In this document: one piece after another, positions 1 to 48,854 of the stretch
Layout of the letters: every line of letters begins with the position of its first letter
How positions within the stretch are numbered: position 1 is the stretch's first letter
Source: a virus
Lineage: Duplodnaviria > Caudoviricetes
Virus record (IMG/VR): IMGVR_UViG_3300049828_000271
Span: 1-48,854 of that record
Strand: one strand, 5' to 3'
Length of the DNA: 48,854 bases
Notes under the pieces: generated by a model
The model's database searches: none
Told to the model about the DNA's origin: nothing
Seen by the model: only the letters and a program-made list of their open reading frames with translations
Made by a program: the position numbers and the translations under genes

Positions 1-514
1 TGTTTTCGCCAGAAGACCCGAGGCACTTGAAGAATGTTTTCGTGTTTGCATTGATCAAACCTTCGTTCATCACGAAAATGTCTGATGTATTAGAACTAAC
101 TTCGCGAGTTACCGTAGCCGAGAAAGTGGTTACACCGTTCGATTTTTCGATGAAGACATTCGCAGAGCTATCGAAATTTCCACTCATTTCATTGATGGTC
201 AGAGTTCCGGTGGCTGAGACATAGGACTTGACGTTGGCAGTAAATGTAGGTGAAGTATTAGAAGTACCCTGATAGAAGTAGTCTGTCGCTGCTGCGGTAT
301 AAGTCGAGTTAGGTACAACAGTCAGAATCTTTTCCGAGTTAAGGACTATCTTGTTTCCCTTCTGGGCAAAACCATTCATGGCAATGTCGTCAAAGAAGAT
401 TCTTGCCATCTTGTGTGGTCGCAGATTATTCGCATCAAAGGCAATATCCTGCTTCCTCATATAAGGAATCAGGGTAGATTCACTCAAAATAGTCGTTTGT
501 GTTATGTCAGCCAT
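1..514 (-). CDS. Virion structural protein, C-terminal partner of the DUF4815/VrlC-like protein (partial, runs off window)
   Basis: Not in the ORF track. Reads MADITQTTILSESTLIPYMRKQDIAFDANNLRPHKMARIFFDD; the IPYMR..I.F....L.P....FFD motif is normally internal to DUF4815 proteins. Confidence 0.75.
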   Translation of the reverse strand, partial: MADITQTTILSESTLIPYMRKQDIAFDANNLRPHKMARIFFDDIAMNGFAQKGNKIVLNSEKILTVVPNSTYTAAATDYFYQGTSNTSPTFTANVKSYVSATGTLTINEMSGNFDSSANVFIEKSNGVTTFSATVTREVSSNTSDIFVMNEGLINANTKTFFKCLGSSGEN

Positions 515-524
515 TGCTTATACC

Positions 525-3500
525 TTATTTTAACCTGATATTGCCTTTGAGGGTACGTCCACCACCACCCGCAACTACTGGTGCGGTGTAAACTGGCAAC
601 GATGAACTTGGTGCCGGTGGTATTGGTGCAGGTGTAGTTCTATTCGTTAGAGTTAGAATCAATGCAATCTGGTCAAATACACTGAGTTGCGAATTGCGAA
701 GCGGTGGAGTGATGAAAGAGCCAGATGGAATCAATGGTGGTTGTGCCGGTGGTGCTAATGGAATATTTAGCGCAGTATTTGCAGCCGGTGGATCAACACC
801 GGGAGTCGTCGTAATAATTCCACCCGCATCCCTAGAAGGTGTTGGAACCGTTGGACTTGGAGGAGCCTCAACAACTCGTTCAGCCGCGCGTTCAGAATTG
901 TAAATCTGTCGAACACGATCATCAATTTCTGGTGCGCGAAGCACATCAGGCTTAAGAATTTCTGATACCCAGAAATCCATTTCAGGAGACAACACAACAT
1001 CACCAATAAACTGAGCAAACAAGAACGGTTGTACGGAAACTAGTTTGTTACTTGTAACGGGTTGTATAACCATAGGCTCTTCTGTAAAGTTCAAAGTGAC
1101 TGTACGATCATTCAATCTCAATCCAGTATTGCCGGTTAGCTTCATGCCAAACGGAACATTGTTGATCAATGGTCCCATTTCGCCAGAATCCATGGAACAA
1201 CTGAAATCTGGGTCTTTAAAATCTGCAATGTTGAAATTGTCGAATCCTTCACCGATGATACCGTATTTGTTCTTTTCAGTTCCATCTTCGTATTTCGTAG
1301 GATCACCCAAGGCTAATCCTTCGATGTTGTTGAGAGAAGTGTAGTATTCCAGAGACTCAACACGCTTGTCGATGCGCGATATATCCTTCATCGTATAGCG
1401 ACGATTTTCATTATACTTGAGTCGAATATCTTCGATAGAAGCGACGAATGGAGCGAGGTAAATTGTATACAAGGTCATTGCATCTTCACTATCATCCGGT
1501 GGGATTGGAGCAGGAGAAGCAACACCCTTTAGAATACGGAATTCCTTGTTCTTCGAAAGAACAAGTTTGTCGATTCGCGGCAGATAGTAGTCGAAGCTGA
1601 GTTCTGTGGCTGAATTAGGATCAGGAACGATTCCAGTGTCGAGCGTACCATCACTCAAACCAATGCGCCGAGTTGGACGGAAATCTAAGCAATCGCGCAA
1701 GAAATAAGCACCCGACTTATCGGAGAAGTAGACAGGAATTTGCCCATCTTCGTAAATGGATTGCTCATATGAATCCACCGAGAAGTAGGTTGCGCCTGCG
1801 GGATATGTGTGCTGATAGAAATCTACATGTACCGTGAGTCTTGCATTAGGGCTTGGATATCCCTGCTTAAGCGTGATCTTGGCATGTTCATAAGATTCTT
1901 CAGTATGCCCCAGATCAATGACGAAATGATCCGTAATGTCTTCGGCAATTTCAGCGGTTGCAACGTGAGTCGTGTTTCCCTTGAGAATCTTTCTCACTTT
2001 AACAACGTCTGGAACATATAGACTGATGCTGTCACCGGGGAAAATCTTAGTCATGTTTGGGTCTGTAATGAAAACCAGACCATTTGCAACGTTGATTTTC
2101 GCGACATTGCCTACGTTAGCAACGTTAATTGTGTACTCATTAGTCACTCCGCTATCCGTTGGATAGTTGAATGGAGTGGTGGTCAAATTTGGATTGCTGC
2201 GGAAAGTCTTTGTACGCTTACGAAGGTGTGCATCATTTTCTTTGACTAGAACGTATGCATCAACCTTAGTGACTGTAGATGGTAGTGTTACCACCAAGCT
2301 TCCAAGTCCTGTAGCAACTTCCGAAGAATTGAGTTTGACAATCGTACCATTAGCCAATACGCCACCAGAAGTTTCGCGAATGACTACGATCAGATTATCT
2401 TCCAGATTGCTATTGGTAATACTCCATCCAATCGACTCGTAAGATTCCAATGGTAGAGTAAAGACACCGGATGCACCAGTGGCTTGTACATACTTCCAAC
2501 TGTTGTAATCTACATTAACGAGTGATCCGCGCTTTACGGTACTCTGCGGTAGACGGAAAATCAATTGCTTGTCTGATGCTTCAAACAATTCTGTCGATCC
2601 ATCAATCAACAAAGATTGAATTGCAATGTTGGCATGAGCATTTGCCTTAGTTACGGCAGCGTTTGGTTTGATCCAAGATGCCAAGTCTGCAATGCTATAG
2701 TTCAACTGAATGACTGCATTGTTAGCAGGAACCGCACCATCGTCAAATGCACGATCTACTGTCGCAGTCTGTGTTGTTCCCGCGTAAGCGGTAATTTTAC
2801 GAGTTTGTCCGGTTACACTAGAAGAATTAGCAGTCTGAATTAGAACCTGTACATTTGGTGTGCTGCCGCCATTGTCGATTGTCTTAGTAAACGGTGTGTT
2901 AACATATAGGTAATTCGTGTTTACATTAACGACTTCGCGAGTTTCGTCACCGACACGGATAACATCACCCACATTTACTTTAGCTACGAATGGGGTTGAG
3001 TTGATTGTTGAGTTAGCATTGACGCGAGTAGAATTGATGAATATGTTGGCTGTATTCACATTTGCAACAGGAGTCAGTAGAACAGGTAGAACTGTAATCG
3101 TTGTGTTGACATAGGCACTTTCAGCACGACTTGCATACGTTGGAAACTTGACTGTAGTTGCTGTCGAACCGGTTGGAATGACCAACACCTTTGGCTGAAT
3201 GCTCATGTCAGTGAAATAGAAGTCAAAGACACCGTTAGAGTCTACGTTTGCTACACCATCCTGTGCTGCGATATCGCGACGAATAGCGCGAATTCTTGCA
3301 GTACCAATCTTAGTGTTTGCATAGAAAGAAGTATTAGCTGCCGCTGAAACGCCAATATTGACGTTGGCAACGTCGGTGCAATGCAAATCTACCGTGTCAA
3401 GTCCAGTTGTGTTAATGAAGGACGCTGCATTCGAACCCCACACGTTTTTGAACTTGAGGTAATTGCCATAAGAAGTATCGAAGTCAATGTCTACAATCGA

Positions 3501-4529
3501 ACGAGTGTCGATGCCATCAGTTCGTGGCTTTTCAGCTTCCATACGGACTTCACCAATGGTTTCGAATTCAAAGCCTTTAACATAGGCTTTACCCGGTTCG
3601 ATATTGATGATGTAGTTATTTGCTTCCTGCGACTCTGCAACTGATGCACGGAATGGGTTGATTGTATAGTCACCAGACTCATCGAAAGTGCGACGAGCTA
3701 GAGTCTTTTCAATTTCCGAATAGAGGGGATACTTGACTTGCTTCGTGATTGCACCGTTCTCAACTCGCATGAGTTCGAAGAACTTAGATTCGTCAACGGC
3801 TGTGTCCAGAGGACGGGTCGAAAGGGTTAGACCAAACTGGTAGCGATCTGCACCGGGAGCCTGATAGTTGAACGATTCTTGGGCTGGATCAAGTAGCGTC
3901 GAGTCGATTGCATAGTCGATGATTTCATCGGATACTTCAAGACCAATTTTGACGTTTGCGTTCTGACTGTAGGCTGCGACAACCGCAGTCTGTGGTGTGA
4001 CGGTGACAAAGTATCCGTCTACGTAGAAAATACCATCGTTGATGGATGCGACGGTTCCGTAGCCACTCGCAGCCGAAGATACGAGTTTGGCTCTAGTTGT
4101 GGTGCCTGCGACTCTGAATATATCACCGTCGTCAAAGTTAATACCCGAAATGTACTTGATCAAAAGAGTTGGAACACCACCAGAAGGGTAGTAAGAGGCT
4201 AAAACTTTTGCTTGAACTAGGGAGTCAGAATCGCGAAGAATGATCTTATCAAGAAAGAGGTCGAGTTCAACGTCTTCGTTATTGTAGGTTTCATCTAGCT
4301 TGATGTAAGTAATCGAATTGTCAAGAGCCAGATTGCCGCCAATGACAGGCGAACCATCCTGAAAGATATGGTCGCCAAAGGACTTGATCTGATTTTGCAG
4401 GATGGACTGAATTTGAGTCAGTTCGCGAGCCTGTACAGAAAACCCCGGCTTGAACAGAATCTTAAGGTAGTTATTATCCTTAGCGTTCTGTTGGAAGTCG
4501 TCGTTATATGGAGAAATGTTAAAGTCCAT
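525..4529 (-). CDS. DUF4815/VrlC-like large virion structural protein, N-terminal part
   Basis: N-terminus FNISPYNDDF...LFKPGFSVQARELTQIQSILQNQI, plus LARRTFDESGDY, YYLPRIDK and NRRYTMKDI motifs; follows gp8. Confidence 0.85.
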   Translation of the reverse strand: MDFNISPYNDDFQQNAKDNNYLKILFKPGFSVQARELTQIQSILQNQIKSFGDHIFQDGSPVIGGNLALDNSITYIKLDETYNNEDVELDLFLDKIILRDSDSLVQAKVLASYYPSGGVPTLLIKYISGINFDDGDIFRVAGTTTRAKLVSSAASGYGTVASINDGIFYVDGYFVTVTPQTAVVAAYSQNANVKIGLEVSDEIIDYAIDSTLLDPAQESFNYQAPGADRYQFGLTLSTRPLDTAVDESKFFELMRVENGAITKQVKYPLYSEIEKTLARRTFDESGDYTINPFRASVAESQEANNYIINIEPGKAYVKGFEFETIGEVRMEAEKPRTDGIDTRSIVDIDFDTSYGNYLKFKNVWGSNAASFINTTGLDTVDLHCTDVANVNIGVSAAANTSFYANTKIGTARIRAIRRDIAAQDGVANVDSNGVFDFYFTDMSIQPKVLVIPTGSTATTVKFPTYASRAESAYVNTTITVLPVLLTPVANVNTANIFINSTRVNANSTINSTPFVAKVNVGDVIRVGDETREVVNVNTNYLYVNTPFTKTIDNGGSTPNVQVLIQTANSSSVTGQTRKITAYAGTTQTATVDRAFDDGAVPANNAVIQLNYSIADLASWIKPNAAVTKANAHANIAIQSLLIDGSTELFEASDKQLIFRLPQSTVKRGSLVNVDYNSWKYVQATGASGVFTLPLESYESIGWSITNSNLEDNLIVVIRETSGGVLANGTIVKLNSSEVATGLGSLVVTLPSTVTKVDAYVLVKENDAHLRKRTKTFRSNPNLTTTPFNYPTDSGVTNEYTINVANVGNVAKINVANGLVFITDPNMTKIFPGDSISLYVPDVVKVRKILKGNTTHVATAEIAEDITDHFVIDLGHTEESYEHAKITLKQGYPSPNARLTVHVDFYQHTYPAGATYFSVDSYEQSIYEDGQIPVYFSDKSGAYFLRDCLDFRPTRRIGLSDGTLDTGIVPDPNSATELSFDYYLPRIDKLVLSKNKEFRILKGVASPAPIPPDDSEDAMTLYTIYLAPFVASIEDIRLKYNENRRYTMKDISRIDKRVESLEYYTSLNNIEGLALGDPTKYEDGTEKNKYGIIGEGFDNFNIADFKDPDFSCSMDSGEMGPLINNVPFGMKLTGNTGLRLNDRTVTLNFTEEPMVIQPVTSNKLVSVQPFLFAQFIGDVVLSPEMDFWVSEILKPDVLRAPEIDDRVRQIYNSERAAERVVEAPPSPTVPTPSRDAGGIITTTPGVDPPAANTALNIPLAPPAQPPLIPSGSFITPPLRNSQLSVFDQIALILTLTNRTTPAPIPPAPSSSLPVYTAPVVAGGGGRTLKGNIRLK

Positions 4530-4540
4530 TGCTTACTCTC

Positions 4541-6130
4541 TTAGAATGATAGAACGAGGCGAATTTGCTCGGTCTGGTCTACGTCACGAACAATTTTTGC
4601 TCTGTTCTCAATATATAGTACGTCACCGGTAAAGAGCTTTATATCCGGCTCTTCTACACCCAAAATAGCGGCTGTAGCGGTGCTACCGACAAGTGTGGCA
4701 CCCACGGTTGGAGTACCCCGAACATTGTTGATGAACAGTTCATTCAAAGTTGGATTCCAGTTAACCACAACTCCCGTCATGGATGCACTCTCTAAACTGG
4801 TCCCGATATAGACTACTTCATCGTTTACGTAATTTGATCCACCTGTAGACGTTACGCCAAGTTTGGTGGTGGTACGATAAACAGATTCAGTAGCATAGTC
4901 ACTGTTGGCTAGTAATGGATCACGAAGGAGGGAAATCTGACGAAAATCGAATGGATATGAACCTCCACCCACAGGAATTAGATCACCCTCAGTGCCTTCA
5001 AAGGTCACAACGGTCATAATTGAATAACATCCAAGCTCTTTAGCCGGATTTGATCCGTGTCCTCCGGGTGGAGAAATCTCAACAGAGAGAATAGCGATGT
5101 TGCCAGTAGCCAATTGATCTGAATCGTTAACGGTTACGTTGGCATAGGTGTATCCACTTCCGCCATTGATGATATTTAGGTCAATAATAACACCCGATTG
5201 AACCTCTGCCGTGATAGACGCACCTTCACCGTCGCCGGTTACTGTAATGATTGACAAGGAATTAGAGTTACCACTTTCACCGTTATTCAGGAAGTAACCA
5301 GAACCACCGTCTTCAATGTTGTAAGTGTCGATACGTCCATCGACTGCGCCTGCTATCACGGAGTTATCCGAGTTGACTGGCATCCAGTTATTCGTAAAGA
5401 ATTTCTGTTTCAAACCATATGGAATGGTGTATAGGTACTTCCACTTATAGCCATCGCCAGTTAGAATATATGGATTCTCTGGGAGTTGTCCATCAATGTC
5501 AATAGTTGGTTCGATTGTCGAAGGAGCATTGATATTGTTGAACAGGCATTTAAAAACCTGATCTTTTGAGTTCCGGCAATAGAAATTGTTCGCAAAGAAT
5601 GGATATTTGTCATCTACTCTGAAAACATCCCCATTAGTAACATCGTAGGTGAATACGCTATTGACGATCAAATGTGTGGTGTTGACTCCGATAACCTGTC
5701 TAGTCTCGGAATTCAGGCTAACTGTGTTGCCGATACTGATGTTGCCAGAAAATACTGCGGTATTCGCAACTACAGTGTTACCGGTTGCATTTGCAGTACC
5801 GACATAAAGGGTGTCTATGTGGGAAAATAGCTGAATGTGGTCGTGGTATTCATCGTAGGTTGTATTAGTGACCCAATCAACGCGAGGAACTACCAGTGCA
5901 GTGTCAGCCGATTCTACCTTTTTCATTGCCATCATGTCTCGGAAGACTTGATTGACTGAATCTGTGGTATAAACAACATTTTCAATTTCGTCAGAGGTTT
6001 CAGTGTCGTCCCCACCCCAACGAATAGGACGACCAATCGCAACATAGGTGTTGGCGGCAACAGGAAACATATCCGCTTTTATGAAGTTTACAATTTCATA
6101 TTTCAACAGTGGAGTGATTGATGCTTTCAT
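4541..6130 (-). CDS. gp8: Baseplate wedge subunit gp8
   Basis: VVPRVDW, VFKCLFN, DGYKWKYLYTI, PPGGHGSNPAKELG, DFRQISLLRDP and GDVLYIENR..I.R...Q.E.I.LVL.F motifs. Confidence 0.9.
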   Translation of the reverse strand: MKASITPLLKYEIVNFIKADMFPVAANTYVAIGRPIRWGGDDTETSDEIENVVYTTDSVNQVFRDMMAMKKVESADTALVVPRVDWVTNTTYDEYHDHIQLFSHIDTLYVGTANATGNTVVANTAVFSGNISIGNTVSLNSETRQVIGVNTTHLIVNSVFTYDVTNGDVFRVDDKYPFFANNFYCRNSKDQVFKCLFNNINAPSTIEPTIDIDGQLPENPYILTGDGYKWKYLYTIPYGLKQKFFTNNWMPVNSDNSVIAGAVDGRIDTYNIEDGGSGYFLNNGESGNSNSLSIITVTGDGEGASITAEVQSGVIIDLNIINGGSGYTYANVTVNDSDQLATGNIAILSVEISPPGGHGSNPAKELGCYSIMTVVTFEGTEGDLIPVGGGSYPFDFRQISLLRDPLLANSDYATESVYRTTTKLGVTSTGGSNYVNDEVVYIGTSLESASMTGVVVNWNPTLNELFINNVRGTPTVGATLVGSTATAAILGVEEPDIKLFTGDVLYIENRAKIVRDVDQTEQIRLVLSF

Positions 6131-9100
6131 TATTCCGTTACCTTGATAATTGTATATGCCGTTTCAGATGTGAAGTCAGGAACCACCTGATAAACTAGAG
6201 TAGAGTTGGTGGTGTTTGCGTTGTTATTTAGGGTCAATGTATTACCACTTCCCACTGTAACCTGATAAGTTTCGACGTTTCCGACGTTAATTCTAACGGT
6301 ATCTCCGGTAGAGATAAAGTCTCCAATAGCATTGGTATTTCCAGTAATGTATACGGTGGCATTGTTGGCATTCGTCGTGAGTCTACCTTGCCCAACATAT
6401 ATGAAATTAGATTCGACTCGCAGAGAATCTTCGGATTCTATAAATGTGATAGTCTTGGCTTGAGAACGCAATGGATGAACAGTATCCTCAATCAGTAACA
6501 TATCTCCGATGCTTGCAGTCGAATCAAACAAGGTATTTGAACCAGTGACTACCTTATTGTACGAATTGGAAACGTGTACCGTTGCGTTGGCATTAACAAA
6601 CGGAATGGTGGAAGAGATGGAATCTGAAACAATCGTTTCAGCAAGTTCAGATTTCGAAATTGTGCGACCTAGCATTATCATTCCGATTGGATGGACAATA
6701 TCCTTCATTGACGCTGCATACTGTGAAAGAGATTTCTCAGACTCAACCACATAAGAATAATTGTGATAAGTCTTTTCGTCCTGAATCTTCTTGTCCGACG
6801 ACAGGAATCCGTCCGTGTTGATATAGAATCCGTTGAACTTGATCAAACCATTATAGAAGTCTGCGACACCCTTAGCCTTTCCATTACCATAGAACCATGG
6901 GTTAGGAAGTCCGGTTGCCTTGACTGCTTCTGGATATGCGTCAGGTGCAGGCACTTTTGCGGCAGTGTTGACTGAAAAGATAACGCCGCGAGTCGATGTA
7001 AATGCAATCGAAGGTTGGAAGCTTTCGAAAGAGTTACCAGAATAATTGAATAGTCGAAGTAGATTATCGCTTCGATTGTAGGACTTGACGATACCTTGGA
7101 ACGATGCTGTTGCCAACGTATCACCTTGATAGACTCTATCTCCTTCATTGATGGATTCATTATCCGCGATGCCATCAATGATCATGTCTACAACTTTCAA
7201 GGATATGATTGGTGTAATCGTGTAACCAGAGCCGCGATATATCATGCGAATATCTTTTACTCGACCGATAGCACCCGTTTCAATACCCACAGAAACACCC
7301 TCACCAAAACCATATGGGGTGAGAGAAGCGTTAATACCGTTTGCAGACGTTACACTAGCACTAATAGAACCATAGTAACCCTCACCCCTATTGCTGATTG
7401 TGGTACCAACAATGGCTCCGTTTGCACCTACAATGACATTACCAGTAAAACCATAACCAGAACCCCCTACAATGATTGCATCTCCGTTTGCATATCCACT
7501 GCCACCGGCAGAAACATAAACGTGGGCAATTTGCCCCGTTGAATTGATGATCTGTTGAGTGTTTGCGTGTTCTGGGGTGCCGTAAGCGTAATTTTCTGAA
7601 AGATAGGTGTCGCGATAAGACTTGGTTTCGACGGTAGGTGTTGTACGGAAACCATAGCCGCCATTGATGATGTTGTATAGGGAGATACCGCCTGTTTCGA
7701 TAGGCACAAAACTTAGAGCAGAGCAAATGGCAGAGTTAGCATTAACATCCATTTGAGTGTCAAGAACCGCATCAATGGTGTAATTCTGTGTACTAGTAAC
7801 CGTACTGATCAGATTACCTACTAGAATGGTGAGAGGCTTTGAGTTTGCAACAGCATAAAAAGCAACGGTAGCTGGTCCACCAGTCCATCCGGTATTTGCC
7901 GTCAGAATTTTGCCAGTGATGTTAGCCGTTTCGAAGCTTCCGTTTGAGTCAGCGTACCAGTCTTCAAACTGATGCCACTTATCCGTTCCGCTTCCCGGTG
8001 TTCCGTTTAGAGTAACGCTTACGTTTCTCACGTTAGAAGAGAATAACGCCCAATCACCTGTATTAGAAAGAGTTAGATCGGATGCATATCCGATTGGCAT
8101 TTTATCCACGATGATTGTTTCGACAAATCTAGCATTGGTATTGGTAAAAGCATTTGCTGTGGTAATACCTGTTACACGTATATCGGTCGATTGGTTTGCA
8201 CTAGGGTCATCACCAATCGACCGATATACTGTAACTTGCGTATTAGAAAATGTGCGATATCCATAACCGGGAAACGTAACGTAGAGTCCTTCGATACTAC
8301 CCTGCGAAACGTTTCCCACAACCGCAATAGCCTCATTGGTAGGAGGATCGACAGTGATGGATGGAATTGATCCCGGTGTTGTTGTCTGTCCATAGAGAAT
8401 CTTGATGGACAAAGATTGTGTATCACTTGAAACACCGTTTGTACAACCAACCGTGAAGACGAAAGTTCCCGCAACCGTTGGAATTCCTGAAATTTCTCCC
8501 GACGTACCATTCAATGACAGCCCTGTTGGTAGAATACCAGATACCATATACCATGAAGTTACTTCACCGTCTGCCGTCAACTGTCCAGTGTAGCCACCAT
8601 TTCTGAGTCCTTCTGGCAATGCCAATGTGGTCATGGTGACAGTTGTACCATTAGCCACGTACACGTTAACGACACTATTGTACTGAACCAATCTACCTGC
8701 AACTGGATCAGTCGAAATTACATATCCGCTAGGAACTGTTGGACTGGATTCTTCTATGATATTTGTCGTGAGACTTGCAATGCCCGTAATCGTGGAAATT
8801 GCAGTAGCCTGTATGTTTCCAACTACGTTAGGAACACGATCACCCACTTGAATAGTGACGGTTTCAACATATGTTGATCCATACAAATCCATCCATTGAA
8901 TTTGAGTGTCAGTAGAACCATAGACAGTAGGAGTTCCGCTCAGAATGGAAGTAGAAACACTAAGTCCTGATGGTAGAGCGTCCAGTGCCGTAACAGTTAC
9001 CGGATCACCTTCTGGGTCTGGGACGTATACTGTCAAATCTACAGGGTCGAGGGTTATGTCTTTCTGATACAACAGAGGTTCATTAAAGGCTGTACCAGAA

Positions 9101-10470
9101 GGACCATAGTTATTGAAAACTAGAGTTCCTGCACCGAAGTATGCGCCAACCGAGTAATCATAAACGTTTACGTCAATGAACTGTCTAAATTCAACTCCAC
9201 CTGAATTATAGCTGACAGTACCATCATCAGCACAGACAACAGGATATGAATCTGGTGTAGTTACTTGATCAATGACGACAGTATCAGCAACGTCTGCACC
9301 TGTTCCAAAGAAAGGTGATGTTGGGTCTACGCTTGCGAGTGTAGAAAATGCTTTTCCTGTTGGTGGATTTAGATACTGACTTGCAAGTGTAATGCGCGAC
9401 GAGTCACCACCGGCTGAGTTCAACACAAAATACAAGTCGTATCGTGGAAACGCAGGATTGTCTGATACCGTTAGAACTAGTGTGTCTGCAACCGATACTG
9501 CCTTGTTAGCACTAGCCTTTGCAGTATTTCCATTACCATCTTGTCCAGCCTTGATCTGTGCAATAGACGGCGCAGTGCTTCCTGCAAGAACTGCAACGGC
9601 AAAAGCATTACAACTCTGGTTTGGCGTGAAACTAGCAGTGTACGAAGTATTAGTCTTACTTGTTACCGTTGGCGCAACCGTAAACGTAGGTGGAGAAGAG
9701 GTCGTCAGGAATTGCCATGGGTCTGAGTACAAACTACTCATGAATGCATTATCCCACGCAGCATAGTTGTTGATGTAAACCATTGCTGCCAAAACCTTGA
9801 AGTTGGCAGGAGCAGAATATGGTACGCTGTTTGGCAAAGTGCCGATACCATATCTGTTTGGATTGTTCGCAGTTGTCGTTGGATAGTCTAGTGCCGTACC
9901 CGTAGTTTCCTGCCAACCTACATCAGTATTGGATACAGCCGCAAGAGTTCCATCTTCGAACTTTCCGGCAAAAAGTCTCCACGTTCTATCATAAGAGCCT
10001 TGATTGGTGTTTACGGCAAAAGCGTTTACGTTATCATGAGCGTAAGAATCGAAATCCAAACTTGGATCGGCAAATTGTGGCTGTCCGCGAATAGCGTATC
10101 TAGGATAGCTATAACTAGAGTAGGCTGCACCCATCATGTATTCGTTGGCAGGACCAGTTGTGTTTGTGGATGCTCCAATTAAAACCAACAATAAAGAGTT
10201 TGCAGCTTCCCAAGTGTGGGTGTTGCTCATGGCAATTTGCTGCAACCCACCTACATTGGCTGTAGTGATGATCGTTCCTAATGCATTAGATGCCCATAAG
10301 TTTGCACTCGCAACACCGTTCTCATAAAGAACCATGTCGATTTTTGTGGCTGACTTTCCCTTGTCCTGAGATATCGTGCCAGTATTTTCATCGAACATCC
10401 ATAAGTGGTCTGGACATTTTGCATGTCCAGTGACGACTGAGTATGATGTTGGTTTTGTTGTAATTGCCAT
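6130..10470 (-). CDS. Fusion of LamG-like, Ig-like, PASTA and He_PIG domains to the C-terminal part of baseplate wedge gp7
   Basis: About 6130-8345 carries GxGY repeats and the gp7-type DGFLSSDKKIQD..YHNYSYVV.S...VHPIGM motif. PASTA at about 8653-8836; He_PIG motif GILPTGLSLNGTSGEISGIPT. Confidence 0.8.
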   Translation of the reverse strand: MAITTKPTSYSVVTGHAKCPDHLWMFDENTGTISQDKGKSATKIDMVLYENGVASANLWASNALGTIITTANVGGLQQIAMSNTHTWEAANSLLLVLIGASTNTTGPANEYMMGAAYSSYSYPRYAIRGQPQFADPSLDFDSYAHDNVNAFAVNTNQGSYDRTWRLFAGKFEDGTLAAVSNTDVGWQETTGTALDYPTTTANNPNRYGIGTLPNSVPYSAPANFKVLAAMVYINNYAAWDNAFMSSLYSDPWQFLTTSSPPTFTVAPTVTSKTNTSYTASFTPNQSCNAFAVAVLAGSTAPSIAQIKAGQDGNGNTAKASANKAVSVADTLVLTVSDNPAFPRYDLYFVLNSAGGDSSRITLASQYLNPPTGKAFSTLASVDPTSPFFGTGADVADTVVIDQVTTPDSYPVVCADDGTVSYNSGGVEFRQFIDVNVYDYSVGAYFGAGTLVFNNYGPSGTAFNEPLLYQKDITLDPVDLTVYVPDPEGDPVTVTALDALPSGLSVSTSILSGTPTVYGSTDTQIQWMDLYGSTYVETVTIQVGDRVPNVVGNIQATAISTITGIASLTTNIIEESSPTVPSGYVISTDPVAGRLVQYNSVVNVYVANGTTVTMTTLALPEGLRNGGYTGQLTADGEVTSWYMVSGILPTGLSLNGTSGEISGIPTVAGTFVFTVGCTNGVSSDTQSLSIKILYGQTTTPGSIPSITVDPPTNEAIAVVGNVSQGSIEGLYVTFPGYGYRTFSNTQVTVYRSIGDDPSANQSTDIRVTGITTANAFTNTNARFVETIIVDKMPIGYASDLTLSNTGDWALFSSNVRNVSVTLNGTPGSGTDKWHQFEDWYADSNGSFETANITGKILTANTGWTGGPATVAFYAVANSKPLTILVGNLISTVTSTQNYTIDAVLDTQMDVNANSAICSALSFVPIETGGISLYNIINGGYGFRTTPTVETKSYRDTYLSENYAYGTPEHANTQQIINSTGQIAHVYVSAGGSGYANGDAIIVGGSGYGFTGNVIVGANGAIVGTTISNRGEGYYGSISASVTSANGINASLTPYGFGEGVSVGIETGAIGRVKDIRMIYRGSGYTITPIISLKVVDMIIDGIADNESINEGDRVYQGDTLATASFQGIVKSYNRSDNLLRLFNYSGNSFESFQPSIAFTSTRGVIFSVNTAAKVPAPDAYPEAVKATGLPNPWFYGNGKAKGVADFYNGLIKFNGFYINTDGFLSSDKKIQDEKTYHNYSYVVESEKSLSQYAASMKDIVHPIGMIMLGRTISKSELAETIVSDSISSTIPFVNANATVHVSNSYNKVVTGSNTLFDSTASIGDMLLIEDTVHPLRSQAKTITFIESEDSLRVESNFIYVGQGRLTTNANNATVYITGNTNAIGDFISTGDTVRINVGNVETYQVTVGSGNTLTLNNNANTTNSTLVYQVVPDFTSETAYTIIKVTE

Positions 10471-10481
10471 TATTCTTTATC

Positions 10482-13400
10482 CTATGGATTTGGATTTGCC
10501 ATCAATGTAGCATGAACATCGCTGAATCCTGCGCCATCAGCCATTCTTCCAAATCTAATCGCATCCCAACCAATAAATATTGGTCCAGTCACCGTAGAGT
10601 TATTATCAGGTTTCTTCCAACCATACTTATACATTCTAGGGGAACTCATCATCACCATATCGGCAGAACTATTCATTGCCAATCCCACTGGTGTATTGTA
10701 TTTGTTTAGAACGCGAGTCATTGTGCGGTTTCCATTTCCATCAACCGTTGAACCAGTAGACTTCCAGACTTGCATGATTCCAGTATTACCAACAAATGTC
10801 TTGCCATAAATTGTCGTATTTACCGTATATGGATTGATTTTAATGCGCCACACGAAATCAGTCCACTTACCAATGTCATTGGTGATTTCACCCAAATTGT
10901 AGTAAGAGTATACTCCTGATCCTTCTGTAACACCTGTTCCAGTTGCACCAGACACATGCCAAGATGCGGTATTGCTGTTGGGTAATGAACCAAAATTCCA
11001 CGGTGCAAGAATAGCCAAAACAGCCATAGAACCATTGTCTTGTTGTTCAAAACCAAATATAGATTGAAGAGCTAGAATTGCTCCGTTGCCACGAACAGAA
11101 CCATTTTTTCCAAGGTCAGTTTCAAAATTGGGTGGAAGATAGATTGAATAACCAATCCAGACCTCATCATTCCACGCCCATCGTTGTCCGGTTCCTTGCG
11201 CCGCCGCAAAGTTTCTCGGTTTATCTAATAATGCCGTACCATCAGTATAGTTACCGTCATTTGGTCCGGCTGCACCATTCAGTCCACAATAGTCTTTAGT
11301 CTTGTAGATTGTCGAACCTAACATGTAATTTCCAGTACGAGGATTAACTGTACCAGAAGAACCGTTTGGTGTTGCTGGATAAGTGAAACTTGTCTTTACA
11401 GCCACATCGTATGTTCCACTGGTTGTCAAACCGGCATTAGTTGGTTGGTAGGTTGTAGCCGGACCAAGCCCCTGCAAACCTGCTTCATAACTTTGCCAAT
11501 TCACATAACCACTATCTTTCATGGCTTTAACATATAGCCCATCAGGATTTGTTCCTTGCGATTTGATTGAACCTGTTTCAAAATCGACAGTGTTGTAGAT
11601 TCCAACTCTTGTTGTCGTCGTAGCAAATTCAAAAGCACCCTTAGATGCCGTACCGCTACGAGAAACGCCGGGAAGCGCAGGATTGCTAGAGTTGAGGTCG
11701 GTGTAGGCAATATCTGTTCCCAATGTACCGCCTGCGGCATCTTCAGCCGTCAACTTATAGGCAGAAGTTAATGTACCGCTGACTTTGTTATTGGCTTGAG
11801 TACCCGGTGAAGTCAGATAATATGTACCTCTGGTATTGTTGATCAAGACATTGTTACGCATCCACCCACCATACACGCTAGTAAGTGCTATACCATAGCC
11901 TCTGCAATTTACACAGGTGTTGTTGTAAACGTAGGCTGTTGGTAGAACTGTTCCTGCGTCACCAGATAGTTGAATGCCGTTACCAATGATTCCCGTCCAA
12001 GTAGCTTTACCAGTGTTTGCGCACAAGTTGTTGTATATGCGAGTAATAAACGTTGTATATGGTCCGTAGGAATAGACTCCACCATTCGCAGGCTGAAGAT
12101 CGGTTGCAGGACCAAATTTGACATTGAATGGTGGACCTTCATTACATGCAACAACAATACCATGCTCTCCGATATTTTCAAGATAGTTGTTGTAAATGTC
12201 ACCGGTTCCACCGGTTATCGTAATTCCCGGCAATTGCCCTGTTTGTTCTGGATTGTTCAAACCAACGTTAGTGACCTTGTTGCCGTAGATGGAGTTGACA
12301 CCTTCCCACCAGTTTTTGCCGTTGATTCCATCGCGTCCACAGTATTCGACAATATTGTTTCGAACTGTGATGTTCTTGATTGGTGGCTCGTAATCCGAAT
12401 AATTCGAACCGATGTACATACCTTCACCTTTGAAATGATGAATGTAGCACGATTCGATGATCAAATTGGATTTGAATACACCCCTACCCCAGACGGTCGA
12501 TTGGTCATTTGGGTTAAATCCAATTCCACCGGGACCAGTGTATGTTGTTGCATTGCCATCACATTCAATATTTCTGATGTGTACATTAGCCCACATTCCT
12601 TTAATTTTAAGGGTATGAACTCCCGGTGTAGTAAATTCAGACTTAATTCCATAAGTTTGTCCACCGTTACTTCCATCCAGAAGTGTGTTCTGTGGAGCAG
12701 TAATCAAGAAAATGAAGTCAACAGAACCAGATAGTGTGACATTTCCAGCCAAAGGATTACGAATGATTGTAGGATTACTGCCCGAAGTACCAATTGGATT
12801 TCTGATTTCCAACGGTCCTCTGGTTCCTGCGGTTGCAGTTCTAGTTGATGTTCCTGCACTCAATTCAATGATACAACCGGGAACAGAGTTAGGTGCTTTA
12901 CTACCCGTACCATCAGCCAATGGTTGAGACACATCACAGTTGAATAGTGACACGTTCGATGGAATGATGAAGTGTGCTTCTGTTGGTGGAGGAGGAGCCA
13001 CGGTAATCGTAACCACACAAACATGCTCGGAATACAATCCACCCGTATCTGTAATTCTAACCGTAAGGGTTCTGGTTGCGGCTGTGGCTGATGCACTCAC
13101 AGTTAGAATTCCAGTAGTGTTGGCAATTGTGATACCAGTGTATGAAGTTCCTTGCAATGTGTATGTGACCGCATCAAAATTAGGATCAGAGCCATGTTGT
13201 CCAAAGTTGTAGCTACCCCCTACGCCTTGCACGTATGAGAGTACAGGAGGTGCATTAGTAAATATTGGCGCATCGTTTGGTGGAGGTGGTGGAATAGCCG
13301 TAATCGTAACCACACAAACATGCTCGGAGAATAAACCACCAGAATCAGTGATTCGAATAGTGAGTTCTCTTGTTGCTGCAACGGCACTGGTTGATACAGT

Positions 13401-15962
13401 AAGAATACCAGTTGCAGTATTCATCGAAATACCAGTATATTGAGTGCCTTGCAACGAGTATGTTACTGGATTACCGTCTGGGTCTGAACCATGCTGTCCA
13501 AAGTTATAGCTGCCGCCGACTGTTTCGGTAAATCCTAATACATCAGGCGCGTTTGTGAAACTTGGTGGTAGATTCGTAGAAGCAATTGTCACTTGACAAT
13601 TGACTTCAGAATACAACGCACCCGAATCGGTGATTCTAATTCTCAGATTTCTAATAGCCGCAACAGCATCAGTTCCAACGGCGAGAATTCCTGTCGGACT
13701 ATCTATCGAAATACCAGTATATTGAGTGCCTTGCAACGAGTATGTTACTGGATTACCGTCTGGGTCTGAACCATGCTGTCCAAAGTTATAGCTGCCGCCT
13801 ACACCTTCAGTGTATGAGAGCAGCGGTGGAGCATTTCTGATTGATGGTGTACCGTTTGGATTATTTCCATTCTTGAATTTGGTTGTGATCACACCATCAG
13901 GAGTTGGTACTGCGCGAATCTGAATATATCCAAGTACACCAGAAGTAACACCAATGGATAGAGCTTTAGTATCGCTCTGAACACCATTTGTACAGCCTAC
14001 GGTAAAGTTGTAACTGCCGAGAGTTGTTGGTGTACCTGAAATAATTCCACTCGTAGGATTCAATGACAATCCAGTTGGTAGTGTTCCTGATTCCAAAGAC
14101 CATGAAGTGACAACACCACTGGCTGTCAATTGTGCAGAATAGTAGTTATTTCTAATGGCTGACGATAGCGAAGTTGTTGTGATACTGATAGACGATCCGT
14201 TAGCCACGTAAACTTCAACGGCACTGTTATGTCTAACCAAAGTTGCCGCAACTGGATCAGTCGAAATTACTGTTCCGTTAGCCACGTTTGGATTAGAAAC
14301 GAGCGTGACGTTTGCTGTCAGACTCGCAACACCGGTAATCGTTGAAACTGCGGTAGCTTGTGGATCACCTACAACATCAGGAACAAGATCACCAACTTGA
14401 ATCGTGATGGTATTTGAAAAAGTAGCCCCGTATTGATCTGCCCATTGTATAGTTGTATTGGTTTGTCCGTATACGGTTGGAGTTCCAATTAAATCAGAAG
14501 AGCTTACGCTAAGTCCTGTTGGTAGAGTATTCTGTGCAGTTGCAGTAATGATATCACCTTCAGCATCATACGCATAATCATTCAAAGGTATTGGAGCAAG
14601 AGCTATATTTCTTTGAATTAGTAATATGTTTAGATTATTTGCGCCGATAGTTGGGGTGAGATTGTTGAAGATCAACGTTCCTGCACCCATGTATTGTCCC
14701 GCTGAATAATCGTAGGCATCAGCCGCAATCAATTGTCGAGCAGAATCTCCGTTTGCAGTAAAACTAACTGTACCATCGGATACGCAGGAAATATCGTAGT
14801 TATCAGGACTGGTTACAGCCTCAAGAACTACGGTGTCATTGGTAGCAACACCCGTACCATAGAAAGGACTGGTGGTATCCAGAGTTCCAATTGTGGCAAA
14901 TATCTTACCTGTTGGTGCATCCAGATATTGTCCTGTGAGGGAAACGATGGATGAATTACTCGTTGCAGAAGAAAATACAAAGTGCAAATCGTATCTTGGA
15001 AATGCAGGTGTATCAGATGGAGTTAGAATTACAGTATTTGCACCTACTGGAACAGCTTTGGTGACGCTTGCTTTTGCAGTGGTTCCGCTGCCATTCTGTC
15101 CGGCTTTGATTTGTGCCATGGATGGTGTTGTGCTGCCTGCAATCGTTGCAACACCGTACATGGTTCCAGTCATGCTAGGTGTGAATCCAACAGTATAGGC
15201 TGTATCGGATTGACTGGATACAGTAGGGGCTGAAGTAAACGTGACTGATTCAGAATAATTGTTGGCATTGGTGATGAATGCATTTTCTTGCAACGGTGCA
15301 TCATAGGTATCTGCCATCATGAAGTGGTCAGTATAGAAAACATCACCTTCGGCTGAAGAGTGAACACCTACGTTAATTACAGTAAATGCCGAAGATATGC
15401 AATAGGTTGTGCTGAGTGCTGCACTGATTTCGTTTGCAGAAACCAACGAAAGGGAATTGTTGCCTGCATCCGTGTACATTTCGATCTTGAGTTTTCCACC
15501 GGGAATATCCCATCGACCAATCATGTAGTACCATGTTGCGGCTGATAATGTGCCTTGAGCAATGTTTGCAGAAACGGCTGCGCTTGTCGAACCATTGGCG
15601 CACTTGAACAACATTCCACCGGTAGAGATTCCTTCGAAAGCAAGTCTGTCAGCCGTATTTGCTCCGTAGGTGCGCATTGCAACAACAGAGCCATTAGCTA
15701 ATGATCCAGTCAACCATTTGAACCAACAGGACATTGCACCCACAGAAATGTTTGGTTGTGCTGCATTAGGGGTAATGTTGGTTGCAGTGAACGTGATGCT
15801 TCCTGCGGTGTTTGCAGCTTGTGTCAGTCCATAGGCACCCGTCTTTCCAGCCGCGCCTAGAAATGTCGTGTTGGCATTGGAACCAGTTGTGTCACCGGAT
15901 GAATAATCAGTGCCACTTAAATTGTTGCTGTTTTCAGCATCGTAGAAAAACCTAAGCGACAT
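10482..15962 (-). CDS. Multidomain adhesin/depolymerase-like protein (LamG-like, Ig, PASTA, He_PIG, three cadherin-like repeats, beta-helix, polysaccharide-lyase-like jelly roll)
   Basis: Likely start MSLRFF at 15962 with GGAG 9 nt upstream. Motifs: GEGMYIGSN...ITVRNNIVE beta-helix, a GAFEF cap, and C-terminal DFETG...WIGYSIYLP...GKWTDFV...WDAIRFG. Confidence 0.7.
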   Translation of the reverse strand: MSLRFFYDAENSNNLSGTDYSSGDTTGSNANTTFLGAAGKTGAYGLTQAANTAGSITFTATNITPNAAQPNISVGAMSCWFKWLTGSLANGSVVAMRTYGANTADRLAFEGISTGGMLFKCANGSTSAAVSANIAQGTLSAATWYYMIGRWDIPGGKLKIEMYTDAGNNSLSLVSANEISAALSTTYCISSAFTVINVGVHSSAEGDVFYTDHFMMADTYDAPLQENAFITNANNYSESVTFTSAPTVSSQSDTAYTVGFTPSMTGTMYGVATIAGSTTPSMAQIKAGQNGSGTTAKASVTKAVPVGANTVILTPSDTPAFPRYDLHFVFSSATSNSSIVSLTGQYLDAPTGKIFATIGTLDTTSPFYGTGVATNDTVVLEAVTSPDNYDISCVSDGTVSFTANGDSARQLIAADAYDYSAGQYMGAGTLIFNNLTPTIGANNLNILLIQRNIALAPIPLNDYAYDAEGDIITATAQNTLPTGLSVSSSDLIGTPTVYGQTNTTIQWADQYGATFSNTITIQVGDLVPDVVGDPQATAVSTITGVASLTANVTLVSNPNVANGTVISTDPVAATLVRHNSAVEVYVANGSSISITTTSLSSAIRNNYYSAQLTASGVVTSWSLESGTLPTGLSLNPTSGIISGTPTTLGSYNFTVGCTNGVQSDTKALSIGVTSGVLGYIQIRAVPTPDGVITTKFKNGNNPNGTPSIRNAPPLLSYTEGVGGSYNFGQHGSDPDGNPVTYSLQGTQYTGISIDSPTGILAVGTDAVAAIRNLRIRITDSGALYSEVNCQVTIASTNLPPSFTNAPDVLGFTETVGGSYNFGQHGSDPDGNPVTYSLQGTQYTGISMNTATGILTVSTSAVAATRELTIRITDSGGLFSEHVCVVTITAIPPPPPNDAPIFTNAPPVLSYVQGVGGSYNFGQHGSDPNFDAVTYTLQGTSYTGITIANTTGILTVSASATAATRTLTVRITDTGGLYSEHVCVVTITVAPPPPTEAHFIIPSNVSLFNCDVSQPLADGTGSKAPNSVPGCIIELSAGTSTRTATAGTRGPLEIRNPIGTSGSNPTIIRNPLAGNVTLSGSVDFIFLITAPQNTLLDGSNGGQTYGIKSEFTTPGVHTLKIKGMWANVHIRNIECDGNATTYTGPGGIGFNPNDQSTVWGRGVFKSNLIIESCYIHHFKGEGMYIGSNYSDYEPPIKNITVRNNIVEYCGRDGINGKNWWEGVNSIYGNKVTNVGLNNPEQTGQLPGITITGGTGDIYNNYLENIGEHGIVVACNEGPPFNVKFGPATDLQPANGGVYSYGPYTTFITRIYNNLCANTGKATWTGIIGNGIQLSGDAGTVLPTAYVYNNTCVNCRGYGIALTSVYGGWMRNNVLINNTRGTYYLTSPGTQANNKVSGTLTSAYKLTAEDAAGGTLGTDIAYTDLNSSNPALPGVSRSGTASKGAFEFATTTTRVGIYNTVDFETGSIKSQGTNPDGLYVKAMKDSGYVNWQSYEAGLQGLGPATTYQPTNAGLTTSGTYDVAVKTSFTYPATPNGSSGTVNPRTGNYMLGSTIYKTKDYCGLNGAAGPNDGNYTDGTALLDKPRNFAAAQGTGQRWAWNDEVWIGYSIYLPPNFETDLGKNGSVRGNGAILALQSIFGFEQQDNGSMAVLAILAPWNFGSLPNSNTASWHVSGATGTGVTEGSGVYSYYNLGEITNDIGKWTDFVWRIKINPYTVNTTIYGKTFVGNTGIMQVWKSTGSTVDGNGNRTMTRVLNKYNTPVGLAMNSSADMVMMSSPRMYKYGWKKPDNNSTVTGPIFIGWDAIRFGRMADGAGFSDVHATLMANPNP
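13423..13799. repeat. Identical 95-bp direct repeat (13423-13517 and 13705-13799) within the cadherin-like repeats
   Basis: Base-by-base match atcgaaataccagtatattgag...aagttatagctgccgcc with 282-bp spacing; a third, diverged copy lies near 13130-13220. Confidence 0.95.
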
Positions 15963-17745
15963 ATTCGAATGCTCCCTGATCTGCACTTGCACCTGAAGGA
16001 CGAACAACTACACCATCAAAGTCTGTAAATGGATATCCACTGATGCCAGCATCACGCGCAGGAGAGGAAGCAGTCAAACGATAATTTCTTTCTGGGTCAT
16101 TAAAGAAATTTTGTGCTGCAACCGTGCCACTACGATTATTGGTTACGGTAATATTTGACAATGACGTTGCAGGACTAAATGATCCACAATTGGCTGCAAG
16201 ATTGTTGCGAATAAAGCTACCTGAAGCCGCATCAGATTCGATGGTACATGGATTTCCGTTTGGTGCGCGAACAATGGTGTTATTGTAGAGTTGTCCTCTA
16301 GGTGTGGCTAAAGCCTGTCCCGCTCTTCCCAGAGCAGAAGAACCCACGTTAATTCCATTATTGCCGGGATCGACAATAACGTTATTGTAGGCAATCTGAT
16401 CAAGTATTCCATAGGATGCAGGAATATCATTGAGCCAGAAAGTCAATCCGCTATTGAAGCAAAGTTCAAAATGATTTCCCCATGCCTGATATGTTCCATC
16501 AAGAAGCTGACATGCGTTAGAATGTCCATCATCCCCGGCAAAGCCTGCATTGTAGATGTAGTTGCCATACACTACATTTGTTCCGCTTGCCCACGACTTC
16601 AACTGAAATCCTGTCCAGTTGGTATTTTCGATTCTGTTGTAACGAATCGTCGCATTTCTGCAAGGAAGTGAGCCAGTGTACCAGTTAGGACCAATGTACA
16701 TTCCTTCGCCTTCAGTGTTTTTGACCCAACAGTATTCTATGGTAATATTTTCTTGCCACTTGCCTGCATGATTTGCTACAAGATATTCATTACTGTTGGT
16801 CGATATTCCGATACCGTTGGAAGTAACCGAGTTGGCATTATTCTGCCATCCACCATCAATTTCGATATAAGCTAGAATGCAGTTGTCAGTGATGCCAAAT
16901 GTACTTTGATTAGATGATGCAGAAAGCTTTACGTAAGAAGAAATACCTTCCTTATCATTGGTTGCGGCATTCTTTGCATACATGATCTTAATACCACAAG
17001 AACGATTTGAGGTACGAGCCGCCATGTATCCGTCTATCTTGAAGAATCTGCAATCTGTGAATTCCAAGGCAAATCCACCGGGGGCTGGATCAACGCGACG
17101 AATTATAGCCGGTGTACTTCCACTTGTCGGTGCCTTGATGTAAATAAGATCAGAAAGTGAAGTTCCGCGAATGTTTATGAATTTTATTGGACCATGATGC
17201 GTTACACCACTGGTTGCCTCCAATACAATAGTATCTCCACCGGAAGGAATGGTTTTTCCTGATGTAGAAAGAGATTCCCATCTAACTGCAACGCTGTTGA
17301 GTGTATATGCTACTTCACTTGCGCCATTGATGGTGCGCTGTGCGGACGATACAGGAATGACAAAATCAGCCACACTCGCGACGGCAGTAATCGTTACCTG
17401 ACAAGTGAAATTAGAAGATAACAAACCGGGATCGGTGATACTAATTACAAGATTTCTTACAGCCGCCGTTGCATTGGTTCCTACGGTTAACAATCCCGTA
17501 TTGCTCATTGTAATGCCAGTGTAGGAAGTTCCTACCAGTGCATAAGTCAATGGAGAATCGTTGTCTGGATCAGTTCCATAAGCTCCAAAATTGAATGTTC
17601 CACCCGTACCTTGAATGAAGGAGAGTGTCGTCGGTGCGCCAGACAATGAAGGAGTGCCGTTAGGGTTATTGCCGTCCCGATACTTGGAAGAAACAATACC
17701 CGAGGGCATTGGAACCGCAGTAATTAGAATATTTCCGAGTGCCAT
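15952..17745 (-). CDS. Cadherin/Ig-like domain plus right-handed beta-helix protein (putative depolymerase/adhesin)
   Basis: ATG at 17745. GEGMYIGPN and ATIRYNRIEN beta-helix motifs, C-terminal DFDG..RP.G...DQGAFEY; paralogous to the middle of the next gene. Confidence 0.75.
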   Translation of the reverse strand: MALGNILITAVPMPSGIVSSKYRDGNNPNGTPSLSGAPTTLSFIQGTGGTFNFGAYGTDPDNDSPLTYALVGTSYTGITMSNTGLLTVGTNATAAVRNLVISITDPGLLSSNFTCQVTITAVASVADFVIPVSSAQRTINGASEVAYTLNSVAVRWESLSTSGKTIPSGGDTIVLEATSGVTHHGPIKFINIRGTSLSDLIYIKAPTSGSTPAIIRRVDPAPGGFALEFTDCRFFKIDGYMAARTSNRSCGIKIMYAKNAATNDKEGISSYVKLSASSNQSTFGITDNCILAYIEIDGGWQNNANSVTSNGIGISTNSNEYLVANHAGKWQENITIEYCWVKNTEGEGMYIGPNWYTGSLPCRNATIRYNRIENTNWTGFQLKSWASGTNVVYGNYIYNAGFAGDDGHSNACQLLDGTYQAWGNHFELCFNSGLTFWLNDIPASYGILDQIAYNNVIVDPGNNGINVGSSALGRAGQALATPRGQLYNNTIVRAPNGNPCTIESDAASGSFIRNNLAANCGSFSPATSLSNITVTNNRSGTVAAQNFFNDPERNYRLTASSPARDAGISGYPFTDFDGVVVRPSGASADQGAFEYVA

Positions 17746-17746
17746 G

Positions 17747-18544
17747 TTACTCAATTACTCCTGAGAAGATCACTACCGGATCACCTACGTTGTAGGAAAG
17801 TCCGCGTCTTTTCTGTTGAGGGTCAGTTACGATGTTAGAATCCACTCTGATGCCAGACAATGCGCCAAGAATCATTTCAGAAAAGACTTTCTCTACACCA
17901 TTTTCGTCTGTGTACGGAATTTCAAGGTATTCACCGTTGGTAAAGTCGCGAAAAACGTTCGAAACGTACATTTCCAGAATTTCGTTGCCAAAAACCTTGT
18001 CAATGGTCTTGTTTGCAGACTCAATGATGCAGGTTGCACCTGAAACGTTGCCCGTAGCTTTGTGCTTTTCTAGCAAATTTACGTCAATGGATAGGTTGGC
18101 TTCACTCAGAGTCAACTGAAAGGCTTGCGGCAGCTTCCATTTTCCGTCCGAAGCGATTAGAATTTGCTTCTTGGGATAGTAAACCTGAATCTCTTGCCCG
18201 TAAAGGACGCGAAATAGCCACTTGACAGACTCTTCTGAACCCTTCTTGACATAAAACTCTCGCGCACCTTTGAGAATCTTGACCAAATCCAGTTCCGAAT
18301 TCTCTGGAAAGTAAGGAAGCAATTCCTGCTTGAACAGTCGAATGAAAGGATCAAGAGTTTCGTCAATGTCTCGGTACTTGGCTGAGTTCATGATATGGTA
18401 GACAGTATTTCCCTTGCTCTCGTCTTCTAGCCATTCATAGTAAAGCTCAAGAAAACGCTTAAACTGAGGATGATCTGCACGAACAAAATCCGGTAGCTGC
18501 CGATTGACAAGCGAGGAAATGGTCAGTTCAGTGTTTTGAGACAT
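17747..18544 (-). CDS. gp7: Baseplate wedge gp7, N-terminal fragment
   Basis: ISSLVNRQLPDFVRADHPQFKRFLELYYEWLE and FYVKKGSEESVKWLFRVLYG...YPKKQILIASDGKW; directly after gp6. Confidence 0.8.
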   Translation of the reverse strand: MSQNTELTISSLVNRQLPDFVRADHPQFKRFLELYYEWLEDESKGNTVYHIMNSAKYRDIDETLDPFIRLFKQELLPYFPENSELDLVKILKGAREFYVKKGSEESVKWLFRVLYGQEIQVYYPKKQILIASDGKWKLPQAFQLTLSEANLSIDVNLLEKHKATGNVSGATCIIESANKTIDKVFGNEILEMYVSNVFRDFTNGEYLEIPYTDENGVEKVFSEMILGALSGIRVDSNIVTDPQQKRRGLSYNVGDPVVIFSGVIE

Positions 18545-18550
18545 GTTGCT

Positions 18551-20605
18551 TTATACCGCAGAAACTCTTACGTCAATTGCGGCTGGATCGGTTGCATCCA
18601 GTGTAAGAATTGCGTTGCGAGTCGTAGAAAAGACATTCGTGTTTGGCTGCGCTTTGAAAACCATCGTACCAAACGGATCATTAACCATGGTTGGCATGAA
18701 GCTATTTAGTTCCAAATAGCCTTCGTCATAGTAAATGGTTCCTGCGTTGGTGGAAATGATTCTCTTCAAAGAATTCTGGTCGTAATAGAAGATTCGAAGC
18801 AATCCCTTCTTGCCTTGTAGAACGCACTTGAGTTTTGCGCCAGAACCCGAACCACCTGAAATGGTCGCAACCGCAGTCGAATATCCCGAACCTGCATTAG
18901 TGACGACAATGCTCTTGACCTTGCCGTTCACGATGATTGCAGTCGCTTGCGCACCGGTTCCATCACCTTCGATTGCCACGGAAGGAATTTCGGTATAGTT
19001 GTCGCCCGTTGCAACCACTTCGATTGAGTCCACACCTGTAAAGGACTGAGGGACTTCCTCAATAAAGGCATTGCGCTCGACATTGAATTCGTCAATGTAA
19101 CCGAACGATGGCTCGGAATATAGACGGTCCAGAGCAGTTCCTTTCTTGATCGGCACGTAAAAGTCTAATTTGTAGGACTTGGACTGATTGATCAACGGGC
19201 GGAATCTCTTCTCAATGACGACTCTGACTGAGTTGTTTTCAATGGAAGGGTCTGCGTCATCAATGGCTCGCGAGAGCTTGCTCATCTTAAAGGTGTTGTT
19301 GAACGTGTTCAAATATGAATTAGAGAAATCCACGATGGCTGAGTACACTGCGGTCTGAATACCGCCTGCGGTCTTGGTGGTCTTACGAGGATCATAGACC
19401 ACATCGACCACAAAGTTCATGTAGTTGTAATCAGGAGCGACGTATTCGGGAGTGACCGTCAAAACCGAAATGGGCGCAAGAACGTTGTCCTTCATGTGCT
19501 GAATCTCGGACTGCGTAACTTCATAGTTGCCGCGAGGCTTGCAAGAAAAGAAAATCTTGCCATAGACGGGCGGAACGTTTTCTTCGCCACCCCAGACAGC
19601 CACGGAGTCAAAGTATGGATAGTTGCGATTGATCAGCGCAATGTAATCGTTCTTAGTGACTGCGCGATTCTGGGCAATGAAGCTCTTGGGCGCAGTGAAC
19701 TTGATCTGATCCGTCGTTTCCGCAGCCGTTCCCGCAGAGCTTTCCGTGACCAGTTCGATGCTGACAGTGGCTCCCGGCATCGGATTGTCGGAAAGAGTGA
19801 AGATTCGAATGCCGTTGGCTGGATTGCCAGAAGTCACGACATAAGAGACAATCACGATGTTACCATTTTCCAGAGCCTTGCCCAGAATGTCGTCGCCAAA
19901 GGAAATCTGATACTTGCCGAGGCGATTTTCTTCTAGGTAATAGACTGGCGCAGAGGAAATGACCGAGGTTGAATCCGTAGCCAGTTCAAAGGTTTCTAGA
20001 GAGAAATTGTTGACACTCTTCTGGATTTGTACCGTCAGAGTCGAAGTATCAATGCCCGTATCTGGCAGGACGAAAACCTGCTTCTCATTGGTCTGGCTAC
20101 TGTAGTTGAAGACATAAGAGACAGGATTACCTTCCTTGATCTGGACGTTTTCGAAGACAAAGAATCCGTTGGCATCCTTTGTGATCACACGTTGCTCGAC
20201 CGAAACGAAGGTGTAGGCTTGCCCGTCTTTTGGAGTTGAAGTGAACTTAGTAAACTTCGGCAGCGTCATGGCTGAGTTCGAACCACCCGAAACTTCCTCA
20301 AAGGAAACGTTTAGAGTGGCTTGTGACGCAACTCGCGATCTTGGGCAATACCCCAATAATTTTGCGTGACTCACAACACTTTGTCTTAGTTGCGCAGAAT
20401 CTAGGAACATTTCGTTCGCGAGCATGTTCATGTAGTAAGCAGAATAATGAGTGTTATACGCAAGCACATCTAACAGAACTGACAAGCCAGAACCATCAAA
20501 ATTATAATCTGAAAACTCTTCTTGCGACTGCATAAAAGTTTTGAGATTCTGTTTGATTGTGTCAAAATCAAGTTCAGTGATTTTTAGGGGTGGGTGGTTA
20601 CTCAT
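18551..20605 (-). CDS. gp6: Baseplate wedge subunit gp6
   Basis: LDFDTIKQNLK, LLDVLAYNTHY..YY.NM.ANEMFLDSA, QNRAVTKNDY and WGGEENVPPVYGKIF motifs. Confidence 0.95.
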   Translation of the reverse strand: MSNHPPLKITELDFDTIKQNLKTFMQSQEEFSDYNFDGSGLSVLLDVLAYNTHYSAYYMNMLANEMFLDSAQLRQSVVSHAKLLGYCPRSRVASQATLNVSFEEVSGGSNSAMTLPKFTKFTSTPKDGQAYTFVSVEQRVITKDANGFFVFENVQIKEGNPVSYVFNYSSQTNEKQVFVLPDTGIDTSTLTVQIQKSVNNFSLETFELATDSTSVISSAPVYYLEENRLGKYQISFGDDILGKALENGNIVIVSYVVTSGNPANGIRIFTLSDNPMPGATVSIELVTESSAGTAAETTDQIKFTAPKSFIAQNRAVTKNDYIALINRNYPYFDSVAVWGGEENVPPVYGKIFFSCKPRGNYEVTQSEIQHMKDNVLAPISVLTVTPEYVAPDYNYMNFVVDVVYDPRKTTKTAGGIQTAVYSAIVDFSNSYLNTFNNTFKMSKLSRAIDDADPSIENNSVRVVIEKRFRPLINQSKSYKLDFYVPIKKGTALDRLYSEPSFGYIDEFNVERNAFIEEVPQSFTGVDSIEVVATGDNYTEIPSVAIEGDGTGAQATAIIVNGKVKSIVVTNAGSGYSTAVATISGGSGSGAKLKCVLQGKKGLLRIFYYDQNSLKRIISTNAGTIYYDEGYLELNSFMPTMVNDPFGTMVFKAQPNTNVFSTTRNAILTLDATDPAAIDVRVSAV

Positions 20606-21171
20606 GCTGCTTCTATCCTATATCCGTAGATTGACGTTCGCTTTCCGTTTGCGACGTTCTGAACTGAGCCGTGGTTGAGTCCGACTTCCTTTGACCATTT
20701 TGAAAGATTCTTGATGATCATTTGCTCGCCGCTTGGGGTTGTGACCTTATACGACTTAGCGTTGATATCTGGCGCATTCTTTATGTTTCCGTTGGCGCGA
20801 TTGAAACGCATTCTTTCTGCGCTCGCTGCTCTACGTCCAGAGTCTTCCCAAGTTTTGCGCATTTTTGCTTTGGTTTCTTCTGTATACTTGCGACCGGTTT
20901 GCCGTTCGATCAATTTTTGCTTTCGTTCATCAGTCCACGATGCTGATGCTGCGACAAACCATTCCGGTGAGTATCGTGCGCGTTTCCACGCTTCTTCCTT
21001 ACTTATTTGTCCCGACAAAGTTCGCCACGCGATTTCATCGTAAGTGTTGCCATGATCTTCCCATAGCTTACGATGAGCTTCGGCATGTTCTTCAACTGTA
21101 AGCTCAATTAGGTTTTCTGGGTCGTCGATGCCACCCATATGCCTTGGAACGATATGATGCCAATGCTTCAT
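20602..21171 (-). mobile_element. Freestanding HNH homing endonuclease with NUMOD3-like DNA-binding repeats
   Basis: HHIVPRHMGG.DDPENLIELTVEEHAEAH nuclease motif, GRKYTEETKAKMR, and a C-terminal HTH-like region; ATGA overlaps on both sides. Confidence 0.85.
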
Positions 21172-21326
21172 GATTGTCCGATTTTCCTGCTTGCGCGTTT
21201 CTGGAAGGTCTTATGCCCAGAAGTCGTCGCTTTCTTGACGGTCGTTTCCGGTTTCTTGGTCTTTGGCAGCAAAGGCTTGCCCTGATACATCAAGCCTTCT
21301 AGTCTAAGTTGTCTGAATGTTTTCAT
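21168..21326 (-). CDS. 52-aa basic protein with a T4 internal-protein-like capsid-targeting N-terminus
   Basis: MKTFRQLRLEGLMYQGKPLLPKTKKPETTVKKATTSGHKTFQKRASRKIGQS; TAATG overlap with gp25 and ATGA overlap with the HNH gene. Confidence 0.65.
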   Translation of the reverse strand: MKTFRQLRLEGLMYQGKPLLPKTKKPETTVKKATTSGHKTFQKRASRKIGQS

Positions 21327-21718
21327 TATCTGATCCTTTCAAGGAAAAGTTCGATGGTGATGGGATTGGCTTGATTGACGATAAAGAAGGAAATCGAACA
21401 AGAGTAACCGTTACCGTCATAGTCAGGAGTCACGTTCACCTCAGTAAGTGATACGCGAGGTTCGTACTTGTTGATGACCGCTTTCACTTCGTTGCTGATG
21501 GCTGACGCAGTAATGTTGTCCAACGGTTGAAACAATTGCTGCTTCAAATTAGAGTAAATGTCGGGCTGCATCAGCCGCTCGTACTTACCCGTACTCAGAA
21601 GATTCTTGAGCGACTGAATAATGGACGCATCGCCAATCTTCTTTGCTACGTCCCCGGTCACAGGATGCGGTAGAAAGTTCATGTCGATATCGCGGAATTG
21701 TCGCTGTTGAATTGCCAT
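21326..21718 (-). CDS. gp25: Baseplate wedge subunit gp25
   Basis: FRDIDMNFLPHPVTGD, I.QSLKNLL.T...ER..QP and INKYEPRV motifs. Confidence 0.9.
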   Translation of the reverse strand: MAIQQRQFRDIDMNFLPHPVTGDVAKKIGDASIIQSLKNLLSTGKYERLMQPDIYSNLKQQLFQPLDNITASAISNEVKAVINKYEPRVSLTEVNVTPDYDGNGYSCSISFFIVNQANPITIELFLERIR

Positions 21719-23386
21719 TTATTGCTCGTTGTAAAGTGCTGCGGCTGTAACGCTATTTAGTGTTGTCTGCGTATTGCTTGTCGAATCCGGGTTATTGATG
21801 ACCGTCAAATCGTAGCCAATGTCCAGAGCTTCGATCAGTTTCCGTAGCTCGACAAACTTATTGTAATCATAGTCGATCTGTGCTTGAATGTTCGAACAAT
21901 GAATGCGAAAGTTGGCGGCTGCGGAAATCAGCGCAGCTTGCTTCGTTCCGGTCGAAAAAGCTAGAAAGGAACCCGAGGCTAACGTCGAAAGAGCGTCAGT
22001 GAAAAGTCTGGAAAGATTTGCGACCAAATCACCCCGAACAAGAGAACCCGATTGCAACGCAACATAGTCCACATTGTCGTTCAGAATGGCTTGTAAAGCC
22101 TGATGCTGTAGAATAATCTTTTGTTGGGAAACGTCTGTCTTTGCGGCTGACTGTTTTGCGGCTGAAAGTCTTGTGCCATGGACGACAAAGTACGTGTTGG
22201 AAACGGTCGTCGTGGCTAGAACCTCGACGTTACTGTTAGCCAGTTGTGTCGAAAAAGTAACAAACTGCGCGACTGTGTTGACCAATCGTGTCGAAACGAC
22301 ATTGGTTGTGATCGAATCGTGCAGGACGATTACATCGTTGACCTGATGCGAGCGATCCGTGGCTGTTCCCGATGCTTGAATCAAATAGCGTCCTGATCGA
22401 AAGTGTTTTGCGTCAAAGGAGAAGATCACGGAAGGACCGCCCGAAAAGTCGTTGACATAAAAGAACTCTGTCATGGACTCATTGGTATTAGAGGCTGATG
22501 GAGACTCTCCATCCAGAATCAGTCCAGAAAGTCGATCCGTATGGTCCTTGAATAATTCCAGTTGGGAAACGCATCCTGCGTTGCCGTCGATACCACCCAG
22601 AGCCATTCGAAACGTCTTGTATTCCGCAGCCAATGCACCATCGGCTGACACACCGGACAGGGCTGTGTTCAGATTGGCAAAATTGTTCTCGGTATGATAG
22701 CGAATCGTCGTGAGTGTTCCGTCAATCAAATCAGCCAACGGATTGTGCGTAAAGGTGGCTAAACCGTCTTCCAGTCCACCGACATTGGCTGCGGCTGTCA
22801 TAGCCAGTTCGATCATTGCATTGGAGAGATAAGGCGCAGTCTCGTTTTGTAGTTCTGCGAGCGTTTCCTCCAACACCACATCAGCCTCGTTTTCTTCGAA
22901 AATGGCATCGACTTCTTCCTCGTCCGAAGTCAGCGAAGAGAGTACGTTAGCGTCATAGATCACGTTGGAAGTCGAAACACCAGTGAAGCCAATATTGCCG
23001 CTGCCTACGTTCGTTACGGTTCCGGTGTTAGAAGTCGTCAGATTGGCTGTAATGATCACGGTCGTCGTCAATGGATAGAGTTTCTTAGCCTGTTGCAGAT
23101 AGGACTCTTGCTCCTTACCCTTCTTTGGCGGCAGCAACGAATCGGTCAACGAGACATAGACACCCGCAGATGTTCCACGCGAAACAATTTCGGCATTGGT
23201 GTTCTGAATCTCTAATTGAAGTGAGGGTTCCAGATTGAGAATCTCACCGGACAACCCGTTCATTTCGTCTTCGAATTCCCATACGTCAGACGCGACCAAA
23301 CCACCGCGAATGGTTTCCATGGTGTCGAGCATAACGTGTTGAGCTTGTCTAGCCTGTAGATAGACAGGAGATACTGTGGTTTTCAT
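21719..23386 (-). CDS. Hypothetical virion-associated protein between gp5 and gp25
   Basis: 555-aa ORF coupled to both neighbours; contains a F....FRSGRYLIQ......HQ....IVLHD beta module of the kind seen in large-myophage fibre proteins. Confidence 0.6.
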   Translation of the reverse strand: MKTTVSPVYLQARQAQHVMLDTMETIRGGLVASDVWEFEDEMNGLSGEILNLEPSLQLEIQNTNAEIVSRGTSAGVYVSLTDSLLPPKKGKEQESYLQQAKKLYPLTTTVIITANLTTSNTGTVTNVGSGNIGFTGVSTSNVIYDANVLSSLTSDEEEVDAIFEENEADVVLEETLAELQNETAPYLSNAMIELAMTAAANVGGLEDGLATFTHNPLADLIDGTLTTIRYHTENNFANLNTALSGVSADGALAAEYKTFRMALGGIDGNAGCVSQLELFKDHTDRLSGLILDGESPSASNTNESMTEFFYVNDFSGGPSVIFSFDAKHFRSGRYLIQASGTATDRSHQVNDVIVLHDSITTNVVSTRLVNTVAQFVTFSTQLANSNVEVLATTTVSNTYFVVHGTRLSAAKQSAAKTDVSQQKIILQHQALQAILNDNVDYVALQSGSLVRGDLVANLSRLFTDALSTLASGSFLAFSTGTKQAALISAAANFRIHCSNIQAQIDYDYNKFVELRKLIEALDIGYDLTVINNPDSTSNTQTTLNSVTAAALYNEQ

Positions 23387-24426
23387 GAGGGTGTCTTCAG
23401 TCCTGTGTTGGAAGGTGACGCGGCTTTGCCAGTCGGCAATATCTTACCAATGCCATGCTTTGTCTTGACCTTATTGGAAACGTTGCCTGCGAGCTTAACG
23501 GACTTACCCGAAACAGTCGTTGACTTACCTTTCAGGGAGAGTGATCCACCCGAACCGACTTTCATTGCGCCCGACGCCTTCACATCGGTCGTCGCGCCAG
23601 ACTCTAATTTCAATTTACCGCCTGCTTTGATCTTCACATCCCCAGACGCATTGAGCGTAATGGTCTTAGCCTCCGCAGCCAGAACACCGGAAACCTTTAG
23701 AGAGCAATTGCCCTTGACTGTCACGTTACAGTTGCCGTCGATCACCACATAGTCCGAACCCGCAATGATCGTGTAAGAGTCCTTGACGATCTTCTGGACT
23801 CTATTGCCTGCGGCATCCCATTCAATAAAGCTGCCATTCTTGTGCGCTAGATGAACACGCTCGCTGCCCTCAGTGTCGTCCAGTTCGAACGCATGACCAC
23901 TCTCTGACTCAATAGAGAAATTGAAAGGATATTGCGGTGCGAACGACGACTCAGGCTCATCCCATGACACTCCAATGCCTTTCACGCCGGTCACTCGCGA
24001 GCGGGATCGTGTCTCATGGACCGTGCCATCCGTTCGCCCACGAATGAACCGATTGAGTGTGGACTCGTTGATGCGCTTTGGATAGATGCCTGCGGGGTCA
24101 TGAAAGCCTAAATCACGTTTTGCAGGCTCTTTTGGTGAGCCTGTCAGTACACCTAGTATGACTGGTTGTTGGGCTGACTCTCCATCTAGGAAGAATCCCA
24201 CGCACCAGTCGCCTTCCTTGGGGGTATAAGAGGATGGCACATTAGCAGAGTGTACCGGATGCGCCCATGGCAATGCATCGGTAGGAATTAAAGTTTTGTC
24301 CTCTGTGTGCCATCCAAAACAACGGACACGCACTCGTCCTAACTGGTCAGGGTCGAGCCTGTCTTCGACCACACCTAACCACCAGACGAAGCCTTCGCGT
24401 CCTATTGAGTATCGTAGATTATCCAT
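23383..24426 (-). CDS. gp5: Baseplate hub/spike gp5 without a lysozyme domain
   Basis: FVWWLGVVEDRLDP..LGRVRVRCFGWH...LPWA OB fold, YP.N...ESESGH.FELDDT.G.ER, then Val/Gly beta-helix repeats. Confidence 0.9.
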   Translation of the reverse strand: MDNLRYSIGREGFVWWLGVVEDRLDPDQLGRVRVRCFGWHTEDKTLIPTDALPWAHPVHSANVPSSYTPKEGDWCVGFFLDGESAQQPVILGVLTGSPKEPAKRDLGFHDPAGIYPKRINESTLNRFIRGRTDGTVHETRSRSRVTGVKGIGVSWDEPESSFAPQYPFNFSIESESGHAFELDDTEGSERVHLAHKNGSFIEWDAAGNRVQKIVKDSYTIIAGSDYVVIDGNCNVTVKGNCSLKVSGVLAAEAKTITLNASGDVKIKAGGKLKLESGATTDVKASGAMKVGSGGSLSLKGKSTTVSGKSVKLAGNVSNKVKTKHGIGKILPTGKAASPSNTGLKTPS

Positions 24427-25744
24427 TGTTTAGTTTCCTGATCTTGTCGGGTAGAGTAGTGTCCGATGCAGGCAGACTTTCAGGCTGTGAGTCGCGAGCC
24501 ACCATACAAATAGTCTGATATCTCTGATTGAGCATATCAATCTTGTGATTGACTGCAACCACCAGATACAATCCAGATCGAAGCTTATCAACCTGATCCT
24601 GTGAATCATTAGGCGTAACAGCCTTTGGATATACTATCTCTATCAATTTACCCACCTGTACACGTATGCTACCCGGCAGCACCAACTCAGTGAGTGTATT
24701 GTTCAGTGCAGCCAATGACATGATTCTTTTTACCCATTCGCGTGTACCCATTTGTTTCTCACTGGACGTAGCCGCACGATCAAGGTAGGTGAGATAATGT
24801 GCAGTGCTATCCTCTTTCAATAGCAGCGGATCAGAAGAAGAGGGTGGCTTATTCGTGTACAACGATTTGTTGGTGTTTAAATTATATTTGGTTGTAGTGT
24901 ACGTTCTGTAATACGGGTCCAAGCCCAACAATCCCATGGTGTACATGCCCGAGGATATACCCGAAAGCACATCAAACTCTTTCATTCCTGTGACTGAATC
25001 AATGGAGAACTTATCAGACTTGAGTGACTTCTCAATACTCTTATTCTGAAAGACATAAGCCTCTGAAATGGGTGGAGCTTCTTTGTATAGAGATTGAATA
25101 GCCCTGAAATTGAATCCATCCAGATTTTCATAAAAGAAATAGGCTGAGTCTTCATTTGTATAAGCCCGAGAGGTTAGCCAATTGAGAGCTTCCAATGGTC
25201 TTTTATTTGGAATCACGATATCGAATGGAATGGTGGTTTCATCCACCTTTATTCTTTTATCTGGAATCTTTAGATAAGTTTTCAACACATCCTTGACGAT
25301 GGATGATATCGGCTGATTCTTGTAAGCCTTGGATATGCGTGAGTTCTGAGATAACACCATTTCATCAGACACCAGATAAATGATATAACGTTGGGCTGAA
25401 TTCTGAATATTGTCTCTATTGCTGATCTTATACACCCTGAATGCTTTCTTTATTAAGAGCTTTTGTTCTGGCTCTCTGATCTGAAAATAGACATATTCGT
25501 TGCCATGAAACTTAACATCAGAGTATAAGCCAATGGCATCCTGTATCATGATTTCGGCACTCATGAATCCAAGATAGATATCCTGCCTCAACTGCAACTC
25601 CATGACCATTGCAGTAATATCTACGGTCACGCCTTGGGATGAGATGAGGGATATACTTTCTACGCGAAAGTCCCGGCTATCAACCTGTTTATTGGTTGGC
25701 AGGGGTTGTGTAGTAACTCTAATCTCTTCTAGTTCAGTTTCCAT
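24419..25744 (-). CDS. Baseplate hub protein (gp27-like)
   Basis: Lies between gp53 and gp5; RISKAY, YFFYENLDGFNF and PG....VG...SGLYLV.AVNH motifs. Confidence 0.7.
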   Translation of the reverse strand: METELEEIRVTTQPLPTNKQVDSRDFRVESISLISSQGVTVDITAMVMELQLRQDIYLGFMSAEIMIQDAIGLYSDVKFHGNEYVYFQIREPEQKLLIKKAFRVYKISNRDNIQNSAQRYIIYLVSDEMVLSQNSRISKAYKNQPISSIVKDVLKTYLKIPDKRIKVDETTIPFDIVIPNKRPLEALNWLTSRAYTNEDSAYFFYENLDGFNFRAIQSLYKEAPPISEAYVFQNKSIEKSLKSDKFSIDSVTGMKEFDVLSGISSGMYTMGLLGLDPYYRTYTTTKYNLNTNKSLYTNKPPSSSDPLLLKEDSTAHYLTYLDRAATSSEKQMGTREWVKRIMSLAALNNTLTELVLPGSIRVQVGKLIEIVYPKAVTPNDSQDQVDKLRSGLYLVVAVNHKIDMLNQRYQTICMVARDSQPESLPASDTTLPDKIRKLNNG

Positions 25745-26429
25745 CAGCCATCAGCCTCTTGAACTCACTTTCAACTCTCAATACATAGTCTTTGTCCAGA
25801 AGTTTAATACTCCTGCGCTTCTCGTTTTCTTCGACTTCATACGTATAATTGGAGACTGCACAGATTTTGTATGTGGTTTGAACCGTAATACCGTCTGCGA
25901 ATGTGTCAGTATGATTGTCATACTCAATACAGGTGTCTACTGAGGGTAATGGTGACTCACCAATTGTGCGAGGCACTGCAAAGCCTGTGGTTGAGCTTTG
26001 TACCCATGCTGAAACCTGAACCACATCCTCGGATTTACTCTGAGGCATATCATTGAACAGCACAGTGCGAGTGATTCGCTGTTCATAGTGGTGTATGGTG
26101 ATCATGGATTCTTCCAGAGTGCTGTCATACTTGGCTGTAATCCTATCATTGAGTTGTTCCTGAATCAACGGGAAATCATAGAAAGGATTGGATAGCCTAT
26201 TGAATAGCAGGACAATCCAGAATCGTCCTACATCACCATAGAGCTTGTCTGCAATGACTTCGGGCGTTTCTCCATCCTTGATCTGATATTCATAGAAGAC
26301 GGCTGTGTTCTCCACAATCTCCCGAAGAAATGCAGAACGAGTGAGAATGTTGGTGAGAACAACATTATATTGATTGGTGTTATTTTGCAGGTCACTATAT
26401 TCTACCAACGGAAGTGTATTGAAGTACAT
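25734..26429 (-). CDS. gp53: Baseplate wedge subunit gp53
   Basis: MYF..LP.V.Y, LysM-like YQIKDGETPEVIADKLYGD...WIVLLFN and YE.EENEKRRSIKLL. Confidence 0.9.
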   Translation of the reverse strand: MYFNTLPLVEYSDLQNNTNQYNVVLTNILTRSAFLREIVENTAVFYEYQIKDGETPEVIADKLYGDVGRFWIVLLFNRLSNPFYDFPLIQEQLNDRITAKYDSTLEESMITIHHYEQRITRTVLFNDMPQSKSEDVVQVSAWVQSSTTGFAVPRTIGESPLPSVDTCIEYDNHTDTFADGITVQTTYKICAVSNYTYEVEENEKRRSIKLLDKDYVLRVESEFKRLMADGN

Positions 26430-26433
26430 AAGC

Positions 26434-27489
26434 TTAGTATCCCATATCCCGTAGAGTCTTGTGCATTACTTCCAGTTCAACGAATTGCATTGTCATTGTC
26501 ATTTGAACTGGCTTACCGTCTGCAAATGAGGCAAATTGTTCCAGTCCACCGGCATAACTTACGTCAATCTTCTGTAGAACACAGGTTGAAATGAGTGGCA
26601 TAGCCCTGTTCTGTGAGCCAAGATACTTGAATTCAATATCAAAGTATGAAGGTGGAGTGATGTATCGTCCACCACCACCCGTATAGGAAGGTGATGCATG
26701 ATATTTGAATCGTCTGACAATATTCAGACAGGTTTCAGCTTCCTTTTCATTACGTGGAGTCATATTGAATACAAATTGAAATTCACGCATTGCAGTCGAG
26801 CCATAAATCTGTTCAAACTGTGGGTTGATTGCATATCCCTGTGACTGAAAACCCACATCCTTCATGACTTGAGAATCCATACCCAATTTTTTAGTCACAG
26901 CCCCCGTAATGGCTTCAAGTGCGGCTGCATAGGCTGTTGCAGGAAGCGATTTATCAATCTTGAGAGCTTCCATTATGGAACTGCCGCCTTCAACAATAAT
27001 ACCAATCTTACCCATGGCTTCTGTAATTGATTTATTCTGATAATCGTTAGTGACTGTATCTGTCCATGATGCGGCTGGATTATACATGACAATCAGATCA
27101 GATATGTCTGCTCTGCGGGTAAAGTCTACGAGTCTGGAATTGTATTCTTGATTCGTATTGACTTTAGGTGTTGGAAGCCCTGTTATTTTATCCTTGTTAA
27201 TGACTCTGGCAGCTAAACCCGTTGCTCTTTCTCCAACAGAAGATGGCATTGCTGAAGGGGGTTGCCTATTGTCAATTTCAGTAGTGGTTGGTTTAGGTAT
27301 CCAACACTGAAACTCCACCGTATGTGGATATATTTTGTTATCACCCACATCCAAAGGATATCGAAGATTTCCGTGTGTAAAGTTCGTCTTCTTGGTGTCT
27401 GATTCTAATGCTGAGAGTGGACCATAGGTTTTCTTGATGACACCACCAACTTTATTTACGGTATTCTGTACGTCTGAAATGAAGCTCAT
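26434..27489 (-). CDS. gp48: Baseplate tail-tube cap gp48
   Basis: LRYPLD, INPQFEQIY....REFQFVFNMTPRNEKEAE and CVL..IDVSY...F.DG.PV...TMQFVELE. Confidence 0.85.
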   Translation of the reverse strand: MSFISDVQNTVNKVGGVIKKTYGPLSALESDTKKTNFTHGNLRYPLDVGDNKIYPHTVEFQCWIPKPTTTEIDNRQPPSAMPSSVGERATGLAARVINKDKITGLPTPKVNTNQEYNSRLVDFTRRADISDLIVMYNPAASWTDTVTNDYQNKSITEAMGKIGIIVEGGSSIMEALKIDKSLPATAYAAALEAITGAVTKKLGMDSQVMKDVGFQSQGYAINPQFEQIYGSTAMREFQFVFNMTPRNEKEAETCLNIVRRFKYHASPSYTGGGGRYITPPSYFDIEFKYLGSQNRAMPLISTCVLQKIDVSYAGGLEQFASFADGKPVQMTMTMQFVELEVMHKTLRDMGY

Positions 27490-27514
27490 TCTGATTTCCT
27501 ATTAGGTTTGCTGA

Positions 27515-27521
27515 TATTTAG
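27515..27521 (-). promoter_or_regulatory. Putative late promoter CTAAATA upstream of gp48
   Basis: Variant of the T4 late promoter TATAAATA; the same heptamer occurs upstream of gp25 (21754-21760), gp2 and gp4. Confidence 0.55.
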
Positions 27522-29788
27522 CCGCCAGTAAATATGGGATGCATCATATCTCTCAAGGCTGTTCTTATTAGAGATGGGTCTTTCGTTATGCTCGTTGCGG
27601 GTGTAAGTGGTCTATTAGCCATGGTGGTATTCTGTTGATTGTTGTTGACCACGACTGGCGCAACTGTAGTCACCTGAGATGCACCGCCACCATAGGTACT
27701 TGCAGTCTGTACTATTCTTGAATCCTGATCCATTTCCAAAGCTGCTGTCCGAGAAACTGGTGTCAATCCATTATGGCTATCAGGGGCTAAACCTGCTCTG
27801 AGGTCACTAATAACCACTGGTGCGCGACTCTTTACCTGATCATGCCATGCAGATGATTCAAGAGAACGTGCTGCCATTTCTATATCAGGAACAGGTTGAC
27901 TCATTGCCTTAATAAACTTCTTCCATTCACCTTTCCTCTTACCACCCACCATCTTACCCTTCCACCACTCCGGTCCCATGTTAAATGTTAGATTGATGAG
28001 CGCACGTTTGCCATTCCTGTTAAGCTTATCGAAACCGGGAATTTGACTAGCTGCTTCACGATGAATTTTATAGTCTTCTTCAAATAGAGCATCAGCCTCT
28101 TCTTTCGTAATACCGTTCTTGTACTCTTCTGGAACAGATTTACCGAGAAAATGCCCATAACCAATAGTCCAGTTACGCTCTTTTGCAGTATCTCTATAGG
28201 CTTCAAGTCTCAAACCCTCATGCTCTTTGATTTGATTTTTAATATCATCCTCTCCACTAGAAGTAGGTTTCTTGTGTGCTAATCTTCCTGTGGACCTTCT
28301 TCCAACTCTTTTTGTTGTTATTGTTTGAGGTTGTTGCTGTTGATAGTTTTCATCCCAAGTATCACTATCAAACATAATCTCTTCAGGCATGGTTTCAACT
28401 TCTGTTGGAGCCACTGGTTTAGACATTGGTTTGCCTACGGCTCTTTCCAACTTCTGATCAATAAACGTGTCTCGTACTCTGGCTGCGGCAGAGCGTTCTT
28501 TTTCTGTAGATTTAGGATTGTTTGCTCTAGCATCATATATCGCAATAGATTCATCTATTGATGGACCTTTTGCGCTTGCTATACCACCGCGAGTTCTACC
28601 GGCAGCGGCATTCTTTGCTTCACGATCTTTCCATTTCTTCGTATTGCCTGTCTTGTCATTATACCAATCCGCACCTTGCTTACCGAAATACCCCATGAGT
28701 GCTATTGGATTGTTGCCGGGATTGTTAATATCAGCTTCTTCAGCCCACTTGGTAAATTTGTACATGAATGCCATTGGTAACAGACCCAATAAGAAAGGAA
28801 GTAAATTACTGCCTATGGCTGCGGCTATAGCCGCAGCCGCACCCACACCCAGACCACCGGCTGCACCCGCCGCAGCCGCATCTAATAGTGATCCACTACC
28901 ACCAACACCATCCTCCAACATTTCTTCAATCTTATTGAGTCTCTTGTCAATCTTGGTGAAGAAAGCTAGAATAGGATCATTCTTGACGCGAGGATCAGAT
29001 TCTTTTGGGTCTTTGTATACATGTTTCTTTTTAAGTTCTGCTTTTTCGCGATCCTTCTTCTCAATCTTAAGAGTAAGAATAGCAGTTTGAATTGCTGCCT
29101 GCCTGATGGCAGATTCCATAAACCCCCTTTCAATGGGTGTGGATGTTGGTCCACCGTGTACAGTTAATCCCTTTCTCCAACCTTTAGGGGTTACACTCTT
29201 GGATTTTAAGAATTGTGATTCAGCCGGTGCGAGTGGATTGTAATGAGCTAATTGAATCTTACCACTCTGTTTACTATTTTCTCTACCCCATTCATCGGTG
29301 AATGCTTGCCCACGCGCCATGATCTTCTTGGGCATGATCAGGGATTTGATATCCTTTACATTATCAGCCAAGTCGTCAACAGTATTACTGAGGTCATCGA
29401 CAGCACTACGGGTATACGCGGCATCAATCCTTATTGCTCGTAATGCTCCTAGAGTAATTGCTGCAATCTTACGATCAGCCCCACGATCAGCCCCACGATT
29501 TGTTGGTGGACGTTCTTGTATTTCTCTAACAGGCTTTTGTTTATCTGGATTCTTTAAAAACAAAGCATCCCAGATGGAAGCTGCCTTATTTGAATTCATT
29601 AAACGCAATAGTCTGGCAACACCAGTCGTGTTATCCGTAAATGGGCTTTGAGTCTTGGCATTCCAAGATGCTCTCATGTATGCTTTAGTTTTAGCTCGTA
29701 CACCCTTGGCATGAACTACAGCCTGTAGAACATTACCTGATGTTTCCCATCTATATTGTTGTTGTGCAGCGTTTGGTTGGTTTGCCAT
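27518..29788 (-). CDS. Tape-measure-like/hub protein with a GH24 phage-lysozyme domain
   Basis: Helical Ala/Gly-rich N-half with a hydrophobic segment, then IKEHEGLRLEAYRDT....WTIGYGH...ALINLTFNMG...S.W..QV..RA; follows gp51. Confidence 0.7.
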   Translation of the reverse strand: MANQPNAAQQQYRWETSGNVLQAVVHAKGVRAKTKAYMRASWNAKTQSPFTDNTTGVARLLRLMNSNKAASIWDALFLKNPDKQKPVREIQERPPTNRGADRGADRKIAAITLGALRAIRIDAAYTRSAVDDLSNTVDDLADNVKDIKSLIMPKKIMARGQAFTDEWGRENSKQSGKIQLAHYNPLAPAESQFLKSKSVTPKGWRKGLTVHGGPTSTPIERGFMESAIRQAAIQTAILTLKIEKKDREKAELKKKHVYKDPKESDPRVKNDPILAFFTKIDKRLNKIEEMLEDGVGGSGSLLDAAAAGAAGGLGVGAAAAIAAAIGSNLLPFLLGLLPMAFMYKFTKWAEEADINNPGNNPIALMGYFGKQGADWYNDKTGNTKKWKDREAKNAAAGRTRGGIASAKGPSIDESIAIYDARANNPKSTEKERSAAARVRDTFIDQKLERAVGKPMSKPVAPTEVETMPEEIMFDSDTWDENYQQQQPQTITTKRVGRRSTGRLAHKKPTSSGEDDIKNQIKEHEGLRLEAYRDTAKERNWTIGYGHFLGKSVPEEYKNGITKEEADALFEEDYKIHREAASQIPGFDKLNRNGKRALINLTFNMGPEWWKGKMVGGKRKGEWKKFIKAMSQPVPDIEMAARSLESSAWHDQVKSRAPVVISDLRAGLAPDSHNGLTPVSRTAALEMDQDSRIVQTASTYGGGASQVTTVAPVVVNNNQQNTTMANRPLTPATSITKDPSLIRTALRDMMHPIFTGG

Positions 29789-29947
29789 TTACTTCTGTGC
29801 CTGTTCTCTTAGTTTAATACGTTCTCGCTCTTCTTTCAAGAATATGTGTGTGAGTGAAACGTGTATCTGTCTCTCCCATGCCACCATATTCTCAATAGCC
29901 TCATATCCCCACTTATGATGCTGCACCATTGCCCACGTAGTGCGCAT
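29789..29947 (-). CDS. gp51: Baseplate hub assembly protein gp51 (frame open to 29989; probably also made as a -1 frameshift extension of gp26)
   Basis: Not in the track. Reads (YDSLDNF)MRTTWAMVQHHKWGYEAIENMVAWERQIHVSL...LKEERER, matching the M.HHK.....IENM..WER pattern. Confidence 0.8.
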   Translation of the reverse strand: MRTTWAMVQHHKWGYEAIENMVAWERQIHVSLTHIFLKEERERIKLREQAQK

Positions 29948-29976
29948 GAAGTTGTCAAGGCTATCGTAGCCTGTAA

Positions 29977-30693
29977 TTATATAAAAAAACTTAGCAGCCC
30001 CTCCGTGTGCAGGGTATGTTCAAAACCACATTTCTTACACTTCACATGATCCACCAGTACCACTTTTGGTGAAGTGCGGAAGAATCCTTTAATCTTTTCT
30101 AATGTTTCCACTGTCAGACTATCAATAAACTCCATCAACTCTGTCGGCTGTAAGTCAGTTGGTTTAGTAACAGATTCACCGTCAAAAACATATTCAATGT
30201 TGTCCACAATAAAATTGATTGCCACATCCAAATCATCTTCAGATGCACCAAATTCTGAGGTCAGTGTAGGATACTTAAGTCTGATCCCCATTGTACTATT
30301 AATCATAACTGTGTTGTTATGCCCTTCAGGTATTTCGAACTCTACCTTGTTTAAATCCATCACATAATCGGTATCAGTATTACACACAACATCATCAACT
30401 TCATTCTGGCAGTTGAACACAAGCTTCACAGATTCACCCACGGATCGTGCGCGAATCTTGAGGAAAATCATTTCAATGTCGAAGAGTGGGAGTTTATCGA
30501 CCTCTAGGGGTTCACATGCGCAATTCTGTATGATTTGCATGATGGCTGCTTTAATTTCGTCAGGGTCTTTCGACTCCTTGGCAATCAAAAGAATTTTCTC
30601 TTCCTTCACTAAGAAAGGACGAAACTTAACTTTACGTCCCAACGAATGAACATCAATCAAACTAATAGGGTATTCAATTTTAGGTAATGACAT
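29977..30693 (-). CDS. gp26: Baseplate hub subunit gp26
   Basis: MSLPKI, FRPFLVKEEKILLIA, FDIE.IFLKIRARSVGE and CKKCG...EGLLSFF; GAGGA ribosome-binding site. Confidence 0.9.
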   Translation of the reverse strand: MSLPKIEYPISLIDVHSLGRKVKFRPFLVKEEKILLIAKESKDPDEIKAAIMQIIQNCACEPLEVDKLPLFDIEMIFLKIRARSVGESVKLVFNCQNEVDDVVCNTDTDYVMDLNKVEFEIPEGHNNTVMINSTMGIRLKYPTLTSEFGASEDDLDVAINFIVDNIEYVFDGESVTKPTDLQPTELMEFIDSLTVETLEKIKGFFRTSPKVVLVDHVKCKKCGFEHTLHTEGLLSFFI

Positions 30694-30710
30694 ATCAATC
30701 CTCAATTACA

Positions 30711-31394
30711 TTATTTGGTTTTAAACGCATCGAATACTTGTTGAATAAGGTTCTTTTCCTTACTCCAAGTTCTGTAATGGAACACAACATTCAACCTTTG
30801 AATTTGGTCATCACCCCAACTTACAGTTTGTGGTTGCACTGCTACAGGGAAACACTCTTCGAAAGTAAATCGTGCTGATGGTATACCAGTATCATGAAAC
30901 GCAATCACTTGAATGGTTCCGATATAGTTATCGCGGTACTCAGCCGTGGCTGCCGGTCTTGCTGATCCACTCGCGTTAACAAACGATTCAATTGTAGAAC
31001 GATGACTGCCTTTAGGTAGAATCATTTCCATCCAATCATCGAAGAACTTGCGTTCCCATAGATCACCCGCACAAATGAATGTCAATTGAAGAGGTTCATA
31101 CACTGGTGTTGCTGCAATAGTAAACGGTGAACCAAATACCTTTTGCTCTATTGTATTAATCTGATATCCCGGCAACTGTGCTGTTTCACATTGAAATGTG
31201 AGAGATGCTGTATTGATCCCTTTACCCCAAAGATCAGATGCGCCATTCAAAATAGAATTCTTACCACCTATTAACCCACCTAACAACCCACCAGACTGTA
31301 GTGATGCGGGTTGATAGATGAGAGCCGCAAACTTTGCTGCCTTGGAAAAGTCTGCATGAACTGCGTAGTTGGCTAGAAATGCGTCTGGAAACAT
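30711..31394 (-). CDS. Tail-tube family protein (gp54/gp19-like)
   Basis: L.FQCETAQLPG, LTFIC..D..ERKFFDDWM, Y..NY...I and F.ECFP......SW......LNVVF.Y..W. Confidence 0.75.
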   Translation of the reverse strand: MFPDAFLANYAVHADFSKAAKFAALIYQPASLQSGGLLGGLIGGKNSILNGASDLWGKGINTASLTFQCETAQLPGYQINTIEQKVFGSPFTIAATPVYEPLQLTFICAGDLWERKFFDDWMEMILPKGSHRSTIESFVNASGSARPAATAEYRDNYIGTIQVIAFHDTGIPSARFTFEECFPVAVQPQTVSWGDDQIQRLNVVFHYRTWSKEKNLIQQVFDAFKTK

Positions 31395-31403
31395 GGGTGT
31401 GCC

Positions 31404-31952
31404 TTAATTGTGGTGGAAGCGTTCGAACGGCAGGAGAACAGCGAGTTCCCATTGGTCAGGCTCTATGTAAATCGGTGGAGACTCCATATACTCTAATAGA
31501 TATCTCTTAATGCATGGCTTCATCATGTCATATTTCTTGATACCATTCAACACGGAATAAGACAATTTGAAGCGTGTACTATCGTCGTATTTAGTGTTAG
31601 TGATGAAATCGTGTAACAGGGCTAACAGGGCTAGCCGATTGCCGGGGTCTAGGTAATGGAGATTTAATCCCAGAAAACCATCCCCGTATAGCTCCATGGG
31701 CAGCACAATAGGGAACTGGTCCCAGACTGGCAGGGTATCCTCGTACTTGGGAATGTAATGAAATGCGTACATGCGACCAATCAAGGCATGGGCTGTAGCC
31801 TGCCGTGGATTGTGAAGGATGTTGGAACGATTAGCAGGAATACGTAGACGATTGATAACTTGTCCATACCATTGCCGCGCAGCCTGAGTGCGGGGTTTGA
31901 TACCCGCAGTTGTCATGGCTCGTCTTAATGATTCCCAAACGTTAGTCGTCAT
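31404..31952 (-). CDS. gp2: DNA end protector gp2
   Basis: GRMY.F.Y.PK..DTLP.WD.FP, GFLGLNLHYL, PCIKRYL and W..AV.LP.E.F motifs. Confidence 0.9.
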   Translation of the reverse strand: MTTNVWESLRRAMTTAGIKPRTQAARQWYGQVINRLRIPANRSNILHNPRQATAHALIGRMYAFHYIPKYEDTLPVWDQFPIVLPMELYGDGFLGLNLHYLDPGNRLALLALLHDFITNTKYDDSTRFKLSYSVLNGIKKYDMMKPCIKRYLLEYMESPPIYIEPDQWELAVLLPFERFHHN

Positions 31953-31969
31953 TGTGAAGTTGATTCCTG

Positions 31970-32002
31970 TGTCTAAATACTGTCAACTTCCTTATTTAGA
32001 CA
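31970..32002. promoter_or_regulatory. Face-to-face pair of putative late promoters for the divergent gp2 and gp4 genes
   Basis: TGTCTAAATA (31970-31979, plus strand) and its exact inverse TATTTAGACA (31993-32002). Confidence 0.7.
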
Positions 32003-32011
32003 GAAATTCAG

Positions 32012-32464
32012 ATGCCATACAAGGGTAAGTTTCGCCCCTCCAACCCATCCAAATACGATGGAAACCCCACTGAAATCATTTACCGGTCTGGATTAGAATT
32101 AAGATTTATGTCCTATCTGGACACAAATACCGGTGTCATTAAGTGGCAATCCGAAGAATTCTGTATTCCTTACAAGGATGCAAGCCGTAATGGAACGTGG
32201 CACAGGTACTTTCCCGATTTCCTTGTTGTGGTGAAACACGGCACAGGTACACTAACACAGTTGATTGAGGTTAAGCCTGCCAAGCAATGCGAACCCCCAA
32301 AAGGTGTCATGCACAAGGATGGTAGAAAGAATCGTAGACTGCTGACTGAACAACTCACATGGGTTCAGAACAATTGCAAATGGGAAGCTGCGAAGGAATA
32401 CTGCGCTGACCGCAATTGGAAGTTCAAGATCGTCACGGATAAGGATATTCTCGGACTCAAATAA
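32012..32464 (+). CDS. gp4: Head completion nuclease gp4
   Basis: YKGKFRPSNP.KY.G.P..IIYRS..E, HRYFPDF, LIEVKP.KQ and N..KWEAA..YC motifs. Confidence 0.92.
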   Translation: MPYKGKFRPSNPSKYDGNPTEIIYRSGLELRFMSYLDTNTGVIKWQSEEFCIPYKDASRNGTWHRYFPDFLVVVKHGTGTLTQLIEVKPAKQCEPPKGVMHKDGRKNRRLLTEQLTWVQNNCKWEAAKEYCADRNWKFKIVTDKDILGLK

Positions 32465-32490
32465 AAAGGGGAGGCATCCCTGCCTCCCCT
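32463..32490 (-). terminator. Intrinsic terminator after gp32, between convergent genes
   Basis: 10-bp stem AGGGGAGGCA/TGCCTCCCCT with a 4-nt loop and a U-tract on the minus strand. Confidence 0.85.
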
Positions 32491-32519
32491 GCCGTGTTCC
32501 CGCTTTCGCAGGTTAGGAC

Positions 32520-33413
32520 TTACTCGTTCGCGAGTTTGTTAAAGTAGTCCAGATCGTCATCGACCGTAACTGCTTCAGCCGTCTTGCGAGGTTCAGCCGC
32601 TCTTGGCTCGTCCCATGGTGCGGTCGCATCATCTAGCTTTTTAGCTGCTGCTGCGGCTGCGCCACCAGCCCCGAGAACGCGATTGAGCTTGTCAGTCAAC
32701 TCATCGTAGCTCTTGAACTGATCCTTGGCAACGAACTGAGTCAGGCTACCGAGGCTCTTCCAGAGTGCTTCGATTTCCTTGTCGTTGTCATAGACAGGTG
32801 ACTGTGCATCGAACTCAGACTTGTCGTAGTTGTTGAAACCATCGACCTTGCGAATCTTGAGCTTGAGGTTAGCACCCTTCCAGAAGTCAAACGGGTTGAC
32901 ACTGGTTTCGTCTTCGAACTGCGGCTTGAGCTTTTCCTGAATCTTGTCGAAGATTTTCTTACCGTAACGCCACACGAACACTTTGCCTTCGTTCTCTGGA
33001 CGATTCTTGTCCGAGATAACTAGAATGTTCGAAAGGTATCCAAGCCGACGCTTCTGATACTTGCTGACGATATCACGCTTCGCTTCGATGCCCGAATTCC
33101 ACAATTCAGAGTTGTGGTCGCAAGCAGGACACTTGCCGCCAATTGTCGTTGGGCAGTTTTCGATGTACCAACCACCATTGGACTTGAATCCGTGATTGAA
33201 CATCTGAACCCATGGTAGCCCGTCTTCACCGTCTACTGCGGGTGCGTCGAGAAGTCGAATGATTGCGTAACCGTTACCGGCTTTGTCGAGTTCTGGTTGC
33301 CAGAACCGTTCATCATCCTTGGCATAAGAGCCTTTAGCCTTATCTTCGATTGCCTTGGTGAGTTTATCGGTGAGTCCCGATGATTTCTTTAGAGATTTAA
33401 AGTCGATTGCCAT
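32520..33413 (-). CDS. gp32: Single-stranded DNA-binding protein gp32
   Basis: DERFWQPELDKAGNGYAIIR, WYIENCPTTIG..CP.C, GKKIFDKI, PFDFWKGAN, NYDKSEF and an acidic tail. Confidence 0.97.
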   Translation of the reverse strand: MAIDFKSLKKSSGLTDKLTKAIEDKAKGSYAKDDERFWQPELDKAGNGYAIIRLLDAPAVDGEDGLPWVQMFNHGFKSNGGWYIENCPTTIGGKCPACDHNSELWNSGIEAKRDIVSKYQKRRLGYLSNILVISDKNRPENEGKVFVWRYGKKIFDKIQEKLKPQFEDETSVNPFDFWKGANLKLKIRKVDGFNNYDKSEFDAQSPVYDNDKEIEALWKSLGSLTQFVAKDQFKSYDELTDKLNRVLGAGGAAAAAAKKLDDATAPWDEPRAAEPRKTAEAVTVDDDLDYFNKLANE

Positions 33414-33478
33414 TTGAGTATTTCCTTAAGGAGTATGAGTTGTATTAAGCTTATCCACATGATTCATAATATACAGGT

Positions 33479-33507
33479 AGTATATAGCATTTTCATGCTG
33501 CGGTCAA
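33479..33507 (-). promoter_or_regulatory. Sigma70-like promoter for gp32
   Basis: TTGACC-17 bp-TATACT. Confidence 0.65.
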
Positions 33508-34110
33508 GTGCTTTCTGACGATTTCTTTTAACTTGGGTACGTCTAATTCCAAGAAAGGTTCATACTTGCGTATCAGCCTTGAAGTCTTTTCGTAAATGTA
33601 GTTAGTCATATACTTCGTGTCCCACAAATCTAGAACACCGGTAATGCCGTGTAGAATCACCATCGTTTCGAATTCAATTTCGTGTTGATTCATCATCGTC
33701 CAGATTAGAGGATAGTTTCCGTTTCCTCCGTTGGGTATTTTGAACATTGAAGCAATGCCAAGATCACGCTTATCAAACTCTTCAACGATCTTACTCATAT
33801 CTTGATCGAAGAGATAAGACAACGATTCCTTTTTCTTACGCCATGCAAGATATCGTTCCTTGGCTTCAGGTTCAATGAAGTAATCCACCCATGCCTTGTC
33901 GTTCAATAAAAAGCCTGCAACAAAGAATCCGACAACCTCATTGTCCTTTAGCTGCCGTGCAAGTTTATGGAACATGTATTTGTCCTTGCGCTTTTCAAAC
34001 CCTTCTGGCTTCGTGGCTACATGTCCATTGTACTTAAAGAAACAATAGGTGTCCGTAGTAAAGTGAAGCTTGATAGCCTGATAGGTGCAGAATACTTCGT
34101 AGCCGTTCAT
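33493..34110 (-). CDS. gp59: Helicase loader gp59
   Basis: Start MNGYEVFCTYQAIKLHFT...Y.FFKYNG, F.KRKDKY.F.KL and KY.PFL; adjacent to gp32. Confidence 0.88.
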   Translation of the reverse strand: MNGYEVFCTYQAIKLHFTTDTYCFFKYNGHVATKPEGFEKRKDKYMFHKLARQLKDNEVVGFFVAGFLLNDKAWVDYFIEPEAKERYLAWRKKKESLSYLFDQDMSKIVEEFDKRDLGIASMFKIPNGGNGNYPLIWTMMNQHEIEFETMVILHGITGVLDLWDTKYMTNYIYEKTSRLIRKYEPFLELDVPKLKEIVRKHLTAA

Positions 34111-34111
34111 G

Positions 34112-34393
34112 TTAGCGTCCGTGATACTGCCACAGATACGCATTACAGAGTGAATGCACCGCACCCTCTGTCAGTCCCGTGTCGTGGTCGTGTTGTAGAT
34201 GAACAGGATGATTCATGAAACCGGGCGGGAACAATCCCCAATTGATAGGCTTCATTGAAATGTCAGCCCTAGGTGGTCTGTCTAGGTTCTCACCACAGTA
34301 CCAACACTTGTCATCCTGTATTCTGACGTACTCTTCACGCACAAGCCTTTTCTGCTTGGGTGTCAGGTCGTCATAGTTCCGTGGAAGTTTCAT
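34112..34393 (-). CDS. Small His-Me finger, endonuclease VII-like protein
   Basis: QDDKCWYCG...VHLQHDHDTGLTEGAVHSLCN; start uncertain (34393 or 34414). Confidence 0.65.
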   Translation of the reverse strand: MKLPRNYDDLTPKQKRLVREEYVRIQDDKCWYCGENLDRPPRADISMKPINWGLFPPGFMNHPVHLQHDHDTGLTEGAVHSLCNAYLWQYHGR

Positions 34394-34760
34394 CTGGTTC
34401 CAATGTATAGCCATGAGTCTCTAGAGAGCCGACGCATGAGAGAAACTTACATCGTTCACTAGCAATATCAAACATCACGTAGTAATAGTCGTCGTCGCCG
34501 TGCATGACACCGACGAAAATGTGATAGGTTCCCCATGGGTCGTTGTAAGCGAACTTCTTACCAATCAGGTGTTCGTTTGCCTTGACGATTGCTCGCCAGT
34601 TACCCTTGCAGATACAATCTTTATCTGTCGTGTCGGTGTATGTGAGAATGCCCTCACGTTCTGTCTTCGCACGCGCAAGGCACGTAGGGCATTGAACGTC
34701 ACTGACCGAACCACCACAATCGGGACAACCATAATATCCCCAAAATGTAACTTGCATCAT
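34371..34760 (-). CDS. Hypothetical protein with an N-terminal CxxC/CxxC zinc ribbon
   Basis: CPDCG...CPTC; ATGA overlap with the upstream ORF. Confidence 0.6.
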   Translation of the reverse strand: MMQVTFWGYYGCPDCGGSVSDVQCPTCLARAKTEREGILTYTDTTDKDCICKGNWRAIVKANEHLIGKKFAYNDPWGTYHIFVGVMHGDDDYYYVMFDIASERCKFLSCVGSLETHGYTLEPDETSTEL

Positions 34761-35008
34761 ACCATGGCTGCCATTTGTGCGTCTACGGGACAACCGCATT
34801 CGTTAAAGTCAGGATGCCCACACAGAGGACACTTCATTCGCATATTGGGATTGAATCCAATCAGCAACGGTGGCGCATTCGGATCGTCACCAATCTCCTG
34901 TTGAATACGTGCCATCAGTTGTCCATCCACGCCCTTACCCGGCACTACACCGAACTGGTTGAATAGTACCAGAACTTCACTTAGTAGTTTCGTCTTGTTG
35001 TCGCTCAT
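34757..35008 (-). CDS. Hypothetical protein, Cys-rich C-terminus
   Basis: ORF track; CPLCG...CGC; coupled to its neighbours. Confidence 0.55.
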   Translation of the reverse strand: MSDNKTKLLSEVLVLFNQFGVVPGKGVDGQLMARIQQEIGDDPNAPPLLIGFNPNMRMKCPLCGHPDFNECGCPVDAQMAAMV

Positions 35009-35168
35009 TCGATTTACTCTTAGGGAAAACTGTGAATAGGGATGGAATTATGAGTATCCATAGTGATGCGTTTAGATGTACAACCATGTACATGAACGCA
35101 GTCCAAAGGAATATGTTCCATGTAAATGCCAGTAACACCATCAGCACTGTGGCTGTATTATCGTTCAT
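34977..35168 (-). CDS. Small membrane protein
   Basis: Two hydrophobic segments. Confidence 0.55.
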   Translation of the reverse strand: MNDNTATVLMVLLAFTWNIFLWTAFMYMVVHLNASLWILIIPSLFTVFPKSKSNERQQDETTK

Positions 35169-35328
35169 TGTGTACTTTCCTTTTTGCCCATAGGTATGTC
35201 TGTACGAATCCTGTGTAATGAATCAATCCGCGAGCCGTACTCCACTTGCGTTTACACGCTAGAATGTGACGGCGATAGGTGCGCATGATGTGCGCAGAAT
35301 CAGGATGTGGATGTGAATAGTCAACCAT
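35158..35328 (-). CDS. Hypothetical 56-aa protein
   Basis: MVDYSHPHPDSAHIMRTYRRH...; fills the gap and overlaps both neighbours. Confidence 0.45.
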   Translation of the reverse strand: MVDYSHPHPDSAHIMRTYRRHILACKRKWSTARGLIHYTGFVQTYLWAKRKVHNER

Positions 35329-35662
35329 TAGTAATTCTCTTAACTGCCATTCTCACAAGATGTTCAACAGGTTCATTTCCAGTCCCGACAATGGGATCAA
35401 GTTGTGCGACAACATACTTGACTTGTTCGCGCAGTCTATTGCGCTCGGCTTTTACCTCCGCGAGCCGCGCCCCCGCTTCCCGCTGAAGCTCCACGATGAA
35501 TTGATCTTTCTCCGCGAGCCGCGCCTCTACCGCCGACCACTTGTTGCAGGCGTCCTTGCAGTTTTCTTTCCACGCCGCAAGCTCGGCGGCGAGGGCGTCA
35601 CGTTGCATCAAAAGTTCTACCGCTCGTTCGTGGCTAGTTTTGGTCATGGCTTCACCGCTCAT
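35321..35662 (-). CDS. Hypothetical coiled-coil protein
   Basis: Heptad-like sequence with ARLAE twice. Confidence 0.55.
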   Translation of the reverse strand: MSGEAMTKTSHERAVELLMQRDALAAELAAWKENCKDACNKWSAVEARLAEKDQFIVELQREAGARLAEVKAERNRLREQVKYVVAQLDPIVGTGNEPVEHLVRMAVKRITNG

Positions 35663-35834
35663 CTTCCACCACAGCAGTCAACACACAATGCTGACTGCGC
35701 GGAAGGTCTTTCTCACACTGTTCGATTTGTTCCTTCGCTTGTTTGAGTAGGGACGATGGTGTATTCAGTAGAAACACGATCAGTACCAATCCACAAATGA
35801 TGCCAAAGAAGAATGCAGGAATAGCGTCACTCAT
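35652..35834 (-). CDS. Small membrane-anchored protein
   Basis: N-terminal hydrophobic helix followed by CEKDLPRSQHCVL. Confidence 0.55.
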   Translation of the reverse strand: MSDAIPAFFFGIICGLVLIVFLLNTPSSLLKQAKEQIEQCEKDLPRSQHCVLTAVVEDER

Positions 35835-36130
35835 ACCACACCCAATGTCTCGGGGATTTCCTTTACCAGTTTTTCAGAATCGTATTCGGTAGTGTCGTGA
35901 ATCTCTTGCATTTCAGGTTCCAACGGCTTAAAGCGAGTTAGATCAGCCATCATGGTAGCATCGGATTGAATGATAGGTAAACATCTACGTAGCAGTCCTT
36001 CCAAATGATCCGCATACTTTTCCAAGGCTTCATGATATTCGCAGAAATTATCAAGACTGAAATGAGCGGTGAATGTACTCTTTCCATTGGCTGACTTCGG
36101 GCAGAAGTCAATTGATTTAGGTCTTTTCAT
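35831..36130 (-). CDS. Hypothetical protein
   Basis: ORF track; ATGA overlaps at both ends. Confidence 0.6.
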   Translation of the reverse strand: MKRPKSIDFCPKSANGKSTFTAHFSLDNFCEYHEALEKYADHLEGLLRRCLPIIQSDATMMADLTRFKPLEPEMQEIHDTTEYDSEKLVKEIPETLGVV

Positions 36131-36348
36131 ATCGGCAGCTTACCACTTTTCTCAAGATAGTTTAAATCAGCAAACGCTACTTCCAAATGCGATTTCAATA
36201 GATCGTTCACTAGCGTTGCTGCCACTTCCATTTCCAATCCAACCTCTTCACAGTACGTCACCATTGCGTCGAGACAATCGGTATTGTACTCATGCATTCG
36301 CGTCAGTATCTTCTCTGAGAAGTCGTTCTTTTCTTCGCGTGTGGGCAT
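36127..36348 (-). CDS. gp33: Late transcription coactivator gp33
   Basis: Start MPTREEKNDFS, then DAMV.YCEE...E.E..A.LV...LK..LE.....LNYL.K..KLPI. Confidence 0.85.
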   Translation of the reverse strand: MPTREEKNDFSEKILTRMHEYNTDCLDAMVTYCEEVGLEMEVAATLVNDLLKSHLEVAFADLNYLEKSGKLPI

Positions 36349-36941
36349 CAAGTTCTCAACTGATAGAAAATGTGGTTTCCAATCTGGGCTACTCGTTCCA
36401 TCTGCCGTGACCATCTAGGTCTAATGTAATTAGCGTGATAGAACAATGTGTCTGTACCTATAATAGCAGATTTCGTGCCATAAAGCAAGACCTCTTCTGC
36501 GACTGCGTAAGCTTGTTCATAAGCTGACTTAGACTTAGGAACGTCTGGTCTTCCGTCTAATGTCCATGAGAACTGAGCTACCTTGCGTCCAGTGCGCCGA
36601 TCCTTATTCTGTTGCCAGACTACGCCACATACCGTCTTAGGGTATTGTGGATGTTCGACACGATTGATCGTGACCTGTGCGACTGCAAGCTGCCCCTCAT
36701 ACGGTTCACTCTTTGCTTCGAAGTAAATGTTGTCTGCGAGACACTTTACTTCTTTTGCGGGAACGTCTGCCGGAATGCGAACAGAGGGTGCCATTACAGC
36801 ATCGTAAATGTTACCCAGTTCAACAATAAAATTGCTGATGGAACTTACGATGGGAATGGGTTGGTTAGTTTCTGCCATGACTGGCTTTGTCAATAGAATC
36901 ATTACAAGTATCATTAGTCGGCGCATGTTATTTTCCTCCAT
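36348..36941 (-). CDS. Cell wall hydrolase (SleB/Hydrolase_2 family) with a signal peptide
   Basis: CLADNIYFEAKSEP..GQ.AVAQV..NRV....YP.TVCGVV.Q, QFSW and FYHA.Y..P.W...IGNHIFY. Confidence 0.9.
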   Translation of the reverse strand: MEENNMRRLMILVMILLTKPVMAETNQPIPIVSSISNFIVELGNIYDAVMAPSVRIPADVPAKEVKCLADNIYFEAKSEPYEGQLAVAQVTINRVEHPQYPKTVCGVVWQQNKDRRTGRKVAQFSWTLDGRPDVPKSKSAYEQAYAVAEEVLLYGTKSAIIGTDTLFYHANYIRPRWSRQMERVAQIGNHIFYQLRT

Positions 36942-36955
36942 GGTTGCGACTTCTT

Positions 36956-36984
36956 AAAAGGACAAGGGGAGTCGCCTCCCCTTG
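36956..36984 (-). terminator. Intrinsic terminator after the tmRNA
   Basis: CAAGGGGAG-GCGA-CTCCCCTTG followed by TCCTTTT. Confidence 0.75.
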
Positions 36985-37295
36985 CCGTTGATCCTTTCTG
37001 TTGCCAAGAGGATCATGCTCCGTCTAGATCAGGCAGCTAGTGCCATTTCCTGCGAGTAAGTGCTTTCGTTTGCATTTACAGTTTTTGCGCTGATTAAGTC
37101 AGTCGCCTCTCTAGTGGTCCGTTCCGCTATCTTACCCTGTCGAAACCTTGACTGCCCCATCAGAATCACAATCCAAATCTTTAAGCCTTTCACTTGTTAA
37201 CTGAGGACGCCTTCAAACGGTCGCCTACTGGATTGTGATTTTGGTGGAGCAGGCGGGAGTCGAACCCGCGTCCAAGACACCTTCACTTCACATCA
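36985..37295 (-). ncRNA. ssrA: Circularly permuted two-piece tmRNA: acceptor piece about 37295-37242, intervening segment 37241-37159, coding piece 37158 to about 36985; tag ANESTYSQEMALAA
   Basis: GGACGCGGGTTCGACTCCCGCCTGCTCCACCA precedes GGGGCAG...TTCGAC. The 7-bp acceptor stem has G3.U. The resume context is GTAAAT-GCA AAC and the tag (37073-37029) ends LAA-stop. Outer ends are approximate. Confidence 0.92.
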
Positions 37296-37311
37296 TACCA
37301 CTATAATCGAA

Positions 37312-37431
37312 TTACTTGTTCTTCCTTTCTGCCCACCATGTCTTGACCGTAGCGACCAAAACAGTGAACCAAACTGGTTGAGGTAGTAGCCATCCAACGG
37401 CTAGTCCGACGAGTGCTGTTAAAATTGTCAT
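37312..37431 (-). CDS. 39-aa membrane peptide
   Basis: MTILTALVGLAVGWLLPQPVWFTVLVATVKTWWAERKNK; starts directly after the PagL-like stop. Confidence 0.55.
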   Translation of the reverse strand: MTILTALVGLAVGWLLPQPVWFTVLVATVKTWWAERKNK

Positions 37432-37917
37432 TTAGAATCTCCATCCGATTGTGAGTAAATCCCTGCCGTAGTTTGGCATACACGATCCACCCGTTGAGAA
37501 GTGATGTTCCTGAATGTGAATACGCTCAGTGAACCGATATCGCGCCAATATAGAGAACGTTGTTTGGCAGTTGTAATCAGAAGGTACATTGAAATAGGCA
37601 AAACCAATACCCAATTCCGCTTTCATCCATCCATCAACCAACATAGCATGTACTACAAATTGATTCGACTGGTCTTCACCCTTGAACGTGGAATCACCAA
37701 TAAGGTTGAATCCTAGTTCATAGTCGGTCTTAACCGGTCCTTGTTCTTTCCACGCAATCGTCAATCCCACCGTGGGCGTGTATCCCCGAACGATAGTCGA
37801 ACCACCGTTGAAGTAGATTTCTTCTGAACGAGCTTCCTTGCTTAGAAGGAACAGATACGTCAGAATAATAAGAACGATGAATACAACGGCACTGAGTGGA
37901 TTTCTAAGGAGCTTCAT
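37432..37917 (-). CDS. pagL: PagL-like lipid A 3-O-deacylase (outer-membrane beta-barrel)
   Basis: Signal-like N-terminus, amphipathic strands, ELGIGFAYF, HFSTGG...PNYG.D and terminal GWRF; compare the PagL H-x-S-N-A-G...P-N-x-G motif. Confidence 0.7.
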   Translation of the reverse strand: MKLLRNPLSAVVFIVLIILTYLFLLSKEARSEEIYFNGGSTIVRGYTPTVGLTIAWKEQGPVKTDYELGFNLIGDSTFKGEDQSNQFVVHAMLVDGWMKAELGIGFAYFNVPSDYNCQTTFSILARYRFTERIHIQEHHFSTGGSCMPNYGRDLLTIGWRF

Positions 37918-37920
37918 GAT

Positions 37921-38073
37921 TCAAACCTTATCCACGTTAGGACCGTTAGAACCGCCGCCACCACCGCTGCCGGAACCAGTGTCGTCAGTTTTCTTAGCCT
38001 TGATTTTCTTCCATAGGAAGTAGCCGAAACCACCTACTAGAGCTAGACTTAACAATACAACTAATGCGTCCAT
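37921..38073 (-). CDS. 50-aa membrane-anchored peptide with a Gly/Ser tail
   Basis: MDALVVLLSLALVGGFGYFLWKKIKAKKTDDTGSGSGGGGGSNGPNVDKV; GAGG ribosome-binding site. Confidence 0.65.
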   Translation of the reverse strand: MDALVVLLSLALVGGFGYFLWKKIKAKKTDDTGSGSGGGGGSNGPNVDKV

Positions 38074-38145
38074 TTGATTAACCTCTGGGTTTTGAGAGTA
38101 GAAGAACTAGAAGAATAACACCACATACAAACGTCAATGCGTAGA

Positions 38146-38832
38146 TCATGCTGCTTTCTTCTCTTCGTATTTATCTCTCCAAGAGATTAAAGACTTGAAA
38201 TGGGGTGAGAAGTCGGCTCGCGGCAGCTTGAATACCTGTGCGCTAGTCTCACCATCTACACCAATCAGAATCACGCCTTGCTTGATTTCAATACCCGTCA
38301 TTTCCTGAAACATGAACGCATATGCGGTCAACTGCATGAAATAGCCGTCAAGATACTTCAACTTCTTAAGACGTAATGCTGTCTTGAAGTCCACGATGGA
38401 CATTTGATTGTCATATTTTCCTACAAAATCGGTCGTACCGGCTAATCGTAGCTTGTGGGAAAACAAAGGTTGTTCAATGCCATGAACTTCTGTGATATGT
38501 TCCTCAATGTCCCGCTTCATATTCACGAAGACTGCCTTGGCATGAGGCATCATACTTTTAGTGAAATCGGATGTAGGGTAATTCAGTAACAGAGCTTCAA
38601 GAGCTTCATGAACAACGTCACCACGATTGGACGCATGAGTGGCAATGGCTTTAGCTTCTGCATGACCAATTCTATTCTTCCATTTGTCGATGGATTCCTT
38701 GTTATGATCAGCAATGACAGTGGTTACAGACGGATATCGTTTACCATCCGGTGTAACGTAAATCCTTTGCCCATCTTCTGCTGTTTCTTTCAACAAACTC
38801 GGAAACACATGCTTTACATGTTTAAAATTCAC
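38146..38832 (-). CDS. PD-(D/E)XK, Cas4-like exonuclease of T4-like phages
   Basis: Y.TPDG.RYPSVTTV, RG..VH...E, LAGTTD, IVDFKT and YF.Q..AYA.MF.E.TG motifs. Confidence 0.85.
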   Translation of the reverse strand: MNFKHVKHVFPSLLKETAEDGQRIYVTPDGKRYPSVTTVIADHNKESIDKWKNRIGHAEAKAIATHASNRGDVVHEALEALLLNYPTSDFTKSMMPHAKAVFVNMKRDIEEHITEVHGIEQPLFSHKLRLAGTTDFVGKYDNQMSIVDFKTALRLKKLKYLDGYFMQLTAYAFMFQEMTGIEIKQGVILIGVDGETSAQVFKLPRADFSPHFKSLISWRDKYEEKKAA

Positions 38833-38888
38833 AGGAAATCCATACTCTTATTAGTTTTAAATCAAACCCATCACAAAGCCACACAGTC

Positions 38889-38917
38889 ATTATACATGTG
38901 TCTCCGAGGAATGTCAA
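38889..38917 (-). promoter_or_regulatory. Consensus sigma70 promoter
   Basis: TTGACA-17 bp-TATAAT. Confidence 0.8.
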
Positions 38918-38934
38918 GCCTAATTCAAACTATT

Positions 38935-39624
38935 TTAGGTGATTCCTAACTCTAATTTGGATAGAATGTAAGCCTTGACCAATCCGCTGCGCACGATATC
39001 GTCAGGACCGAATTCGATCCGTTCGAAGTATTTGGTGTCGTCCAGAATACGCAGGAATGTGTGCAGTCCTTCACGATCAGAACGCTTTTGCAAATCAGAC
39101 TGCCGATAGTCACCGCAGAAGATGACTCTGGTATTGTCACCCACGCGAGTAATGACTGTATCCAATTCCTGTAGGCTCATGTTTTCGCATTCATCCACAA
39201 TCACGATACTGTCCTTGAATGTGAGTCCACGTAGAAAGGACGTAGTTGTGAAGTGGACCATTTTCTTCATCTTGAGAATATCGTAACCATCGCCGCGACC
39301 AAACAGTTCATCACAAATCTCACGATAAGGCTCTTCGTAGACCTTAGATTTCTCGTCCACCTTTCCCGGCAGGAATCCCATGTCTCTTGACGGTACTGTT
39401 GAACGGACGATAATGATCTGATTGTATTGGGTGTCTTGTCTGAGTATTTCCTTTAGTGCGAGGTAGAGTGCGAGATAAGTCTTTCCGGTTCCTGCGACTC
39501 CGTGGAGTAACAGATGTTGGTCAGCGTTCCATGCTTCAAAGGTTGTGGTCTGTGCATAATTCAACGGCTTTACATTGCGAAGGGAAAAGTGTTCTGGACG
39601 CTTCTGCTTTTTTGCTGATGACAT
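38935..39624 (-). CDS. phoH: PhoH-family ATPase
   Basis: GVAGTGKT, GFLPG...EK, SFLRGLTF, IVDECEN, TRVG, GDYRQSDL and DIVRSGLVK; start taken at MSSAKK. Confidence 0.93.
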   Translation of the reverse strand: MSSAKKQKRPEHFSLRNVKPLNYAQTTTFEAWNADQHLLLHGVAGTGKTYLALYLALKEILRQDTQYNQIIIVRSTVPSRDMGFLPGKVDEKSKVYEEPYREICDELFGRGDGYDILKMKKMVHFTTTSFLRGLTFKDSIVIVDECENMSLQELDTVITRVGDNTRVIFCGDYRQSDLQKRSDREGLHTFLRILDDTKYFERIEFGPDDIVRSGLVKAYILSKLELGIT

Positions 39625-39651
39625 GGGATTCCCTTTTGGGTTGCGTAAATG

Positions 39652-39682
39652 AAAAAGGCAGGCACCCTTACGAGTGCCTGCC
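39652..39682 (-). terminator. Intrinsic terminator upstream of phoH
   Basis: GGCAGGCAC-8 nt-GTGCCTGCC followed by TTTTT. Confidence 0.75.
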
Positions 39683-39709
39683 CCGGCTGAATCACCTTGA
39701 ATGTCGAAA

Positions 39710-40060
39710 TTATCTTGCTTTGCGAGTCGCTGCTTGCTTCGCTTGAATCTTGGCATGTTTCTCCACGATGTTTTCTGCTTTGATCTTCTTACTTGTCTTG
39801 TTCTTAGTATAGTCTGAGGCGAGTTGAGTATGAGGATTTTGTTGTCCGATTTTGGCTAAAACTTCTGCCCAACCGGGGTCTTTCTGTGCTGCAATTTCTG
39901 TGACTGTTCTATTTCCTAAAGTATGTAATACTACACCTACTTGGTCTACAACTCTTTCTAGGTTGGGATTATTCTTCTTGAATTGGTCATATTCTGACAT
40001 ACGCATGACGTATTCTTTTGTCTTACCAGTCTTTTTGTTCTTAAACGTATAGGTTGCCAT
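39710..40060 (-). CDS. Conserved T4-like protein (FmdB-like, lacking Cys)
   Basis: M.TY.F.N..TG...E..M.MSEYD.F...NP...GW.EVL.KI; typical position next to phoH. Confidence 0.6.
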   Translation of the reverse strand: MATYTFKNKKTGKTKEYVMRMSEYDQFKKNNPNLERVVDQVGVVLHTLGNRTVTEIAAQKDPGWAEVLAKIGQQNPHTQLASDYTKNKTSKKIKAENIVEKHAKIQAKQAATRKAR

Positions 40061-40572
40061 TATTTGTTCTCAGTCCACCATTCAGGTTTTTCGCGCTTTT
40101 TCCAATTGGCGATATGGTATTTATACTTTATATAGTACGTGCGATAAGCTATTACTGTGTCTGGATTTTTTGAGTCGTCTGGCATACATTGCGGCGGGTC
40201 TTCCATGATCAACGAATCCCCGATAGGGATATTGTACGGAGCGTCTAACAGAAGGGGAAGCAGTCTTTCAGTGGCATGTGGTTTGCCGTATCGATAGCGG
40301 AACTCACCAATAAGAAAATACAGTAGATCGTGAACCCAACGATAGTGATCAAGTTCGCGTCGAACCCATACAGCAGACGGATGATTTTTGTGGGTAGTTT
40401 TATAGAGAACGTTATTTCTTTCATCGTAAAGTGTCCCGTCGAGACTGCCATCTAAAACACGATGCGCAGTTGAGAGCAACTGCGCATATTCAAGAATCAT
40501 CTTGACCGTGTGTTTGTCGTTGTGATATCGTGCAGCGGTTGCAGGATCACGATCAAGGAAAAAGATGTTCAT
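40060..40572 (-). CDS. Pyrimidine-dimer DNA glycosylase/endonuclease V-family protein
   Basis: MNIFFLD.DP..AA....DKH.VKMILEYAQLLSTAH, YK.TH.NHPSA.W.R and PPQCMPD...AYR.YY. Confidence 0.8.
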   Translation of the reverse strand: MNIFFLDRDPATAARYHNDKHTVKMILEYAQLLSTAHRVLDGSLDGTLYDERNNVLYKTTHKNHPSAVWVRRELDHYRWVHDLLYFLIGEFRYRYGKPHATERLLPLLLDAPYNIPIGDSLIMEDPPQCMPDDSKNPDTVIAYRTYYIKYKYHIANWKKREKPEWWTENK

Positions 40573-40634
40573 GGTAGAATGTTACTAACCTATTCCAAAA
40601 AGATTTCTTCTTGCCGGGTGGATCACCCGGTTTC

Positions 40635-40778
40635 TCAGTCATTCCTGAAAATCCAAATCTGAATTATGCTAAGAACGGCGAGGAACAGGAACATTCCTTT
40701 GCCTACAGGATGCGTTGACGCAAGACTGCAAGCCACCATGATGTTTGACTGTAGTGCGTGATATTGCCACGTTTTCAT
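40635..40778 (-). CDS. 47-aa hydrophobic peptide
   Basis: MKTWQYHALQSNIMVACSLASTHPVGKGMFLFLAVLSIIQIWIFRND; starts 2 nt after the upstream stop. Confidence 0.45.
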   Translation of the reverse strand: MKTWQYHALQSNIMVACSLASTHPVGKGMFLFLAVLSIIQIWIFRND

Positions 40779-40780
40779 GA

Positions 40781-41287
40781 TTAGATACCGAGCGACATAC
40801 GAATGTCGTCCAACTCAGACGAGCCGATTTCGGCAATGTCGAGGTCCGCGTCGAGAACCGGAATGGAACCGTCGTTGTTTTCAACCTTTGTGGTGTTGAC
40901 AACCTTCACGGTACGCAGGGTTGTTTCCTTGCGCGGAACCGGAGTCTTGTTCGCAATAGCCTTGTTAACGGCTCTCTTCTTGCGAGTCGGCAGAATGACA
41001 GATACGAGTGCATCGGCGTTGGTAAGCTTGTACGCAGTCACGGTGCGCCCGTTGCGCACAGAGTCAATCTCCGCACCGAACAGATTACGCAATGCGTGAA
41101 TGTAAACAGCAAGCGCACCCTGATTAAAACCAGTGACTTGCTGCAACGCAGCCGGGGATACACCCTTGTCGCCACCGGCACGGAGTGCCGAGAACAAATC
41201 GAAATAGCGGGTAGTGGCACGGCGCGGACGCTTAACCTTAACCTTGGCGACCTTGGACACAGCAGTTTTCTTAGTAGACTTAGACAT
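40781..41287 (-). CDS. Basic putative winged-HTH DNA-binding protein
   Basis: Lys-rich N-terminus, VSPAAL...LAVYIHALRNLFGAEI..VRNGR.V.AYKL and an acidic tail; has its own promoter and a GAGG site. Confidence 0.6.
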   Translation of the reverse strand: MSKSTKKTAVSKVAKVKVKRPRRATTRYFDLFSALRAGGDKGVSPAALQQVTGFNQGALAVYIHALRNLFGAEIDSVRNGRTVTAYKLTNADALVSVILPTRKKRAVNKAIANKTPVPRKETTLRTVKVVNTTKVENNDGSIPVLDADLDIAEIGSSELDDIRMSLGI

Positions 41288-41331
41288 AACGAACCTCAAA
41301 TTAGAATGATGAAATACAAATCAACGGGAAC

Positions 41332-41360
41332 AGTATAGCACTAATCTGAGTCAGTGTCAA
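41332..41360 (-). promoter_or_regulatory. Sigma70-like promoter with extended -10
   Basis: TTGACA-17 bp-TATACT, with TG-n before the -10. Confidence 0.75.
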
Positions 41361-41520
41361 GCCCATAGTCACGATAATTCTTATTGTTCTTATTCTTACG
41401 ATAAGAATCCTCGTTAGATTCTGGAACTAACCAATGCAAATTAGACTTTTCGCGCTTTTTGGCGCGGCGGGTATCCTCGGGTCTGCGACCAGAATCATCC
41501 TTACGAAATGTACGAGACAT
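41341..41520 (-). CDS. 59-aa charged protein
   Basis: MSRTFRKDDSGRRPEDTRRAKKREK...; AGGA ribosome-binding site. Confidence 0.55.
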   Translation of the reverse strand: MSRTFRKDDSGRRPEDTRRAKKREKSNLHWLVPESNEDSYRKNKNNKNYRDYGLDTDSD

Positions 41521-41521
41521 G

Positions 41522-41743
41522 TCAACTATCCTGTTTGATTAAAACGTCCACGATTTTCCAATATGCGTCACCCACGTTTTCAGCGTAGAAGATTTCGGGT
41601 GCGGACTTCCCGATGACTAGGTATTTATTACAAATGAATTGCCCGAATCGGAGCGAGGTCTTGCCGTGTCCCCAATCCTTCGCCCATGCCAGATATTCAG
41701 TCTGTAGGACATGCTCATCAAGTGTATCGTTGAATGTTCTCAT
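41522..41743 (-). CDS. Hypothetical protein
   Basis: Likely start MRTFNDTL; LRFGQFICNKY...PEIFYAE. Confidence 0.55.
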   Translation of the reverse strand: MRTFNDTLDEHVLQTEYLAWAKDWGHGKTSLRFGQFICNKYLVIGKSAPEIFYAENVGDAYWKIVDVLIKQDS

Positions 41744-41747
41744 AACA

Positions 41748-41958
41748 TTAATGCACCACACTAACATTAGCGTTGTTAGCGTAATAGTGACTGTTACCAA
41801 CATGGAAATGGAGCGTTTTGTCTACGGTATCCACTCCGATTAATTCCCTATCTTCGAATGCGATATCGCGATCCGCAATACAGACAGAGAAGTATCTTAG
41901 TCGAAGTCTCTTGCACAAGAGTATATTTCGAACCGGCGCGAAGGACGTAGGATTTCAT
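41748..41958 (-). pseudogene. Small ORF apparently broken by one extra base
   Basis: ATG 41958 to TAA 41748 is 211 nt (3n+1); the upstream frame MKSYVLRAG... and the downstream frame YFSVCIADRDIAF... together fill the gap. Confidence 0.35.
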
Positions 41959-41959
41959 A

Positions 41960-42196
41960 TTAGCACATCACGCCGGGAAGAAGAGAAATGTTTACGCAAT
42001 GCTGCGTATCACGAATACGGAACGGTTCGCTAGTCTGCGCCATTCCACCTTGTCTATCGCCCTTTAGACGCTGCACCAGAAGTGTCTTGTCGGTCATTGA
42101 CAAGACTTCTACTGTCATGAATTCAGCGTATCGCCCGGTCTGCCCATAGAACAGAACATCACCAACCTTGATTTCTTGTCCGATAAAGTCTTTCAC
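41960..42196 (-). CDS. Hypothetical protein, SH3/KOW-like
   Basis: MKDFIGQEIKVGDVLFYG start, common in small phage beta-barrel proteins. Confidence 0.6.
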   Translation of the reverse strand: MKDFIGQEIKVGDVLFYGQTGRYAEFMTVEVLSMTDKTLLVQRLKGDRQGGMAQTSEPFRIRDTQHCVNISLLPGVMC

Positions 42197-42432
42197 AGGT
42201 CGAGTACCTTTCTAATTTCTTCTGGGCATTCGTAATCCTGATGCGCAAGAAAATAGTCGCGCATCATGATGTACATATCGCGAAGGTCTTTCGACAATTC
42301 GCGAAGGTCTTTTAGTTCCTGATTCGTGTTCCTGTTAGGACAGGTAATACACAATCCACGTTTCAAGTGATCTTCACAATCAGCCCGAATGCCGGGATAG
42401 TCGTCAAGAAAACGATTGCAGTATTTTGACAT
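42193..42432 (-). CDS. Hypothetical protein
   Basis: ORF track; Cys-containing N-terminus. Confidence 0.5.
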   Translation of the reverse strand: MSKYCNRFLDDYPGIRADCEDHLKRGLCITCPNRNTNQELKDLRELSKDLRDMYIMMRDYFLAHQDYECPEEIRKVLDL

Positions 42433-42468
42433 GTTATGCTCTTTCGAAAAGATGCCAGACTGTGCTAT

Positions 42469-42660
42469 TTATTCCACCTTCGAAGCATCGAGAGCTTCGA
42501 TAATTTCACCCAACACTTTAGTCATGGTGACTTCACAAGAGTAAATGACTTTATCATGATATGGCACTTCACCATTACGTTTAAGTGACTGCGCAGCATA
42601 TAAATGCTTGTTATAATCCACAACAAGAGCGTTACGAAAAGCTACAAGATCATATTTCAT
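42469..42660 (-). CDS. Hypothetical protein
   Basis: ORF track; starts 1 nt after the upstream stop. Confidence 0.55.
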   Translation of the reverse strand: MKYDLVAFRNALVVDYNKHLYAAQSLKRNGEVPYHDKVIYSCEVTMTKVLGEIIEALDASKVE

Positions 42661-42661
42661 A

Positions 42662-42934
42662 TTACTTACTCATGGGAAAAACGGTTTCGGAAAGGTCGAT
42701 GTACTTCCGGCGCATGTCGGAAGCCTTGCGCAGTTGAACCTTGAGCCATTGCGCAGTGTGCGCACGCTTGCGGAACCAATTCGCATTGAGTTCCTTCCAC
42801 TCTTCCGAGCCGTGAAGCTTCGCGAGTTCCTTACCGGCAAGCTGCGCATTCTGGTCCGCAGCGTCACCGAGAATCTGACGGACCAACGCAACCTGAGTGC
42901 GTGTAAGTGTGATTTGAACAGTGTCGTTTTTCAT
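42662..42934 (-). CDS. Hypothetical protein
   Basis: Likely start MKNDTVQ, 1 nt after the upstream stop. Confidence 0.6.
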   Translation of the reverse strand: MKNDTVQITLTRTQVALVRQILGDAADQNAQLAGKELAKLHGSEEWKELNANWFRKRAHTAQWLKVQLRKASDMRRKYIDLSETVFPMSK

Positions 42935-42935
42935 A

Positions 42936-43271
42936 TTACGATTCCAGATACTTGACGATGAACTTTGCAGCGGCTTCGTGCTGATTGTAGCGGAAGAATC
43001 GCGCAGACTCATAAGACTTTTCAGACGGGATATTGGTATTCCGTTCGAAGTCGTTACGAGTGCCGAAGTACACAACGATATCGTCGCTGCGACGGAATTC
43101 CGAGAATGCGACCTTGGCGTGATCGTGCGAGGCGAGGGCAAAACCCTGCTCGCGACAATTCACGTAATCTTCAACGAGAATGTAAGAGTCATCCTTGCTG
43201 TTCTTAGCAAGACGCTTCACGATTGCGAGAACCTTACGCGCTGCCGCGTCATTGCGATTGATGATTTTCAC
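42936..43271 (-). CDS. Hypothetical protein
   Basis: GTGA overlap; YVNCREQGF...VAFSEFRRSDDIVVYFG. Confidence 0.65.
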   Translation of the reverse strand: MKIINRNDAAARKVLAIVKRLAKNSKDDSYILVEDYVNCREQGFALASHDHAKVAFSEFRRSDDIVVYFGTRNDFERNTNIPSEKSYESARFFRYNQHEAAAKFIVKYLES

Positions 43272-43690
43272 AGTGTAACCTCATAAGGCTTGTTCCACGT
43301 ACCGATGTTGACCGACACGTACCAACCTACGTCGAAATAGTCGGTCTGAATGTCGCTGCGGTCATGATTGCCGATGTTCATCAGGCGAACGAGTTCCACG
43401 ATAAAATCGCGGCACGCGCCAGTGAAATGCTCATGGCACCAGTACGGATTGACCTGAATCGCTTTGTAGTCCGCAAGAGTCTGCGGGGTCGAGTGCGGAT
43501 ACTTTCGCGAATACTGCTCATGGCAGGCTTCGAACGAATTCACGCAAAGGTCGAGCTTGCCGCTCTTGATGTTGACGACAAGCGTAGAATGATGATGAAC
43601 GCCAATCGAAGCCTTCACGCCATACTTGGCGCAATGAGCCTTGATAGCCGGGGAGAGTTGCGCTTTGCGCTCTTGATTCATGTGTGCCAT
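43268..43690 (-). CDS. Conserved phage early-type protein (LPD29-like C-terminus)
   Basis: KYGVKASIGV.HHSTLV.NIK.G...NHDRSDIQTDYFDVGWY..VNIG.W.KPY. Confidence 0.65.
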   Translation of the reverse strand: MAHMNQERKAQLSPAIKAHCAKYGVKASIGVHHHSTLVVNIKSGKLDLCVNSFEACHEQYSRKYPHSTPQTLADYKAIQVNPYWCHEHFTGACRDFIVELVRLMNIGNHDRSDIQTDYFDVGWYVSVNIGTWNKPYEVTL

Positions 43691-43704
43691 AATTTAGTAA
43701 GTGT

Positions 43705-44050
43705 GAAAATTCGACGGGAGCGGCGTTAGTATATTGCGCCTAGTTGTGCCGCTCCCGTCGTCGTTTCTATCCTCTTCCCATGTGCGCCGTTGCGGTCCTA
43801 TCCTTAGATGGTATTGACCGCACGGCGCGATTCAGTTTTCCATCCGTAGCAATCTCACTCGGTTAGCGCAGTCATGCTGTTAGTGCGCACCCCACCGGTT
43901 AATGTGTCGGCTCACTTGGCTTCGTTCCTAGCGGGGTCATTTTGCTAGGACCGGTCATGGTGCTGTGCGCGGCTATCTAGGTGTCACCACAACTTACCCC
44001 TAGACGCAACCGTTACCGTGTCAACTACAAGTCCGTTTCCTCACTCTGTA
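43705..44050 (-). ncRNA. Unidentified structured RNA or long leader of about 340 nt
   Basis: ORF-free and GC-rich, with stems at 43712-43760, 43784-43828, 43926-43950 and 43970-44012; directly downstream of a promoter. Confidence 0.6.
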
Positions 44051-44055
44051 ATACC

Positions 44056-44151
44056 AGTATATCGAAACAGCACCGAGAACACAATATTAAAAAGCCTTTT
44101 AATATCAGTAACTTAGATTAGTCTTATAATCCTAACGAAATCAAGCACTTA
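44056..44151 (-). promoter_or_regulatory. Promoter with an upstream AT palindrome and two IHF-like boxes
   Basis: TTGTGT-17 bp-TATACT (44084-44056); inverted repeat 44084-44105; AATCAAgcacTTA (44139-44151) matches WATCAANNNNTTR; TATCAGtaacTTA (44103-44115) has one mismatch. Confidence 0.6.
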
Positions 44152-44194
44152 CGAATGCCTTCAGGACGCTCTAGGACCGTTTATAGGCAATTCT

Positions 44195-44228
44195 AGGGGT
44201 ACCCTAGGCTACCCTACCGGGTACCCCT
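44195..44228. repeat. Nested inverted repeat downstream of nadV
   Basis: AGGGGTACCC-14 nt-GGGTACCCCT, each arm containing GGGTACCC. Confidence 0.7.
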
Positions 44229-44240
44229 GAATCGTCGCTC

Positions 44241-45614
44241 TTAGAGGCTCGTATTGTACCTTACCTGACTAAAATAGGTGTCCCTGAGTAGCCTACCATC
44301 CGAGAATACCGGGACTAGGGCATTTTCCACAGTCTCGTCATAACCAATGGTTCTATACTCATTCCTTTCGTGAATGACCGTGAAGCGTCCACCTTTCGAC
44401 TTTTTCGAAGCCTGTCCAACTGGATTCTTCGAAACGTCACGCCATACACCGTCGATTCTGATTGCCGAAGCTTTCATTGCAAACTCTTGCGTGTCACGAT
44501 TCATGTGCTGTAACAATGCACCACCCATACCAAATGCGATGTTGTCGGCTGAGTAACCATGCGACTGATAATTCATCAGAATCGCTTCAATGGAACTTGG
44601 GTTTACACCATCACCCTGAATGATGCGAACGTGATTAAGGACTTTGAATCCTTTCGCGTTCACAGTATGTCCAAACTTCGCGTCAAGAATCTTAATGACG
44701 CGCAACGTGACTGCGACCGGATCACCAGAATCAGGACGAACTACAAGAGTTGCGCCAGAGTCGATAACCTGTTGCTTGAGGGATTCACCCCAGATGTATT
44801 CACACGCCTTGTAAATATCGTAGGAGTCAGAGACAACCGCGAAGATGGCTCCCGGCTTACCGTACTGATTCACCATGTTAGTGTATGCAGCGATTTCACC
44901 AACTGTCGATTTACCCCACGTAGTGATCGTGGAATGTTCTGCCGCAGGGATTGAGAATCCTGCCATTGGCTCGTTGTAGTATCTACGTGCAGCGAGTACA
45001 CCTTGCACTGTGTCAGAACCTTGGAAGTTGACCAGATGCGCCATGCCACCGAGGGCTGCGGATTCGTTGGACGATACACCACGCGCACCGAAGTCATGCA
45101 GCTTGAATGGCAGTCCGGCAACATCACCCGTCGCTTCAAGATATGCTTTGATGATCGTCTTGATGTGATGTGAGATTGTTGCAACGGTCGTTGGATACCA
45201 GACTGCGCGAAGCAGTGCAGTTTCCAGATAGCTCGTCAACCAGAAACATTTTGGATCAGTGTTGACGATGGTAACTAGCGGAGTGCCAACCGGGACGATC
45301 AAGCCTTCTGCAAGTGCGTCGATATCAACTGGCAGCTTACCATCGTAGGTGTTGAGAATGTATTCCCAACCTTCACGATTGAATGGCTCACCATGTGACT
45401 TGAAAAACTGGTCAGCTTCATCAATGTCTGATTGCGTGAATGCTTGCCCCACAAGGTATTCCTTGAGGAACGCTTGCAAGCCGAAGAATACCGTTGCGTC
45501 GTGAAGACCGCCGCGAGATTCGATGTATGAGTAGACGTACTCTGTTCCCGGTGGATATTGGAGCCAATGGGAAGCCTTGTACGAGTCTGTGTTTAGTAAT
45601 AAGTTGGTACGCAT
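44241..45614 (-). CDS. nadV: Nicotinamide phosphoribosyltransferase
   Basis: TDSYKASH..QYP, LHDFGARG, SIPAAEHS, VSDSYD, VRPDSGDP, IQGDG and FGMGGALLQ...RDT..FAMK. Confidence 0.95.
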   Translation of the reverse strand: MRTNLLLNTDSYKASHWLQYPPGTEYVYSYIESRGGLHDATVFFGLQAFLKEYLVGQAFTQSDIDEADQFFKSHGEPFNREGWEYILNTYDGKLPVDIDALAEGLIVPVGTPLVTIVNTDPKCFWLTSYLETALLRAVWYPTTVATISHHIKTIIKAYLEATGDVAGLPFKLHDFGARGVSSNESAALGGMAHLVNFQGSDTVQGVLAARRYYNEPMAGFSIPAAEHSTITTWGKSTVGEIAAYTNMVNQYGKPGAIFAVVSDSYDIYKACEYIWGESLKQQVIDSGATLVVRPDSGDPVAVTLRVIKILDAKFGHTVNAKGFKVLNHVRIIQGDGVNPSSIEAILMNYQSHGYSADNIAFGMGGALLQHMNRDTQEFAMKASAIRIDGVWRDVSKNPVGQASKKSKGGRFTVIHERNEYRTIGYDETVENALVPVFSDGRLLRDTYFSQVRYNTSL

Positions 45615-45661
45615 GATAAACTCCTTATCTTGCTGTTGTGGAGAGTGGGTCTATCCCACTC
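45612..45661 (-). promoter_or_regulatory. Two-hairpin RNA leader of nadV
   Basis: GAGTGGG-ATAGA-CCCACTC followed by GATAA-GGAGT-TTATC-ATG. Confidence 0.7.
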
Positions 45662-45836
45662 AGATTTCGATGGTGACAGATACTTCGGTTATGTCTGGAC
45701 CGCGACCAAATTGAGTTTCCCGTGTGGTGAATTCAACCTTGTCGAAAATGATATTTTCGTTCTTGAACTTATCCTTGATGATTGCCTTGACGCACTCTTC
45801 AAGCTGTTCTTGCGTAAATTTCACTTGTAATTTCAT
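45660..45836 (-). CDS. 58-aa protein between natV and nadV
   Basis: MKLQVKFTQEQLEECVKAIIKDKFKNENIIFDKVEFTTRETQFGRGPDITEVSVTIEI; AGGA ribosome-binding site. Confidence 0.65.
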   Translation of the reverse strand: MKLQVKFTQEQLEECVKAIIKDKFKNENIIFDKVEFTTRETQFGRGPDITEVSVTIEI

Positions 45837-45840
45837 GATA

Positions 45841-46926
45841 TTATCCTAGACCTAAGAGGTCTGTTACGATATGGTAGTGATCTTCGAACATCTGTTCCTG
45901 CATTCTGATAAACTCATTCAGCGGAATCCATTTTGCACTTGCTACATCATCTGATCCTTTTACCTTGGGGAGAGTTTTCTCACCGATCAGGTCAAAGTGG
46001 AATGCCGTAGTAATTGTGCGTCCGCGCAAGCTTCGCGAAGGATGATCGTATCGCTTTTCTTTGCGAATCGAACCGCGCAGCTTTGCAGGCGGCACCTTGA
46101 TTTTGGTTTCTTCCTCTAGTTCACGAATTGCCGCAGCATCGACTGTTTCGAACTGATTGACGAATCCACCCGGCATTGCCCACAAGCCTTCGCCCGGTGC
46201 AGCCTTGCGCTGTACAAGTAGAATGTGTCCGAGGCATGTGACCACCGCATCGGCTGTTACAAATACTGGCGGATAGGGAGCCTGTGACCATTGCAGCTTA
46301 TAGGTACGAATGAATTCGAATTCCTTTACAAGCTTGTCGTATTCTTCTGGATTGTGTTCAATCAAATCATCCATGTACTCTAGGACTTTTTCGGGAACAG
46401 AACGTGCAACAATTTTGCGACCATTATTGCTCCATGCTGAATCACCGTTAAAATAGAGTTCACGAACATAAGTGGAATCGAGTCCATGTGTATTCTCCAT
46501 TTCGATCTGATCCCAATTTGGGAAGAGGTCGAGATAATAAGACGTTACATCTTTGTGATGACCTACTAAGAAAATGTTGGGGAGGTCATACCAACCATAT
46601 GCACTTTGATATGCTTTATCGACTGCGCGTTGAACGTCTTTGATCCACGCCAGTTCATTGTAGGGGTTGTCTGAAATGGAATCGAACATGAGTCGTCTAC
46701 GTTCTGCAACGTCGAAGCAATCTTCGATCATGTGTTTACGATCAAGTTCAGAGAATGGATTGCGTGTGTCGGACGGCTTGAAAGCAGAACCGATTAGAAT
46801 TAGCACTCTATCTGAGAATTTCAGTGCTTTGCGAATGGTGTCGATATGCCCGTTGTGCGGCGGCTGAAAACGCCCGATGAACACGGACATTGGTGGAGGT
46901 AGCGAGGCTGATGTTGTCGTTGTCAT
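45841..46926 (-). CDS. natV: Bifunctional NMN adenylyltransferase/Nudix hydrolase
   Basis: [25 protein letters not shown], Nudix box [31 protein letters not shown] and FEDHY.I. Confidence 0.93.
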
Positions 46927-46972
46927 TCTAAGGCTCCCTTAGAGTTAGTAAGCTTGGGTCTATCCCTAGCTT
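46924..46972 (-). promoter_or_regulatory. Two-hairpin RNA leader of natV
   Basis: AAGCTaGGG-ATAGA-CCCaAGCTT followed by TCTAAG-GGAGC-CTTAGA-ATG. Confidence 0.7.
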
Positions 46973-46980
46973 GTGTCTAC

Positions 46981-47009
46981 AGTATATAGCTAATTGGTCG
47001 CCTTGTCAA
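46981..47009 (-). promoter_or_regulatory. Sigma70-like promoter of the natV-nadV operon
   Basis: TTGACA-17 bp-TATACT. Confidence 0.8.
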
Positions 47010-47089
47010 GTGCCAAATAACAGCAAGGCACCGATACCTATAACTATAATTAGAACTGCCATTGCGATTTTGTCTGCGTTGATTTTCAT
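47006..47089 (-). CDS. 27-aa membrane peptide
   Basis: MKINADKIAMAVLIIVIGIGALLLFGT; GGAGGA ribosome-binding site. Confidence 0.5.
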   Translation of the reverse strand: MKINADKIAMAVLIIVIGIGALLLFGT

Positions 47090-47090
47090 G

Positions 47091-47312
47091 TTATCCTCCG
47101 AATATCATAAACAGCCCTACAAGTACGGCAAGAGCTAATGCCATCAGAGCAAGTTTAAGGGCAATAATAAAGATGATCCAGAATGCCCAACCCAAGCCGA
47201 TTACGACTGCGGCGACGATTGCGACAATTACCGGAATCGCGATCAAAAAGAGTAGAATACCGATTCCAACGGCTTGCCAAATTGAGGGGTCAGTTACGAT
47301 TGTAGGGTCCAT
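47091..47312 (-). CDS. Very hydrophobic membrane protein
   Basis: About 60 nearly uninterrupted apolar residues; GGAG ribosome-binding site. Confidence 0.6.
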   Translation of the reverse strand: MDPTIVTDPSIWQAVGIGILLFLIAIPVIVAIVAAVVIGLGWAFWIIFIIALKLALMALALAVLVGLFMIFGG

Positions 47313-47315
47313 AAG

Positions 47316-47564
47316 TTACTCCATATACTCATCTGCCCAGACTGTTGCGTTGGGATGTTCATCTGCCCATCTATTTGCATGGTCCTGTGCATCCTCTTTA
47401 TTATCATATCGTGTTTTTTCTAGATGTTTTCCTTCTGGACCCTTGCCATAATAGTAGAATACACCCCAATACTGTCGAGGAGACATTAGCCATTTAAGTA
47501 TTCGATATATTGAGTAAATGGCTAAACAGAAAATAATACTAAAAGCAATCAGAAAGCTTTCCAT
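47316..47564 (-). CDS. Membrane-anchored hypothetical protein
   Basis: N-terminal transmembrane segment; TAATG overlap with the ligase. Confidence 0.6.
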   Translation of the reverse strand: MESFLIAFSIIFCLAIYSIYRILKWLMSPRQYWGVFYYYGKGPEGKHLEKTRYDNKEDAQDHANRWADEHPNATVWADEYME

Positions 47565-48457
47565 TACATATCCCTCTTATCACGGAAGCCAAGAAAGACC
47601 GGGAATCGCGGCTTGTCTTTTGACCCGCTCGCGAAATACTTATACTTTACGATCTTGCCAATAATATTGCGCATTTCCCAAAGTTCTTTACGAGTGTCGG
47701 CATCGAAGCCTGTGCCAATGGAGAATTCCACTTTGGTCTTAAGGTCACGAACGTTGAGTGCGCCCAACACGCCCATTGGCTTCATGTTGGCTTTATGTGA
47801 AGAACGCTCAGTGTGTCCAAGAGCGTTGGTTGTCGCATCGTTTTGATTGCTGAGAAGTTGTTCAAGTCCGATAATCTCAGCTTCGGAATCTTCATAGCGT
47901 TTCAGCTTAAGAAGAGTGCCTTCGTTGGTGGAAGAGCGACCGAACTTGTATGGTCCCTTGTGTGCGCGAAGAATCACGCCTTCCAACCCGCGTTCTAGCT
48001 GTTTTGCTTCGAACGCATCCAGTGCATCCATGTCTGGAATGTTCTTATGCGGAAGAACTTTGATATGCGGTTCGCCGTCGAACTTCTGAATCGAAGCAAG
48101 CCGATCCACGTAACCATTCGCCATCTTTTCACTTGAAATTTCTGGTACTCTATCGAATACCCAGAATGTGAAATTAGGCGAGCCATCTTCACGCATGACT
48201 GCGGAGACTGTATTGCGGTAAACATCCTTGCCGCCGACGAATCCTACCATGAGTTCGCCGTCAAGTCCGTTGTACTTGACTTTGCCGATTTGCTTCTGCA
48301 CGTATTCATTCGGAATCGGCTTAAGGCTGCGGCTCATTGCAACACCGTCAATGATGATGCAACGTACACCGTCAAGCTTTGCGCTTGCGAGTACGGGGAA
48401 TTTCTGTTTGCTTGCGTCGAACTTACCGGCAAGCAACGGTTTGAATGTTTTACTCAT
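47564..48457 (-). CDS. Minimal ATP-dependent DNA ligase
   Basis: KLDGVR, LDGEL, FWVFD, EGVILR, LLKLK, FSIGTGF and PRFPVF motifs; 297 aa. Confidence 0.93.
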   Translation of the reverse strand: MSKTFKPLLAGKFDASKQKFPVLASAKLDGVRCIIIDGVAMSRSLKPIPNEYVQKQIGKVKYNGLDGELMVGFVGGKDVYRNTVSAVMREDGSPNFTFWVFDRVPEISSEKMANGYVDRLASIQKFDGEPHIKVLPHKNIPDMDALDAFEAKQLERGLEGVILRAHKGPYKFGRSSTNEGTLLKLKRYEDSEAEIIGLEQLLSNQNDATTNALGHTERSSHKANMKPMGVLGALNVRDLKTKVEFSIGTGFDADTRKELWEMRNIIGKIVKYKYFASGSKDKPRFPVFLGFRDKRDM

Positions 48458-48513
48458 AGTATTAGTATCTCACGAAACACATGGAAAAGTCAAGCATGAA
48501 TCTAGGTTAACGA

Positions 48514-48854
48514 TCAGGTACTTACGGAATTGCGCCTTGCGGCAATGGCTTTTCCGAATTCGTCGGGGTCCGCATCTAAGACGATTTCCTTGTAAGAGAA
48601 CGATTCACCCGATGCGTGATCCTTTACGATGTTGTCAGGCTCGCGATAGCTGCGAATATTCTCTTTCGCCTTGAATCGCTCTTTCACTACTTCTGGATGA
48701 TAGAATGATCGTACTCGCGCCGTCAACTTTTCCATCGCTTCACGCTCATTGGAGATACGGTCACGGCAGTTCTGTGCCGTGACGCGAATACCTGATGGAA
48801 GGTGACGCAAGCGCAAGCAATTCATATGCTTGTTCCGATGCTGTCCACCTGCAC
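48514..48854 (-). CDS. GGQ peptidyl-tRNA hydrolase/release-factor-like protein (5' partial)
   Basis: Frame is open to the window end and reads AGGQHRNKHMNCLRLRHLPSGIRV.....R....N...A...L, then IRSY....N.VKDH.SG. Confidence 0.85.
   Translation of the reverse strand, partial: AGGQHRNKHMNCLRLRHLPSGIRVTAQNCRDRISNEREAMEKLTARVRSFYHPEVVKERFKAKENIRSYREPDNIVKDHASGESFSYKEIVLDADPDEFGKAIAARRNSVST

Follow-up and report, generated by a model that had tools for sequence, protein, structure and literature searches.

gp7 as a scaffold and as a carrier of cargo

The baseplate wedge protein gp7 connects the inner baseplate with the periphery that binds receptors, is thought to relay the contraction trigger, and is described as a single chain. 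The gp7 of T4 is one 1032-aa monomer (PMC3004832), and host-binding cargo carried on gp7 is already known (PMC10457771, PMC8894135, PMC1079782). In the cyanomyoviruses P-SSM2 (orf113) and P-SSM4 (orf080), one ORF joins a gp7 homologue to tail-fibre-like sequence of very large size (PMC1079782), an inserted loop of the XM1 gp7 orthologue gp17 binds tail spikes (PMC10457771), the gp7-like part of AlgoCIS Alg12 has been termed a hotspot of re-engineering (PMC8894135), and Gp119 of Bacillus phage Vp4, a different wedge subunit of the A511 gp105 type, binds cells and contains inserted CBMs (PMC11406892). The accessible text of these reports mentions no split in XM1 gp17, Alg12, or Vp4 Gp119. One ancestral gene found as two functional ORFs is described for phage DNA polymerase and ribonucleotide reductase (PMC1079782); in split phage enzymes, the interruption is often an intron or a homing endonuclease.

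Here, we analyzed a 48,854-nt stretch of a tailed phage genome (the window), in which the break runs through gp7 itself and the cargo occupies a new internal N terminus, unlike the single-ORF fusions described for the cyanomyoviruses. The same gp6-gp7-gp8-vrlC order is found in VrlC-bearing T4-like phages, including phiM12 (gp135), DLP6 (gp265), vB_OspM_OC, and the metagenomic P0005-P0124. Unlike in the window, their intact gp7 is one ORF without LamG, PASTA, or Ig cargo, with in-frame insertions at other sites and none at the window's break loop. A conserved split through gp7 was not found in the literature searched, an absence that carries little weight given the limited subscription coverage.

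Two collinear halves of gp7 lie 9.4 kb apart

The wedge scaffold gp7 is encoded as two separate, conserved genes in this phage lineage. On the minus strand, the locus is ordered as follows, with the gp7 sequence divided between the second and fifth genes.

18551..20605, minus strand: gp6 wedge subunit, upstream neighbour of gp7-N
17747..18544, minus strand: gp7-N, 265 aa, ending ...PVVIFSGVIE, TAA; helical core, start of the T4 765-856-like domain, beta domain, two barrel strands
15952..17745, minus strand: ORF B1, 597 aa, ATG start, no gp7 sequence
10482..15962, minus strand: ORF A1-B2, 1826 aa, ATG start
6130..10470, minus strand: ORF A2-gp7C, 1446 aa, cargo and gp7 C-part
6130..8337, minus strand: gp7 C-part, 735 aa; the rest of the barrel, the beta arm, the strands that close the T4 765-856-like domain, the HPxG segment, and beta domains at the C terminus
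4541..6130, minus strand: gp8 wedge subunit, downstream neighbour of gp7C
525..4529, minus strand: VrlC-like DUF4815 baseplate protein, after gp8

The initial annotation had placed gp7 sequence in two parts about 9.4 kb apart, with two large genes between them; the distance is 9,409 nt, and the two genes are ORF B1 and ORF A1-B2. In the 1446-aa ORF, gp7 similarity returns at residue 709-713 (codon 712 begins at 8337), after about 700 aa of other domains, as had been noted. The four ORFs are as tightly coupled as claimed, with a 1-nt gap between gp7-N and ORF B1, an 11-nt overlap between ORF B1 and ORF A1-B2, and an 11-nt gap before ORF A2-gp7C, which overlaps gp8 by 1 nt; the frame changes at each of the three inter-ORF junctions. 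The full four-gene order was seen in the window contig only, and the one comparable locus, L052, stops 335 nt past the gp7-N stop codon. Promoter and terminator scans of the locus were uninformative.

The N-half matches residues 1-262 of intact gp7 relatives of ~1000 aa, and the stretch from residue ~269 to their end is matched by the C-terminal 735 aa of the 1446-aa ORF. Against P0006, for example, the halves match 5-262 and 269-1002, their summed length is 1000 aa versus 1002, and about 6 gp7 residues are missing at the break. Aligning both parts to intact homologues had been proposed as a check, and adjacent, non-overlapping matches were found in all 120 longer homologues listed (best 120 of 924), none of which had a match to the two middle ORFs. 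Identity between the N-half and metagenomic intact relatives is 61 to 86%; the N-half also matches PF23786 (E 3e-11, 43.6 bits, Pfam cut-off 27) and, in a PDB search, T4 and KP1 gp7 (E 0.002 to 0.003).

The gp7 of T4 and KP1 (PDB 5iv5, 5hx2, 9f4a) shares with the window gp7 its position between gp6 and gp8, the helical core segment corresponding to T4 residues ~647-764, and the 765-856 domain. T4 gp7 has ~640 residues before this core, whereas the window's family starts at the core and, unlike T4 gp7, has its 765-856-like domain interrupted by a beta arm of ~600 aa. An HPxG motif lies in the C-part (residues 1260-1263 of the 1446-aa ORF), where its segment gives a weak stretch against T4 gp7 865-909 (-2.6 bits, not significant alone). 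The gp7 family is characterized by a gene between gp6 and gp8 that encodes a single polypeptide chain, which in the virion forms the (gp6)2-gp7 core bundle. The window has the position but two ORFs in different frames with a conserved stop; its gp7 is a split derivative rather than a regular family member. No second gp7 copy was found within the contig, which is 27% complete, so that the genome may hold one elsewhere.

The split is inherited

The gp7-N stop falls at the same residue in six other records (6 of 45 proteins examined), and the window and these six split proteins group together on one side of a branch (99/98) that lies within a set of 62 intact rows. All 7 split proteins have loop glycines that differ from those of intact genes. 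L052, the only further split-clade DNA locus among 37 in metagenome contigs, has an ORF B1 homologue directly after its split gp7-N; viral contigs and genome contigs yielded none. Between the window and L052, gp7-N has evolved under strong purifying selection (dN/dS 0.041 at dS 0.92). The corresponding ratio is 0.10 over the final 40 codons of gp7-N, 0.074 over the opening 107 codons of ORF B1, and 0.059 for gp6. At the other end of the insert, P0171, from another assembly, is a full-length cargo-gp7C fusion that is the same from start to end and 69% identical, rising to 80% in the junction linker. The split is thus inherited and not an artefact. Among cultured phages, no split gp7 was found in the best 40 of 339 matches; three of the loci inspected have an intact gene, and a further one runs off the end of its record.

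The break cuts a predicted barrel

17759..17878, minus strand: N-half residues 223-262, predicted to form strands a and b of the broken barrel

In the AF2 model of intact P0006, which is weak globally (pTM 0.47; pLDDT 30-63 for residues 1-135), the break falls in a loop inside a predicted six-stranded barrel, between strands 255-259 and 272-278 (pLDDT 79-93 over 251-330). The broken region aligns with a contiguous repeat of the same gp7, residues 535-625 (hhalign E 1.6e-4, probability only 51%), and that repeat matches T4 gp18 99-188 (Z 8.7, rmsd 2.3-2.4, 72-75 aligned). The range from residue 136 to about 777-780 of the intact relative's model aligns to T4 gp7 765/766-855/856 (Z 9.9-10.1, rmsd 2.4-2.6, 88-91 aligned), and both segments of this domain are present in the window's halves. 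The two chains are predicted, from the model of the intact relative, to meet in at least two domains, the cut barrel and the T4 gp7 765-856-like domain. Residues 223-262 are 93 to 100% identical across the six other split proteins, versus a mean of 70% identity to intact relatives. The orphaned strands are the best-conserved part of the N-half and the break lies inside the barrel, which points to noncovalent reassembly; the two gp7 chains likely refold together on the virion. Covariation between the halves (152 intact sequences, Neff 80) gave top pairs that were phylogenetic noise. The initial annotation pictured a surface loop of gp7 capturing bacterial-style extracellular domains. The break does lie in a loop, but one inside a predicted domain, and none of 85 intact relatives has an insertion of at least 15 aa there, so this is no hotspot at which insertions are tolerated.

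A two-piece gp7 with cargo on its C-half, as originally proposed, is the best reading. With a probability of roughly 0.7, the two-gene gp7 reassembles noncovalently and its C-chain carries a LamG-like/Ig/PASTA arm predicted to bind the host surface. The barrel would be shared, with strands a-b from the N-chain and c-f from the C-chain, and the T4 gp7 765-856-like domain would span both chains, starting at residue 136 and ending near 777. The cut in the barrel loop would create a free N terminus on the peripheral arm, from which a large cargo could hang without threading through the nested fold.

An unlikely alternative is that labour is divided with no refolding across the break, the N-half serving as wedge core with gp6 and cargo-gp7C as a peripheral protein that binds gp8 or VrlC. 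The C-chain carries its own linker strand ahead of the resumed gp7 sequence; this conserved linker is a plausible replacement for strand b and could free the barrel from the N-chain, and minimal gp7 orthologues of only ~240 aa are described (XM1 gp17, PMC10457771). Against such a division stand the peak in N-half conservation at the orphaned strands, the 765-856-like domain drawing residues from both halves in the intact model, and the location in the C-part of the HPxG segment, weakly aligned to gp7 865-909.

Cargo and the two middle genes

8338..10470, minus strand: cargo, residues 1-711 of the 1446-aa ORF; LamG-like domain, module A copy 2, 20-aa junction linker
15952..17745, minus strand: ORF B1; ~25-aa leader, one cadherin/Ig-like repeat, right-handed beta-helix
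10482..15962, minus strand: ORF A1-B2; N-terminal beta domain (LamG-like, putative), module A, internal copy of the B leader, then three Ig/cadherin-like repeats, beta-helix, lyase-fold domain
13938..15329, minus strand: module A copy 1; putative FN3-like plus cadherin-like, PASTA plus He_PIG by Pfam
12998..13811, minus strand: three ~95-aa repeats from a 235-nt repeat family, spaced 297 and 282 nt apart
11622..12980, minus strand: right-handed beta-helix; PF13229 E 3.6e-9, invariant Tyr1198 and Lys1231, conserved acids
10485..11621, minus strand: beta-jelly-roll domain, last 379 aa of the 1826-aa ORF; AF2 pLDDT 85, pTM 0.89

Only LamG-like/Ig/PASTA modules are fused to gp7, and this arm is predicted to bind the host surface. 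Module A copy 2 contains PASTA (545-606) and He_PIG (624-691) by Pfam. The LamG-like domain has no Pfam match, and its language-model neighbours are Laminin_G_3 (0.94, 178 shared features). The bacterial-style origin first suggested for the captured domains is conjectural, as the genomic relatives recovered for this one were confined to other phages, in the form of two LamG-like genes (L099, L100) that a viral-contig search returned. The start of L099 resembles that of the 1446-aa ORF. Against PDB sequences, the cargo gave nothing significant.

The beta-helix of ORF B1 is assigned by 30% identity to the domain of the 1826-aa ORF, having no Pfam match itself. Matches of the beta-helix to PDB profiles are weak (PL6, E 0.015; lacto-N-biosidase, E 0.034), and its D-G-x-x-x-K motif presumably resembles that of PL9. 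Beta-helix depolymerases and tailspikes combine a right-handed parallel beta-helix, the feature shared here, with trimer formation, an N-terminal virion anchor, and polysaccharide degradation. The best structural match of the beta-jelly-roll domain is the PL20 glucuronan lyase 2zzj (Foldseek E 8.9e-9), and the fold is common to PL14, PL13, and PL7 lyases, at 10 to 12% identity, TM 0.43 (query) or 0.66 (target), and no PDB sequence match; PF14099 scores 23 bits, under its cut-off of 29.9. Candidate catalytic residues, invariant across 43 rows, include Tyr1573, Arg1598, and Tyr1793. The weakest step of the favoured reading, with chances just short of even, is that the two middle proteins are also virion parts, degrading capsule or exopolysaccharide. 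The conserved ~25-aa leader opens ORF B1, recurs within the 1826-aa ORF, and also opens P0375, where a different domain follows. A homology between this leader and the linker before gp7C was considered and rejected: the two are in register in the DNA alignment but not significantly similar, with 13-mers ranking 7 and 45 of ~1440 and longer windows worse.

The claim that arms are fused to gp7 thus holds for the LamG-like/Ig/PASTA modules, but the beta-helix and PL20-like lyase folds lie in two separate genes without gp7 sequence, so that wedge display of the glycan-degrading folds is conjectural. The halves might also reassemble while the cargo is not displayed, being cleaved off or, together with the middle genes, acting outside the virion as released enzymes or assembly aids. 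The middle proteins have neither gp7 sequence nor a recognised virion anchor, their enzyme activity is deduced from fold only, and 31 of 149 enzyme-domain relatives look signal-peptide-bearing by a crude test. This version is quite improbable, however, since cargo and junction are kept in frame with gp7C in a copy of 69% identity (P0171), none of the three cargo ORFs is signal-peptide-like in the same crude test, and all of them lie within the baseplate gene run.

Origin of the insert

The insert seems to have arisen by tandem duplication of a single unit. Amplification of modules had been suggested and is borne out: the module A copies of the two large ORFs share 56% identity, and module B is present twice (ORF B1 and the 1826-aa ORF). 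A fourth copy of the 235-nt repeat family lies at 17386-17499. The inserted unit may have consisted of gene B, a stop, and the start of gene A, and its later tandem duplication would have produced B1 / A1-B2+lyase / A2-gp7C. Unlike the split phage enzymes, the window shows a load-bearing structural scaffold cut by host-recognition-type genes, one of them fused to gp7.

An intervening sequence removed at the RNA or protein level (a large intron, a split intein, or a ribosome hop) would restore an ordinary gp7. Little gp7 sequence is missing at the break (about 6 residues), and the spacer past the stop is +1 in both the window (1 nt) and L052 (7 nt). Yet no intron family reached the Rfam gathering level and Pfam scans gave no intein/Hint domain, though families outside these databases would escape; gp7C continues the reading frame of a conserved cargo ORF, no RNA run was among those listed as carrying this sequence, and every ORF has natural ends common to relatives (the beta-helix C-terminal motif ends 42 of 149 relatives; L099 shares the start), leaving such removal very improbable. 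An excisable or switchable DNA cassette, with intact and split alleles alternating, is hardly credible: the insert does behave as a unit, apparently duplicated, but the two borders have no word longer than 6 nt in common, the modal value for random pairs, no border repeat of at least 20 nt occurs among the repeat families listed, and the loop glycines are unlike those of intact genes in all 7 split proteins, a single clade. Among the low-coverage contigs listed from other runs, none showed a joined allele, a negative of no weight at that depth. Equally implausible is that a single giant ORF was broken up by misassembly or sequencing error, for although this is a metagenomic contig whose three inter-ORF junctions are unbridged by the contigs listed from other runs (24 of 46 pieces), three frame changes would be required, the stop, the next gene, and the fusion recur in six records, L052, and P0171, respectively, and contigs of runs X2 and X4 (one sample, another study) bridge the cargo-gp7C junction with 0 differences (8294-8528 and 8298-8543). 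Stop-codon reassignment does not join the ORFs.

Implications for the wedge and host recognition

This lineage keeps a two-piece gp7 over deep synonymous divergence, which suggests that gp7 can do without a covalently continuous arm. The break marks an exact site where a baseplate scaffold can be opened and a 700-residue cargo attached. A bolder and doubtful extension is that the locus encodes a natural split-barrel socket, in which the two strands left on the N-chain would provide a docking edge and, with the ~25-residue leader, form a plug-and-play platform loading exchangeable lectin and lyase arms onto the wedge scaffold; if true, receptor display would have a route of its own apart from tail fibres and tailspikes. 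The receptor-binding parts of VrlC-type T4-like phages are poorly known, and insertion across a gene boundary followed by tandem duplication would be a concrete route to new host-recognition modules in these phages.

The split gp7 and its gene neighborhood

The window record is linear, with an estimated completeness of 27%, and carries T4-like baseplate and replication genes; the sequencing runs with window DNA are from freshwater or freshwater sediment. Baseplate genes follow each other on the minus strand in the order gp25, HNH, gp6, gp7-N (a 265-aa ORF), two large ORFs, cargo-gp7C (a 1446-aa ORF whose last 735 aa are gp7C), gp8, and VrlC. A single gp7 gene occupies the corresponding slot in cultured phiM12, DLP6, and vB_OspM_OC, as well as in all 11 of the close metagenomic loci that were inspected. 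The type of tmRNA encoded hints at a betaproteobacterial host group.

Additional features of the window

50-298 (-): ORF following vrlC; it matches positions 664-748 of the gp7 profile (E 5.5e-8) and has a small beta domain in common with gp7
20602-21171 (-): HNH homing endonuclease gene separating gp25 from gp6; phiM12 has an HNH gene there too, and L052, a locus from another contig, a different ORF of 51 aa
21719-23386 (-): mostly helical 555-aa ORF between gp5 and gp25, without match in Pfam and PHROG searches; its C terminus has a homologous counterpart in L052
23383-24426: gp5, short, with no lysozyme domain found in domain searches
27518-29788 (-): ORF of 756 aa, carrying a phage lysozyme domain in its interior and adjoining genes of tail tube and gp48-like types
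36960-37367 (-): tmRNA gene, permuted and of betaproteobacterial type (Rfam 132 and 106 bits)
37432-37917 (-): weak PagL-like match, under the cut-off (E 0.004), with a Hydrolase_2 gene adjacent
44241-46926 (-): adjacent NAMPT and NadM-Nudix genes, a two-gene NAD salvage set
48514-48825: RF-1-domain ORF, which may be a second ribosome-rescue gene besides the tmRNA

gp7-N matches PF23786 and T4/KP1 gp7 647-764. All of the best 120 of 924 longer homologues match the N-half as far as residue ~262 and, with their next segment, the 1446-aa ORF from residue ~709-713 on, and none of these 120 matches the two middle ORFs. The halves are collinear and non-overlapping on intact homologues, and they sum to 1000 aa, versus 1002 aa in the intact metagenomic relative P0006. 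The two-piece gp7 observed in the initial annotation is confirmed. About 6 loop residues are replaced at the break, and 9,409 nt separate the halves. Seven intact relatives (P0063, P0067, P0089, P0091, P0092, P0064, and P0077) have arm insertions or an N-half duplication; their insertions are in-frame and elsewhere in the arm, and the duplication lies inside the N-half.

Structural position of the break

In an AlphaFold2 model of P0006 (86 sequences, mean pLDDT 78, pTM 0.47), the break falls in a loop flanked by strands 255-259 and 272-278. A contiguous repeat, residues 535-625, aligns to region 222-330 (hhalign E 1.6e-4, probability 51%); this repeat is found also in the window gp6 and, weakly, in gp8, and its structural match is T4 gp18 99-188 (Z 8.7), a six-stranded barrel. 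Together with the break between strands, this alignment would leave two strands of one predicted domain on the N-half and four on the C-part. Model residues 136 to ~777 align to T4/KP1 gp7 765-856 (Z ~10, 88-91 residues), suggesting that this domain combines an N-half piece with another located deep in the C-part and that the arm interrupts it. The orphan residues 223-262 show 93-100% identity in the split clade versus 70% to intact relatives, the highest among four regions compared. Insertions of at least 15 aa at the break loop occur in 0 of 85 intact relatives and are present elsewhere, which indicates that this loop does not readily accept insertions. The shared domains, the conserved residues 223-262, and the insertion-free loop favor refolding of the halves across the break; that they act apart is unlikely. 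Covariation analysis between the halves was uninformative.

Cargo modules

Module A, residues ~230-690: PASTA and He_PIG domains according to Pfam, plus parts that we read as FN3-like and cadherin-like
Module B: leader, Ig/cadherin-like repeat, and beta-helix, making up ORF B1 (597 aa)

The second middle ORF (1826 aa) has module B again after module A, with three repeats. The claimed amplification of modules is borne out by this second module B and by the 56% identity of the module A copies in the 1826-aa and 1446-aa ORFs; the order B1, A1-B2-lyase, A2-gp7C would be expected if a single inserted unit had been duplicated in tandem. Within the 1446-aa ORF, the N-terminal 250 residues are LamG-like by language-model features (0.94), and this domain forms separate genes in two unrelated viral contigs (L099:18-809 and L100:385-1458), beside the head genes of small phages. 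The beta-helix of the 1826-aa ORF is Pfam-confirmed and has invariant Tyr and Lys and conserved acids. The last 379 aa of this ORF have a confident predicted fold; PL20 is the best structural match, with PL14, PL13, and PL7 lyases next (10-12% identity), so that a lyase activity is putative.

Judged from sequence, the A2 arm (the cargo of the 1446-aa ORF) is the only part covalently attached to gp7. The initial interpretation, in which gp7 displays all these modules, is therefore supported for a two-piece gp7 with fused A2 cargo and lacks support for the beta-helix and lyase-fold domains, which lie in separate ORFs without a gp7 match. These middle proteins have no known virion anchor; their ~25-aa leader, a candidate docking peptide, is conserved before a different domain in the metagenomic protein P0375, and its resemblance to the gp7C linker falls short of significance. 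P0375 (636 aa, 16.9-kb contig) has the ORF B1 leader followed by an FN3-like in place of a cadherin-like domain and a beta-helix 29% identical, which may represent a cargo exchange at this slot. A virion location for the beta-helix and lyase-fold proteins has slightly less than even odds. That the cargo is not displayed at all is improbable.

Inheritance of the split

Among 45 near-length proteins examined, six stop at the same residue as the window N-half, with the same altered loop motif. In a tree of 69 N-half rows (7 split and 62 intact, leaving out more distant matches and four rows that were fragmentary or internally duplicated), a 99/98 branch has the seven split N-halves together on one side, nested within the intact genes, indicating a single origin for the split, which is a derived state. 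In L052, the gp7-N stop is followed by an ORF B1 homologue, 93% identical; between L052 and the window, dN/dS is 0.041 for gp7-N (at dS 0.92), similar to 0.059 for gp6; the start of B1 has a value of 0.074. The cargo-gp7C fusion is present end to end in P0171, from another assembly (69% identity), and its junction is bridged with 0 differences by contigs of runs X2 and X4 of one sample. None of the contigs listed from other runs bridges the three inter-ORF junctions, and the complete four-gene order is seen in the window only.

The ORFs from gp7-N to cargo-gp7C are tightly spaced. Stop-codon reassignment was rejected, as reading TAG or TGA as sense leaves them unjoined. Splicing or hopping, by which the pieces would be joined after all, is very improbable, and an excisable cassette still more so. 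The same stop residue in six other proteins and the frame change at each junction argue that the stops are not errors in one giant ORF, and an artefact is just as remote as the cassette.

Comparison with known systems and proposed mechanism

T4 gp7 is a monomer present in six copies (PMC3004832). In XM1, a loop inserted in the core domain of gp17 binds tail spikes (PMC10457771); the gp7-like part of Alg12 is described as a re-engineering hotspot (PMC8894135); cyanophage gp7 homologues are fused with very large fiber-like genes, and phages also have split enzyme genes (PMC1079782); and, in a Bacillus phage, a CBM-bearing wedge protein binds cells (PMC11406892). VrlC phages have a host-recognition cluster downstream of vrlC (PMC7029224), a region that falls outside the window. 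A split gp7 is absent from the accessible portions of PMC4621102, PMC5813253, and PMC5587285, and no report of one was found in the literature searched, in the portions available, although supplementary gene tables could list such annotations. The window gp7 is like known gp7s that carry receptor-binding parts but, unlike the gp7 family, is not a single chain.

We propose, with a probability of about 70%, that both halves are produced as separate chains, that the N-chain enters the wedge core with gp6, and that the N- and C-chains lock via their shared domains. The new N terminus on the peripheral arm would bear the lectin/Ig/PASTA extension and so allow binding to the host surface; clearing of polysaccharide is a possible role of the co-transcribed beta-helix and lyase-fold proteins.

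Follow-up and report, generated by a model that had tools for sequence, protein, structure and literature searches.

A conserved two-hairpin mRNA leader of the NAD-salvage genes natV and nadV in a T4-like phage and its homologues: a candidate translational operator

The window, that is the whole stretch of DNA analysed here, is a 48.9-kb piece of a T4-like phage, in which the two NAD-salvage genes natV (NadM-Nudix) and nadV (Nampt) both lie on the minus strand (Table 1). The NatV protein matches the structure PDB 2QJO with an E value of 1e-77, and its AlphaFold model (pLDDT 95) gives a TM score of 0.89 to 2QJO. Homologues of nadV were found in 2017 phage records. The locus encodes a Nampt together with an NMN adenylyltransferase and has no neighbouring Prs-like gene, placing it among the NARP2 NAD-salvage loci, an assignment that concerns the genes and not the RNA. 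The genes separating natV from nadV vary among phages, and in R10Z the two genes are about 44 kb apart. For the 58-aa ORF found between them in the present phage, Pfam and PHROG searches gave no match.

Table 1. Positions of the genes, the promoter candidate and the leader hairpins within the window
Feature	Position	Strand	Details
sigma70-type promoter candidate, TTGACA-17-TATACT, for the natV-orf58-nadV transcript	46981..47009	-	11/12 consensus positions; predicted
natV hairpin 1, AAGCU-A-GGG-AUAGA-CCC-A-AGCUU	46950..46972	-	loop AUAGA at 46963-46959, G-C closing pair, 1x1 A-A internal loop
natV hairpin 2, UCUAAG-GGAGC-CUUAGA	46927..46943	-	Shine-Dalgarno in loop GGAGC at 46937-46933; AUG follows directly; -7.2 kcal/mol
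natV, NadM-Nudix (NMN adenylyltransferase and ADP-ribose pyrophosphatase), 361 aa	45841..46926	-	Pfam CTP_transf_like and NUDIX; AUG at 46926
58-aa ORF, unconserved insert between natV and nadV	45660..45836	-	stop codon at 45662-45660
nadV hairpin 1, GAGUGGG-AUAGA-CCCACUC	45643..45661	-	loop AUAGA at 45654-45650, closed by G-C
nadV hairpin 2, GAUAA-GGAGU-UUAUC	45615..45629	-	Shine-Dalgarno in loop GGAGU at 45624-45620; AUG follows directly; -2.0 kcal/mol
nadV, nicotinamide phosphoribosyltransferase (Nampt), 457 aa	44241..45614	-	Pfam NAPRTase and NAMPT_N; AUG at 45614

Each of the two genes is preceded by a pair of hairpins. The first-pass annotation had described a hairpin 1 with an identical GGG-AUAGA-CCC top on unlike outer stems, and both leaders indeed fold in this way. 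It had also described a hairpin 2 that displays the Shine-Dalgarno as a GGAG(C/U) loop on unlike stems and ends at the AUG, with which our coordinates agree. Compared with shuffled sequences, folding over 56-60 nt yielded z scores of -3.71 for the natV leader (0/200 shuffles) and -2.97 for the nadV leader (1/200), and over 76-91 nt weaker scores of -2.26 and -1.63, respectively. When the motif pattern was searched with at most one mismatch, the two leaders were the sole matches, whereas with at most two mismatches the 10 matches were not above chance (6.5 expected). The natV copy had been said to begin at the predicted +1. With the promoter candidate at 47009-46981, hairpin 1 begins about 1-3 nt past the expected +1, a start that we infer from the position of this promoter candidate. 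Hairpin 1 of nadV shares nucleotides with the stop codon that ends the 58-aa ORF, an observation absent from the first-pass annotation.

Both hairpins were found in 96 of 197 natV/nadV leaders (37/78 for natV and 59/119 for nadV) versus 3 of 369 neighbouring genes. Whole-genome model scans gave 27 matches, 26 of them directly before natV or nadV. The whole-genome model R2 overlooks loop variants, with no match in BUCT-ZZ01, RSP15, R10Z, the L027 contig and G194, and therefore its blanks are weak evidence. In motif-first scans that did not demand pairing of hairpin 2, this hairpin was paired in 83 of the 88 matches at natV/nadV versus 21 of the 120 others. The motif is found across the NadM-Nudix tree, in phages, cyanophages included, and in bacteria of several phyla. 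Cultured carriers include Roseobacter phage DSS3P8, Synechococcus phage B23 and a cyanobacterium with an enzyme closely resembling 2QJO.

For the covariation test, leaders were selected through homology of the encoded proteins; the loop served as the only anchor, and pairing was not required. Among 112 leaders, the Watson-Crick fraction at pairs 2-7 of hairpin 1 is 0.65-0.87, compared to 0.25-0.34 in shuffled sequences. At pairs 3-6 of hairpin 2 it is 0.73-0.95 among 105 leaders, compared to 0.28-0.50, with pair 7 of hairpin 2 at chance level in the same 105. All four Watson-Crick pair types are seen in both stems, and G-U pairs are tolerated. This loop-anchored set of 112 and 105 leaders is the clean test; the percent-paired figures of our alignment A1, and part of the survey of spacing and loops, are inflated because rows were selected for pairing or by pattern. 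The conserved structure overlaps the ribosome-binding site in the homologous leaders, and hairpin 2 is weak, with a median of -3.8 kcal/mol. Since the leader recurs and covaries in homologues, chance is excluded as an explanation. The recurrence and the covariation that the first-pass annotation had asked for were both found upstream of phage and bacterial homologues, and the covariation of both stems through all four pair types bears out its view that selection acts on RNA structure and not on a DNA operator. As judged from these alignments, the two hairpins form a mRNA leader of the nadM-Nudix/nadV pair that is conserved at the level of structure.

It is very improbable that the element is a DNA operator read by a transcription factor of the NrtR kind. 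NrtR controls nadM-nadV in Synechocystis (PMC2330246). The core of hairpin 1 is a short palindrome, as such an operator would have, but the arms conserve pairing and not sequence, and they lie downstream of the -10. In addition, loci L560, L561 and L567 carry a separate NrtR-like palindrome upstream of the hairpins, placing such a site beside the present element in some bacteria. NrtR is a separate winged-helix protein acting on DNA, whereas the hairpins described here lie in the RNA, past the promoter.

Both helices are capped by five-base purine-N-A-G-N loops, 25-32 nt apart in 183 of 205 leaders. Of 110 scored leaders, 87 carry AUAGA as the loop of hairpin 1, some variants being C-AUGGA-G, and the hairpin 2 loop varies among GGAGU, GGAUU, GGAAC, GGAGA and GGAGC, with AGAGA or AAGGA in RSL1 and BUCT-ZZ01. 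The loops can swap roles, GGAGN occurring in both hairpins of L350 and AUAGA in both hairpins of L022, and hairpin 1 is often absent where hairpin 2 remains. Within one genome, the hairpin 1 loop class is the same at natV and nadV in 61 of 71 pairs (uncorrected for kinship), and the stem arms are scarcely more alike than random (0.34 vs 0.29 and 0.40 vs 0.38). We count the role-swapping loops and the loop sharing within genomes as support for one reader at two sites.

Could the two loops instead dock around a ligand, such as NMN, NAD+, ADP-ribose, nicotinamide or PRPP, and thereby alter access to the Shine-Dalgarno? The guanidine-II (mini-ykkC) riboswitch is likewise built of two small hairpins that have similar loops and are joined by a variable linker (PMC7266159), and it too sits beside the start codon. 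The loop spacing of the present element is narrow, and a metabolite would function in any host. However, the conserved bases are very few, the hairpin 2 loop is variable, hairpin 1 can be missing while hairpin 2 stays, and loci that run this NMN pathway with another adenylyltransferase have lost the motif. An anti-Shine-Dalgarno switch, with the 3' strand of hairpin 1 pairing to the Shine-Dalgarno, was rejected, as the longest complementary run was 3.39 versus 3.44 in swapped partners over 205 leaders. The two guanidine-II hairpins have ACGR tetraloops, a sequence that does not occur among our scored five-base loops; unlike guanidine-II, the present element holds the Shine-Dalgarno inside loop 2, can dispense with hairpin 1 and has no Rfam match. 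We therefore consider a riboswitch of this kind unlikely, although a metabolite sensor, as raised in the first-pass annotation, keeps some probability.

There is also a small chance that the leader has no dedicated reader. Hairpin 1 would then shield a processing site or the 5' end of the mRNA, and hairpin 2 would damp initiation passively and couple it to upstream translation. Such a role would suit the natV leaders, 65 of 130 of which have a -10-like hexamer 11-18 nt ahead of the start of the hairpin 1 loop (no shuffle control), and the nadV leaders, where hairpin 1 frequently overlaps or abuts the stop codon of the upstream gene. It leaves unexplained why AUAGA is kept across phyla on freely changing stems, why the loop size is fixed at 5 nt and why loops are shared within a genome.

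Searches of Rfam 15 with the whole window at gathering score returned tmRNA only. The region 45400-47200 at E<=10 returned a single IsrM match (E 5.7) on the opposite strand, and eight homologous loci at E<=5 returned a tRNA and four weak matches to unrelated families. The element matches no Rfam family, and no match was found in the literature text that was searched; on both counts it is, as first suggested, a candidate for an unrecognised element, and it is unlike the nadA and pnuC NAD riboswitches. The NAD+-I (nadA) and NAD+-II (pnuC) riboswitches likewise place NAD genes under RNA control, but they belong to other genes and have larger conserved cores, and neither gave an Rfam match to the present leaders. 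The PyrR binding loop offers a case of an enzyme-derived regulator reading an RNA loop, which the C-AGAGA-G variants of the present element resemble. PyrR, however, is a type I PRTase acting by transcription attenuation, the present element includes no terminator, and no Rfam match to the PyrR loop was obtained even on L006 with its AGAGA loops. Similar to autogenous operators, such as the T4/RB69 gene 43 operator, the E. coli thrS operator with its two related stem-loops for a dimer, and the MS2 coat hairpin, the present element places small hairpins at the ribosome-binding site, keeps its loops while its stems vary, and likely involves feedback by the protein that it precedes. It differs from them in its unrelated sequence and in its proposed reader, a small-molecule metabolic enzyme without known nucleic-acid substrate, which would control two genes as far apart as those of R10Z.

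The presence of the motif was concordant with that of a canonical NadM-Nudix at 184 of 197 nadV loci. Six independent contrasts lie on supported branches, of which on average 3.9 are concordant and 0 opposed (p about 0.125). In bacteria, the motif was found at 31 of 33 nadV loci adjoining a canonical nadM-Nudix versus 1 of 16 without, that one at a contig edge. It is absent where nadV pairs with a Nudix-less adenylyltransferase (L008, L019 and Mx1) and at 8 of the 9 loci whose partner belongs to a divergent adenylyltransferase-Nudix family, this comparison of partner types amounting to three independent contrasts; nor was it seen in five prs-nadV (NARP1) phages. The exceptions are 11 of 153 loci that have a canonical NatV without a scored motif, and L065, which has a hairpin-1-like stem without a canonical NatV. 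L413, with the motif before nadV and PnuC/NadR adjoining, was rejected as a counterexample, as the same contig encodes a canonical NatV about 35 kb off; L414, L354, L057, L046, L020 and L039, fragments among them, were left unsettled in that check. The idea that motif-negative phages are without any adenylyltransferase proved wrong, most of them carrying a divergent or Nudix-less one.

Among the readers proposed, NatV is thus the best-supported candidate, purely by co-occurrence. A patch of its Nudix domain (G233, K277, V/K282, G285, K321 and K323) is retained by 102 motif-positive proteins. In 5 motif-negative proteins, representing about three independent negative lineages, it is largely gone, and oligomer state or substrate binding could explain the pattern instead. 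In the residue-versus-loop test NatV K321 scored 0.57 (permuted 95% 0.53), yet column 6 of NadV also scored 0.56 (0.51). We found no literature report of RNA binding by NadM-Nudix.

It is rather unlikely that NadV, which is a dimer, or a NatV-NadV complex reads the leader in place of NatV alone. NadV is present in every motif-bearing genome open to checking, four stand-alone nadM-Nudix genes (L568-L571) have no motif, and all phages with NadM also have NadV according to PMC9503650. Against this, 42 nadV loci without canonical NatV are motif-less, some nested among positive clades, the L569/L689 and L570/L688 genomes combine NadV and a patch-less NadM-Nudix with the motif at neither gene, and a patch of comparable basic character was not seen in NadV.

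Two other readers named in the first-pass annotation fared poorly. The chance is slim that the loops are read by a general factor of the host, be it CsrA/RsmA or another RNA-binding protein. CsrA sites have GGA in each bound hairpin loop, and the present leader resembles them in its two sites and in the GGA loop overlapping the Shine-Dalgarno in hairpin 2, to which some C-AUGGA-G loops of hairpin 1 can be added; CsrA was found in three of five motif-bearing genomes. However, the dominant upstream loop AUAGA lacks GGA, CsrA was not found in the other two, which are cyanobacterial and Polyangiaceae draft genomes of unstated completeness, and cyanophages carry the motif too. A general factor, moreover, would not restrict the motif to two genes or tie it to one enzyme family. 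The 58-aa ORF found only itself among proteins of 31-102 aa (best local match E 2.2), and its apparent likeness to L293 and L048 small ORFs found no support. It is an unlikely reader, because it has no homologue but itself and the intervening genes differ between phages.

We give about even chances to the leader being an autogenous translational operator, bound by NatV and holding back both enzymes; repression as the direction of control, and the effector, are what we infer. The free hairpin 2, being weak, would open for the ribosome. An oligomer of NatV would grip both loops, probably via the Nudix domain, and would lock hairpin 2 shut, the stronger anchor being hairpin 1. During NAD+ destruction by host defence, the hold of NatV might then be weakened by falling NAD+ or by a bound ligand, ADP-ribose for example. 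The rationale for the NatV-bound operator is twofold. According to Osterman et al. (10.1101/2024.02.11.579819), NARP2 overproduces NAD+, spends PRPP and proved toxic when cloned in E. coli, in contrast to the self-limiting NARP1. Furthermore, the Nudix domain of NadM is closely similar to the domain with which the repressor NrtR senses ADP-ribose, and NrtR likewise targets nadM-nadV (PMC2330246).

NARP2 is a phage means to undo NAD-depleting bacterial immunity, and we found no description in the literature of how phages limit it. A widespread, uncatalogued leader RNA of 50 nt, restricted to these two genes, is a candidate for its control. Should NadM-Nudix indeed read the leader, an RNA-binding role would have escaped notice in a metabolic enzyme whose structure is solved (2QJO). 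More tentatively, and at less than even odds, NadM-Nudix may moonlight as an RNA-binding repressor, with ADP-ribose from host NADases filling its Nudix pocket and freeing the hairpins, so that the phage would sense NAD destruction and translate its counter-defence. Control of this kind would match that by NrtR but act on RNA, with the sensor residing in the enzyme itself, and would be common to phages and bacteria of several phyla.

The window is a 48.9-kb piece of a T4-like myophage, on which gp32, helicase-loader, tail and baseplate families were found. Its natV and nadV form the gene pair of the NARP2 route of NAD+ salvage, as described by Osterman et al. (10.1101/2024.02.11.579819). The first-pass annotation had claimed a two-hairpin leader before both genes, which was confirmed: each hairpin 1 has an AUAGA loop with a G-C closing pair, and each hairpin 2 holds the Shine-Dalgarno (SD) in a five-base loop, its 3' strand directly abutting the AUG. 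The loop-to-loop distance is 26 or 30 nt. The minimal leaders fold with z = -3.71 and -2.97 against shuffles, z weakening as the stretch is lengthened. A candidate TTGACA-17-TATACT promoter has its 3' end 9 nt upstream of natV hairpin 1, and the 58-aa ORF reaches into nadV hairpin 1 with its stop codon. A second TTGACA-17-TATACT with the same two hexamers was also observed.

Features of the window discussed in the text
Feature	Position	Strand	Remark
natV	46926-45841	minus	NadM-Nudix
58-aa ORF	between natV and nadV	minus	
nadV	44241-45614	minus	Nampt
Candidate structured RNA	43700-44070	minus	noncoding, downstream of nadV
Second TTGACA-17-TATACT	41360-41332	minus	
Permuted two-piece tmRNA	36938-37334	minus	betaproteobacterial-family match, tag ANESTYSQEMALAA

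Homologous loci (L-numbers below) were gathered by protein homology from viral and metagenome contigs, and only unique leaders were counted. Both hairpins scored in 37/78 natV and 59/119 nadV leaders, against 3/369 for the other ORFs with an SD in these loci; hairpin 2 scored in 61/78 and 84/119, against 12/369. A reverse scan of viral contigs used hairpin 1 top, SD and ATG as the pattern and left hairpin 2 pairing free. Among the matches listed, at least 208 were unique and at least 88 of them lay before natV or nadV; hairpin 2 was present in 83/88 of these versus 21/120 elsewhere, where 10 of the 21 were small ORFs no more than 1.5 kb from natV. The GTDB scan gave 120 matches. Hairpin 2 followed in 33 of the 34 that preceded natV/nadV, whereas a 4-pair stem was found in 12/86 elsewhere. 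The covariance model R2 gave 27 matches over 26 whole phage records and five bacterial genomes, 26 immediately before natV/nadV, the remaining one preceding the ORF upstream of natV; several matched leaders were also in its training set, 150 candidates were scored per bacterial genome, and loop variants escape R2. Within the window the model found the two natV/nadV copies, both training sequences, and no others. The expected recurrence upstream of homologous genes holds in phages and bacteria, and in the loci gathered by protein homology both hairpins scored in 96/197 natV/nadV leaders versus 3/369 others.

Small unrelated ORFs have slipped in between leader and natV in L085, L086, L089, L092, L101, L112, L113, L120, L136, L163 and L669, so that the motif now heads the first gene of the operon; Pfam gave no match for the two inserted ORFs tested. 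In a bacterial MAG (L531:301-350), the full motif precedes a gene which we take to be SPFH-like, with nadV nearby. Where nadV directly follows natV (L009, L014, L015, L016, L371), the end of the natV coding sequence contains a conserved hairpin of 8 pairs, roughly at the place of hairpin 1; its loop also has five bases, but their sequence differs.

Pairing was assessed in the leaders of loci selected by protein (251 unique), with AUAGA and GGA as anchors and pairing not required. Watson-Crick fractions of hairpin 1 pairs 2-7 were 0.87, 0.83, 0.65, 0.73, 0.71 and 0.80 (n=112; shuffled 0.25-0.34). Those of hairpin 2 pairs 1-6 were 0.95, 0.93, 0.95, 0.90, 0.88 and 0.73 (n=105), against shuffled values of 0.74, 0.61, 0.50, 0.30, 0.28 and 0.33; pair 7 was at chance level. 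All four pair types were present in the stems. A 67-row alignment, built from rows picked for their pairing, scored 0.70 for covariation versus 0.18 shuffled and at most 0.12 slid. Loop spacing was 25-32 nt in 183/205 leaders. Therefore, as first proposed, selection is on the RNA, on both helices and the loops that they carry, and an operator acting as DNA is very improbable. Hairpin 1 had a median free energy of -7.95 kcal/mol and hairpin 2 one of -3.8 kcal/mol (n=246), and no anti-SD pairing signal was found in the leaders. A passive structure, acting by its fold alone, is improbable.

The leader matches no Rfam family, so it is not an already catalogued Rfam motif. No description of a two-hairpin nadV/nadM leader was found in the literature covered, which leaves out most subscription journals, so that a prior listing is possible; the part searched of the PMC2864571 supplements held no nadV or nadM term, and the supplementary files searched of PMC10690425 gave no match. 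The layout resembles that of the guanidine-II riboswitch (PMC7266159), but the leader's loops failed the guanidine-II loop test, and a riboswitch is unlikely. The element would work like an autogenous translational operator. It is a real, widespread cis-regulatory RNA, apparently uncatalogued.

Among cultured phages, the full motif occurs in B23, DSS3P8 and LucasX, and a variant in RSP15, BUCT-ZZ01, RSL1 and RaK2; GAP161, Taquito, Aeh1 and Yut2 have just hairpin 2 (R10Z and phiM7 weakly). Folds revealed no motif in five prs-nadV phages, Mx1, CcrPW or the 50AhydR13PP nadV leader, and R2, which misses loop variants, found none in the five prs-nadV phages or Mx1; the motif was absent from the NARP1-type phages examined. 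Bacterial carriers include Campylobacterota, Thiothrix, Moraxella osloensis, Microbulbifer, a cyanobacterium, Polyangiaceae and a Rhodospirillales MAG. Among bacterial loci picked by NadV homology (50 loci, one without a readable leader, about 30 from a single order), the motif accompanied 31/33 with an adjacent canonical nadM-Nudix and 1/16 without; it was absent from four stand-alone nadM-Nudix genes. Of 197 NadV rows, 142 had motif and canonical enzyme and 42 had neither; the enzyme stood without the motif in 11, and the motif without the enzyme in 2. Supported branches gave only 6 independent contrasts, on average 3.9 concordant and 0 opposed (p ~0.125).

No canonical NadM-Nudix is encoded on the nadV contigs that lack the motif, five of which are at least 90% complete. 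Most nonetheless encode an adenylyltransferase, divergent or Nudix-less, and therefore the pathway is present while the RNA is missing. The Nudix-less form occurs in L008, L019 and Mx1, all motif-negative. A divergent adenylyltransferase-Nudix fusion of 305-330 aa adjoins nadV in many phages (9 loci: L004/L619, L026, L038, L063, L065, L075, L076, L079, L361); the leader motif is absent from 8 of the 9, and the family looks like a separate NARP2 subtype.

The hairpin 1 loop is mostly AUAGA, with variants ACAGA, AGAGA, AUGGA, AGUGA, AAAGA, GGAGA, GUAGU and GCAGU; that of hairpin 2 is GGAGU, GGAGC, GGAGA, GGAUU or GGAAC, or AGAGA or AAGGA in RSL1 and BUCT-ZZ01. Both share the pattern purine-N-A-G-N. 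Loops can be exchanged, L350 having GGAGN and L022 AUAGA in both hairpins. The loop class is the same at natV and nadV of one genome in 61/71 pairs (kinship uncorrected); the stem arms show no such agreement. From loop exchange and within-genome agreement we infer a single reader that has two equivalent sites and is encoded by the genome carrying them; some lineages have hairpin 2 without hairpin 1.

A host protein as reader is quite improbable. CsrA, an early candidate, is disfavoured: it was not found in 2/5 motif-bearing draft genomes, and the leader's loops failed the CsrA loop test. The 58-aa ORF, also suggested, is an unlikely reader: it has no homologue besides itself, and gene content between natV and nadV is hypervariable from locus to locus. 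NadV is always present alongside the motif, but NadV or a NatV-NadV complex as reader is rather unlikely. In NatV, 102 motif-positive proteins conserve a Nudix-domain patch (G233, K277, position 282, G285, K321, K323) that 5 motif-negative ones have mostly lost; it is a lead, because the negative lineages number about three and the residue-loop test gave no clear answer.

Other elements were noticed on the phage and related contigs. The stretch downstream of nadV is a candidate new structured RNA: z is -5.3 for 43700-43985 against shuffles, four related contigs conserve as much as 490 nt of it at 78-87%, 14/82 predicted pairs show compensatory changes (5 sequences), its 5' side has a TATACT hexamer, and Rfam gave no convincing match. 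The tmRNA family hints at a betaproteobacterial host. ORFs inserted between natV and nadV in one phage group (L029, L033, L034, L365, L382, L386, L406) are presumably macrodomain-like, judged by motif.

We propose an operator whose reader is NadM-Nudix as the most likely nature of the element, with about an even chance of being right. Free hairpin 2 would be weak enough for the ribosome to open; a NatV oligomer, the oligomeric state being our assumption for the NadM-Nudix family, would bind both loops and keep hairpin 2 shut, so that NatV and NadV would both be capped by feedback. In L560, L561 and L567 an NrtR-like palindrome lies upstream of the hairpins, and the RNA would therefore be a second control layer there. 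In the boldest extension, ADP-ribose would release NatV from the hairpins. The NadM Nudix domain is a close match to the domain with which NrtR binds ADP-ribose, and ADP-ribose weakens the hold of NrtR on DNA (PMC2330246). NARP2 produces excess NAD+, spends PRPP and could not be cloned in E. coli, whereas NARP1 made no NAD+ excess (10.1101/2024.02.11.579819), which would give the phage a reason to keep NARP2 under control.
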